NCBI GenBank assembly: GCA_030704615.1
Contig: CM060733.1
Coordinates: 17,856,001-17,920,000 of the forward strand
DNA from: Takakia lepidozioides
Lineage: Eukaryota; Plantae; Bryophyta
Direction of reading: 5' to 3'
Length of the DNA stretch: 64,000 nucleotides
Shown piece after piece: positions 1 through 64,000 of the stretch; the first letter of the stretch is position 1, and each line of letters opens with the position of its first letter. Under the pieces are notes generated by a model, which made no database searches, was not told the origin of the DNA, and was given only the letters and a program-made list of their open reading frames with translations. The position numbers were made by a program, and so were the translations under genes.

Positions 1-124
1 ATGACAATGCCCCGACAAATTTTGTCTTCTATGGCAGCATTAGGTTTCATTTCTGGATATGACACCCAAATCTTGGGACAAGAACAGGGCAGGCATGGGA
101 AAACCATGCTCATACTGGCCTTAC

Positions 125-1085
125 CTGCAGCGTGCTCTCCCTGATTGGCATGGTCTCGGGTTCTCCATAAGTGGCACAGGTGCTGGAATAAATGAGCGTG
201 TTTATGTCATGCTTAACCATGGCTTCCAACAATGTCAAGGTATTTGAAGTGATATTGTGGTAATATCTGTATCAAGTTAAACACCATATTTGATGTGTTA
301 GTGACGAGGAATTCGACTACATGCTCTCTGAAATCCCATGGTATTATTTGCACATTGGCTGAAGCTGGCACGGGGTAGAGATTCTGGAACTTCGTGCTCT
401 GAGACAAGTACTTGCGACAACCATACTATTTGCACATTTACTGAAACTGGTGCAGGGAAAAACTCTGCTATTTTCTACATGCGGGACAATTACTTCCAGA
501 GGTGCAAAAACCTAGCATAGTATCGACGGCCTTAGTGAATGTAGGCTTTTGCTAAGCTGGAATCACTCTGGCACAAAAAAAGTACTTTCCTCTTATGGAG
601 AGCAGGCTCAATCATCTACTACAAAGTCAGCTATGCTTACAACTTCGAATGACTTAGACTCAGATTCTACTTATGCCAAACTAAATCTGTATTACATTAC
701 TTTTGGGCAGTCACTAGTAATCAGGGACCACTGATGCATCATGATTAGTTGTCATGTATCTCATTTCAGGATCAGTGCTTGTTTGCAATGGCAAACCAGA
801 CAGGATAAAATATTCCAGTCATTTGTGACAAACCCATGTGCTTAGCAGAGGAGTGATAGAAGGGATCTGTGGTAAGGACTAGTGAACATACTAGGATGAT
901 ACCGAACTGATAAACATTAAGTTCCAACTCACCGAAGGGGCTCAGCCATACTCTCTCCAACATAAGCCACAGCTGCAAAATGCATGACTGCATCTATAGC
1001 ATTCTTGCTGAACATTTCATGAACCTGTATAGTATCAGTCAAGGAAAACATTCTCTCTCACCTTTTGACCATAAAAACGGGCAAC

Positions 1086-1117
<32 letters not shown>

Positions 1118-3489
1118 AACATTCCCGCTCAAACTGGCCGCGGGGTCAATGGCCACAAGGCTACGGCAAACAACGTCTTATGAGTACAATCTCTCTCTCT
1201 AACATCCTGGGCTTTAGGTAACTTCCAGGAAGATTCACTTTCTATAACCTGGAATTTTTTGAACTACTGGGAAGATCACACAGCACATTGATGCTTGTGT
1301 GAAGGGATTTCTAGAGGAAATCTGGAAAGCAAAGCACGAACAAATTGAGGTTAGTCCCACTCCTTGAGTGAGCCCCTCACAAAGGTAATGTCTGTTCCCT
1401 CTTGTTCCACCCCAAACTGGGCACCGGGTCTATCACCACAAAGCTACGGCAAACAATGTCTTGTGAGAACTTTCTCTCACCTTCGCTCAAATATATGAAT
1501 GACAGTCAATCCCAGCCACATTTGCATGCTAGAGGACTACAATCAACCTCACACTGTGACAAAGGATGCCAATGCCAACTTATAAATCAAGCAGTCAAAT
1601 ACCTATGGTCGGACTGCTGTAGGCTCCGGAAATTTTTTGAGTTGAGTTTTACGTACCCTGGTGGTCTGAAACCTCATAACCAGCTTCAGGGCTTAGAATC
1701 CCCCAGGAACCATGCCCGTCAGGTCCGCCGTCAATAGCCAGAGTGGTCATGAGAAGATTCTCTATATCTACATCTCCCCCTCCTCTCTCTCTTTACATCT
1801 CCAAGGGCTATCAAATGTGCACAGCTCTCAATAAGTGCACTTCTCCTATAATCCTGTGTATTCATGAGCATGGGAATGAAACAAGTGGGGATACAGCCTT
1901 GCTGTCACCAAGGTCGAGAAAGAGAAACTGCAGCCGGCCTGCCTCTGGGAACAAGCGCCGCAACACATCAACAGCTCCCATATTACCTCTTGACAAGTTA
2001 TCCTGCAGTCCATGCATCCGAAAATTGCCGGCTAATCATTAGTGACTGTTGATACTGCGTGCCTCAAAAAAACTATAGAGCACTCATAAAACGACTATGT
2101 TGGTCCTCCTTCAAACACGATGAGCTATCTTTATTTCTAGTTTCTTAATCCTTCTATACAGCTACTGGAGAATCAACACAAGCAAAGCTTGTTGATATTG
2201 AATCAAATAATCAAATAGCAAAGTATCAAATAGTGATGCCAAACATCTACAGGGCTAAGATGAATACGGAAAGGTTTGGTAACAACCACTATGGTGACGC
2301 GATGGCCATCCTCTAGTAGGCGCAGCGCTGCATGTGATCCAATGTAACCTGCTCCCCCTGTCACCAACACGTGCATCACACCATCTTCATGGCGTGAAAA
2401 CTGCATGCCATGGAAACTTTTGTCAGCCTCTCCTGAAATATCAAGAACAAAAAGGTGATGGTACTCGTGAATCAGGGAGGTAAAGAGAGAAAGGTGGTCT
2501 GTGTATGTGAGAAATGTTACCACATCAAAAATCTCAACTGATCTTCATACTTATGCCTTTCCAAAATAATGGTTCACTGAATTGGCACTACCAATGGCCC
2601 CAGTCTCAACAATTAAATCCAGTGCAATTACAATCTGTAGCACCCACAGCTTTCATACTGTCTGAAATGCCCTCCTACCCTAGAATTCCCACAGCAGGTG
2701 TGGAACCCACAGTTTCGTTAGGATGGGTTCAAAGGGAGAATACCATATCCATGCTGGCAGCAACAGATGACTGTCGCAGGATGAACATGCACAGGGCTGT
2801 TAACGATGCAATAAGCATAACCTTAATCACCAGTTGCGACTGTGGCCGGGACACCCCGTGAACCATTCCTGCAATTCCATAGATCTCCCAATATAAAATT
2901 CGCATCATCACCCTTCAAGTTTGATCTTGACAGGCAGGATCTTGATCTCTCAATAGAAAAAATACTTACAGTGACTGTCCATTGCAGAGATCATCACCGA
3001 CAACTAATAAAAAGGGCATACTCGGCACCTGCATGTGAGAAATCAACGTGCCAGCAAAAGAAACATTCATATAAGGACGTGACCCTGACTAATATTAGAT
3101 CTGTAACGGTTCAAGTAGAGATTTGCTAAGTAGACAATATGTACATAAAACTTTAAGGGAACAGGTTCAAATTGAATTAATCTTTAGTAGCAGATTGCCC
3201 AGAGTATGTCGATAGTGGTCACACCAGTGGCCCGATTATAGGGCCAATAACCCCTGCGACACTGTTCAGAGAACATGCAACCCATCCTCCACATCTCAAG
3301 AATTAAAAGAAGGAATTTTTTACGTTCGGGAAACGCTCACAAATGGCTTTCGGACGTCAGGATCACAGGGACCTAATACAGCATACAAGACACTTCGAGA
3401 ATCAAAGACCAGCATGAATTACCTGCAAAGGTCCAGGATCTCGCGAGCCTTGGGGGATTCCGGCGCCGATGAACGGGAGATCCTGGCAT
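125..3489 (-). CDS. UDP-arabinose 4-epimerase (MUR4/UXE-like), 3' part outside window; coding exons 3489-3423, 2868-2744, 2400-2287, 2002-1895, 1024-933, 266-125
   Basis: Spliced translation [46 protein letters not shown] (TM anchor)[36 protein letters not shown]..[46 protein letters not shown] matches plant MUR4; all junctions are GT-AG and keep frame. Confidence 0.93.
1089..1117. repeat. (CT)n microsatellite in intron
   Basis: Direct read of the TC dinucleotide run. Confidence 0.95.
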
Positions 3490-4454
3490 ATCCAAAGCGC
3501 CTGCGCACCCCTGCAACGTCCCTGCTTGGCGACCGCTCAGGGTCGAGGTAAAGGCATAAGGCTCCTCAAGCATAAGCTTTACAAATGAATTAGGTGTTTT
3601 TTCCCAGAGGGATCACAGGTACAATATCTGGCGGCAGCTGCATTTTCTCATGAGTCCGCAAGCTGGATTGTCGGGTACCGAGGACGTGCAAATCTCTCCG
3701 TCGGTGCGGGAGGTAGATAAAGTCTAATCTCAAACGAAAAACACAATCTATGAAAAAGTTACACCACTCCCGTACACGATAGAAGGCCTATCAAACGCCA
3801 AGGTCTGTGAAGAAAAACTAAAAAGGGATTTCCTGGGCACGGAACGCTGCCGAATGAGAGAGAAGACAGAGTAAAATCTACAGACACAGAGCAAGTATGG
3901 AGATGGCGAGAGCGAGAGAGTCTCGAGAGAGAGACATAGCACTTGGAAGATTCTTGCACGTTTTGGGTGTAGGAGGCGTGAAAAATGGAACAGGACCCGC
4001 AAGTAAGAAACCCAAACCAGAATACCTGCAGTGATGCAGAGCATGTAACCTCCCTGCCAAAATCTTGCAAGAAGAAGAGAGAGAGGCAGGGCAGCAAAAC
4101 GGACACCCAAAGATGGCCACACCTTGAGGCGTGAGCGCACCCGGGCTTAACGCGCCCTCACCGTCACGCGGCCACCCGCTTTTCCAGAGGCATGTTTAGG
4201 CCGGGTGCTTCGGTCAACTTATTCACTTGGATCTCAGCGCGTGACGCTCACTGCCCTCCCTTGTCTTATTCATTTCCTCTCTAAATTCTCTTATTACTCT
4301 GCCTCTGATTAGCAATCTGATCAGTGATTACATCACCACTCCTTTTTTTTTTCTTTTTTTCTTTTCTTTTTTTCTCATGGGTGGATGCCTTTGAGGGTTG
4401 CCAGGCTAACCTAATGCTACTTGCGCATGGATGCAAAATCATCAAATGGGTTTA

Positions 4455-4790
4455 TTATGGTGGACAGTGGGCCGGACTTGTCACCAACCCATGCGCAGAC
4501 GAGAAATGCGCAGCATGGATTCGTTTTAGGGTGCGCGAGGTTGAGTAAGCTTGGGTTGAAACTCGGATATATGGTCGACGGTGAGTGGGACTTGTCACCC
4601 ACCCATGCACGGATGAGGAATGCGCAGCATGGATTTGTTTTAGGGTACTCAAGGTAGGGTAAGCTTTTACACATTGGGTTGAAATGTTGAAACTTGGATA
4701 TATAGTGGACGGTGAGCCGGACTTGTCACCCAGCCAAGGTAGGGTGAGCTTGAACTACACCTTGGGTTCAAACTTGGATAGATTCCGTGT
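4455..4790. repeat. About three degenerate tandem copies of a ~110-130 bp unit
   Basis: Recurring GGACTTGTCACC, ATGCGCAGCATGGATT..TTTTAGGGT and TTGGGTTGAAACT.GGATATA blocks. Confidence 0.8.
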
Positions 4791-7109
4791 GATGATGTGA
4801 CATTGGATATAATTGCGACGAAGACATATTGGTCTACCTTAACCCTCTAGAGAGAGAGAAGACTCCGGCCACACAGCCGGCGTAACTAAGAGCCACTTCG
4901 CCTTGCGGGTATTGCCCCTTTTTTAACCCTCTATTTTTGGTTGTGCATATGGTACTTTGAAGTTTGGTTGCGTGCATGTTCTTTTGTAATTGCAAACTCT
5001 GAAATGTCCTCTAATCCGTCAATTAGGACGACAATTACAACTTTAAAATGCCAATTAGGACGACAATTACAACCCCAATTTTGTGGACAGGTTAGTACAG
5101 CTAATGCATGCAAAGCAGCCCAGGTGCTACATGATGACTGCTGCACTGCATGGGCCTGCAGAGAGAGGTAGAGGGTGGCATATGAGTGGGGTGAGTAAAG
5201 AAAGCAAAAGGTTGTGACAAGCAGGGCTTATTATGGGAAGGTCCTTGCCTCTTTTTGTATACACCCTGCCCTCATCATTGCTCTCTATCACCCTCTCTCC
5301 AAACCCTTGCCCCTCTCAACATTCAGCAGACTGCTGACAAACATACTATGGACTTACTACCTGCACAATCCAAGGGGACACCTGCCGGGTGGCAACTTCG
5401 CCAACTACTCATCTGCCATGAATTATGTACAATCTTCCGGCAGGTGTTCCAAAATTTTGAAAAGGTTTGAGCTTGAGACTGCTTGAGTGGGAGTGTTGGG
5501 CTTACTTAGGGAAGAAAATGTACAGTGATGTAAAGTAAGGGAGGAAGGAACAGTGGTGGTGGGATTGAGAGTAGTAAAGAGTGTAACGTGTAGACTAGGA
5601 CGTTGGGTTGTTGAGCAGGCACTAGCAACATGCCTGCATGCCCGGATCTGAGCTGCTGTCGTGCTCCCATGCTGCTTGCTCAAGCTACAGTGCGGCAGCC
5701 CCTCTACGTGACGGCGCTCGTGGGATCATGGAACGTGCGATAGCGGTGAGCGAGAGACGGAGAGAAAGGAAAGCTTGGATTTGTGGTGAAGGTACTGAGG
5801 AGTCCGTGACCAGGGAATTGCACAGAGGACGAAAGCTTGCTCCGCGATTTGGAAGGGAAAGCTGTGCGGACCTTTTAGTGGGTTTGCAGAGGATTTTGAA
5901 AGAGTGGTGTTTTCAAGTGATACAAAGACTGTTTGCAGCGAGATGTCTACCTAGTCACCCATGACCACCGTTGTCAAGGTGGCACCAGGTTCTCGCCTCT
6001 AGAGCTCTCTTTCCGACAATGGCCCAAGATTCGAGGGACCCGTGTTATTCCACAAAGATCAGAAACTAGAGAAGTGCTATTACAAACTTTGAAAGGAACT
6101 GTCGGATAAGTAATGCATCAAATTGCGTTTAGTGCACGATGGTGTGTCGAAAGCGCCTTTCACTGTCACCATTCCCCAGTGCGTACTTCAAAGTTGAAAC
6201 ATCATCACTTCAGCGGTGTGCATCATGCCCCCATTTGGTGTACTATAGTGCGCCCATCTTCACTCCCACCTTTACGCGCGACTGATGCTGATATTTTCTG
6301 ATATTGGTGAGCTTAGCAACTGGAGACTGTTCCGTACTAAAACTTGGCGTAACATAAGGGCTGTTCACACTGCACTGCAGCAGCCCAGCAGCCGACTTAA
6401 TCTGTCGCTTGCTGTCCTTTTTGCCCTAGCATTCACACAGGGTTGTTCAACAGATGCACTTTTCAACACACTGCACGACACAGACCGTCAGTGCTTCAGA
6501 ATGTGGCACAGTATGCTATACGAGTACCATTTTGACGACTACTCCCGTTGACTGACAACGGCAGTCTAATGTCAGCTGCTGTTTTCTTGAATCGAAATAA
6601 CCGAAAGTTCTTAACTACATATACCAATTGCCAATGACTTCGCAAGTTTCACCTTCAAGATCATCGACCCGCCATATAGGCTAGCATAAGCCCATCACAC
6701 AAATGGGTTAGCTGCAGTGTAGCAACGGCAAACTCGCTAGATTGTCTCAAGACCTCAGACTACGCAGTTTAAACTCTAAGTGCCAAACAATCCGGAAGTC
6801 TACCGCATGCACCTCTCTCCACAGTCTCCAGGCATTCGAAAGCTCAGCTAGTGAAATACCAGATTTCTCGAAACCACCGAGCTTTTTGACCTCGCAAGCA
6901 CCAGTTTCACATATGAAGATGATTCCAACTAGACCACAGGCAGCCTGGCAGTGATTTTACAGGAGAGAGGAGACATTGAAGATGTTCAGATCTGGTCCGG
7001 CCAAGCTTGAAAACCAGCGAGATTTGTTGCTGAAGCCCACGATTGAATCCAAGCACCGATCAGTCGATCGTTCGTTCGATCGTTCCTGTTCTCGTGGGCC
7101 TGACAGGCA

Positions 7110-7252
7110 GAACGTGGGGGGCCAGGCCAGCTTGGCGGAAACACGTGTCAGGTAACTGCATAGACGCGTGTCACAAATCATGGCAGTTCTGGTCGTAAAA
7201 TTATATCAACACGTGGCGGAAAAATGGAACTATTGTCATATGCCACGTGTCA
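7110..7252 (+). promoter_or_regulatory. ABRE/G-box/CE3 cluster upstream of the USP gene
   Basis: ACACGTGTC (7141), GACGCGTGTC (CE3-like, ~7163), ACACGTGGC (~7209) and GCCACGTGTC (~7242), 230-340 bp upstream of ATG 7478. Confidence 0.7.
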
Positions 7253-7477
7253 AAACATTGTCTGGACTCGTCGTTCTTGTCGTCATTGTCATATTACTAC
7301 ATGAAGTCGTCTTGTTTCTTGTATCCAATCGATCGCTTTCGCAATATCTCAAGAATTCACAGGAACAAAGAGATCTCAAGAATTCACAGGAGCGTGTTCT
7401 TTTTGTCATCCAGTTGACAGAGCTATATTGCTTCTTCCCGATCCACATTTTGGTAGAAACCTGCAAGAAGTGAAGAA

Positions 7478-10400
7478 ATGGCGACAGAGCGAAAGATAGT
7501 GATGGCGGTGGATGATTCAGAAGCGTCTGCGTATGCCTTCACTTGGGCCCTGCATAATTTGGTTCGAAAATCAGACCATGTCGTGGTGCTGACAGCGACG
7601 CCTGCCCTGACTCAACTGGGGTATCCGTCCGCAGACATTGCCAGCGGTACTGAATGTTATGACCCCCCCCCTTCGATGTGTGTATTGGTAGATGCCTCTT
7701 TGAACTTCTTTCAGTCCAATGTCTCAATGCTTTAGTATTCTTTACTGTATGTTCTCCTTTTATGTCCTTTCATGAGCAGATTTTGCTAGGTTTTGGTTCT
7801 TTCTGTTGGAGGGTAAATCTTTTTCAGAGGTGAGGAACGGGAATGTAGCAAATGGGTGCAGAAATATGCGATAGTTGAAATGAAATTGTAAGTGGAAACA
7901 TTGTATCAACCGTAGCTAGAGAGACCCATCATTTGGTAAATTGCAGTTTCGTGAGAGAATGGATGGGGTGGTCCAGAGTATGGAGTGACGATGGTGCCAT
8001 CAGTAAAGGAGGTCGAAGATGCGGAGAAGAGTGTGATTGAGGACTCGAATTCCCTTATTACCAAGTACTGTCAGCTATGCGCCCAGTCTGGTGTAAGTTG
8101 TCCCAGCTCTCTGAGCTTTCCTTCTGTGAAATGAGGCCCAGATGGTTTGCTTAACATGCTATATTTCACAAGTTCTACAACAAGGTGGGGGGGTTTCAAT
8201 AGTTGTAGTCGAGGAAAATTTGAAGGGGTGTGAGGTATGTATATCAGTATATTTTATACTAAAGAAAACCTCTAATGTCCATCTTTTGCTGATGAAAGAC
8301 ATGTCCACAGATCAAATGTGAGGGGGAGGTGGTGACGGGCGAGCCTGGAAGCTGGATCATAGAGGAGGCTGAGCGTGTCTCTGCTGATGTGATTGTTGTT
8401 GGCAGCCACGCCCACGGTATAATTAAACGGTACAGTTTTACTCCAACTTATTCGTGGAACCTTAAGCATCTCCACCTGAATGTGATCTGTCTGACAAGAT
8501 TGTTAATGAAAACTGGGTGATAAGTGGGAGGCTTATTGGTGTCATATGAGCTCTCATAGACCGCCACACTGTTAAGGAGCAGATTGTTTAGCAGTAGTCA
8601 GATGGAGCACTTATCCGACATCTAAACTGGTTGAGCTACCATACTGCACCTTTGTGTTTGTTCTAACCCAAAATGTGCCTAACCTAAGCGAATGATTTCT
8701 CTTCTGAGGACATATTGTACCAGGTGCAGGACTGAATTGCACTCAGACCCTTCTGTTAGGGTTTCTGAGCCTGGAACTCACCTGGTTGAATCTTTGAACC
8801 CACTTCTCTCTCTCTCTCCCTCTACCTGCAGTTCTGCCGGGTTATGGATTGATGATTGCCACTCTCATCTGATTTGTGTTGACACTTGAGATCTTTCACA
8901 CCCTTTTGGCAAAAAACTCTCCCAAGAACATTTCTACTATTACAGATTTGTGTTGACACCTGATGATAGGAGTGGTGAAACTGCATATATTTTACACCCT
9001 TTGGTAAAAAGTTTCTCCTAAGAACATGCTTCACTGTTGCAAGTGCAGGACCTTTCTGGGCAGCAAGAGTGATTATGTCCTGCATAATGCAAAATGCCCT
9101 GTTGCAATTGTGCGACACACAGATGCCTTGGAAGTGCATGACCCACTCATATCTTCCAGACTCACTCGAAAAATTGTAATTGCCGTTGATGAGTCACGTG
9201 AGGTACGCCCTGTCCTGTCTCATGGCTGATCGTGTGTCTCTCATATGGCCAGATAATGGAAGTGACTAGATGGGTTGATTGGGGGGAGGGGGATGGGCGA
9301 AAACGCGAGAACTGAGAGGGAGGCTGCACAAAGAGCTGATTAATAAGAGGGTTGATGTGTCTATTGTTGGGCAGGCAGTGTATGCATTCAGGTGGGCAAT
9401 AGAGAACTTCTGCAACGAGGATGACAAGGTCATCATCTACCATGTGCACCAGTCCGTCATGGCCCCCATCACCACCATTGGCACTGGTATATATCCTTGC
9501 TTTCTATCTTTTCTCACTGTTCTCTTTCTCAAAAGTACTCTGGTCTTCTTTACAGCCTTTGAGCTCGTGGACTCTACCCAAAGGACCATTCTGCTTGAGG
9601 ACTAATCTTAGGTTCAAACTCTCTTCTCCCATAACTGCGTATGATGGTGGGCAGCCAGTACATATCGGAGCATGGGTCCTCCTTTGAGCATGGGCTCTCT
9701 TTGAAAGCATAGTCAAGAATGACACAACTCTTAGGTTTGAGACAATGCCCCAAGCTATGGTTGATGCTATGGCCAACTGAGAATACATAAAGAACCCTTG
9801 TAGAGTGTGTCCAGTGGTCCTTGTAGAGCAGCCCCACTAATGTAGTAATAAGGTTGTGGCCCTTCTCTCCTGCTGTGCACCTGCATCGCAAAGCAAAAGT
9901 AGCTTTCCTGATGGATGTGTGGTAGTGATGCTTTTTGTGTCACCTGCTGGACCTGCTGTGGAGTTAGCAGGAGCCTCTCTATCTATCCCTCTGGTTCACA
10001 GTCTGTCTTACCATTTCAGTTCATTTCTCCTGCTACTCTCCTCTCCTCTTCTCTACGATGAAATGCTTCCAAAACTGGTTTCCTGTTTTCTTTCACGTCT
10101 CGGTGAGAAAGGTAAGTACATATAGCCCAGTTCACATTGTGAACTGATTGAACTGCCCACCTGCTAGCAAGAGGGAAAGGGCCTGCAAGGTTGGGGAGGT
10201 CTTTCTACTGCCATGGTCTTCAATAAAGGAGCTCTTTCCGACTTCCCATCCACCTCTCATCCTGCAGCACATCGAAAGAGGAGAGAAGAAATGTGTCATG
10301 CAGTACACATACATGACATTTGGTTAGGTGCCATTGTCCTGAAATGAGACAGGATTTGGCAATCACTAACTTCAACTGGCTTCAAAGTATCATTGATGGG

Positions 10401-11178
10401 AATCTGCATCTGAAACTAATACTAGTTGGCATTAATTTTCTTCTGGGAACAGGGGAATTTGGAATGGAAGAGGTGTACGTGCCGCCTGATGTCACAGCAC
10501 ATGAGGAGGTGGAGGCACTGAGCGAGAGTGAGAAGCTGGTCGAAAAGTACATGGAATATGTAGCCAAAGCAACGAAGGTATCTCCGCTCTCCTATCTCTA
10601 AAATAATTTCACTCACTGTTTGAGCCAAGGCAGGTTTGTGAAATCCAATGCAATTTTCCAATCAGAAACTAATATAAAACAGAGGTGAATGCCTATGTAG
10701 AAGTGATGATTTACTTACATCTTACTAGTGCAGATACAGTGCGAGGGGATGGTGGTCACCGGACAGACAGAGGAAAAGGTCTGTGAAGGTTTAATCAACC
10801 TGGACGCTGACGCAGTTGTTATTGGCACTCATGATCGGGGCACTCTTGCCAGGTATTTGCATCCAAACTTCCTCCCAGACGGAAGGTTCAGCTAGTGTAG
10901 CGAAAGCATACCATCCTCACAATATTTGCATGTAAATACAACAGAAAATCTTTCTTATGCTAAGTGAGTAGACAAGTGAAGATATGAAAGTTTTAATTCA
11001 GTTTAGGACTTCAACTAGCTATCAACTGACAAACCACTTTGAATGTGGCAGGAATTTTCTGGGAAGTGTGAGTGACTATATGTCACACAACAGTCCATGT
11101 CCACTCATTGTTGCAAAGATGCCCAAAGACTATGCTGATGACAAGCAAAAACCTGTCTCTCATGAACATGCCCCCTAA
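7478..11178 (+). CDS. Universal stress protein (UspA family) with two tandem USP domains; exons 7478-7646, 7977-8092, 8311-8429, 9049-9202, 9375-9486, 10453-10577, 10734-10852, 11052-11178
   Basis: RKIVMAVDDSEAS.YAFTWAL..ADVIVVGSHAHGIIKRTFLGSKSDYVLHNAKCPVAIVR, then RKIVIAVDESRE..YAFRWAIEN..ADAVVIGTHDRGTLARNFLGSVSDYMSHNSPCPLIVAK; GT-AG introns in frame. Confidence 0.92.
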
Positions 11179-11320
11179 ACAGGAAGAGAGTACCCCAGGA
11201 GCAAGGCTATACACAAATGATAGTACCAGTGGGCCTGTCCCCCATCAACATGACCCCTAAACAGGAAGAGTCAACCAGGAGCAAGGCTATACACAAACGA
11301 TATCACCTGTAGGCCTGTCA
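11158..11320. repeat. ~82-bp tandem duplication spanning the USP stop codon and 3' UTR
   Basis: CATG.CCCCTAAACAGGAAGAG..CCAGGAGCAAGGCTATACACAAA.GATA..GGCCTGTC occurs twice. Confidence 0.85.
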
Positions 11321-11365
11321 AAGCCATGAGTTCAGTTGTAATTAGAGGCAACCTTCAGAGTTATT

Positions 11366-14056
11366 TCATGTTCAAATCAATTGTTCATACTACATTGATG
11401 TGAAATTACCTTTCCATGTACCAATAATTTTTGGAAATGAGTACAACCTCATTGTATTCTTCAGAATAAAGCCAGCAGGCTGTCATTTTGTATGATTGTG
11501 GACAGTGATTGATGTTAAACAGAGGCATTTCAAACTTCTGAATTTGATACACTGAAATGTTGCATAGCCCATTTGTGTGTTGAAAAAACGCGGCGCTTGG
11601 TGGTGCAATATGACAAACCCTTCAATCCTGGCTATCAAATTGCTCTTGGTATTGTAGCAGAGGTACTGAAATCAGTCAATGTTCCTTAGTGTTGAATTTT
11701 CACCACTGTATTCACTTCAGTGGAAAATGCTGTCCTTGCAAACGCGTCTGGCAGAAAAGGAGTAGGGGTCAGGCTGATAGGAGGAGAGCAGAATGGGGTC
11801 CAGCTCATATATGCTAGGCTGGTCCAGACAATGGAACTAGTCAGACAAATGAAGGACTCCACCATAATATTGATATGCTTTGCGTATTCACTCAGAATCT
11901 AGACCCAATGAGGGTTTTGCCTTTGTCCATCTCTTTCAGCTAAGTTTGGGCACTGGACAACATCCTAGCTGACCATCTTCTCCCCTCCTCCTCTACTCTA
12001 AGACTTTTCACTTAGTTCAAGGGGCTTTTTCTCTCTATATTTCTTTATCCCTACTGTATGCTTTTGAGCTTGAGAGTGACCCTCTTCAGGACAATCAAGA
12101 ACATTCTCGGCACCTCTGTTCACCAACTTCCAATATCTTGAGGCTGAGCCTAAAGCCCTGGCCCTGTTGAGGTCTTATCAAGATGCTTTCTAATCTGTCA
12201 AAATGGAGGCCCCCAAAGGCCAGAAGAAGAAAGCCTGATGCGTAGTGTATTTTAGTAGTTTCCTGTGAATGATCCACATGATGCTGCAGAGGGATTGTCA
12301 GTGAATTTATTTGCAATAAATGTTGCATCCAAGCTACAAGCTGATGGAATTCAAACTGGCACACCTATTGATACTCGAGTGAGGTTATGCAGGCAGAAAT
12401 CCATCATTGTAGCCTATGGTTTGGATGCAAGGTTGGGGAAGGCATGGAGCTGACAGTGATTGATGTGAATCCCATCTGCAGAAGTTGGCAGGATGGGACA
12501 GCAATTGAGTTTCAGAAATTACAACTACTTGGTGAGGTCTAGTACATTATTTTCAGATTCTTTTGCCATGAAATGTTACCAGTCTTTATGGAAGTGATTC
12601 AGGAATTAGTAAACTTAAACAGGTCGGTGAGATTCGCCTTTCTCCAAGTTTTGGCGCAAAAGTACGTCATGTATCGTTTTAGATAGCCCATCAACATGAT
12701 AATCTCTAGCGAAAAACTCTGTTCTGAAGTATGTGCAAATACTTCTGAGAATCAATCAGGGGTTTCATTCTCTTGCCTTTGCTTTTGCAATGTGTGGTCT
12801 ACCACAGTTTTCTTCCAATGTGTGTGTGTATGTATGTGCACATGAATCGGTCCCAAAAATCCAGATTTCATGCAATGATCCAGTATAATGATATTTAGGT
12901 AGTACTCAAATCCCATGGATTCCAAAACTCTTCAGTACTTGCAGCAACAAACATCTGATGGTTTCAGTACATGTAAGCCAACGTTTTATATATTCATGTG
13001 CACTAACACAGATTACATATCACACCTTCAACCATGCATTCCAAATGGTGATCCCCCACCCACCACACGGACAGGCCTGGCGATGGGGTGGAGGAGATGA
13101 GAAGTCCTCTGATTATTTTACTCCAGGGGCTAGAAATCTGGGTGAAAATACCGGAAACCCACTTCGCCAAAAGCACAAGGATTTGAGAGTGAGGGTCAAT
13201 GATACCTAGACCACCATTTTTTTTGGGCACAGATCTGACATTGTATTGGAACAGCAGGCATTGCACCCAGAGGAAATTAGATACAAGGCATTTAATCTCC
13301 TTAAAAGAATGTGGGAACCTGGGGACCAGACAGAGGCCATGAACCATGTAGAAGCAAGCATAACTTGGTTTGATAAGTGGCTTCAACGAGTTCCAAACTG
13401 TTCAAACTACACTACATCTGTTCCTAAAATCTGGCCAAAGCCCATTTAAACAACACTGCAGGGAGTGAATGACATCTGTTCCCAAAATCTGGTCAAGGGA
13501 AGAGCAGGGGTTGTACTGCAGGGTTGAATTATCCACATTTGCACTCCCAACTGTGATTTAGTGCAAGAAACATGTTTCCCTCATTCTCACTGGAAAGTTA
13601 TCTCAAATGAAAAATACATGTGTAACTGAAAACCACATGTCTCTCATGTTCAAATCAATTGTTCATACTCCATTGATGTGAAACCACCTTTCCATGTACC
13701 AACAATTTTTGGAAATGAGTACAACTTCATTGTACTTTTCAGGATAAAGCCAACAGGCTATCATTTGTATGATCGGGAACAGTGATTGATGTTAAACAGA
13801 GGCATTTCAAACTTCTGAATTTGATACACCAAAATGTTGCATAGCCCATTGGTGTGTTACAAAACCCTACACATTAAAACTACACTACATCCAACCCTGA
13901 AAACCATAAAAAACCCTAAAATATGGTCAAGGGAAGAGCAGGGTTGTGCTGCAGGGTTGAATTATCCATTGTAATGCAGTGCAGTAGACATGTTTCCCTC
14001 ATTCTCACTGGATAGCTATGTCAAACATGAAAATTACATGTGGAACTAAAAACCAC
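11366..14056. repeat. Local duplication of the 3' intergenic region (X 11366-11588 = 13644-13864; Y ~13485-13636 = ~13918-14056), first copy interrupted
   Basis: TCATGTTCAAATCAATTGTTCATACT...GTTGCATAGCCCATT and GGTCAAGGGAAGAGCAGGG...AAAACCACA each present twice. Confidence 0.85.
11600..13450 (-). mobile_element. Degenerate L1-type LINE ORF2 3' remnant
   Basis: ORF 13003-13386 contains FLW..SVPKKNGGLGIIDPHSQILVLLAKWV..SPWSKII, the typical post-RT motif of plant L1; boundaries approximate. Confidence 0.6.
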
Positions 14057-14329
14057 ACTATCTTCTTGAAATTGGGACAAACAACATGGGGATAAATCTT
14101 GCTCTTCAGAGCAGTTCTTTTCAGTTTGTGAAATAGGATACACCAGTGGGACAGGACTGAAGCCAGGACAATGTCAGCCTAAAAACCCCTTTTTGATATA
14201 CTCTAATGTCTTAATATAACTGACAAGTTGGGACCTAAAAGCAATTCTGTACATGGGGCAGAGTTGATACAAAGTCTCCAGAATGGTGGTGTTTGAAAAC
14301 ACCATTTGGTAATAAAGTTTCAAGCCAGA

Positions 14330-15017
14330 TCACTCTGGAGATCCAGCTTTCACAGGTTTGCCTGAACCACCAGTCTTCTTTGGTAACAAGACTGTGTGGA
14401 TGTTGGGAAGCACACCTCCATTGGCAATTGTCACCTGTCCCAGCAGCCTACTCAGCTCTTCGTCATTTCTCACTGCAAGCTGAATGTGACGGGGCACAAT
14501 CCTGGTCTTCTTGTTATCCCTTGATGCATTCCCAGCCAGCTCCAAAACCTAATTTGAAGAAACCCAACCAGCTGAAATTAGTCCAGCTGCCAGAGAGCCA
14601 TCTCACCAAAGACACTCATACACCTTACAAAGGAAAGAGAATGTGTCTTAGAAAAGAGGAAAAATTTACTTTTGACATCAATCATGTGTGCAATCTTTAC
14701 TCTCAAGCATACCCTGTTTCAGCCACTCCTCACAAATCACTTGACAAGTGCATAGCAATCCATGACTCAAAAATCCGTTTCTTCTCATGACTATGCCTTA
14801 ACACTCTATCACAAAGCAGCTAAAAGACAAAGCAATTCACCTCAGCAGCAAGGTACTCCAGCACAGCAGCAAGGTACACGGGGGCTCCGGCACCAACTCT
14901 CGTGGCATACTTGCCAGCCTTTAGGAATCGGGCAATCCTTCCCACCGGAAACTGAAGGCCCGCCTTGGTGGACCTGGATACAGCCTTCTTTCCCGAACTC
15001 TTTCCTCTCCCGGACAT
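14330..15017 (-). CDS. H2A: Histone H2A, canonical-type, 131 aa; exons 15017-14841 and 14548-14330
   Basis: [46 protein letters not shown]|[32 protein letters not shown]; intron at the conserved plant H2A position. Confidence 0.97.
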
Positions 15018-15239
15018 GATTACTCGAGCTCACGGAACAAGAAAAACTGAGATGAATACGAAGACACGAGAATGCGCTCCGAAAAATCTCACAGCGGATA
15101 GCACTCTCAAACAGGAAGCTGAAGTTGCACAACCCGAAGCTCTGAAAGAACAAGCGATAGAAGCGCAATTTATACAGACCGCGAGAGAGCAAGGCAGGCA
15201 GCAATCAAGTCTCGGCACGCACAAGTGCCTCGGGGAGCT

Positions 15240-15345
15240 AACCCCTTTTATATCGGCCATTTTGAACGCGCCACTCACCGCCTTTCACACGGATCGACCG
15301 CGAAGCTATATTGATCGTCGATCTCTCTATCGGACGGCTCAAATG
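15240..15345 (-). promoter_or_regulatory. Putative H2A core promoter: TATA box, octamer-like and CCGTCC motifs
   Basis: Minus strand GATATAAAAAG (~15245-15255), CACGGATC (one mismatch to histone Oct CGCGGATC) at ~15288, and CCGTCCGAT at ~15329-15337. Confidence 0.45.
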
Positions 15346-15519
15346 TCGGCGCCAGCGTCACTTTCAAATTTCCTACTAAGTTATGAAGAAGACTTTTTTG
15401 TCTTTCCTCTTTCCCATGCCAAGATACGGTTGCAATGAGTGCGGTTATTCCCCAATGATCCTGGGTTCAAATCCACGAACCGCAGACTTAACACAAATAG
15501 AAATAGAAATTTGAAGTGC

Positions 15520-18500
15520 CCATCTACAGGAACGAGAGAAGGAAAATGAATTTTTTTCGTGGAGGCCCATCTAGAGGAACGAGGGAAGGAAAGAGATTTT
15601 CTCCCCCGGAAGCCCATCTAGAGGAACGAGAGAAGGAAAAAGATTTCTTCCGTGAAGGGCCATGTAGAGGAACAAGAGAAGGAAAAAAACAAATCTGTGG
15701 AGGCCCATCTAGAGGGAGGAACAAAAGAAGGAAAAAGATTTCTTCCGTGAAGGGCCATGTAGAGGAACAAGAGAAGGAAAAAAAGAAATCCGTGGAGGCC
15801 CATCTAGAGGAACAAGAGAAGGAAAAAAAAAAATCCGTGGAGGCCCATCTAGAGGAACGAGAAAAGGAAAAAGATTTCTTCCGTGAAGGGCCATGTAGAG
15901 GAACAAGAGAAGGAAAAAAAGAAATCCGTGGAGGCCCATGTAGAGGAACAAGAGAAGGAAAAAAAAAAATCCGTGGAGGCCCATCTAGAGGAACGAGAGA
16001 AGGAAAAAGATTTCTTCCGTGAAGGGCCATGTAGAGGAACAAGAGAAGGAAAAAAAGAAATCCGTGGAGGCCCATCTAGAGGAACAAGAGAAGGAAAAAA
16101 AAAAATCCGTGGAGGCCCATCTAGAGGAACAAGAGAAGGAAAAAGATTTCTTCCGTGAAGGGCCATGTAGAGGAACAAGAGAAGGAAAAAAACAAATCTG
16201 TGGAGGCCCATCTAGAGGAACAAGAGAAGGAAAAAAACAAATCTGTGGAGGCCCATCTAGAGGAACAAGAGAAGGAAAAAAAAAATCCGTGGAGGCCCAT
16301 CTAGAGGAACAAGAGAAGGAAAAAAAAAATCCGTGGAGGCCCATCTAGAGGAACGAGGGAAGGAAAGAGATTTTCTCCCCCGGAGGGCCATGCAGAGGAA
16401 CGAGAGAAGGAAAAAGATTTGTTCCGTGAAGGGCCATCCAGAGGAACCAGAGAAGGAAAAAAACAAATCCGTGGAGGCCCATCTAGAGGAACAAGAGAAG
16501 GAAAAAAAAAAAAAACCCGTGGAGGCCCATCTAGAAGAACAAGAGAAGGAAAAAAAAAAACGGTGGAGGCCCATCTAGAGGAACGAGAGAAGGAAAAAGA
16601 TTTCCTCAATGAAGGCCCATGTAGAGGAACAAGAGAAGGAAAAAAACAAATCCGTGGAGGCCCATCTAGAGGAACAAGAGAAGGAAAAAAAAATCCGTGG
16701 AGGCCCATCTAAAGGAACGAGAGAAGGAAAAAGATTTCTTCAATGAAGGCCTATGTAGAGGAACAAGAGAAGGGGGGGAAAAAAATCCGTGGAGGCCCAT
16801 GTAGAGGAACGAGAGAAGGAAAAAACAAAAATCCATGCAGGCCCATCTAGAGGAACGAGAAAAGGGGAAAAAAAAAAGTCTGTGGAGGCCCATCTAGAAG
16901 AACGACAGAAGGAAAAAGATTTCTTCCGTGAGAGGAACCAGAGACGGGAAAAAAAAAAAAAAGACGTGGAGGCCCATCTAGAGGAACGAGAGAAGGAAAA
17001 AGATTTCTTCCGTGAATGCCCATGTAGAGGAACAAGAGAAGGAAAAAAAATATCCGTGGAGGCCCATCTAGAGGGAGGAACGAGAGAAGGAAAAAGATTT
17101 CTTCCATGAAGGCCCACGTAGAGGAACAAGAGAAGGGGAAAAAAAAATCCGTCGAGGCCCATCTAGAGGGAGGAACAAGAGAAGGAAAAAGATTTCTTCC
17201 ATGAAGGCCCACGTAGAGGAACAAGAGAAGGGGAAAAAAAAATCCGTCGAGACCAATCTAGAGGGAGGAACGAGAGAAGGAAAAAGATTTCTTCCGTGAA
17301 GGGCCACGTAGAGGAACAAGAGAAGGGAAAAACAAAATCCGTGGAGGCCCATCTAGAGGAACGAGAGAAGGAAAAAGATTTCTTCAATGAAGGCCCATGT
17401 AGAGGAACAAGAGAAGGAAAAAAACAAATCCGTGGAGGCCCATCTAGAGGAACAAGAGAAGGAAAAAAAAAAACCCATGGAGGCCCATCTAGAGGAACAA
17501 GAGAAGGAAAAAAAATCCGTGGAGGCCCATCTAGAGGAACGAGAGAAGGAAAAAGATTTCTTCAATGAAGGCCTATGTAGAGGAACAAGAGAAGGGGAAA
17601 AAAAAAAATCCGTGGAGGCCCATGTAGAGGAACGAGAGAAGGAAAAAACAAAAATCCATGCAGGCCCATCTAGAGGAACGAGAGAAGGAAAAAAAAAAAG
17701 TTTGTGGAGGCCCATCTAGAAGAACGACAGAAGGAAAAAGATTTCTTCCGTGAGAGGAACCAGAGACGGGAAAAAAAAAAAAAACGTGGAGGCCCATCTA
17801 GAGGAACGAGGGAAGGAAAAAGATTTCTTCCGTGAAGGCCCATGTAGAGGAACAAGAGAAGGAAAAAAAAAAATCCGTGGAGGCCCATCTAGAGGGAGGA
17901 ACGAGAGAAGGAAAAAGATTTCTTCCATGAAGGCCCACGTAGAGGAACAAGAGAAGGGGAAAAAAAAATCCGTCGAGGCCCATCTAGAGGGAGGAACGAG
18001 AGAAGGAAAAAGATTTCTTCCGTGAAGGCCCACGTAGAGGAACAAGAGAAGGGGAAAAAAAAATCCGTCGAGGCCCATCTAGAGGGAGGAACGAGAGAAG
18101 GAAAAAGATTTCTTCCGTGAAGGCCCACGTAGAGGAACAAGAGAAGGGAAAAACAAAATCCGTCGAGGCCCATCTAGAGGGAGGAACGAGAGAAGGAAAA
18201 AGATTTCTTCCGTAAAGGGCCATGTAGAGGAACAAGAGAAGGAAAAAAACAAATCCGTGGAGGCCCATCTAGAGGAACGAGAGAAGGAAAAAGATTTCTT
18301 CTGTGAAGGCCCATGTAGAGGAACCAGAGAAGGGAAAAAAAAAATCCGTGGAGGCCCATCTAGTAGAGGAACGAGAGAAGGAAAAAACAAAAGTCCGTGG
18401 AGGCCCATCTAGAGGAACGAGAGAAGGAAAAAGATTTCTTCCATGAAGGCCCATGTAGAGGAACCAGAGAAGGGAAAAAAAAAATCCGTGGAGGCCCATC

Positions 18501-19322
18501 TAGAGGAACGAGAGAAGGAAAAAGATTTCTTCCGTGAAGGCCCATGTAGAGGAACTAGAGAAGGGAAAAAAAAAAATCCGTGGAGGCCCATCTAGAGGAA
18601 CGAGAGAAGAAAAAAGATTTCTTCCGTGAAGGCCCATGTAGAGGAATAAGAGAAGGAAAGAAAAAAATTCCGTGGAGGCCCATCTAGAGGAATGAGAGAT
18701 GGAAAAATATATATTTTCCCTGGAGGCCAATCGAGAGGAACGAGAGAAGGAAAAAGATTTCTTCCGTGGAGGCCCATGGACAGGAACGAGAGAAGGAAAA
18801 AGATTTCTTCATTGGAGGCCCATCGACAGGAAAAGATTTCTTCCGTGGAGGCCCATGGACAGGAAAGAGAGAAGGAAAAAGATTTCTTCATTGGAGGCCC
18901 ATCGACAGGAAAAGATTTCTTCCGTGGAGGCCCATCGACAGGAAAGAGAGAAGGAAAAAGATTTCTTCCGTGGAGGCCCATGGACAGGAACGAGAGAAGG
19001 AAAAAGATTTCTTCATTGGAGGCCCATCGACAGGAAAAGATTTCTTCCGTGGAGGCCCATCGACAGGAAAGAGAGAAGGAAAAAGATTTCTTCATTGGAG
19101 GCCCATCGACAGGAAAAAATTTCTTCCGTGGAGGCCCATCGACAGGAAAGAGAGAAGGAAAAAGATTTCTTCCGTGGAGGCCCATGGACAGGAAAGAGAG
19201 AAGGAAAAAGATTTCTTCGTTGGAGGCCCATCGACAGGAACGAGAGAACGAAAAAGATTTCTTCATTGGAGGCCCATCGAGAGGAACGAGAGACAGAATA
19301 AGATTTCTTCCGTGGAGGCCCC
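15520..19322. repeat. Purine-rich tandem satellite, ~45-46 bp monomer with higher-order structure
   Basis: Alternating CCGTGGAGGCCCATCTAGAGGAACAAGAGAAGGAAAAA.. and GATTTCTTCCGTGAAGGCCCATGTAGAGG.. units; variant with TCGACAGG and ~29-bp short units after ~18720. Confidence 0.97.
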
Positions 19323-19639
19323 TTGCTCTTTGTGGGTTTTCTTTGCTTTTCTCAAGCGTTTCATTGTGACAGGGTTTGGTTTGTTGCTTTAACTTACTCT
19401 CATTCAAGAGGAGAATAGAATTGAAGTAAGCCGTGTCACGTGACTCGTTTGATGCATATGCAAATGGAAACATTTTTGAGATAACCATAGTGACCATGAA
19501 ATGCATTTGGATAACAATCAAACCAGAAAGAGATAGCGGAAGTCTATCGGCCGATCGGGGGAGCTCCATGATGGAACTCCGCATTTCTCGGTGAGGGCGT
19601 AAGGACTTGGTCGCTGTTGGCTCTCCCTCTCTATAGAGA

Positions 19640-22616
19640 TGAATGATCTTGATCATCTCTCTGTGACCTTCAGTTCTTCGTCTCTCTCAGGCTTAACCTG
19701 ACCCCATCGACTTTTCTTCGTATTCCTTTGCTCTCTTTGTTCCTATATCTCTTGTTCTTCATCCTTTCATCTCTCTACCATTTCTCCATTCTCCATTCCT
19801 TTTCCCTCGTTTGACGGAGTGGCTTCTCCGCATTTCATGCATCTGTCTGCAGATGTCTATTCGGCGGTATTGATTCTGAGCCACCTTCAACTTCACTCTC
19901 TGTCAGCTCTGGTCTGCGATGTTCACTCCTCCTCTGACGGATCAGATGGATTTTGCCGCCTTCCCGCCTTCCCTCTCCTCCCCATTCATTCTTCATCTTC
20001 TCACTTCTCTGCAGTTGCGGTCTCCTGTGTTCTGGCTCTTTCGTCTCAAGCATTGCTCTCCACCATCGCAGCTCGTTCTTTTTCTTCCCTTCGAAGATAT
20101 GGCCTCCTTTGTTTCTGCTGCCCCAACAGCTCCACCCCACCGTGGAGACCAACGCAGACTGCACCGGGACGCCCAAGACCACCGCCGAGAGCCGCGCAGA
20201 CAGCATCGGGACCCCCAAGCCCACCGCAATCAACGTGAATATGGTGACCTTCACTACAGACCCAAAGGAACCATCCCGGCAGCCAACTCGGGCTCTGGTG
20301 TTCTTGGAGCGGGACCTTCACTCAACTCTGCTACTGGCGATCCAGTCATGATCTGGAACGAGGACGCGGGGCAGGCAGACGATTCTCAGGAAATTTTGGA
20401 TCTAAACATGGACATTATTTAAGAACACTCTCAGCTCCTCTCTGAGCAAGGTGTGCTGGTGTTCTTCCCGGGCAGAATTTGTGACAGATATTGGGCCAGG
20501 AAGTGGGCCCTGTAACATCTTGGTGCAGAAGGCGGGCTCACCTCCCAATTCTGTCTCCCTCTCGGGCGAGGCTTCTTTTCAATCATGTTCTCTTCTTTGG
20601 CATTTGCAGAAAAATCCCTGCGCTTCAATGTCAACCGCTCCAAGCATAGAGCACACATCTTTCCATGGTCCCCTGAATGGGGTCACATTGATGGTGTCAC
20701 CCACAAGCCCAGGGTCCTTGCCTTACCCTTCCTGCCAGGGAACTGTCTCCGATCGCTGCCAGAGATCGGGGCTCACTTTGGAGCATATATCGGGTCCATG
20801 AATGTTGTGGAGCCTATTGAGCTGGAGCCTCTAAGCGTCAACACAGACCCTCTCTCGGTGGATATGTATTGTGACGGTGGAGTCCCTCAGATCGTTGTGA
20901 TGATGCCTGAATCGGCACTGATTAAATCGACCATTAAGTTGCCTACTCTACATAAGTCCTTTGTATCAGTTGTTTATTCTTTCAAGTTTTTCAATTGAAT
21001 CTCCTTCATGCTTCCCTTTTCTTTGCTGACCCCTTGTTTCCTAATGCTTCCTCTCACTTTGTCATGCGAAGCTCGGTGCGTCTCGTACAACCATCATTTC
21101 ATGACCCCGTCATGGGCTGCTCTGCCAGATCTCCATGACCCGGTCTCTTACTTCGTGGAATATAAGAGGCATTCGTTCGGACGCCTCCAAGCCTAAGAGA
21201 ACGAGAATTCAACGATGGGCTTCCTCCCTGTTATCCTCCAACGCAATAATTTTTTGCAAGAACACAAATTGGATGCCAATAAAATTGCAGCCCTTGGTAC
21301 GTCCATGTGGCCCTCTTCTTCCTCCTGGTGGAATCCGACAGTGGCGGATACTCGCAGAGGAACGGCTATCATTATTTCCTCATCTATAGCCTCATGTTTC
21401 CAGTCTGTGGATATCTGGCTCCAGGGGAGAGTCCAGTGTGCGATCACAAAACCTACTGCACAATTCGGGTCTTGTGCTTTCTTAAACATATATGCCCCCC
21501 AACATTGTTGCAGATCGCATAGACCTTTGGTGTCTAATTTGTGATAAGATTCTCTCCTTGCCATTGGTGACAAGCTGGGTCTTAGCTGGCGATTTTAACA
21601 TGCTAGATAATTCCTTGGACCGTTTGGACCCCAATGTTTTACCAATTTCTCCTGAAGAGGAAACGGCTTGGGACTCCCTATGTTTTTCTGTGGGTTTCTC
21701 AGATATCAGAAGTAAAGATCTCGGCTCTCTTCGTTTTACTTAGACCAACAATAGACCTCCCCCTGATTTATGCATGGCCAGACTCCGCCAGACTAGACAG
21801 GATTTATGCTTCGCTCTTGGCTCTTCCCTAGATTTCGTCGTCTGCCCAGCTCCCTATTCTCCTAGACTTTGATTACGCTCAGGTGTCTGCTACGTTTGCT
21901 CCCCCTGGTGTTTATGCGAAGGGGCGTAGTTACTTTGAATTAACTCGATGCCGTTGGCCTTTTCTCCCAATTTCAAGGAGTTGGTGGCAGCGTGGTCCAA
22001 TTGCAATTCGTCGGCCTCTTCACCGGCGTCCATGTTTATGATGAAGCTGGATGACCTTAGAAGAGCGGCCCAAAATATATCCAGGAAGTGGCCCTGGCTA
22101 GAGCTGCCAAGAAAAAAGCTCTTCTTAAGTGTATCTCCCATTGCCAGAGTCTGATTGAAGTAGGGTTAGTGGGCCCCCAAACATTTGCCTCCTTGACATT
22201 GGCAAAGAAAAACCTGGCAATTCTCAACGGCTTCAAGGAGCGTTCTCTCATAATCAAAGCTGGAGTTAATTGGTCCCTTAAGGGAGAAAAAATGTCGGCC
22301 TATTTCTTTCAAAAAATGAAGCAAAGTCAAGCTGCGACCTCTGTTTCTGCTCTTACATCCGTCGACGGACTCCCGATTTCAAATCCAAAACAAATGGCAA
22401 AATTTGCTGGTTCTTATTATGCCAACCTTTTCGGCCCTAGGAGTGGGGACTCGTCTGAGGCTAGACGTCTTGTTCTCGACATGATTCCAAACATCCTTTC
22501 TGATGAGGAATAGAAACGATTATCTGCCCCCTTCACGTCTAGGGAGTTGCTCCCTGTTGTTAGTCCCTCAGCCCTGACAAGACTCCAAGCTTGGATGGGC
22601 TCCCAGTGGAACTCTT
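19640..22616 (+). mobile_element. L1-type LINE, 5' part (ORF1 remnant plus APE endonuclease of ORF2), degenerate, split by the Gypsy insertion
   Basis: SWNIRG, FLQEHKL, RRGTAIII, LNIYAP, WVLAGDFN, SARLDRIY, GEKMSAYFF, KTPSLDGLPVEL; frameshifts and stops; 5' boundary approximate. Confidence 0.88.
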
Positions 22617-22701
22617 TGTCGTGCGCATACATATCCCTACACAACTACATCGCTGTCCAAACCACACCACACATATATGCACAATAAAGTAGTCTGCCAC
22701 A
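22617..22701 (-). repeat. Terminal repeat A, outer copy (85 bp)
   Basis: Matches 23043-23127 except for one base. Confidence 0.93.
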
Positions 22702-22702
22702 A

Positions 22703-23040
22703 TGATAAGAAAAGCTAAGAACACACTCTTAACACAAGAAACATGAAATCCATCTCATCATCACTCTTTCAGATAATAGTCGAGCCAGGGGCACCCCAAG
22801 CTATGGGGACTCCACCCCACAACAACCTATCCTCCTATCATAAGTATACTCAATTCTAGACGATGAAGGCTCAACTCGAGAGAGATGAGCTGCGCGACTG
22901 CCGCTCTCGTGAAGATAAGACGGTTCAGGTGTCAAACTAAACTTGACACCTGATTTAACACTTGACCTAAATCCAAGTGTTAAATACAAATAACTAGTTT
23001 TATTCTAGTTGTTTTCACACTGTGCTTATTTAACTTGACA
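22703..23040 (-). repeat. Terminal repeat B, 3' copy (338 bp)
   Basis: Matches 32589-32942 with four transitions and one 16-bp deletion; contains two adjacent stem-loops (CAGGTGTCAA..TTGACACCTG and TAACACTTG..CAAGTGTTA). Confidence 0.95.
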
Positions 23041-23042
23041 GC

Positions 23043-23127
23043 TGTCGTGCGCATACATATCGCTACACAACTACATCGCTGTCCAAACCACACCACACAT
23101 ATATGCACAATAAAGTAGTCTGCCACA
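23043..23127 (-). repeat. Terminal repeat A, inner copy (PPT-adjacent U3 start)
   Basis: On the minus strand it starts TGTGGCAG right after the PPT and is joined to B by the palindrome GACAGCTGTC (23037-23046). Confidence 0.93.
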
Positions 23128-23141
23128 ATCGCCCCCCTAGC
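23128..23141 (-). other. Polypurine tract
   Basis: Minus strand GCTAGGGGGGCGAT immediately before the TG of the 3' repeat. Confidence 0.8.
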
Positions 23142-23387
23142 TGGTGGATAGGTCCCTCTACCTCCAGATAGCTACAAGATGTAATAGCCACAGTCATACC
23201 AAGTCCTCTATCACTGTCCCTATTGCACTCAAACCCTATAGACCAAGAGGCCGGGTACAAGAGTAGCCCCATCGTTAGTCGCCGTCTTGCAATCTGTGAA
23301 CTTGAGCCAGGACCTCGTGTGTTCAAGGTCTCCTAGTAGCTGGGCCTTGTGTTTCTTGTTAGCCTTCCATGGTTGTATCCACTCCCA

Positions 23388-24968
23388 CTATCCAATGCAA
23401 TGTGGACATAACCAATCCCCATCCGGAACCATCTCAAGAGGTGGAGTCAAGCATCCCATATGCCAACCTCTAGAGCATCGATCACACACCAGCATGGTGG
23501 CTGCCCCTCTAGCAGACCCACACAACATGCACCTCAAACCTGCAGATACCACTGCCAAGTTTGGGTCTATCCTGCCATCGACATTCGGAAGGTGACATGG
23601 CGCACAATTACGCACATGGTCCTTCCAAGTTATGCCATCCCGACCCTCCAAGACCAAGACGCCTGAAGGCAAGACCTCTCGAACCCTCAAAATAACACGT
23701 CCTGCAGTCACATCCAAGGTCGTAGGAGCAGTTTGCTGCAGATAGACATAGTCACCAGGGTTGAATCTCCAAACCCCAGGATGATAGCCCCCACCATGTA
23801 TGGTAGCATACCTCAACGTATCACGGTGTTGTGCAATGGCAAGGTTCTCGAAAGCCATGGGCATGACTTTCTTGAACAACTTTGCACGCTGCTCACATGC
23901 ACGTGCCCACACGTCCGGATCGTCAAGGTTAAGAACTGTAGCAGCTTCTCTGCGAATGGATGTAGGCAAATCCGGCTCTCGGCCAAAGAGAAGAAAGTAT
24001 GGTGAGAAGGAGGCAAGTGATGCTTGCTTGCTGAACCTGTAGCCCATGGCTAACCAGGGTAACTGAAGGTCCCAATCTCCTAGGTGTCCCTTCTGCAAGC
24101 CATACTTGCGCAAACCCCTCTTTACTGTCTGAACAACTCTCTCTGCCAAGCCATCGGCCTCAGGATGATCCCGAGAAGTGGTGCGGTGGTCTATCAAGGC
24201 CTTGTCACACAAAGCCTGAAACTCCCCCAAGAACTCTCTCCCTTGGTCCGTGAGTACCTCAGCTGGAGCACCGAATCGGCTAAGCACACAATCCAAGAAT
24301 GCATACGCAGCTCCCTCACTAGCCTTATCAGGCAATGGAACCAATTCAATCCACTTGGAGAAGTGCTCCACCATCACCAACACGTACTTGTTGTGGCGCA
24401 TGGTCAGTGGCAACGGCCCTGCGAAGTCAAGACTCCACCTGTAGCCCAATCCCATGATCGGAAGAGGGTGCAATTGTGGAGTAGGGGCGTTGAATGAAGC
24501 ACGCACCCTGTCACACACCATGCACCTAGCCACAAATTGTTGCACCTCTGTGTGCATACCATGCCACCAATACTGCCCCTGCAGTAGACTATGAGTGCGT
24601 CGCACCCCAAAATGCCCCAACTCCTCATGGGCATGCCGCACTAACCGTGCCCGCTGTGTTGGGTGAGGCACAATCCTCACTCGACCATCCTCCCACACTC
24701 GGAGCAGGTGTGTCACGTCCCACTTGAATCTCTTGGCTCGTTGTAGGATCCGATCCCTCTCCTTGGCAGTCACAGTGGCTGCAGTGTCTCCAGTGCGGAG
24801 GTAGTCCAACACAACTGAATCCTCATGTATATCTTTTGCGCCACCTTGCTCCTTGTTGGCCTCAGGGTCCTCAGACACTTGATCTACAGTCATCCCTATT
24901 GCAGGTCCAACCTGGCTTTCCACTGCCAAGATACACAGAAATGCAGATGTATGCCATCCGGGCACCAT
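23388..24968 (-). CDS. Gypsy integrase (HHCC zinc finger, DDE core) with C-terminal PHD finger
   Basis: HEELGH..CMVC, WSLDFAGPLP, VLTDQGREF, DGLAERVVQTVK; CMLC..VCDRC..WHMGC..WLCPHC (C4HC3) at ~23397-23531. Confidence 0.93.
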   Translation of the reverse strand: MVPGWHTSAFLCILAVESQVGPAIGMTVDQVSEDPEANKEQGGAKDIHEDSVVLDYLRTGDTAATVTAKERDRILQRAKRFKWDVTHLLRVWEDGRVRIVPHPTQRARLVRHAHEELGHFGVRRTHSLLQGQYWWHGMHTEVQQFVARCMVCDRVRASFNAPTPQLHPLPIMGLGYRWSLDFAGPLPLTMRHNKYVLVMVEHFSKWIELVPLPDKASEGAAYAFLDCVLSRFGAPAEVLTDQGREFLGEFQALCDKALIDHRTTSRDHPEADGLAERVVQTVKRGLRKYGLQKGHLGDWDLQLPWLAMGYRFSKQASLASFSPYFLLFGREPDLPTSIRREAATVLNLDDPDVWARACEQRAKLFKKVMPMAFENLAIAQHRDTLRYATIHGGGYHPGVWRFNPGDYVYLQQTAPTTLDVTAGRVILRVREVLPSGVLVLEGRDGITWKDHVRNCAPCHLPNVDGRIDPNLAVVSAGLRCMLCGSARGAATMLVCDRCSRGWHMGCLTPPLEMVPDGDWLCPHCIG

Positions 24969-24989
24969 CTCCTTGTCCGTCTCACCATG

Positions 24990-26400
24990 CTACCGAGCTC
25001 CAGTGTCATCCTGCTGGCTCGTGCATGGATTGCGACTCAACCCATCTGCATTGCGATTGACCAAACCCGGTCGATGCACCACCTGAAAGTCATACTCTTG
25101 AAGGATGAGTGCCCACCGTGCAAGCTTCCCCGTAAGCTTGTCTGACTCCATCAACCACTTGAGTGGTTGGTGATCCGTGACAAAGGTGAAGAGATTGCCG
25201 TATAGATAGCACCTGAAGTGTGTCACGGCCCACACTGCAGCTAAGCATTCTCCCTCATATGAGCTATACTTAGACTCTGCAGCATTGTTCGAGCAGCTAG
25301 CATAAGCCACTACGAACTCTCTTCCCTCATCATCCACCTGTGTGAGCACCACTCCAAGCCCCAGCATGCTCCAATCTGTATGCAGCTGAAAATGACGCCC
25401 CCTGATAGGTCGTCTCAAGATGGGCGCCGAGGTCAACCTCGCCTTGAGCTCTTGAAAAACTTGTTCTTGTTCATCTTCCCACTGCCACTCCTGGTCCACC
25501 TTGGTCAACTTAGTTAGAGCCTTTGCAATGGCACTAAATCCCTTAACAAACCGTCTGTAATAGTTTGCTAACCCCATGAAAGCTCGAACTCGGCTCACAT
25601 CCGTGGGGCGTGAAACCTGTGCAATGGACTCTACCTTAGTCTGCTGTACCCCCAATCCTCCAGGATATATCATGTGACCCATCTGGTTGTGGAAAAACTT
25701 GCATTTTCCCGGATGTAACTTCAATCCGTGCGCCCTCAAGCACTCAAATACCCCCTGAAGGTGTCTCTCATGCTCCTCCACCGTAGCACTAAAGATGATG
25801 ATGTCATCTATGTAGCACCGAGCAAACTCCACCCCTGCTAGAATCCTGTCCATGACTCTTTGAAACTCAGCAGGAGCGTTTTTAAGCCCAAATGGTAAGA
25901 ACCGCCACTGGTATAGGCAATCCTTCCCGTGCTCATTGATCCCCCAGAATGCCGTCTTTTGCTTATCCGCCTCCTTGATCGGCAACTGGTGATATCCGGA
26001 TCGTAAATCCAACGTGCTAAGACCTTGGAATGCCCAATGGCATCAAAGATCTCCTCTGGTGTCGGCATGGCATACCTATCGGACTTGGTCTGACGATTTA
26101 CAGGCCGTAATCACCGCACATACGTCTCTCCGTCCAATTGCCATAGACATCCTTCTTGGCTGACATCACTGTGGCTGAAGCATACTCTCCACCAGAGAGC
26201 TTCACCAAACCTGCCTCCCAGAGATCTTGAGTCCTCATCTGAATCAAAGACCTCTCCATGTCACTGTATCTATAGGGTCTCCGAAAGATTGGCGTGTCAG
26301 TGGCCAACTCAATACGGATCTCTTGACCCTTCAGTGCTCCCAAGTCCTTCAAACTGAAGGCAAAGCAATTCCTGTAAGCCCTCAGGAACCGCCGTATACG
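24990..26400 (-). pseudogene. Gypsy reverse transcriptase-RNase H (two frameshifts, one in-frame TAG)
   Basis: PIFRRPYR, RRMCGDY, LDLRSGYHQ, LPFGLKNAP, YIDD (~25803-25814), LHTDWS, YEGECLA, VTDHQPL, NADGLSR. Confidence 0.95.
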
Positions 26401-26799
26401 TTGTCTCTCTCCTCCGGTGACAATGGGTCCAATGTCAGGCTCCCAATTGTCCTCCGTAACTGCAACCTTAAGTCCAGTGGGCTTAGAGGTAGAGGACGCG
26501 TCCCGTGGTTGCTATGCTGCAACCTCTTGAGCAGTATTCCCTTCCTGCTCAGTCAATGACAAGGCCTCATCCTGCCCCATCATCTCATCATTGAGAACCT
26601 CCTCATCCCGAGAAGAATCCCCAACCTCATCCATCACAGCTGCCTTGGCTGCCAACTCTCTCTGAACCTCGAGCACCTCCCACGTGTGCCATGGATGTCT
26701 ACACCCCGTGGTCCTCACCGGCTCGCCCCCACTCGCTGCCTGTACCGTCTCGGTAGGCAGAGAGACCGTCAAGGGAAGTGCACTCCGTACTCTACGTTG

Positions 26800-27765
26800 C
26801 TCAGCCATAGCCAAGCTGATAATCCAGGTCAAGCAATTGAGATCCATTGCTTGCCCCAACACCTGACGACATGATGCCTCAGAAAGAGAAGGCACCGCCG
26901 TGGTCCCAGTGGAAAACCCCATAGCCCGCTCTCGCTCGTCGGCATTAGGCTCCACTAACTGCTGCAACTGAGCATCCCACAGGAGGCCAGGTCCACCATC
27001 CCGAAAAGCATGGGATCCTGGGAAGCTGAGCAGTGTAGGTAATGCTGCTCGTGGTTGACCCACCTTGTTGACCACTACCAAAGGCGAACGGTCATCGTGT
27101 CTCACACGTTGAGACTGCCTTCCTGTGTCCAAAATGCCATCCACGGTGAGGTGTGCTGGCCGCTGCACCCCATCAAATGCACGCTTGAACAGTGCGGGTG
27201 GCATCAAGTTAGTCCACCAAAGCCGTGGACGATGAGCCCGTGACCCCACTGCAGCTGCATCCAGCAACACTGCTGACCCAAGCCACGACCGGACTTGATG
27301 CACATTGGCCATCACCCTGGCCCAAGAATCACCCATCAGTGGCACATTCTCCAAGATGTATGCTGGAGATACAGCTTGATGAAGCTGCAAGTGGTGCAAA
27401 ACCCGCACCATCTCCCAAAACAGACCCGTCCTCGAGTCTCGCAATCCATTGCCATGCCTGGCTGATGAATGCCCTTGGCAGGGCCAACCTGCCACTACCA
27501 GATCAATGGAGCCAACCTACTTCAAATCCGGCATCCCCAGCAATGAAATGTCTGCTGGCAAGGCTTGTTGGTATCCACGAACTGCAGACACTGGCAACAA
27601 AGCAGGGTACTGCTGTACCAACTAAGCAACATGGCGCAGTGAGACCCGTCGTGCAGTCTCATCCCTCTCCACATACAGGTAACGCCTTACCCGCACACCT
27701 GCCTGTAGCACAGCAGCCAATCCGGTGCTAATCCCGCCAAACAAGTCCAGAAGGCAAATACCTTC
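26800..27765 (-). pseudogene. DNMT3-like C5 cytosine methyltransferase domain inside pol (two in-frame TAG stops)
   Basis: Motif I LLDLFGGIS, II YVERD, III DISLL, IV IDLVVAGWPCQG, VI YILENV, VIII AHRPRLWWTNL, IX ERERAMGF..GTT, X RQVLGQAMD; all in one frame that continues into the start of RT. Confidence 0.92.
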
Positions 27766-28149
27766 ATCCGGATACTGCCACACAATAGGTGTGGTATCCA
27801 ATGGTGACAACTGAGGTGGTCTTGGTGCAATACCCGCACTCTCCTCCTCTCCTGACGGTACAAAAGCCTCTACCTAGGCTTGTTGCACCCGTCGATCAGC
27901 AACCTGCCGCAAATCCTTGCTCGTACCCCACAATGGAGTGTGAGCAACCATGGCAGACAACTCCGCCATATCATGCATGTCATCCTGCTCTGCTGGAGAT
28001 GGCACATCCTCTGCATGGGCATTGTCTTCCAGCAACTCTCCAGGCCAACTAACTGCAGCTGTAAAGGCGGCTAGTATTGGCATCTTGCCCCGTTGGGCAG
28101 CCGCAATACCCCCAATGATTGTCACAGGGAGCTGTGCACGACGACCATC

Positions 28150-28530
28150 CCCTGACTGCCAGGCCTGTAGAATGCTGACTCCTCCCAAAAGTCCAGGGTG
28201 AAGCCCATGGGGTATAACACTGCCCCACCAACGAGGACATCGTAAGAGACCGCGTCTGTCACAATGGCCTTGGCTCGCATTACTGAGCCATCGATAGGAT
28301 GATCCGGCTGTAGTCTAATGACCAACTGATGCCGTGTCATGCCCCGAGCCTGCTCTGATCCTCCAGAGATCTGTATATGGAAAGACAAGGCTCCATATCC
28401 ACCTCAATGAGGCCCAAAACCTGCAATAGCAGTTCTGCCCAACATAGTGGCTGAGCTCCCGAGTCCAACAAGACCCGCAGTGGAGGGTTGGTTACGTTCT
28501 GCTGCCGGTCCCTCAGAGAAAATGCCATAC
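28150..28530 (-). pseudogene. Gypsy aspartic protease (frameshifted)
   Basis: RVLLDSGAQPL catalytic motif and downstream SYDVLVGGAVL. Confidence 0.85.
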
Positions 28531-29148
28531 TGGTTGTCTAACAAGACAACTCCAGGTGTCACCATGGCGCGCTCAAAGGCTTGGCCTAGCTGGCAGCTCC
28601 GTCACCTGGCAGCTTACAGCTTGAAAGGGGCGCAGCATTGGCAGGTCTTGACCTCAAATCCGAGGATCCCTCTGCCACTACACATCCACTAACTCCGCAG
28701 AGATGAAGTGACCTCCCCACTCTCAAAGAGTGTTGCTGCTAGTATGAACACTGCAGCTGGGTCTTACCCCGGCGTCGCAATAATGTTGCCGAGAAACAGT
28801 GAGGCTTGACACACAGAGGGGGCTGCCCCCAATAACACACTGGCTGCACTAGTTTGGTATAGCATGTGTCAGTGCTGCACGGGTAGCTCTCCCCAATGGC
28901 ATAGTAACCTCCACCTCGGTAACTGTCGGGCGAGAACTAGGTGCCCATGAATGGCGTCGACACTGTCTCCGCCAATGTAAATGACTGAGGAAAGGCCTCG
29001 CCGACGGCTTGCACTCCCCACGCTATGGATCCAATTCCACCTGTGCACCTCGTGGCTCAGGAACTCGTGATGCTCCTCGAGTCACGGCTTGCAGCAGACT
29101 CCACCTGCTCTAGTGGTAGTGCTGCTCCGCACATGAATCCCATGCCTC

Positions 29149-30711
29149 CTATATCTCCTCCTCAGGAATAGGAGGTGGACCATCACGCCTGGGAGTCGGT
29201 ACCGCCTGAGCTGTAGCCATGGCAGCGAGCCTCTGCTCTAGCTGCTGAAGCCGGTTGGCCATGCCTTGGTGAACACCCTGACCTCCGCGTCCTTGGCCAT
29301 GTTGAGCTTGCCCTTGGCCTGCACCTCGTGCCCGACCACCTCGTCCTCTCTGGGCTGGTCCACCTCGCCCCCGGCCACCATTGTTCCCTTGGAACTGGCC
29401 TGGGCGCAACTCAGGATGCAAGTCATAACACTGGGCATCTCCATGCCCATACTTGCCACAATGCCCACACTGCAACTGTGCAGGCTGTACTTGTGCCGAC
29501 CTTCTGCCACTCTCTGGGCAATCTCTTTTGACATGGGGTCCTCCACATGTCCAACATATCACCCCTGGTTGCTGTTGGCCTGCAAAAGATGCCACGGGCC
29601 TCTGCACCTGAGGTCCCCTGTAAGCTCCATGGAACTTGGGTTGGGAAACCTTGCCCCCCTGACCACGCTGTTGGGTAGTCCCTTGTGCCTGTGGGCTGGT
29701 TGTTGCGCCTCGTGCAGGCATGTCCTTGCCAGATCCAATGGTAACAACTCGCTCCTCCACCATGTTGAGCTCAATCCGCTCAGCCAGCAGAAACACATCT
29801 GCTAATGTGGGTTGGGCTGCTTGTAACAGGGTTGCATCTCGCACCCTTCTCTTGAGCTCCTTGTCCAGAATTCCATACCAAAACTGGATTGCCTGAGCTT
29901 CAGTAACCCCTTGGGTCACACTTATCAAGCGCCTCATACGAGTGTACGCCTCTCGCAGGCTCTCACTGGGTTTGCGCTGGAAGTCTTGCAAACTTCGCAG
30001 CTTCTCTGTCCGTACACCTTGGTAGTTCCTCCGCAACTCCTGGAAGAACTCCACCACCGGGTTGAATCTAGGCACATGTGTTGTAGTCGTGGCAGGAGGA
30101 GTAGTAGCACCTTTTGAACTGGTACCACCTGCAGAAGTACCGGCACTACTTGCTCCACTACTAGTGCTGGCAGTGGGAGATATTGGTACTGATGCAGCTA
30201 CTGGTCGCGTCGTGCCTCGAGTAATGGAGACGTAGTTAGGTGACCAATACATCCTCCACTCCTCAATTTCTGCTTCATGTCCTCGCCTGAACTCGTGGTA
30301 ATCGTCCATAGGCGGGCCTTCTAAATGCTGGAACATTTCCTTCCACGCCATGAATGGGGTGAATAGCTGTGGATTGCGCATCTGCTGCAAATCACACCAA
30401 CTGTCGAACTCCTGGATAAAGTCATCCAACTCGATTGTGCCCACAGCTCCAAAGTACCTACGAGGCCCCTTGGTAGCTCCATACATCTCCTCCATGTCGT
30501 CCCACAACAATGGCGAATGAAACTGCACACCTGTTGATGAAGCCTCCGAGTCTGTGTCTGACTCTATAGTAGTTGAGGGTGGCGGTGAAGGTGGTCTGAA
30601 CCGAATACCTCGTCTTGTGAACCCACTCTCACTGTTACTACCTGTAGCCGTACTCCTCTCAAAACCCTTGGGTAACTCCGTGATGACACTCACAATGTGC
30701 ACCTCCTCCAC
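29149..30711 (-). CDS. Gypsy Gag with two zinc knuckles and an RGG-rich tail
   Basis: Capsid-like LQDFQRKPSESLREAYTRMRRL; CWTCGGPHVKRDC and CGHCGKYGHGDAQC; start codon uncertain. Confidence 0.88.
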   Translation of the reverse strand: MEEVHIVSVITELPKGFERSTATGSNSESGFTRRGIRFRPPSPPPSTTIESDTDSEASSTGVQFHSPLLWDDMEEMYGATKGPRRYFGAVGTIELDDFIQEFDSWCDLQQMRNPQLFTPFMAWKEMFQHLEGPPMDDYHEFRRGHEAEIEEWRMYWSPNYVSITRGTTRPVAASVPISPTASTSSGASSAGTSAGGTSSKGATTPPATTTTHVPRFNPVVEFFQELRRNYQGVRTEKLRSLQDFQRKPSESLREAYTRMRRLISVTQGVTEAQAIQFWYGILDKELKRRVRDATLLQAAQPTLADVFLLAERIELNMVEERVVTIGSGKDMPARGATTSPQAQGTTQQRGQGGKVSQPKFHGAYRGPQVQRPVASFAGQQQPGVICWTCGGPHVKRDCPESGRRSAQVQPAQLQCGHCGKYGHGDAQCYDLHPELRPGQFQGNNGGRGRGGPAQRGRGGRARGAGQGQAQHGQGRGGQGVHQGMANRLQQLEQRLAAMATAQAVPTPRRDGPPPIPEEEI

Positions 30712-30785
30712 GTCACACTATAAGGCTCTAGTATTAATCTAATAGTGACACGGGTGGGCACCTGTTGCAGTCTAGATCAAAAGAT

Positions 30786-32505
30786 TTTTTTTATTTTATT
30801 TTTTTAACACCCAAACGTTCTCGTCATTACAACCTGTTCCCAGGTTATCTACGAGTTCCCGAGGCCATTCCCCGACTATGCTGACTCCGGGAGCAACAAA
30901 GACGAAGGCTCTGCTCAGTTGAGCCCAATAGAAGGGGACGAAGAAGTCAGCGACATGCACATCTCTGACGAGCAATACTTCGCTGACGACCAGGCACTCC
31001 AAACCAAGTCCGCACGAGACCAGATAGTGACCACCAATGATCGCCCCAGGAAATGCAATCATACAAGACCGAGTTTTCTCCCCAGCGGACAAGCGGGTGT
31101 AGGTCAGCCGAGTCTTGTGGTAAGGTGAAGAGGATGCTAGGTGCATGAAGAGCTGGGTCCGATCAGCTGGCTAAGATTTGCGTTACAGATGAGATATAAA
31201 CCTCTTGAGTAGCTCAGGATGGTGGAGTTGGGTCTGGCATCGACTCGTTATGATTCATCTTCTGGCCATGGTTGGTCTCGATTTAACATGCGCAATACAT
31301 CTCCAGTATCATATTCTTGTCTTTTCGAGTCCTGGCAACCTCCCGGCTCAGCAGGTTCTTGCAAGTGCGTCAAAAGTCGGGTTTCTTCCAGTGCGTGTGC
31401 TCATTATCTTGCGCGGGTTGATGATGGGTTTCGTGCACCGGTCAAGCATGTCCCTCCCTATGCTTCATTCTTTCTCTTTTCGCAGGTTACAACTATATCT
31501 CCCTTTAATCCTCTCGCACGGTTGGGCAGAGAGTTGAGGCAGCTTCTTCTTCAAGAAATGTTATCTCAATCACAATTTGGGTCGTTGGACAGAGTATCCG
31601 AGTTGGCTTGTACATCTTTGAAGCCTTCCTCCTCTTCACAGGCCGCTTCAAGTGCTCTCTGTTTGCAGCACCTTCTTCCTATCTCTAAATCTCTCCCTCA
31701 GTCTAAAGAAACAGGATGCCCACAAGTAACCTATCGCATGCGACTTTCTGCTTAAAGCAAGATGGGTTGCATTCCTCCTGTTTGCTGGTGTCGTGGCCAC
31801 TTTCATGTGGAAGAGGGTTCCCCGTGCCCTGTCAAATCCTACCACCTTCTATCAAACCGACACCCGAAGTAGAAAGCAATCAAGTAGATTGGTTCCCACA
31901 TTGCCATCCGCATATTTTGTGCATGGCGATTCGGTGAGGCTAGACATTTCCTTGCTGAGCGAGGAAAAATAAGGGCGGAGAACTGCTCATGTCAAAAGGT
32001 CAAAGCCAAAGAGTTGAAACATTGTGCGAAGGGGGACTGCAGCTGGATGCTCTGGAACCCATCGCCAGCACTCTTTGCGAGGAGTCCATCCGTCACCATC
32101 CTCAAGAAGATCAACCTGGGCCACTCGAGAGTATTGAGAGTTCTTGAGGTAAATAGAGCTACCACACCTGGTAGCCAGGACATTGAAGCTACTATGATCG
32201 TTTAAAAAGTGGCTTGACACAAACCACGGCGTTTCTGCTGCCCTCTCCCACTTCAGCGCAACATTCAGCGTCCAGAGAGTGAAGTCCCTCTTTCCATAAA
32301 GGTAGACCTCCACGGTAAAGAGGATGAAATGCCCGCCACTTTCTATCAGCTTTCTGTCTTCGCATATGACTCCTATCCCAAAGTGCAGGCCTGTCGTGCG
32401 GACCTCAATCCAGACCTCTTGGTTTTCAAACTCACGAGCAGAGACGACAACTAAATCTGCGCGCACAGCCCATGGAAACAGCAGGGCCAGATGGACTCCC
32501 GCCCC
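30786..32505 (-). mobile_element. Probable 5'-truncated degenerate LINE inside the Gypsy 5' UTR
   Basis: A-rich tail on the minus strand (T run 30785-30805), candidate TSD AAGAT (30781-30785 and 32506-32510), remnants GGL..LNVALKW..TPW and zf-RVT-like SCMI..HYLVSC. Confidence 0.5.
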
Positions 32506-32572
32506 AAGATATATATTATAATAATGCTAAAACAAACATTGTATCTAGCTTAGCACCAGCACACTAGATAAC

Positions 32573-32588
32573 GCTCATCTCTCTCGAG
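32573..32588 (-). other. Self-priming-type primer binding site
   Basis: Minus strand CTCGAGAGAGATGAGC directly after repeat B is the exact reverse complement of 16 nt inside B (32777-32792); no TGG tRNA-type PBS. Confidence 0.8.
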
Positions 32589-32942
32589 TGATAAGAAAAG
32601 CTAAGAACACACTCTTAACACAAGAAACATGAAATCCATCTCATCATCACTCTTTCAGATAATAGTCGAGCCAGGGGCACCCCAAGCTATGGGGACTCCA
32701 CCCCACAACAACCTATCCTCCCATCATAAGTACACTCAGTTCTAGACGATGAAGGAGCTCGGTCGCGCAGGCTCAACTCGAGAGAGATGAGCTGCGCGAC
32801 TGCCGCTCTCGTGAAGATAAGACGGTTCAGGTGTCAAACTAAACTTGACACCTGATTTAACACTTGACCTAAATCCAAGTGTTAAATACAAATAACTAGC
32901 TTTATTCTAGTTGTTTTCACACTGTGCTTATTTAACTTGACA
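32589..32942 (-). repeat. Terminal repeat B, 5' copy (354 bp)
   Basis: Minus strand TGTCAAG...CTTATCA, directly flanked by the TSD. Confidence 0.95.
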
Positions 32943-33383
32943 TCTTCAAAGCTCTATGGGCTGTGATTGAAGTCGACTTTCTGGCGATGACTAATGATGT
33001 TCTCCTGTCCGGTTCGCTGCCTCCTCGACTCTCACAAGGAGTCATCACTCTGATCCCAGCTCCGTTAACACCCGCTTCTCACCAACTGATGGTGATGAGT
33101 CTGACACAAACTAAGCGCCCTGTCTGTAAAGCAAGATCAAAGGCCCAACTTTCATTCGAGCCTGCTCGTCGCAATAGAAGCAACGCTTAGCTCTCCTAGT
33201 TGCTTAGTTTTTATCTGCTTATCTCTTTGTAGTTTCCTGATAGGCTCTACCTCTGTTACTCCTGGTCACGGGGCTGTTTGTCCCCTTTTTCAGCCTCCAT
33301 GGCTTGTCATGAGAGGTTATTTTTTCCTCTTTTAATATATGGGCCTTCCTCGGGCCCTTTCTGCAAAAAAATAAAAATAAAAA
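32943..33383 (+). mobile_element. L1-type LINE, 3' part (RT core deleted) with poly(A) tail
   Basis: FKALWAVIEVDFL..LPPRLSQGVITLIP continues the ORF2 frame from 22616; A-rich tail 33365-33383. Confidence 0.8.
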
Positions 33384-34001
33384 TCCAGAAGGCAAACCTA
33401 GGTGCAACCCGGCGGTGCCTCAATGCATTTATGCCTGGTTTCAATTCGTAGGTGAAAAAAGTAGAGAAAACAAAAGAAATACACAGAAGTGTCGTTTTGA
33501 TATTGGAATCTACTCATACATTTTTTATTTATTTTTTCTTTCTGGGAAAAAGGACAGATGCATTGTACTTATAGAGAATAAAAACTTGTTGAGTAATACA
33601 GTTGGGCTGTGTTCTGGTGGTAAGCTACTGATGTGTTGGCCTGCAGGTCTGGGGTTCAAACTTCAAACCCTGTCATCTGTCTCTTTGCTTTCAGACTGGG
33701 GATCCGTCCCTGTAATGCCTCCATGGCTCAGCCCCCAGTTGCTGGGGCTGATGTTTACCTTGGAAACAAGTATATATGTACATGTATACATATATGTAAC
33801 TTGAACAATGATGTCCTCATAGTAAATCAAACAGCTCCGCATGAATTGTCGGTTTCAATAACAAGACCACCCATGGTTTTCTTTTTTTTCTTTTGTCTTT
33901 TGGAGAACAGGGGACAGAAGCTTGAAATTCTTGAAATGACCCGTTCAATTCTTAGTTATGAATCTTGTGGCCTGATGGTGACAGACTGTTTTTCTTTTTA
34001 A

Positions 34002-35087
34002 CCCTTAAGAGCCCGCCATTGGGCAAATTTCACCCCCTAAAAAAAGTAACCTCTAGTTAGTTAACGGAGGCTACACACCTACCCTGATACATAAAAAAAA
34101 ATGAACCTTACCAGGTTTATCTTGTCTACCATATACATCTACTCATCAAATTGTGAAAAAATTCACCATAAATCATGAGAGATTTTAGTGTTTTAGTGAG
34201 AGGGTTTTTTTTTTTTTTGGATTTTGTAAGTATAGAATTTGAGCTTTGACCAAACTATTTAGGTGATGGGTGGATTTTTCCTGCTCTTGTCTCCCACATA
34301 GAAATGTGGTATGTTGTCATAGCCAACTACTGTGGAAGTTTCAAATCAAACAATCTTTCCTTTTATTAGGGTCTTTTGTATGTGTTTGAGGTGAGGGTAA
34401 AATGTTCTTCATAACAACTAATTCAAAGTGAGCCCTCACAAGAAATCCACTCCCTGATAAAAAATAAAAAATAAAGACGTTTCACTCAATCGCTCTGGTG
34501 AGGGTGTGAAATGTAATACAATAGTGAGCCTAGAAAAAAAGAAACTAGATCCAACGGTACAATCTACAAATGTGGGCCCCCCGAGTGGGCCAAGTTACTT
34601 TTCTGCCCACATGCATGCAAATTACTTCTACTCCGGTAGAGGTTCCCGGCGACTATTGAAGGGCCACGTAGACTTTCAACCTCCATTTCAAAGGGAAATT
34701 GGTCGCTAGGTCCTGCAATAGCACCCGCGGCGGGTGCCATGAAGCGGGTAGGCTTCTTGTCATGGCGGGTGGACAGGGTGTGTAGTCCACCGCCGGCATG
34801 CATATGGCAATTTGACGACTAAACGTGTGCCAATTATATCTCGCCACGCAGATGGTCAACTCTGCGTGGCCCCTCCCCATGCTCCAATATTATGACCCCT
34901 GCGTTTTCTAGAAAATCTACATGTCAGAGAATTTATTATAATGTATTGCTTTCAATTTGAGAAGGTGGGTCATGTTGCCAGAATATTAATTGTAGTTGAA
35001 ACCATTGAAAAATATTAAGATCTGCGAAAAATAGAGAAAAAAATCTACTTCCTCAAAACCTGAATCAGGTCTTTTGGGCCTTAAGGG
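34002..35087. mobile_element. Non-autonomous TIR element, piggyBac-like
   Basis: TTAA|CCCTTAAGAGCCC ... GGGCCTTAAGGG|TTAA; no coding capacity. Confidence 0.7.
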
Positions 35088-35814
35088 TTAAAGTAATATC
35101 TAGCCAGCACTAAGATCTATTTATTTGTTATTATTCATTTATTTTAGAGGGAAATTACTTTTCATGCATCACCGTGGAACGGAACCGTCCGGTGGATTCC
35201 ACCGGCACTTTTGCACGTGTGTGACCCACTTCTTCCTCGCACCCTCCACTTTCCTGGTTTTTCGCGCGGTAACCTGTTCAGCAAGTCATGGCATGAAAAA
35301 TACGGGCTACTGTAAGTCAACAATGGAGAACGGACCCGTACTCCCACTGCCTCACTTTTGGTGAGGGCTCTGCTGCACGGGCCATGCCCCTGCACGAGTA
35401 TCGATGTCCATGAAAGTGCATGGAATGGGCTGCCTGAACCCGTTCTCCATTCGCGGTACATCAGCAGAACGGGAGAACGGGTCACATGGAAAGTAACCCT
35501 AAGACTAGTGCATGACCAACGGAATCCAGTTGTAGGGTTGTCAAGTGTTGCTTCAATACTGGGAGAAAGTAACCGTGTGGCTAACATTGATCGAAATCCA
35601 CACAAAAGGGTACAAATCAGAGTGGAGTGTCGTAGATAGATGATTACCTATGAATGCCAACATAAAAGATTTGGGCTAACTATTCCTTCATTGCTTAGAG
35701 GTTGATTATTTCACGGAATTGCTCTTTATGATTCTATTGACCTTTATGATTCTAGTGACCCATTCCGAATCTGGAATATGACATTGAAATAGGTCAGTAG
35801 AACTTAGCCCTAAT

Positions 35815-35950
35815 CTTTTATGCAACGGAACGGGATTTCTAGTGACTATTACAGTAGGTAAGATGCCGCCGCTCCGGCCTCACGTAAGGTTCGGCAGCAT
35901 CTTACTTGCTGTAATAGTCACTAGAAATCCCGTTCCCTATTACATAAAAG
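35815..35950. repeat. Near-perfect inverted repeat / hairpin (~55-bp arms)
   Basis: GGAACGGGATTTCTAGTGACTATTACAG...CTGTAATAGTCACTAGAAATCCCGTTCC. Confidence 0.9.
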
Positions 35951-37294
35951 TCAAGTCCCACCATTGACAACTATTGTCCTAAATTTGGCCACAAGGGTCT
36001 GATCTTTTCTTCAGATCTTTGCCTTGGCAAGTTGTTTGTCATTAAATGACGTGTTGTAGTCCCCTCGTACGATTTGCCTGCCTCTATGACATAAGCAGCC
36101 GCTTCTGTATAAGGACCCGTCCGCCATAGGCCGGCCTCAGCCATGTGCAGCACGCAGACAGACAAAAACGGCCCTCACTCGGCACTTGCATAGAACCTGG
36201 CGTTGAATATCCATCAAGTCTTTCAAACGTGACAAGAAACAGGTTTTGCAGTACAATAGTGGTAACGGCAGAAATCATTTCTACTAACGTCTGGGGAGAA
36301 CCGGCAGCCAGTTACATGCTAGCTGACTGAATTCCAGAATTTCCGAATGAAATATGAAACCTCAGGAAATGGATCCGAGGGAAAAAATGGCCGAAGCGGA
36401 AATCAACCGGGTGCCCTACTTTTAAGAAGAATATTTGCCTTTCCATTTCATTACAGACAGGAAATCTGCCTTAGTTGGCAAGGCCTGGACGGATTCCGGC
36501 CCTTCTTATATTACAAAAAACGGAAATGGCCGTCGAAGTCTGCCACATGGCAGAATTCCAACGTGCTAGGCCGGGTTAAGGGCGTTTGAACTCAAGAGGG
36601 CGGGCCGCAGGCAAACCCTACTAAGTCTGGACGTTGCTTTCGCAGCCCCAGCCCGCCTGCTTGCACTCGCTGCCTACTATCACAGCTCACCTGTCCACGC
36701 GGGTTCAATTCTTGGCCTCCATGTGGTTTGAAGGCATTGACAGGTCCAACTTCTATAAGGATACAATGTTCTTCACTTGTTTGAATTGCTTAAAACTGGT
36801 TGTGATTATTTATTTATTATTATTATTTACTTATATTTGACACTTGTGTTGTCAACCAGTTGATATTTATAAGGGCCGGATTTATAGCTGAACACAAAAT
36901 AAATCATTAGGAATATTACCGGTTGTAAAGAATTAATCTCGGAAATTGACCGGGTATAGTTACCACTAAGGGGCAGCAACCGACTGCCCAACCCACTTAG
37001 CCGATTGCTGCTGGGAATGAGCGGCTACTGGCTGGTTCAACTGACATTATTTCCCGGACGCTGATTTCTACCTTCCTATCCATCATTTGTTGGGAACATA
37101 GACAAGCTCAATTCTGTACCCCACATGGCATCATTTGTTGCATCGCCGCCTATGAAAATATTCAGTGGAGGAGGAGATTTGCTGCTGTCTTGGTATGTCG
37201 AACGTCAATGCTAACCCTCAAATCAGCACTCAAGAATCTGCTTGAAAATGGAAGACTTTACACTAAAGAATCTGAAATGTTTCTAACTCTTCTC

Positions 37295-37295
<1 letters not shown>

Positions 37296-37322
<27 letters not shown>
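37296..37322. repeat. (GA)n microsatellite
   Basis: Direct read. Confidence 0.95.
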
Positions 37323-37326
<4 letters not shown>

Positions 37327-38136
37327 GCCGATCCCTTTCACCAAGCCTTCAGTAATTGTCAGCAGCTAATGGAGGCTTTTATCAGATCTTACGCCCGAAA
37401 GACTGCATTTCAGATCTTCAGAAGACCCAAGAATCCATTCTCTTTCTCCACTAACCGGACAGGGTGAGACAACCAGACACAGCGATACCTTCCCAAACTC
37501 AACAAAACCAAAACTCCAAGAACTATAAAAGAATGCTCTGCAATTATCAGGAAAATTGCAGCCTACAAAAACGGTGGTACAGCTCTTGGCATTGTAACTT
37601 TCTCTATACACTGGCATAATTCGAGCCATGCCATACAATTTCATAACAATCTCATGTGCCTACCACCACTGAAGAATGGACCGACAGAGCACCAGTCATA
37701 GAACAATACTCAGAATTGTCTAGCTCGAGATCTGCTTAGGGTTTGGTTGGAGGTGCGAGAAAACCGAGTCTGCCCTAACTGCCCCAGAATAAAATTAAAA
37801 CAAATTACGATCTGAAAAAAAATGGAAATATATAAAATGGCCCCATTCATTTTCTGGCGGGCATTTTCTCGGCTGCCCGTCTGAAAAGTAGCCTCGGAGT
37901 CGAATCGCTGGCCGGCACGTGGCGTGGCCGTTGCGCCGGCGGCTAACCCTAACGGGGTGCGCCTCGCGGCTCCATGGCTGGACCCGCATTCATGCGCCGC
38001 CCTTCACCTCTCGCTCGCATCTGACCTAGATGTATGCAACCTGCATTCCTCTTCTGCGTACTATCGCTTCACGTGTTGCTTTGTTTGGGATTGTGTAGAA
38101 GGAGCGAGGGTGAAGGGAAGGCGAGCGGGAGGCGTA

Positions 38137-41100
38137 ATGGACTTCGATGAGTATGATTACCTAGAGAAGACAGTGGAAAATCCGGATCTCATCAAGGAAT
38201 CGAACGGCAACGGCGGAAGAGTGGATGATAGAGACGGGAAAGAGCGAAGCAGAAACTCGAAGCGGAGAAGTGACGAGGACGGCCATGGGCATGATCACAG
38301 GATTAAGAGGACTCGGAGCGAAGATGAGGAGAGGGATAGAGGAGAGAGGGAGAGGGGGGACAGGGAGAGGGGGGACCGGGATCGTGGCGAAAGAGACAGA
38401 GGTCGGAGAGACCGATCTCCCTCGAGGTCACGAGATCGTGAGAGGTTAGTGGATAAGGAAAGAGAGAAAGTTGAGAGGGGAGAAAGAGATAGGTCGGAAC
38501 GAGGTAGGGAGAGGAGTGACAGGGGTGAGAAGGACCGAGAACGAGGGGAAAGAGAACGAGAGCGTGATGGTAGGAGGGGCGAGAAGGATCCAAGAGAAAA
38601 GGATCGAGAGCGAAGCGAAAGGGACCCTGACAGAGTTCGGGAGAAAGAGAAGGAGAAAGACCGAGACAAAGAGAAGGAGAGGGAAAGGTCCCGCGGGAAG
38701 AGCAGGGAAGTTGAGCGCCATCGGGACAGGGAGAAAGAGCGTGAGAAGGAGAAGGAGAAGGAGATGGAGAAAGAAAGGGAGAACCACCGAGAAAGGGATC
38801 GTGAAAGGGAGCACCGGTGAGTCCAAAATCCGCTATCGATGCCTTACTGTGCTTCTGATATTGTTAGAGCATAGACAGTCTGGATGTATATGGATGTATT
38901 GTGAAGGAATTCGCCAGCTTGCCTGTTGTGGTCATTCTTCTTTGTGTGTTAGACACGACATTTTAGCTGGCTGTATTACAGAAGCTGTATGCTCCTCGTT
39001 ATGTTTGGCAGAGCATTGTGTAGTATTTGGCTCGTTGGCCACCATAGGAAATTAGTACTCGGTCCCCCTTTGTTTATGAAGAATTATAAGCTCTGCTGGA
39101 GTGTTGGTAATGACAATTAGCACAACGCGTTGTACAACAATCCACTTAGTGAAGTCTGTTTTGTGTGCAGCCGCTCCAGGGAGTTGAAGGACAAGAAGGA
39201 AGATCCTATTATAGCTGAACCTGAGGCCGATCCTGAGCGAGATCAGCGCACTGTCTTCGCATACCAGGTAATTCAGGGTGACCTCCAAAGGTTGAAATAT
39301 GTTTAGTTTTTTTGCTTATGTAGCCAGTTGGCTGCACTGGTGAGGCACTTGACTCCCTGCATATAACAGTTGTTATGCTATGATATGGACTAGTCGGATG
39401 GAACCAATGTCCCTGATTGGATACAGTTCTTAATGTAACACGTGGCTTGTGGGAAATGCCAACACAGACTGTTTTTGCGTGCAGATATGCATGATAACAA
39501 GTTATAGTACCAATTACGGGTTCATAATGCTCCAATTGTCTGATAGACACCTCTAACGAAGTGTTGGAGGTTCTACCTTTGAACAGCTATCCAATCCCAC
39601 AAGTTGTTCCATTCTAGTGGTCTCTGGATAGAATTCGGCCTCCTGGTTGAGAATGCTCATCAAAAGAACGGGATGAATATGGTAGTAAGTGCTTAAATTA
39701 ATGACGTTCTCACTTTCTTTTGAGTATATAAAAAGTCTTACTGAATAAGCGGCCATTTGAACCCTTGGAAGTTGTGGCAAAATGTACATTTTTGTCAAGC
39801 TTGAAACAGTGGCACGACACTGTTTGAGAGGAGAATGTGCAATTTACATTGTCTTGCTGGCTGGCTAGAAACTATAATATTCTGGCCTCAACTGATGGTA
39901 GTGGCATCTATTCCCATATGTACATGCAGGATTCGATCCATGTGACTTTGGGAATAATATGCGCTTCTGGTCACATTGAGTTGAACTTTAAGGGGGCCTA
40001 CCAGGAGACTGTCTTGTAGGGACACAGCAATATGGGTTGGGGGGATTTGGTTATGCAGGTTTATTTGATTGGTCAGAAAAGTTAGCTGTTCTTCCGGCAG
40101 TGTAAGCTTCCATCTCTTGCTGTGACTGACTGAGGGACTTGGGATAACCGTTTTTGCAAGAGACAGAGCTGCTAGGCATCCATGTTCAGATACACAGTGC
40201 CCCTGCACTGTCCTTGTAACAATTCGCTCACGCTGAATCAACTTAGAATCTTAACAGGTTGCCCTATTTATGGGTAATCCTAGGAAGACGCCACATGGCT
40301 CTTGATTAGCATCTGCTTGAGCCCCTCAGCTGTTTGGCCATGTATGCAACTGTCACTGTCCAAAGGGCACTACCTCACCCATACCCCTCTATTTTAGTAT
40401 AATTCTATCCATCATTTGTAGAGGGGATGTAGTGAGTTTTCTTAACCTCTTCAAATGTGGCTTGCGTGGTTGCAGATTTGCTTGAAGGCGGATGAAAGGG
40501 ATGTCTATGAGTTTTTCTCCAGAGCCGGAAAGGTTAGTTTCAGCTGTAGCTCTACTTGTTTGACACTCTTTACTTGTGCTGCACAGCCATTATAACTCTT
40601 CAGTGCAGGTAGATAAGAGACTCAAACCAGTGCATTAAAAAAGCATTTTCATGGTCAGTGTTTGGCCAGTTTAAACTTTTTTGGAAATGACTAGTGGTGG
40701 CATCGAATGAGTCAGACCCTCTGCTTCTTTGCAGTGCATATGCACCAGTCTGCTTTCAATGAGGCCCGTGTTATGACTCTTTGTAGCTCTGAACTGGAGC
40801 ATGTGGTGAGTGTGGACTTCCCCTTTTCTTAAGCCTGGTTGTGGGCCTGTGCAAGATGTGTAAGAGCCTACTTCTGTGACTAACATGTATGCTGCCTCCT
40901 TAGAAGGGGTACTGAAGCTGGTGGTTGTGTATCTCTGTAGCATCTTTTGTGCATTTGTGTTTTGATGTGAGAGTGAAGTAATGGAGTATGCCATGTTTCT
41001 ACAGGTGCGGGATGTTCGCCTTATTATGGATCGTAACTCAAGACGTTCTAAAGGTGTTGGGTAAGTTCCTACCTGACTTTTGTTAAGCTTCATACTTGTC

Positions 41101-44100
41101 TTTTGTTTGTCTGGGGATTTGTGTGTTTGGCTCTTTTTCAGCCATTGTGAGTGTCCTGAAGTGTGGTGCTTGCTTGAACTTGAGGCAGGTACATTGAGTT
41201 CTACGATGCTATGTCTGTGCCCATGGCTATTGCCTTGTCTGGTCAGCTACTCCGAGGTCAGCCTGTAATGGTGAAGCCTTCTGAAGCAGAGAAGAATCTG
41301 GTGCAATCCACCACTGTGGTTCCTGGGGGGGCGGGTGGTTATATTGGCCCATATTCAGGAGGTGCTCGAAGGTTGTATGTGGGAAACTTGCACTTCAACA
41401 TGACTGAAGATCAGCTCCGACAGGTGATGACACTAGAAATATTTTGTTTTGGAGTTTGGCTGTGCAGCTGCATAGTAGAGTGCTGGGTGGTTGATAAGTG
41501 GGTGGTTGTCTGAAATGTGGGTCCCATTGCTGTTTCTATGATTGGAAGAGAGTTACCACGAACCAATGTCTTGTGAGTACATTTTATGATTGCAAATAAA
41601 TCCTTGGACGGTGTGGGAGCAAGTCATGTGGTGGCTGACAGGTTGGTTGAAGGTCACCTATGAGGCTTTTGTGTTGATTTTGTGTTTTTGGTGCAGTTTG
41701 AATGCAACAGGAATCTGTTTAGTTTTGCAACAAGCCCTGATACGTGTGACTGTTAATGGATGGTAGGTGTTCGAGCCATTTGGTCCTGTGGAGCTTGTGC
41801 AGCTACCAGCTGACCCTGAAACTGGGCAGTGCAAAGGGTTTGGTTTTGTTCAAGTAAGTGGAACACTCGATTGGTATGTGTGACTTAAAGAACTCGTAGA
41901 AGTCTATGACACCTTGCATTCCAATTGGTTCTTTGCACATCAAGTTCATCAAGGTCCACCTCCGCTCTGTATGTCTCTTCAGCGTCATTTAGTTGTAGTT
42001 CTGCAGGTATTCATGATGATTTTAGTACCCCTTCTATACTGATTCCTCCTGAAGCCCCATGTGAGAAGCACTGCCTGAATTGTAGTGGCCTGTGTAGAAG
42101 CTGGATGATGTCCAGTATCCACTTCATGTCGCTGTGCCCAACGCATGACACTTGTGTGGTATGTGTGCCTGTTGAGGTCTTTATCCAGGTATAATGTAGA
42201 GATCAACTGTCATGTGCTCTTGAAAGAAGCTATGGTAGGCTTAAATGGTCTTACATGGTCCCCAATGATTTGTGGGATTTTTTCTGTGGTGTGCAGTATG
42301 CTCGACTAGAAGATGCCCGTGCCGCTCAGCAGACCCTCAATGGGCAATTGGAGCTGGCAGGACGTCCAATAAAGGTTAGGACAGACTGTTTTCCTTCAGA
42401 AGTTGTTACTTGTTATGTCTTTGTTGTACTATATTTCGGTCGAATGTTCTTGGTAACATAGGTGTCAAGTCTGGTAAGAACCTTCTTGATGTAACCTGCC
42501 TCCTAGGGCTGACCTCCTTTGAGGGGTGTTTTGTTTTTGGCTTTGTTACCTATCAATCTTTCATATCTTCAGCATGTAAAATGCGGTTCTCTCTGCATAA
42601 TTTGAAAGATGTTCTTATCTCAAGATCTGCCATACAGATTCTAGATGATAGAAGTGCTTCGTCAGTATTCTCACCTTTTGATCCTTTTTTGTTGTTGCAG
42701 GTTTCAGCAATCTCTGACCAAATTGGAATGCAAGACATTGGAGTGAATCCTGGAGAGCTTGATGATGATGAAGGAGGGGGCTTGGTAAGCCAAGGTTGCC
42801 CTTGCATTCTGTCATTCAATGTGGGGTATTTTGACTTGCTGCATATTATTGCACTCAGCTCTTTTGAGAACTAATTGTTGGTGGGGCACTGTTGTTTTGT
42901 TCTTGGCTGCAGTCTCTCAATGCCCGGTCAAGGGCACTACTCATGCAGAAGCTTGACAGGAGTGGAAGCACAACCAGGTATGACCTCATCTGCCTACTTC
43001 TTATGCCTTGCGTACATTCTGTTGAAATTGTATTGCAGTGAGATGCCAGTTTACATCTGGCAGTTGTGATTCTTTCAACTGTTTCACTTGATTTTTTCTA
43101 TCTCCAACTTTCCTTTCCTTCCCACATGAGTTGTCTTGGTTGCAATTTGTTGGTGTGATGCCCATGTTGGTGAAGATGACGTCATGTGTTTTGGTGTCAT
43201 TTTGTTTGCACAGCTCTCCTGAACTATTGGTGTTTCTGTGGCAGTGGTGCTGTAACAACGCCCATACCAGCTCCAGCACCAGGTCTTCTTGGTATGGCTG
43301 TCCCTGCTGCCGTTTCACCCCTTGTGACGACGCCGTTACTTACCCAGAATCCTCTAGCACTGGCTGGCCTAGGCCTGAGCCCTGGAATTGGGGCCCCCGG
43401 ACTAGGTGCTCCGGCACTGAATGCTGCTGTGGAGCCAATTGGGGTGGCCAGTGAATTTCTGCTGCTCAAGAACATGTTTGATCCAAGCAGTGAGGTATGT
43501 GTGTTTTCTACATACCAATGTCAAAGCAAGCTCTTGTCTATATTTATTAGTGGGAGGGTTAATCGGCGAGGGGGTACCAAGTCAATGTGTGCCCAGCAAT
43601 CCAGTAAAGCAAATATCTTGGTGGTCTTAATGTAACAAGAAGTCTGTAATAGAAAGGCAAACTTGAGTCACCAAAATGTCATTCAAGAGAATGTACTAAT
43701 GTGCAAAACAAGAACCATGCACATAATGAAAGCACGGAAGAGGGGGAAACTTTAGATCATTCAAAAACCTTACTCAGGCAAATACTCTGAAAGCTGTAGT
43801 AACCTGGAAAACATCAGATTCCCGTAGTTCTGCTAGCAACAATCTAGTATTTGGAAAGAATCTTTGCACTTGGAAATTTCTCGTGCTTAAGGCTGTCTTC
43901 AGGAAGTCCTACAGTGTTAATACTTTGTTATCATCCAACTCAAACACTATGTGCAGGCTGAACCTGACTTCGATCTGGACATCAAGGAGGATGTGCAAGA
44001 GGAGTGCTCAAAGTTTGGCATGGTGAAGCACATATTCGTAGACAAGTAAGGGGCCTTTTCCTGGGGGCCTGCCCTGCATATTGCACCCATTCCCTTTCTT

Positions 44101-45574
44101 TGAGGCGTAACACTTCTCTTTGCCTTCAATAAGTGAGAAGAGAGTCACTAGGTGGTGGCAGGGTTTGACATAGGCACTAAGGCATCCATAAGGCCTGCTA
44201 ATCATGAACATATGATTGGACTATTCCAGGGACTCTGGATGTCTAGCTGAAGAGTGTGCATCAGGCTCGGCACGACTACCAGAGATTGCGCCCCTGCAAC
44301 ATGGCCCTGCCCTTGTGATTCTGACCATGGGTACCCTGGTTTGCTGTTATTAAATGAGCCTGCTTTAAGGGCAAGATGTCACTACTATGTCTATATACAG
44401 TTGGTTGTGACTCCTCCATGAGGAGTATCCGACGGTGGCAATTAAGCTTTGATGGCTTGATTGAAGATCCTTGTCCTAGGGGCGCTTACGGGAATGAGTG
44501 GTTGAATTCGGTGCATGAGCTTCGAACAGCTTCATGATTTCTGGTCACCAGAAAAGCAGCTTCGTCTGCTGTGTTTTGATGTCATGGAGCAAGGCTACTA
44601 TGGGTGTCAAAATGACAGTCATGGAGCTGGTGAGGGGAATCCCTGACCAGGGATTGAAATAGCATCGACTCAGGGATGTTAGTACACACTGAAGTCGAAA
44701 CTTGACCTGAATATGCAGCAGTGCACAAGTATTGGCCCAGAAGTAATGCAGAGGTGTCTAGTTCCAGGTGTGCTTGTTGTATTTAGAATGGGCATGTGGG
44801 TGATATGTTGGTTTGCAAAAGCCCATTGAAGGTCCCCTTTTCACAGGTTTTCCTTTCGTGAATGTGCAGAGAATGCCCATCTTCCAGGGTGCTATCATTA
44901 CCAAACTTACCTGCACTATCTACTGCCCTTTCTTCCATCTGAAGCCTCTCTCAGAGATGCCCCAGGAGCCAGGTGTAAGCTGCTTAGTTAGGGCGAGACG
45001 TGTAGCCTAAGGCTGATGATATGACCTGGGTAACTTGTGTACTAACCTTGTGTTGGCTGTGTTTGCTCATGGCTCATGCTGTCAAGCTGTTAAAAGGTCA
45101 TATCTCTTCTTTGTGGTTTAGTTGGCTGTGTGCATTCTTGACAAGGACTTGGTCTGTTTGAGTGCATTATGCTTTCAGGAATAGTGCGGGCCATGTCTAC
45201 CTTCGCTTTGACTCGAGTGCTGCTGCTATGAGTGCCCAACGTGCCTTGCATGGTCGGTGGTTTGCTGGCAAGATGATCACGGCCACTTACATGGTAAGAT
45301 GCCTTTCCTCCTGTGTGGCCTTCTTAAGTGACATGGTTGTAGCTTCTGATCGGATTGAATTGCTAGCTGAAGTCAGTTGGACCCGTAGGTTTGCATTTTT
45401 AGTTGAAAACCTGCAGCTCTGGGAGATAACAGTTGCAGGCAGGAAAATGAACCAGTTTATTTGAAAATCAGCTGTAGTATTTGGTTGTAATCTGATATCA
45501 AAGAGGGTTGGTTTATACAGACAACTCTTGCGTATGAGACAAAGTTTCCAGAGAGCAAACTCGCGGCGGCATGA
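38137..45574 (+). CDS. RBM39: RBM39/CC1-like splicing factor (RS/RE-rich N-terminus, two RRMs, UHM); exons 38137-38816, 39171-39267, 40476-40532, 41005-41060, 41189-41423, 41767-41853, 42297-42374, 42701-42784, 42913-42977, 43245-43494, 43957-44045, 45179-45293, 45521-45574
   Basis: MDFDEYDYLEKTVE; EADPERDQRTVFAYQ; DERDVYEFFSRAGKVRDVRLIMDRNSRRSKGVGYIEF; RRLYVGNLHFNMTEDQLRQ; LLLKNMFDP; DIKEDVQEECSKFG; HGRWFAGKMITATY; GT-AG introns. Confidence 0.93.
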
Positions 45575-47569
45575 TATGGAGGGCGATTTACTCAGATCGC
45601 CCATGGCATCTAAAGTATGGTTGGTGTGAATGGACTTGAGGCATTGTAGTTTTGTTTTAAGCATTGAGTTGCAGTGGAGCAGCTGTTTTGTGTTGTATGC
45701 ATAGAGCATAGGCAGTAGTGAATTGCAGCTGAGAAATAGACAATAGTCAGCAAGCTTATCGGCTAGCTTACGGGTTCAAATGTTGGATGATTTTCTCCTA
45801 TGGTAAGGCAGTAAATGGCCTCTATTGTCATGTAAATGATGCAAGGATGATACCCTTCCTGCCTTAGTTTAAGGGGAAGGTGTATTCCACTAGAGTCTGT
45901 CTACAAATTCTTATTTAAGTCTTTGAGATTGATTGACTGAGCAGCCGTTTAAAGCAAGTTTGGAAAGGTGAAGCGAGTAGTTCATATCCACCCATTTTCA
46001 CTCATGGGTGGCAAGGTGGTGTGGACTTCTACATTCCACAGGTTATGTATGGGCAGGCACTGATTGGGCCCCCAACCAGATGGCTATTACAGGGTTCGAA
46101 CTCATCCTTGATGCACTCCAGGCCAAAAATTTCAAAATTTGACCATTAGAAAATGGCTTTGAATATCTTTGCAAGTTTCTTAACTCGGCAGAGTCATTGT
46201 CTGAACGTGCAAAAGTTTCGGCTGTAATATGAACTCCCTGACGAACATTGAGTAACATGCCATGGATTCTTAAAGGTGCTGGAATCAACTAATTGTACTA
46301 CATGGTCAGGGTCCTTGCTTAAATTTCATTGCATGATTCTGTGGTAGCTTAAGCAGTTTGAAATGTGGATCTCCTGACTTAATTCCTTTCCTCTTGGGTG
46401 GACTGGGGAACCAATATCTCAACTCCTGATAGTGGGTGGGTGTGCATGTTCAGCTGGCCATGGAGCAGTTCTTGGTTCATGGAGCTGTCCTAAGAGTAGA
46501 TCTATCAAGTATCCCCTTCAGAAGCTGGGATGTCTGTTGAGTAGACTCATGTCGTTTTAGAAGATGGACGTTCAGGTGCTGACTCTGGAAACATCTGTCC
46601 TACTGTATGGAATGAAAGAAAGACATTAAGGAGGATTGATTACCTGACAACTATCATTCCAGATGCAATTGATCAGTGATGTAAAACTGAAGACTCTAGC
46701 CGAAGCTGGGTATAACACAGAGGGATGTGGGTATAGCCTGTATATGAGCTTCAATGTTGGGCACGACAACTGGCATGCGACTGGGGTGAACTTCCTGAAA
46801 CCTGTTCATCAGGTCAATACTTTCCCTCGGATATGTTTTTGTGTTTGTCAACCCACTATTGCCACTTACCCTACAACAGATAGCATCTCACATGGTAGTG
46901 CTCGCAGTATGTCGGGCATGTCGACAGCTGGTGGCGACAGGTCACTGGAAAGAGACCCTAATCGGACGATCCCAGTATCACCTGCCACCCTTGCTCAAAA
47001 TACCTTTTTATAATCATTATCTAAATTTTATGAAACATTATACTTGGTGCTAAGAGTTAAGATTATGTCATGAAAAGTGCCATGAACGTATTCATATTCG
47101 TTAAAAAATGTGGACCTGTTGCCAAGGCAAGTGTAATTTGTGGTGTCGCTCTTCGAAGTACAATGGCAAGGTTTGATCTCGTTTTAAGCGCCAAAGGGTG
47201 GGGGGGGTGGTATTGCATTTCTGATGGAAAGGGACACCTCCATGACATTCACATCCAACATGTGGTTTGCATCCACAACCACTAGTGAAGTGAAGTTGCT
47301 TGTGCCTTTCTGTCCTAATTGCTGGTTATTTTTTTAATTTGTTTCTTTTAAATGAAACATGAAGAAAAAAGCATGAGCGACCACTCACAAATCATGTCGG
47401 AAAAAAATAGTATCTAAAAAAATTGAGTCGCTTAATTACAGTAACCTCCTATGAATGCCAAGCACCAAGGACAGGGGAGAATAATACTATCCAACATGGT
47501 TGCATGATTTGAATCTAGAACCACCTGGTGACACTCTGTGCACTATCAAACTAAGCCTATCCAACTTAA

Positions 47570-48770
47570 CCCTCAAGTGTCAAAACTCATTTTCACCCTC
47601 TCGTGGAAAAACATGACCCTGGCCCACAAAAAAAAAAATTATCTATAGAATACCTGTGTCCCTGTAAAACTGACCGTTGGAATTACTTCCCACCTACCCC
47701 ACCTCCTACCACAAAAAGTTTCACCAAAATCCTGAAGATTATGAAGTGTAGAGTGGGAACAAAAAAATCTCCACTAAGAACTAGGTGCCAAAAAAAGCAG
47801 TTTTTTGCTCGTATTTGGGCATTTTTTATTATTTTTTCCTGTTTGAGAGTCTCAAGAATGTTGTTCCATACCTGATAACACACATTCTCATAAAATTTCA
47901 GTTTTTTCTGAAATGTTCTCAAGTGGGCTCCTTTGTAGTGACAAATTGGGGGGTCAAAATATGCTATTTTCTTTGGGCAGGCCAAAATATCTCTTCATAA
48001 AATTATACAAACAAATTTAGCCGTTCAATTCCTAATCCCTCCGGTTGAAGTGTCATGAACATCCATATGAGATCCCAAAAAAGGTTTGGGACCAATCGGT
48101 AACTGCCCTCACATCTTTAGGTTCCCTGCCCAAGACTTCAAATGGCACACCTATGTTATAGCCTGCAGGCCTAGGATATTTGGAGCCATAGCCCAGAAGG
48201 GCACGGGGCTTGGGAGCTCCTCTGGCTTACCCGGCCCTGCTTTCATGGGGGGCCACTCCACCCTCATCCCTCTCAAACCCCCGCCCTAGGTTTGGCCCAC
48301 CCCTCATGGCGTTTTTCTCGAGCCCCAAGCTCTGCTGCCATCGCGGCTGCACTCTCTCCAGCCCGCCCTGCATGGCGTTCGCCAGAGCTGCCATCGCCGT
48401 CGATTCAGGCTAGGGCCCAGGCTTGCGCCGGGCGCCATGCCCCCGCCGGGCAATCAAGGGGTTTGGGGGAGCGTGCCGCCCTAACCTGGGGTATCTTTCA
48501 GTCACCCTAACCTGACCGCAGTTGCCATGTCAGCAACTTGGGCAGGTTAGGGGGGCCAAATTGGCCTAAAAAAACTGAGTGTGCCCCCTTCCAATTGGTC
48601 CAGACCCATACCCCTTCAGGCATTGACCGATTGGCAAATGCCATATGAAGGGGGACCCGATTATCTGTCGATTGAGCCAAAAAAAATGACAATCAGCCTT
48701 AACCACATGAAGTTATGGCTGGTTAAAGAAACCTAACCGACCCAAAACGGGTTGGTTTGACACTTAAGGG
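47570..48770. mobile_element. Non-autonomous TIR element, piggyBac-like
   Basis: TTAA|CCCTCAAGTGTCAAA ... TTTGACACTTAAGGG|TTAA (14/15 TIR match). Confidence 0.78.
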
Positions 48771-49566
48771 TTAAGCAACTATATGGTAAGTAGTTATTCT
48801 CATTTGGCTAACCAAAAACTAGCGATTCAAAATTTTTAAGGTAATAATCATTTATATAATATTATTTTTCCTCTATAAAATTGCGGGGCTTGTGAAGAGC
48901 CAGATTCCTCTCTAGTCTTTATTCCCCATCAATGAATGTAATAATTCTGTGGGGATGAAGGTGACTGTTACAACGGATGTGTCAATGATGAGCCTGTAAA
49001 CTTGTCTTATATTAACCGCTAGTAGTATATTAAGCAATAGCCTTGTTGGCGGCCTATCTGTCATGGCATTTGGATAACAATATGAGGAGCCACTGAGTGA
49101 CAACCATCTGGCCAGGTAGATGAAGGATGAAAAGACTATTTAATCAAAGGGGTCAAGAGCCCTGGTGTGCTGGTTTTGGAGTGTTCATCTCTGTGTACCT
49201 GTGTGGATGAAAGTGTCTCAGTATATGGTGTGTGATTAAGTTTAGGGAATCGTCCCTCAGGATCTGCAGTCCTCTAGAGTAAGATCCCTCATCCTATGCA
49301 TGCTCGCTCTACTGTAGCTATACTCCCCTTTTAAGCGCCTCCACCACAGAGGAATGGAATCTCTGGTGGGCGCCAGAATCTTGGTGGAGACGGGTCGCAA
49401 GATCTCGTCAATCATTACCTGTACATTCTCCGTTGGTACAACATGTAGAAGTAGGCTGACGTCGTGACAATGGCGACGCCTTCCCGTGCATGTTTGTTTT
49501 TGCTTCTAGCTACTGTCGTGCTTCCTTGTGTCTTTGTGATTCACTGTGTTCTTGAGCTTCACAGCA

Positions 49567-50283
49567 ATGGCGTCTTCATCGCGCACTCCCACTGAAGCTG
49601 AGCTCAACGCGTACAAGGAGACACCAGCGGGTAACTTTGAAGCAGTCTTTGCTGGGGTGTTGCGTGACTCAGTTGATCCCAAGCTCATCGTGGAGGTGGA
49701 CTATCCTCCCTTTGGTGAACCATTTGAGCGACCCGAGCTGGTTTTAGACACGCCCTCAGATCATTGGGTTCGCGAGTTCGAGCTCACAGCTGCTAAGGAG
49801 GGCTTGAAGCCCACGCATAACAAAAAGGAGGCTGCTGAGCAACGCCGCAAAGTCATTGAGGCACTGCAAGGTGCCAGAGCAGCAAAGCTCCTCCAACACC
49901 TCTACGCTGTAAAAATTGACTGCAAGCTTCCTCTTTCGGTCGCTAAGGAGCATCCACTTGCTGGTGAGTCGGCCCGAGCTGGGGGTGCCGCAATTCACAG
50001 TTGCTGGTGAAGTCACCGCTGAGCTTGGCAGCTTCTTGCCACCACACCGACCGAGTCCAGTCAGGCTCTGGGAGTTAGTCCGAGGCGGGAGCTCTCTTGT
50101 TTTGGCCAATCTACGCCCTCTCTGGAAACCTGAGCACAATGTCGAGTTGTCTTGGGAGGATCATGTAGCGGGCCTTCCAGTTTCTCGCTTTCCGCATACT
50201 GAGAACGACATCCTCATCTTTCCTGGTAGTGATTTTCGTGCTGAGAGGGTGGCCTTCAGTCTTCCCAACGTCGTGGTCACAAA
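49567..50283 (+). pseudogene. Frameshifted, truncated ORF, possibly LINE ORF1-like
   Basis: Coding-like ORFs 49546-50010 and 49916-50332 overlap by a frameshift and end abruptly at an AT-rich repeat; only weak ORF1 resemblance. Confidence 0.35.
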
Positions 50284-50449
50284 GTATTATATTATTATTA
50301 TTATATCTTTGATATATTTTGTAAAAATATAGCTCCTCAGACTATAGCCATTGTCCAACAATAAGTTGCAATGCAGCTTTGCAAAACTTAGGCCATTGAT
50401 AGATGTTTGTTCTTGAAAGCTAACTCTTGATACTCATTTCTACGTTTAG

Positions 50450-51170
50450 AAGACTCAAACGAGAGGTGAGCCTTTCCCCTTTCGTAGAACTAAAAAAGGT
50501 GGGGGGGGGGGGGGGTGTGGGGACTGACTGAGCAGTAGCACTTGTGGCGCCAATTAACATCAGACTCCTCAGGCTCCTCAGATTGTTGTGTGCTAACCGA
50601 GTTGCCAACATGGCGGGAAGCCGTTGTTCCAGACAACCTCTAATTCAGAGATTCGAGTGCAGAAGCACCCTCCTTTTCCCCAGGTGTGAGTAAAGCGAGA
50701 GAGAAGCTGCCTTCTGTGTCCTTCCGAGCATCTAGCAAGAGCTACACCCAATACCCGCCAAGCCTTCCTTGCCTCAGACATTACGTCTGAGTGAACTCTA
50801 TGCAGGACCGAACTCGCATTATACATCTATTTTTCCAGATATTCCAAAGTGTGTGACCCCTCAAAGCAGCGCAGACAGGGCGCATGTCCCACAGGGCTCC
50901 CTCATGCAGATTAAGCAGTAGGATCGAGGAATTGAGTGTCAAGTCCCCTCGCCAGTAAACGTAAAATTTGGAAATTGCTTTCCACACGAATAAAGCAAAA
51001 GGACATTCCACTAAACAATGCTCGATTGATTCGGTACTGCCAAGATGACAAACAGAGTAGGATAATGGGGAATTCTCCATGAAGGCAGCCACTGGAGGAA
51101 TTCTAAATACGAGCTTCCACAAAAAGCCACCGAGCTTGGAGGTTCGATCCTTTCTCTAAACGTCGCCCCA
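50450..51170 (-). mobile_element. L1-type LINE 3' fragment (zf-RVT region)
   Basis: WKLVFRIPPV..VCHLGSTESIEHCLVECPFALFVW..TLWNIWKNRC. Confidence 0.8.
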
Positions 51171-51171
51171 A

Positions 51172-53003
51172 ATGGGCGGTCGCTATAGTTTTTTTTTTAA
51201 ATTTAGCGACCGCCATTTAGCAGCGGTCGCTTATTTTATTTGTATTCTTAAATAAAGCGACCGCCGTTTGGCGGTCGCTTCTTTAGTAAATTTTTGAAAA
51301 ATGCAGCGACCGCCATTTGGCGGCCGTCGCTATTTTTGTTAATAAAGAATACAACGACCGCCATTTGGAGGCGGTCGCTCGATTTGATTTTGATTCTTTA
51401 AATTATTTATATTTTGAATCTTGAATTAAGTACCAGTAGGCGGTCGCTTATTTAATAATTTTTTTTTAAAAACAGCGACCAAAAGACACCATGATTTACC
51501 CTTCCTTCGAGATGCGTCATATTTTCTATAGGTCACATTTCAATGGATCTGATTCAGAAATTAAATCGCTAAGAAGATGTAGGGACATCATCTTTCAATC
51601 TCATCACCGTGACCAATCTCTGAAGCATGCACCAACTGTACCATTCATATTTCATCTGTTCATCTAAACATTTAATTCATCTATATATGTGAAACGGTTG
51701 AATGGCTCTCTCAAAAAAAATTCGCAACAAGAACCATATGCGTATTCCCACAATAACTTCAAAACTGACAACTTTATAATTCCACCCAATGTCTCCTAGA
51801 GATGACATTGAAATTCAACCAACTTTCCTTTTGATAAGATTGTACATCAAAAGTCGAAAACTATGGGAGGCCCAGGGCCATGGCCAACAAAGTAAGAAAA
51901 GAGCTGAAGTACAAGGTAGAGACGTATAGTGAGAGGGGTGAATATTTCTTCCATCTTTCTAAACATTTCATTCGTTTGTATTTGTCAAACATTGAATGGC
52001 TCCGCGAGTATAGGGCCACCCCCAAAAGGGGGCAGTAGAGGTGAGGCGAAGTGGTCTTAGTTCTCTCTATCTATGGCTCCGCGAAAAGTTTTTCAAGGAG
52101 AACCATGTGAGTCCTAGTTATCATTCCTGACGTGACGTGGCGCTAACACGTCGGCCGTCACGTCCGACGTGTGTCACGTCATGTCGAATCCGGACGTTTA
52201 CCCATGTAATTTTTCTTTTACATTTGACTTTTACGATTTACTTCTACCATTTGAAATGACACGGCAGCCACATGGTAAAACAGACGTGGCCAATTATTAA
52301 TATTTACTAATTCTTTAAAAACAATGTGTCCGCCTATATTGGCGGTCGCATATAATTTATTATTTTTAAAATAAAAGCGACCGCCCATATTGGTGGTGGC
52401 TTGTAATTTAATATTTTGTTAAATTAAGCGACCGTCTATATTGGCGGTCGCCGGTAATTTATTTATTTATAAATGAAGCGACCGCCCATATTGGCGGTCG
52501 TTTGTATTTTATTATATTTTAAAATAAGCGACCACCTATATTGGCAGTCGATTGAGGTTTATTATGTTTTAAATGAAGCGACCGCCCAGATTGGCGGACG
52601 CTCGCACTTTATTATATTATATTATTATTATATCTTTGATATATTCTATAAAAATATAATTACCGCCATGTGGCAGTCGCTATAGTTTTTTTTTTTAAAT
52701 TTAGCGACCGCCATTTAGCAGCGGTCTCTTATTTTTATTTTTATTCTTAAATAAAACGGCCGTCGTTTGACGGTCGTTTCTTCAGTAAATTTTTGAAAAA
52801 TGCTACGACCGCCATTTGGCGGCCGTTGCTATTTTTGTTAATAAAGAATACAGCGACTGCCATTTGGAGGCAGTCGCTCGATTTGATTTAGATTCTTAAA
52901 TTAAGCGACCGCCGTTTGGCGGTCGTTTATTTATATTTTTGAATCTAGAATTAAGCGACCGCCAGTAGGCGGTCGCTTATTTAATATATATTTTAAAAAA
53001 ACA
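51172..53003. repeat. AT-rich region with many short palindromic GCGACCGCC..GGCGGTCGC units; direct repeat 51175-51480 = 52672-53003
   Basis: Direct read; resembles subterminal repeat arrays of DNA transposons. Confidence 0.8.
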
Positions 53004-53209
53004 ACTCTGTTTTTTAATCAGGAAGCGGCGTCTGGCCAGCCACGTGACGAGGTGTCACGGAGCCTATGTAGTACTTCGGTTCATGGGCAAGCCATTCAAT
53101 TGGCCTGAGCTGAAAGACGTATATAGGACGGAGTAGACCATAGTCTCGTAGATATGAGATTTGTGGCGGTACAATGGTTCTTTTATTAAGACATAACACA
53201 ATTTTGATC

Positions 53210-54830
53210 TAAATAAAGTCCCATTGTAAATACTACATTGCATATACTCGACCCTGACACCTATCATCACAACATAAATGGTTTTTGTACTGGCTCACTG
53301 TTTATATTTGTAATGTTCCAAAGTCTCGGATGGGTTATGAGAAAACGATGTATTAGTTCCGTAGGAGTTAGACAACAAACGTCTCACATCTCATTCAAAT
53401 GTGCGACACTACCATGAGAGGCATAGATCGGAAAGTAATAGGTACACATGCGACCTCCGAATGCGGCTCGGTAGGTCCTGGCTCCCTGCTATATCCGGTA
53501 GCAGGGCCGAACGTTTGATACTAGGTCCAGCGAATGGTCTACTTGAACATCTGGAGGTCACATGTACACCTATTACTTTTTTATCCATACCACTCATGGT
53601 AGTGTCGACATTTTAATGAGATATGGAATGTTTGTTGTCTAACTCATATGGAACCAATATATCATTTTCTCAGTACCCTGTCAGAAACATTGAAACATTC
53701 GAAGTTACAAACAGTGCCACAATACACGGCCGGTTTTGTTGAAATGACATCTGTGAGGTTCGAGTGTATGCAATTTATTATTTACAACAGAACTTTATTT
53801 ACTCGGGGGACCGGTATTGCTGCTGGAGCGCAACTGATGGTGTGAGTTCTCTGTTGATTAGAGCTGTCACAACCAATGTCGACAATCATATTTACGGTAA
53901 GGTGTTTCATGCTATTGTTGTTCCTCTAGCTGAATTCTGTAGTACTCTTTTTGCTATTCCTATACCAACGTCCTGTGAGACTGTCATGTTCAAACAAACG
54001 TATCAACCACCCCGGCCAGCTTGCAGGCTGCAGCCATAAATTGAATGAATTGGAGATTTTGTGCGAAGTTCTTGGTTTCATGTCCGTGGTGGCTGATACG
54101 AAATTCGGAATATGGCAGTCGCAGTGGACCTGATGTTGTTGGCATGGGAGTAGCAAAACGATTCCTAAAGAATTCAGCTACATGAACATCGGCAGTATGA
54201 AACACCTTGCAGTACATATTATTCTTGAGATTGTTTGCACGGATTATTTGTGTTTGTGCTTTCAAGTGACGAACATTTCCGCCATAGTGCGGAAGAGGTG
54301 CATTGGCCACATTAAACAGTTGATGTGATACCATTTCACAAATGTATCACATTGCATTTGTGAAAATGTATCACATGAACCGTTCCATGTGGCCTACGGA
54401 AGTCTTCGATGGATACGAGATCAATGTGGCCTATGAGATGAGCTTCCACCAACAAAGATGTGATCATTTCATAAGCGCTTGAAGCGAGGTTCTTCATCCA
54501 GATGTTCAACATGCTGAGGTCTTCTGTAATGTCTCTTGCTTCGTAATGAGGTGCTTCTCCAACTCTTATTTTTCCAATGTTGATATCTTCCATCTGAAAC
54601 ATATCCACACATGCGTATATAAAGACTTAAAAAACCAAATGACCATGAAAACTGGAAGCTGGGGATGAGGCTTATAAAAGTGGAGATGGTCATTTGCTTA
54701 TTTAAGGATTTCTCCACACATATGTGGATCTGTTCCAGGTGGAGAACATCAACATATTGGATAAAGTGGACATGAAGAAGCACCGCATTACGAGGCATGA
54801 GACACTACAAAAAGAGCTTCAAAGGGCATA
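53210..54830. repeat. Three consecutive diverged inverted duplications (centres ~53505, ~54050, ~54665)
   Basis: Mirror translations NHIYGKVFHAIVVPLAEF (+) vs NNMYCKVFHTADVHVAEF (-), and MDMFQMEDINI (-) vs MDLFQVENINI (+); 53210-53465 pairs with 53545-53800. Confidence 0.8.
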
Positions 54831-54859
54831 CCATGTAACAGGTCCCAGTATAATCGAAG

Positions 54860-57800
54860 ACGAAACCCAATTCATTCAATGGGCGATTGAATGGTTGCCC
54901 ATCCAAATGATTTTCGTTTGCTTTCAATTTTTGCCACTATGTTCAACATACCATTTATCATGTCCCGGACTAATATGAGATCAATCGAAATTCATTCGAT
55001 GGCTCAACGAATGGTTGGCCATCGAAATGATTTTGATTCGCTTTGAGACTCAATGGGCCAACGGATGGTGGGCCAACGGATGGTTGCCCATCCAAATGAT
55101 TTTCGTTCGCTATGAGACTTCGCCAGTGTGTTCAATGCACCCTCTGATACGTCCTAGTGTAATACGAGAGTGCTAAGAATGCTAAGGATGTTTGGGATAA
55201 GTTAGCAAGCATATATGAGACGAAGGATGTCACATCGCAAGTGTATGCGACGCAAAAGTTCTATGGTTTGAAGATGACCGAGTCAGACTCAGTTGAACAA
55301 TACTTGATTTTTTTTTTTTTGTTGCGAGATCAACTTGTCTCTGTGGGAACTAATGTGACTGATGAATACGCCGTAGTGGTGTTATTGGCAACCTTACCTG
55401 AATCCTATGATGGTTTTGTGGTGTCTCTAGCAGGACAAACCAACTTAACTATTGATGTTGTCATAGGACTTCTCCTCAAGGAGGAAACAAGAAGAAAATG
55501 TCAAGGTACGTCTACAGAGGTAGACAGAGCTTTGTTCACAGGCAAGACTGGAGTAGTCTTGAATAGAAGACTCCCTTCACATATGTCTCAGAAATCCCAG
55601 AGGTTTCAGAAACCTTAATCTAGCTCAAAGATCAAAAAGGCCAAAGTGAGGTGCTTTTATTGCAAGAAACTTGGTCACATGATCAAGGATTGTAGAAAGC
55701 GCATTGCAGATGAGCGCAGCAGAGAGTCAAGGGAACATAGCTACTCATCAGAGGAATGTTATTCTATTTGTTGTGTCTCTCTCAGCCACTACTAGACAGA
55801 AGCATGTGTGGTATGTTGATTCAGGAGCATCTCAACATATGAGTTCAGAGAGAGAACATTTCTTATCCTATAGATCTCTTTCACCTACACAATATGTTCT
55901 TTTGGAAGATGATAGCAAGCATGTCATTGGTGGGGAAGGCTCAGTCTCTCTTATGCTCAATGAAGGGGAAACCATAGAGGTGGAAAATGTCCTACATGAC
56001 CCTACTTTAACAAAGAACCTGCTGTCAGTAAGGCAAATTGTTGCAAAGGGATACAGAGTGGTATTCCATAATGAGAGTTGTACTATCACAGATAGCTCAG
56101 GAGCTGTGGTAGCAAGAGCTATTCTTGATAATTGCTTATATAGATTACAACATCATGTCTCTAGTGCTCTTACCACATTTTCACCACAGTTGGGATCTAC
56201 ACCTGTCATGTCAGAAACAGAGTTGTGGCATAGAATGTTAGGTCATGTGAGCATTAAGAAGTTGAGACAGATGCAACTCTCAAGCCATCTTGTGGAAGGA
56301 CTACCATAGAAGGAGATGAGCGATATGCGTCTATGCAAAGGTTGCTTGGAAGGAAAGCAACATCGAGGTCAATTTCCTAAGGATGGTGGACGAAGAGCCA
56401 CAAGTATATTGGAGATTGTACATTCTGATGTGTGCGGGCCAATGCAAACCACATCACATGGAGGAGCAAGGTACTTTGTGACATTCATTGATGATTTGTC
56501 AAGGAAGGTTGTGGTGAATTTCCTAAGGCAGAAAAGTCAAGTACTAAAGAAATTCAAGGAGTTCAAAGTACTTGCAAAAAAAACAAATTGGAAAGCCTCT
56601 TAAGATTTTGAGATCTGACAATGGTGGTGAGTACATCTCAAAGGCTTTCAATCAGTTTTGTCAAGAGAATGGAATAGCTCGACAACTTACTGTTCCATAT
56701 ACACCTGAGCAGAATGGTATAGCTGAGCGGATGAATAGATCACTACAAGAATCTGCAAGGAGTATGTTGAAATAAGTGAATCTTTCAAATCATTTTTGGG
56801 CAGAAGCTGTTGGCACTGCAACATATCTTCACAACAGAATACCTACCAAATCAGTGTTGGGGAAAACACCAGAAGATGTATGGAGTGGTCAGAAGCCTAG
56901 TGTGGCTCATTGTAGGATTTTTGGATGTCGTGCATATGTCCATATCCCTACTCAGAAGCGAAAGAAACTTGACTCCAAAATCAGAAGGATGCATCTTCAT
57001 TGGCTACACAGAAGGTGTGAAAGGATATAAGTTGTTCAATAAGACAACTAAGGCTGTCAAACACAGTAGGGACGTAGTGTTTGATGAAGGCTTCATACCC
57101 TCTTTGGTAGTGGGAGAAGCTGACATGAGAATGAGCTCAATCGAAATTCGTTCGATGGGCCAATGAGGCGTTCACTTGTCATCTGGTTTTTTATTCAATG
57201 CAAAAAACAAATTTTGCAATGCGTGCACGACTATTGCACCCATTGAACGGATGTGGTTGAGGACTCTCTTTTGCCCCCATGTGCAGGAACATGTGTACGA
57301 CACATGTGTACGACACATGTGCGGAGACACATTAGATGAATAAATAATTTGCCTCCCCATCGATGCGCTCACCCCTCAAGCCATTCCACAATTTAATTGA
57401 ATTTAAATTCATTTTAAGCCAATAAATAGGTTTGCAATGCTTTTCATTGGGGGTTTTTGGCACATTGATTTTTGCTCAATTTTGTTCTGCGGCTTCAAGC
57501 ATCCCACCGCTACTCCCCTGCCAAAATTTGGACCAATAAAAAATGCCCCCAAAAGAAAGTGTTCTCTCTCGCTCGCTATTGCAAAACTCTCTATGAAGAG
57601 TGCATAAAGTATAACACAAATCAAGTTGGGAGTGCAAAACAGGGAAGAAACTGTGGTTGTGGGTCCAAATGAATTATGTTCGCTCCCAAATTTGGCACGC
57701 ACATTGCATATGGAGTCATTACATGCCCCATTCAAAAATGGAATGAAAAAACAAATAGTGAGCACGTGAAACACAGTCCAACAGGTCGGAAAGTAATAAC

Positions 57801-60800
57801 AGATCCAACGGAATACATTCAACATTTTTTATTGGTCCAAATTTTGGCAGGGGAGTAGCGGTGGGATGCTTGAAGCCGCAGAACAAAATTGAGCAAAAAA
57901 CAACGTGCCAGAAACCCCCAATGAAAAGCATTGCAAACCTATTTATTGGCTTAAAATGAATTTAAATTCAATTAAATTGTGGAATGGCTTGAGAGGTGAG
58001 CGCGTCGATGGGGAGGCAAATTATTTATTCGTCTAATGTGTCTCCGCACATGTGTCGCACACATGTTCCAGCACATGGGGGCAAAATATGAGCTTCAACC
58101 ACATCCGTTCAATGGGTGCAGTAGCCGTACCCGCATTGCAAGATTCTTTTTTCGCATTGAACAAAAAACCAGATGACAAGTGAACGCCTCATTGGCCCAT
58201 CGAAAGAATTTCGATTGATCTCGTATTACACTGGGACGTATCAGAGGGTACATTGAACACACTGACGAAGTCTCAAAGCGAACGAAAATCATTTGGATAG
58301 GCAACCATCCGTTGGCCCATTGAATGAATTTCGATTGACTGCATATTACTCTGGGGCCTCTTACATGGCACATTGAACATAGTGGCCAAGTCTCAAAGCG
58401 AACCAAAATCATTTCGATGGCCAACCATCCGTTGAGCCATCGAATGAATTTCGATTGATCTCATATTGGTCGGGGACATATGAGAGGGTGTCTCGAACGT
58501 ACTGGCAAAGTTTGAAAGCAAACAAAAATGATTTGGATGGGCAACCATCCATTCACCCGTTGAATGTATTCCGTTGGATCTGTTATTACTTTGAGACCTG
58601 TTGGACTGTGTTTCACGTGCTCACTATTTGTTTTTTCATTCCGTTTTTGAATGGGGCATGTAATGACTCCATATGCAATGTGCGTGCCAAATTTGGGAGC
58701 GAACATAATTCATTTGGACCCACAACCACAGTTTCTTCCCTGTTTTGCACTCCCATCTTGATTTGTGTTATACTTCATGCACTCTTCATAGAGAGTTTTG
58801 CAATAGCGAGCGAGAGAGAACACTTTCTTTTGGGGGCATTTTTTATTGGTCCAAATTTTGGCAGGGGAGTAGCGGTGGGATGCTTGAAGCCGCAAAACAA
58901 AATTGAGCCAAAAACAACGCGCCAGAAACCCCCAATGACAAGCATTGCAAACCTATTTATTGGCTTAAAATGAATTTAAATTAAATTAAATAGTGGAATG
59001 GCTTGAGAGGTGAGCGCGTCGATGGGGAGGCAAATTATTTATTCGTCTAATGCGTCTCCGCACATGTGTCGCACACATGTTCCAGCATATGGGGCAAAAT
59101 ATGAGCTTCAACCACATCCGTTCAATGGGTGCAGTAGTCGTGCCCGCATTGCAAGATTTTTTTTTTTCGCATTGAACAAAAAACCAAATGACAAGTGAAC
59201 ACCTCATTGGCCCATCGAACGAATTTCGATTGATATCGTATTACACTGGGACGTATCAGAGGGTACATTGAACACACTGGCGAAGTCTCAAAGCGAACGA
59301 AAATCATTTGGATGGGCAACCATCCGTTGGCCCATTGAATGAATTTCGATTGATCGCATATTACTCTGGGGCCTCTAACATGGCACATTGAACATAGTGG
59401 CCAGGTCTCAAAGCGAACCAGAATCATTTCGATGGCCAACCATCCGTTGAGCCTTCGAATGAATTTCGATTGATCTCATATTGGTCGGGGACATGTGAAA
59501 GGGTGTCTCGAACGTACTAGCAAAGTTTGGAAGCAAACAAAAATGATTTGGATGGGCAACCATCCTCCAAAAGAAAGTGTTCTCTCTCGCTCGCTATTGC
59601 AAAACTCTCTATGAAGAGTGCATGAAGTATAACACAAATCAAGTTAGGAGTGCAAAACAGGGAATAAACTGTGGTTTTGGGTCCAAATGAATTATGTTCG
59701 CTTCCAAATTCGGCACGCATGTTGCATATGGAGTCATTACACGCCCCATTAGAAAACGGAATGAAAAAAAATAGTGAGCACGCGAAACACAGTCCAACTG
59801 GTCCCAAAGTAATAGTAGATCCAACGGAATACATTCAACGGGTGAACGGATGGTTGCCCATCCAAATCATTTTTGTTTGCTTCCAAACTTTGCCACTACG
59901 TTTGAGACACCCTCTCACATGTCCCTGACTAATATGAGATCCATCGAAATGATTTTGGTTCGCTTTGAGACTTGGCCATTATGTTCAATGTGCCATGTAA
60001 GAGGCCCCAGAGTAATATGCGATCAATCGAAATTCGTTCAATGGGCCAACGGACGGTTGCCTATCCAAATGATTTTCGTTCGCTTTGAGACTTCGCCAGT
60101 GTGTTCAATGTACCCTCTGATACGTCCTAGTGTAATACGAGATCAATCGAAATTCGTTCGATGGGCCAATGAGGCGTTCACTTGTCATATGGTTTTTTGT
60201 TCAATGCGGAAAAAAATCTTGCAATGCGTGCACGACTATTGCACCCATTGATTGGATGTGGTTGAAGACCCTATTTTGCCCCCATGTGCTGGAACATGTA
60301 TACGACACATGTTCGGAGACACATTAGACGAATAAATAATTTGTCTCCCCATCGACGCGCTCACCCCTCAAGCCATTCCACAATTCAATTGAATTTAAAT
60401 TCATTTTAAGCCAATAAATATGTTTGCACTGCTTTTCATTGGTGGTTTTTGGCAGGTATCGATTTTGTTTTTGGCTCAATTTTGTTTTGCAGCTTCAAGC
60501 ATCCCACCGCTACTCCCTTGCCAAAATTTGGACCAATTAAAATTGCCCCCCGAAAAAAGTGTTCTCTTCATTCGCTATTGCAGAACTCTCTATGAAGAGT
60601 GCATGAAATATAACACAAATCAAGTTTGGAGTGCAAAACATGGAAGAAACTGTGGTTTTGGGTCCAAATGAATTATGTTCGCTCCCAAATTTGGCACGCA
60701 CGTTGCATATGGCTACATTACACGCCCCATTCACAAACGGGAGAAAAAAAATATTGTGAGCATGCGAAACACAGTCCAACAGGTCCAAAAGTAATAGCAG

Positions 60801-61175
60801 ATCCAACGGAATACATTCAACGGGTGAACATATGGTTGCCCATCCAAATCATTTTTGTTTGCTTCCAAACTTTGCCGGTACGTTCGAGACACCATCTCAC
60901 ATGTCCCCAACTAATATGAGATCAATCGAAACTCATTCGATGGCTCAACGGATGGTTGACCATCGAAATGATTTTGGTTCACTTTGAGACTTGGCCACTA
61001 TGTTCAATGTACCATGTAAGAGGCCCCAGAGTAATATGAGATCAATCGAAAATTCGTTCAATGGGCCAACGGAAGGTTGCCCATCCAATTGATTTTCGTT
61101 CACTTTGAAACTTGGCCAGTGTGTTCAATGTACCCTCTAATACGTCCCAGTGTAATATGAGATCAATCGAAATTA
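54860..61175. repeat. ~1.03-kb tandem macrosatellite (about 4 units, each with three ~100-bp subrepeats), with an internal inversion and a Copia insert
   Basis: Repeated GATCAATCGAAATTCGTTCGATGGGCCAA and CCAAAATTTGGACCAAT blocks; equivalent spurious ORFs are offset by 1027 bp (58095 vs 59122). Confidence 0.9.
55170..57136 (+). mobile_element. Ty1/Copia internal fragment (gag-protease-integrase), no LTRs or RT, frameshifted
   Basis: [93 protein letters not shown]. Confidence 0.93.
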
Positions 61176-61610
61176 TTTTGTGCTTTGAGAACTTTGTGGG
61201 TATGTTCGTAGAAAGATTTTGCGAAATGATTATGAAATACGCAGGGACCAGGCGAAATTTGTTTGGAAGATGACCGTTCGTAACTCGTTATAACTTATTG
61301 GTTAACATCAATTTTCCTTGTTCTCCAGCTTTCGGAGTTCATTGCAAATACCCACATACACGTCATGACCAAATATGACACCATTGTAAATTTGTTTACA
61401 GGGTGAATCACTTCTTCCCCATCTCACGAGTGTAAATGTGAATGCTGTTCATGCAATTGAAATTGGCAGGTGCCGTACATGTACATTGTGTATTAACAAA
61501 ATTGGTGATATACAAAATTGGCGGAATGCTATCACTGTGTTTTGCAACAATATTCAAGGTACAACAAAAATGCACATTGTATATGTACTACGTTGCCAGT
61601 CATTTAAAGC

Positions 61611-64000
61611 CTAGTCGTCACTGTCCATGGACAAGGAATTTGATGTTGTAGCCTGATTTGCACTGCCAATTGCCAGAGCTTGCGACCGTGATCTCGTGGT
61701 CAATGAGGGGCCCAATGCCTCGTGATCAATTCTGGCCTGTATCCGCCTACTTCGCGGCGAAAGTTGACTTTCTTCTTCACTTTCACGACGTGGCGGAGGT
61801 GGATCGAGAACAAGTGCTCGGGCTGCATGCAAATCGGCAACGAAGCCGTCCACATCTGACAATAAAGCCCCCGAAACACGATGATAACGGTCTGTCCATA
61901 GTCGCATCCATTTATCTACAACTATCTTGATGATACTTTTGAAACTTTCCAACTGCCTCTCGCGGGCCCTGTCCCTAATCATTGTGTCGTTTCGACGATA
62001 AGCCACCTCGTACGCCTCATTCATTCGGCGTTGACATATTATAGCATCTTCCAGTTCGGACAACAACAAATGTCTCCCAATCGGTTGTCGCCGGTCGGTC
62101 ATACAATTCGTTCTCCTCCGGCACCCATGGAACCTGTGGGAGCCGGATAAACTTGGACCTTCTTTGACTCCAATGCCCTCCCAGATTGCGGCAAAATTAC
62201 TCTCTCTCCCACCAATCTCGAATGCCTCCCGCACGTATGATTATCTCCTAGTCAGATGTGACCCAAAAAATAATGGGAATCTTTGATTTATGTCGGGTTT
62301 CCGGCATGTATGCCATGCATCTCTCTGTCTGCATCCCATACCAAGTTCTTGTCCCCAATGCACACAATTCAGAAATGTGAATGGTAGCACATCCAATGGG
62401 AGGTTGTGTCGATTGTATTCAAAACCTATGGGGCATCCGTTCCTCCAAGCCCACCAGCTCATAGAAACGACGATGGATTGGTGTACGTCATTCTGGGCAA
62501 GCGCTCATCCGCATGGCTTGCGGGATAAGACATGTGAGATGGAACATATGTCCACATGATCCAAGCACATGACAACCCTCTGGGCCGTATGGATTCCTAC
62601 AAATCGAACAAACTATGTCATCTGATATCCATGACGGCAAAACGCGTCATGGTATCTCCTCTTTCTGGGCCGGTTTGATGTGGCTGGTCATCCTTGTTGT
62701 GATGTCCCACTCTTCATCTATCTCCAATTCCCAGTTTATGCTTCTGTTCGACCCCGAGATTCTGTGCTAACATCGATCGAACATAGAATCTACATCTGCC
62801 CAATTGGTATACCCGACGAACACGCTTGATGCGATGCGGAGATCGTTATACCTTTGCAAGTTGGCATAAATGCTATCTACGCTACGGTTCGACATGCGTG
62901 CGACACGTTGCAAGCCTGACAGTGCCCGCTCTACCCGTGCTTCTCTGGAGGCCAAATGGCTCACCCAATTCTCCCAATCGCCATTCAATGGGACCCCTGC
63001 CGGAATCTCTAACGTTTTGGACAAGCGCCATGCAGTTGCCATGACAATGTCTCGTTCCTTTCTAACGCGGTCGACATCTAATATCGGATTTATCTCGGAT
63101 TGAATGACGACCCTCGAGCATTCCCCGGTTTCCAGTACTGGTTCTTTAACTTTCCTCCTTCTCTCATCCGCAATTCGTTGTTCCTCAACCATGGTTTCAT
63201 CGGCCACAGGGTCAAGGATATCCGTAATTTCGTGAATGATGAGGTCAATACTGTGATCGGGCATCGCAAACTCCGCGTCCATGTCCACGACGTTTGTTTG
63301 ATCCTCATTGTGGACAACAATGCCTTCATTGTTTGGAGACATGTCTTGCAATCTAGTTTCCAACTTGGCTATGCGCAGTGTTTGCCAATCTAGTCGGTCC
63401 TGTAGGGTCCTGATTCGCTGGTCTCTTTCCACCAGTTGGTCCTCTAACGTTGCAGTCGGTTGTATTCCGAACGTGTCCAGGATGTACTCCAAATCGTATA
63501 GCAACCTTGCGTTCATCCTACTAGCAGTTTGCCAATTCACTGGACGCAAGAGTATGACCTCCACGTACAATATGGCTGCCAAGGTGTACGGGATTTGGCC
63601 CTTTAAGAGAGGTTGACCCCACAATGTGCAATGCACCTCATTCGGAAATGCAAGTTCGTGCAAGACCTGGACTCTGCGTAATTGTTTCAGGTTTGCACGT
63701 CATGCCTATCCAAATGCCACAATCGATTGATGTGGATTTCATGAATTTTTTGCATCTCGCCATCGGCCACCTGAACTCTTCCGGAACATCCTCCCAGCCA
63801 TCTTCTACTAGTATGCTAGGTCACCATATACTTCCCAATTCAAGTCTTGCCTTGACCCTTTGATTTTCTTAGGGGGCGGTCCATGTTCATTGGGGTCATC
63901 TCTTCCATGACACTCATCGTCCTGGCCCTCTGCCATTTTGCAACAATCGGAGCAACACTAAACGAGGTTTACTAATAAGTCCCTTCTGCACGTGACTACG
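61611..64000 (-). pseudogene. Intronless coiled-coil plus RING-H2 finger pseudogene, probably TE-associated
   Basis: ORF 62767-63663 continues in frame through stops into CSICRNPYGPEGCHVLGSCGHMFHLTCL..ACPE*R (62485-62610), then a frameshift into 62241-62462 and 61611-62234. Confidence 0.7.

Follow-up and report, generated by a model that had tools for sequence, protein, structure and literature searches.

A Gypsy retrotransposon of a probable bryophyte carries a DNMT3-type methyltransferase domain ahead of a conserved readthrough-type stop and ends in permuted repeats

Architecture of the element and its methyltransferase domain

Within the 64,000-nucleotide stretch of DNA analysed here (the window), a Gypsy retrotransposon on the minus strand splits a plus-strand ORF in frame. 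We take this interrupted ORF to be LINE-like from its motifs and from the continuity of its frame, which resumes across the insertion; it gave a weak exonuclease III match (E 0.024), and Pfam returned nothing on five pieces of the interrupted element. The Gypsy element comprises the following parts.

22617–32942, minus strand: whole Gypsy element, beginning with TG and ending with CA, flanked on both sides by the 4-bp target duplication TCTT (22613–22616 and 32943–32946)
30790–32540, no strand assigned: extra leader, which exceeds that of sister elements by about 0.95 kb and has low depth in read contigs over most of its length; A-rich tract, 30784–30806
29149–30717, minus strand: gag, open for 522 codons; the Met at 30495 aligns with the start in homologues
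29518–29556 and 29428–29469, minus strand: two gag zinc knuckles
28122–28480, minus strand: aspartic protease, D-S-G at 28448–28474, with frameshifts and stops in the window copy
26515–26844, minus strand: C-terminal tail of ORF1 past methyltransferase motif X, its second half acidic
24990–26511, minus strand: reverse transcriptase (RT) and RNase H, YIDD at 25797–25817, with two frameshifts near 26100 and 26020
23700–24662, minus strand: integrase, with an H2C2 zinc-binding part and an rve core; D-D-E at 24417–24434, 24240–24254 and 24135–24152
23388–23534, minus strand: PHD finger at the integrase C-terminus (E 3e-10)

Gag, protease, RT, RNase H and DDE integrase follow one another in the order of Ty3/Gypsy elements, together with a polypurine tract, TG...CA ends and a target duplication; in place of the two identical terminal LTRs of that group, the ends are formed by repeats A and B-A-B. 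Retrotrans_gag matched the window gag below its cut-off (E 0.0044), and Asp_protease_2 matches were found in homologues. Neither the ORFs of the element nor 21 long homologues gave a match to a tyrosine recombinase, and rve and H2C2 matched instead; membership of the DIRS, PAT or Ngaro groups was thus rejected. Assignment to the chromoviruses is likewise unsupported, given that the integrase ends in a PHD finger and not in a chromodomain. The accessible text of the REXdb paper (PMC6317226) mentions neither a PHD finger nor a methyltransferase. The window copy is dead: its protease region and RT are frameshifted, and its methyltransferase domain is broken by stops. Its extra leader segment is probably a secondary insertion, on whose five ORFs Pfam found nothing. 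Neither the integrase-fused PHD finger nor the permuted LTRs had appeared in the initial annotation of this DNA.

Between protease and RT, a C5 cytosine methyltransferase domain of the DNMT3 type occupies positions 26845–27765 in a single frame. The enclosing minus-strand frame (27873–26512) covers a whole C5 methyltransferase, whose motifs I, II, IV, VI, VIII, IX and X follow the canonical order. The recognisable stretches are listed below.

27721–27753, minus strand: LLDLFGGISTG
27661–27675, minus strand: YVERD
27472–27489, minus strand: GWPCQG, motif IV with the catalytic PC
27343–27357, minus strand: ILENV, motif VI with ENV
27214–27243, minus strand: SRAHRPRLWW
26914–26937, minus strand: ERERAMGF
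26845–26868, minus strand: RQVLGQAM, last motif of the canonical I-to-X order

Two premature stops, both TAG, lie within the domain (27622–27624 and 27517–27519), and another lies slightly upstream of it (27874–27876). PF00145 matched the open part of the domain with E 2.6e-10 and 40.7 bits, and the stop-repaired frame, with stops written as X, with E 1.2e-10 and 41.8 bits; the cut-off is 22 bits. Among solved structures, DNMT3A was the top sequence match (E 5e-10), followed by DNMT3B (5e-6), DRM (9e-4) and HhaI (0.02). An AlphaFold model of the domain, built from 49 aligned sequences, reached a pLDDT of 93.5 and a pTM of 0.92, and Foldseek placed it closest to DNMT3A (E 1.2e-19, TM 0.74/0.83), the top matches listed being all DNMT3A, DNMT3B or DNMT3C. 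Across 63 aligned domains, the motif IV Cys is kept in 60, the motif VI Glu in all 63, and the two motif VIII Arg residues in 61 and 62. A DRM identity was rejected, given that the motifs run from I to X rather than with VI–X before I–V and that the DRM matches are weak. Judged by its motifs, its PF00145 match and its proximity in sequence and fold to DNMT3A/B, the domain is a DNMT3-type C5 methyltransferase whose activity is predicted. The initial annotation had read ordered C5-methyltransferase motifs, including GWPCQ and ENV, and a DNMT3-family resemblance from the letters, and had proposed the PF00145 search of the repaired frame; all of this is borne out, as is its statement that the domain shares its frame with the post-protease linker (27874–28314) and the RT N-terminus (26098–26511).

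Host, relatives and selection

A flanking RBM39-like exon of 79 residues is 96% identical to its counterparts in Sphagnum compactum, Marchantia and Calypogeia; for the named vascular plants among the best 120 of 293 matches, identity does not exceed 91%. From this one exon the host is a land plant and most probably a bryophyte, in agreement with the earlier suggestion that the flanking genes indicate a land-plant genome. A search with the methyltransferase region, in which 7994 candidates were scored, yielded 58 longer homologues; the 20 that bear an organism name come from Marchantia (15), Sphagnum (2), Calypogeia (1), Klebsormidium (1) and Monoraphidium (1), and none of these 20 is from a vascular plant. 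A metagenome scan found 70 related loci. Gypsy domains adjoin the methyltransferase in 45 of the best 53 (L002–L054), the other eight being short or partial. Of four candidate loci in viral contigs one was confirmed, as a phage-like methyltransferase with 35% identity, and was set aside as unrelated. In the host species the family is very abundant in read contigs (80,863 contigs in one run), with a summed contig depth of about 1e6 over the element body against 58 for the flanking contig, depth not being equivalent to copy number.

A HMMER search gave 234 clusters at E ≤1e-30. In the best 150 of these, the methyltransferase stands before RT in 16 and between RNase H and integrase in 76, while 58 are uninformative; the branch with the order RT-RNaseH-DNMT-integrase-PHD includes a protein of Monoraphidium neglectum. 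Trees of the methyltransferase and of RT plus RNase H from 28 elements both separate the two layouts with 97% SH-like support, and in both the window copy groups with copies of moss type and from Marchantia. The Klebsormidium nitens protein KFL_009030040, 44% identical to the window copy, falls on that side as well in both trees. These are quick and FastTree trees, unrooted and without outgroup. A separate methyltransferase tree without KFL_009030040, which omits 15 fragmentary or near-duplicate rows, agrees.

Between subfamilies the methyltransferase domain changes slowly at the protein level. Its dN/dS is 0.10–0.11 for the window copy against L006, L007 and L010, and 0.19–0.20 for L006 against L007 and L010, values that are rough given pS of 0.65–0.72, near saturation; for the unsaturated pair L024 and L025 (pS 0.22) it is 0.12. 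In decayed near-copies it rises to 0.37–0.75, like that of their own RT. The domain is naturally intact in L024, L006 and the Calypogeia protein CAM6115131.1. The domain is under weaker constraint than RT, RNase H and integrase (pN 0.146 versus 0.03–0.07 between L024 and L035). By these sequence comparisons, selection on the domain is purifying, and the domain has long travelled with the element rather than having been captured locally. The initial annotation had argued against a stray gene capture, which the Gypsy neighbours, the agreeing trees and the purifying selection support; it had also named sister copies that lack the domain, or carry it out of frame with a dN/dS near 1, as findings that would speak against it, and the values of about 0.1–0.2 between subfamilies point the other way.

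The closest published system is KnitGypsy-Dnmt3 of K. nitens (PMC5890265), which shares the Gypsy domain set, an intronless and unrearranged DNMT3-type domain before RT, and purifying selection (Ka/Ks under 0.2 there, 0.10–0.20 between subfamilies here). A link by descent assumes that KFL_009030040 is such a copy. The present element differs in its host, a land plant; in the position of its methyltransferase, with which the Gag-protease ORF ends before a conserved stop of readthrough type, whereas in the published element it lies in a continuous Pol ORF; and in the PHD finger fused to its integrase, which the accessible text of PMC5890265 does not mention, nor does that text mention any repeat mechanism. 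We therefore file the element as a variant, because the conserved in-frame stop separates methyltransferase and RT. Other retroelements that carry DNA methyltransferases are SymbioDIRS-Dnmt3 and SymbioLINE-Dnmt of Symbiodinium, DAM-LTR and EpiLTR (bioRxiv 10.64898/2026.05.21.726589); these differ from the present element in element class or enzyme clade, and SymbioDIRS-Dnmt3 is described as active on CG. The same preprint treats the streptophyte Gypsy-DNMT3 combination as a separate acquisition, its accessible text mentioning neither land plants nor readthrough.

Our full-text literature search, with subscription papers, theses, Repbase and figure-only data outside its scope, returned no report of such elements in a land plant, of a readthrough stop in them or of how their repeats arise. 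Marchantia is not mentioned in the searched supplement files of PMC5890265 and PMC12344493, six Marchantia locus identifiers gave no literature match, and neither did a query for Selgy, Phygy and PHD. Later mentions of 'streptophyte' elements occur in the available text of PMC12344493 and bioRxiv 10.64898/2026.05.21.726589; because both papers use this word, their figure-only trees and the preprint supplements might include bryophyte copies. By sequence the element is thus a land-plant variant of KnitGypsy-Dnmt3 that is apparently new. The relatives in Marchantia, Calypogeia and Sphagnum, with no earlier report in the searched literature, uphold the proposal that methyltransferase-bearing retroelements extend into embryophytes. 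In print, such retrotransposons have been known from dinoflagellates, from Euglena-type EpiLTRs and from one charophyte. With the close relatives found in Marchantia and Sphagnum, the function of the enzyme becomes testable in land plants for which methylation mutants and transformation are available.

The stop between methyltransferase and reverse transcriptase

The frame shared by methyltransferase and RT is interrupted by one further stop.

26506–26514, minus strand: in-frame stop with readthrough context TAG-CAA-CCA, the TAG itself at 26512–26514

A stop in the RT frame lies 51–75 nt upstream of the RT N-terminus in 31 of the 33 loci that have both domains (the window included), and the six letters after it match CARYYA in at least five positions in 29 of the 33 and in all six in eight (CAACCA, CAGTTA, CAACTA or CAATCA); because many of these loci are close copies within a single moss-type subfamily, or one locus seen in two samples, they represent about five independent contexts. 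In the two remaining stop-bearing loci, a second stop occupies the CAR position. By comparison, of 95 decay stops taken as a control, none matched CARYYA in six positions and four matched in five. L024 is intact, with 1369 codons, a single TAG-CAG-TTA and then 1047 codons in the same frame. Furthermore, many intact homologues are Gag-protease-DNMT proteins that end about 50–180 amino acids past the methyltransferase domain. The TAG at 26512–26514 is hence conserved in the family and is not a product of decay.

UAG-CAR-YYA is the type I readthrough signal of tobamoviruses such as tobacco mosaic virus, in which UAA also works (PMC3542737). In the element, CAR-YYA comes directly after a stop that shares its frame with the next ORF, and the match is exact in the window and seven other loci. 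Unlike the viral signal, the one found here separates methyltransferase from RT in a retrotransposon; it comes after the protease rather than between gag and pol. We consider it very probable that this stop is a site of translational readthrough, as its context predicts. Accordingly, ORF1 is Gag-protease-DNMT, and RT-RNaseH-integrase-PHD would likely be made by readthrough.

It might instead be that the stop is a true end, that RT-integrase is expressed from its own start codon or from a spliced RNA, and that nested insertion or recombination produced the split repeats described below. The large moss-type subfamily has CAA-CCC after the stop, a five-of-six match, and an in-frame ATG at codon +3, so that internal initiation is possible there. 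However, this ATG is missing in the window copy, L006, L008, L024, L029/30 and L039, in which CAR-YYA is retained with differing third positions. We regard this explanation as quite improbable.

Given the predicted readthrough, a conserved stop upstream of RT implies that the methyltransferase would be made one-to-one with Gag, and that RT and integrase would be minor products. The initial annotation had called the methyltransferase an integral pol domain. This part needs revision: the domain terminates the Gag-protease ORF ahead of the readthrough-type stop, with output predicted at the level of Gag and not of RT. The stop therefore predicts both the dosage of the enzyme and its location in the particle. 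Such a Gag-level dosage is not needed throughout the family, because other branches have no stop (L049/L050, P0033/P0077, P0041 and P0043) or have the methyltransferase between RNase H and integrase.

The position of the domain on the Gag side of the stop also bears on whether it acts on DNA. It could have been kept for RNA methylation, or as a structural or nucleic-acid-binding part of the capsid, an idea with which its weaker constraint relative to RT, RNase H and integrase would agree, as would the finding that the Klebsormidium relative produced no DNA methylation in yeast (PMC5890265). Yet the catalytic Cys, Glu and Arg are near-invariant in a very divergent family, the fold is nearest to DNMT3 and not to DNMT2, and the unrelated SymbioDIRS-Dnmt3 methylates CG de novo (PMC5890265). 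On balance we find a role other than DNA methylation rather improbable.

Terminal repeats and the proposed replication cycle

The ends of the element and the landmarks of reverse transcription are arranged as follows.

32589–32942, minus strand: repeat A1 (354 nt) at the element 5' end, with four mismatches and one 16-nt gap relative to A2
32777–32792, minus strand: 16 nt within A1 complementary to the sequence after A1 (longest complement in 1000 shuffles, 10 nt)
32573–32588, minus strand: primer-binding position after A1, without the TGG start of a tRNA site, pairing with 32777–32792
23130–23140, minus strand: polypurine tract TAGGGGGGCG, two bases before B1
23043–23127, minus strand: repeat B1 (85 nt), putative U3 start
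23037–23046, no strand assigned: perfect palindrome GACA-GC-TGTC at the B1/A2 joint, the only GACAnnTGTC in the 64-kb window
22703–23040, minus strand: repeat A2 (338 nt), 4 of 338 letters different from A1
22617–22701, minus strand: repeat B2 (85 nt) at the element 3' end, with 1 mismatch to B1 in 85; A2/B2 joint CA-T-TG

Repeat A1 would hold the downstream portion of U3 together with R and U5. The stretch at 32777–32792 may be the 5' end of a transcript that primes its own reverse transcription; the pairing between A1 and the primer position has a fold z of -4.7 in the window, and the same pairing in L034 has z -3.3. In sister elements, the 16-nt complementary stretch of A sits shortly downstream of a TATA-like box. 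This self-priming layout is like that predicted for Tcn1 elements.

By the primer and polypurine landmarks the replicated LTR is B-GC-A; inserted copies, in contrast, run from A at one end to B at the other. Duplications of 4 bp flank the A-start and the B-end in all five elements with both ends (the window copy, L034, L036, L008 and L042), and B was found upstream of the A-start at none of 12 loci. L034 has the A...B-A-B layout of the window copy with different LTR sequences. B is followed by the palindrome in the window copy, L010, L024, L034 and L035, and by flanking DNA in L008, L015, L016 and L042; of these last four copies, which end after a single B, L008 and L042 have matching duplications. 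The B/A joint reads GACA-GC-TGTC in the window copy, L010, L034 and L035, and GACA-GT-TGTC in L024, whereas the A2/B2 joint varies in the three elements compared: CA-T-TG in the window copy, CA-AT-TG in L034, and CA, 16 nt beginning with primer-site sequence, and TG in L036/L038. No GACAnnTGTC was found in L046, L049 and L050. We rejected a reading of A as the LTR of another, nested element, given that the layout and the target duplications recur in L034 and L036.

The simplest reading, which we consider probable, is that end-joined circles are opened at the internal palindrome, a candidate integrase attachment site, and that their integration gives the permuted ends. The alternative of nested insertion or recombination, already judged quite improbable together with a true-end stop, could draw on the extra low-copy sequence in the window leader; against it, A...B-A-B and matching duplications recur in unrelated copies with different LTR sequences, and a DIRS-like repeat layout has been published for KnitGypsy-Dnmt3 (PMC5890265, Fig. 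4c legend), to which we compared the A...B-A-B of the window copy and L034 by the text of the legend. Split direct repeats are also found in PAT/Ngaro elements, and A...B-A-B is typical of elements that integrate from circles. Unlike these, the present element has a DDE integrase and 4-bp duplications, not a tyrosine recombinase. The foamy virus integrase cleaves the palindromic LTR-LTR junction into processed ends (PMC1180852); there, too, a palindrome is cut to yield processed ends, but the palindrome here is a fixed site inside U3 rather than the joint of the cDNA ends. Circular DNAs are usually taken as dead ends. The permuted LTRs and target duplications suggest that they are a regular route of integration for an element with a DDE integrase.

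The PHD finger offers a clue to the choice of target. The tryptophan of the H3K4me3 cage is absent in the window copy, and a Trp two positions before the His occurs in 1 of 54 PHD fingers of the family. The top matches among solved structures are CHD4, PHF12, KDM5A/B PHD1, ATXR5 and BHC80. PHD fingers of the CHD4, PHF12, KDM5 PHD1, ATXR5 and BHC80 type read the H3 tail without K4 trimethylation. DNMT3 likewise favours an H3 tail without K4 trimethylation (PMC6453930). PHD fingers are already known in Gypsy elements (PMC9940879, PMC6673714): in the polyprotein of Gypsy-7a_cRei of Chlamydomonas, which unlike the present element has no methyltransferase listed in the accessible text, a PHD finger has been proposed to steer insertion (PMC9940879), and REM1 of Chlamydomonas is another such element, as cited there.

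Taken together, these features enable us to propose a putative cycle. Initially, a transcript starting within A1 would pair its own 5' end with the sequence after A1 and prime itself. Ordinary reverse transcription from the polypurine tract would then yield linear DNA with B-GC-A as the LTR at both ends, and joining of these ends would form a two-LTR circle, leaving the variable A/B joint. Afterwards, the integrase would cut one internal GACA^GC^TGTC, yielding recessed CA-3' ends with 2-nt overhangs, and insert A-body-B-A-B with a 4-bp duplication; cutting of both palindromes, or a one-LTR circle, would give A-body-B copies. The PHD finger would likely steer insertion towards chromatin without H3K4me3. 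Finally, a protease-released methyltransferase, abundant in the particle, would likely mark the extrachromosomal DNA, and the new copy would arrive methylated. A-body-B copies could also result from recombination between B1 and B2.

We put the probability of the central step, in which a particle-borne methyltransferase at the level of the coat protein methylates extrachromosomal DNA before insertion, at about 55%; activity, packaging and cDNA methylation are all predicted here. Counting against it, a moss host DNMT3b methylates new DNA de novo (PMC6453930). In the only published assay, KnitGypsy-Dnmt3 gave no de novo methylation in yeast; human DNMT3B also failed there, and the authors do not treat the result as decisive (PMC5890265). 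The CpG observed/expected ratio of the element (0.49) resembles that of host DNA (0.39–0.46), and decay in sister copies is 0.12–0.15 at CG, 0.16–0.19 at CHG and 0.04–0.05 at CHH. Host MET1 and CMT would account for the raised CG and CHG decay, and neither CpG depletion nor the C-to-T spectrum singled out a methylation context specific to the element.

The enzyme might instead act mainly on chromosomal DNA, with excess ORF1 product in the nucleus methylating integrated copies or insertion sites and thereby damping copy number or shaping host heterochromatin. A Gag-level output would far exceed the need of one cDNA, de Mendoza et al. consider a self-limiting role that benefits the host (PMC5890265), and contig depth in the host runs is very high for this family. 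We nevertheless hold this unlikely: ORF1 gives the methyltransferase no targeting module, most branches fuse it in Pol next to integrase, which points to the pre-integration complex, and the host already has de novo methylases.

The enzyme might also guard the palindrome in the manner of restriction-modification, methylating GACAGCTGTC, which holds CAG/CTG, so that one of the two circle sites is cut and the integrated site is not recut. This would give competent A-body-B-A-B rather than dead A-body-B copies, and it fits the conserved palindrome, the putative cut site, and the occurrence of both end forms, B plus palindrome and B plus flank. Other methyltransferase-carrying retroelements in the cited literature are largely DIRS. 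DIRS elements use circular intermediates. However, DNMT3-type enzymes have loose sequence specificity, the middle of the site in L024 is GT and not GC, and the site is lacking in L046, L049 and L050, which belong to the RNaseH-DNMT-integrase branch. Such a guarding function therefore appears very doubtful as the main role.

Returning to methylation before insertion, a broader picture may be offered tentatively, as a possibility less likely than its central step: an ancient Gypsy clade of the green lineage, abundant in bryophytes, would combine circle integration by palindrome cutting, a methyltransferase at capsid level through readthrough and an H3K4me0-type PHD finger, so that pre-methylated copies are delivered into silent chromatin, possibly with the palindrome shielded from the element's own integrase. 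In bryophyte genomes, copies of the element carry annotations as hypothetical genes or as DNA methyltransferase of the host, and counts of DNMTs can come out too high as a result.

Domain order and predicted recoding among related elements

Analysis of related proteins revealed a large sister branch of the family, in which the C5 cytosine methyltransferase (DNMT) domain is placed between RNase H and integrase, accounting for 76 of the 150 best representatives. At an E value of 1e-30 or better, 234 clusters (50% identity) were found. Members of this branch include the related proteins P0035, P0042, P0047 and P0059, many of P0198–P0343, the metagenome locus L046 and a sequence from Monoraphidium neglectum; in many of them the DNMT is overlooked by Pfam. 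The PHD finger is also present in 43 of the 60 integrase-bearing representatives of the branch. In two family members (P0283 and P0291), DNMT and integrase are separated by a G-patch domain.

A further element is present at two metagenome loci:

2032–9327, in locus L049
126–7421, in locus L050

In both, ORF1 comprises 2027 codons followed by a TGA and 404 more codons in the same frame, and DNMT, RT and integrase sit in a frame overlapping that of ORF1. This is predicted to be a recoding arrangement of a different kind from the readthrough-type stop between DNMT and RT of the Takakia element.

Insertion site and host genes

The Gypsy element (22617–32942, minus strand) splits a decayed endonuclease/RT reading frame, which resumes beyond the insertion. 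We take this frame to be LINE-like on the basis of its motifs plus an exonuclease III match, which is weak.

21100–22616 and 32943–33190, plus strand, decayed LINE-like frame
37885–45460, plus strand, host RBM39-like splicing factor gene
within 2206–10600, minus strand, NAD-dependent epimerase exons
within 2206–10600, plus strand, universal stress protein gene exons

One exon of the RBM39-like gene shares 96% identity with Sphagnum, Marchantia and Calypogeia.

Repeats in the window

15490–19370, A-rich tandem-repeat stretch of about 3.9 kb in all
51189–53000, arrays of repeats of about 50 nt
54785–61170, complex of 120-nt direct repeats and long inverted repeats
55163–57163, Copia fragment enclosed by this complex

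The inverted-repeat arms around the Copia fragment reach up to 522 nt at 96%. The A-rich tandem repeats have periods of 45–46, 79 and 95 nt, with strong AT and GC skew across them. Every repeat of about 50 nt contains the hairpin GCGACCGCC...GGCGGTCGC, and the arrays are organized as one block flanked by two blocks of opposite orientation; these repeats are possibly DNA-transposon subterminal repeats.
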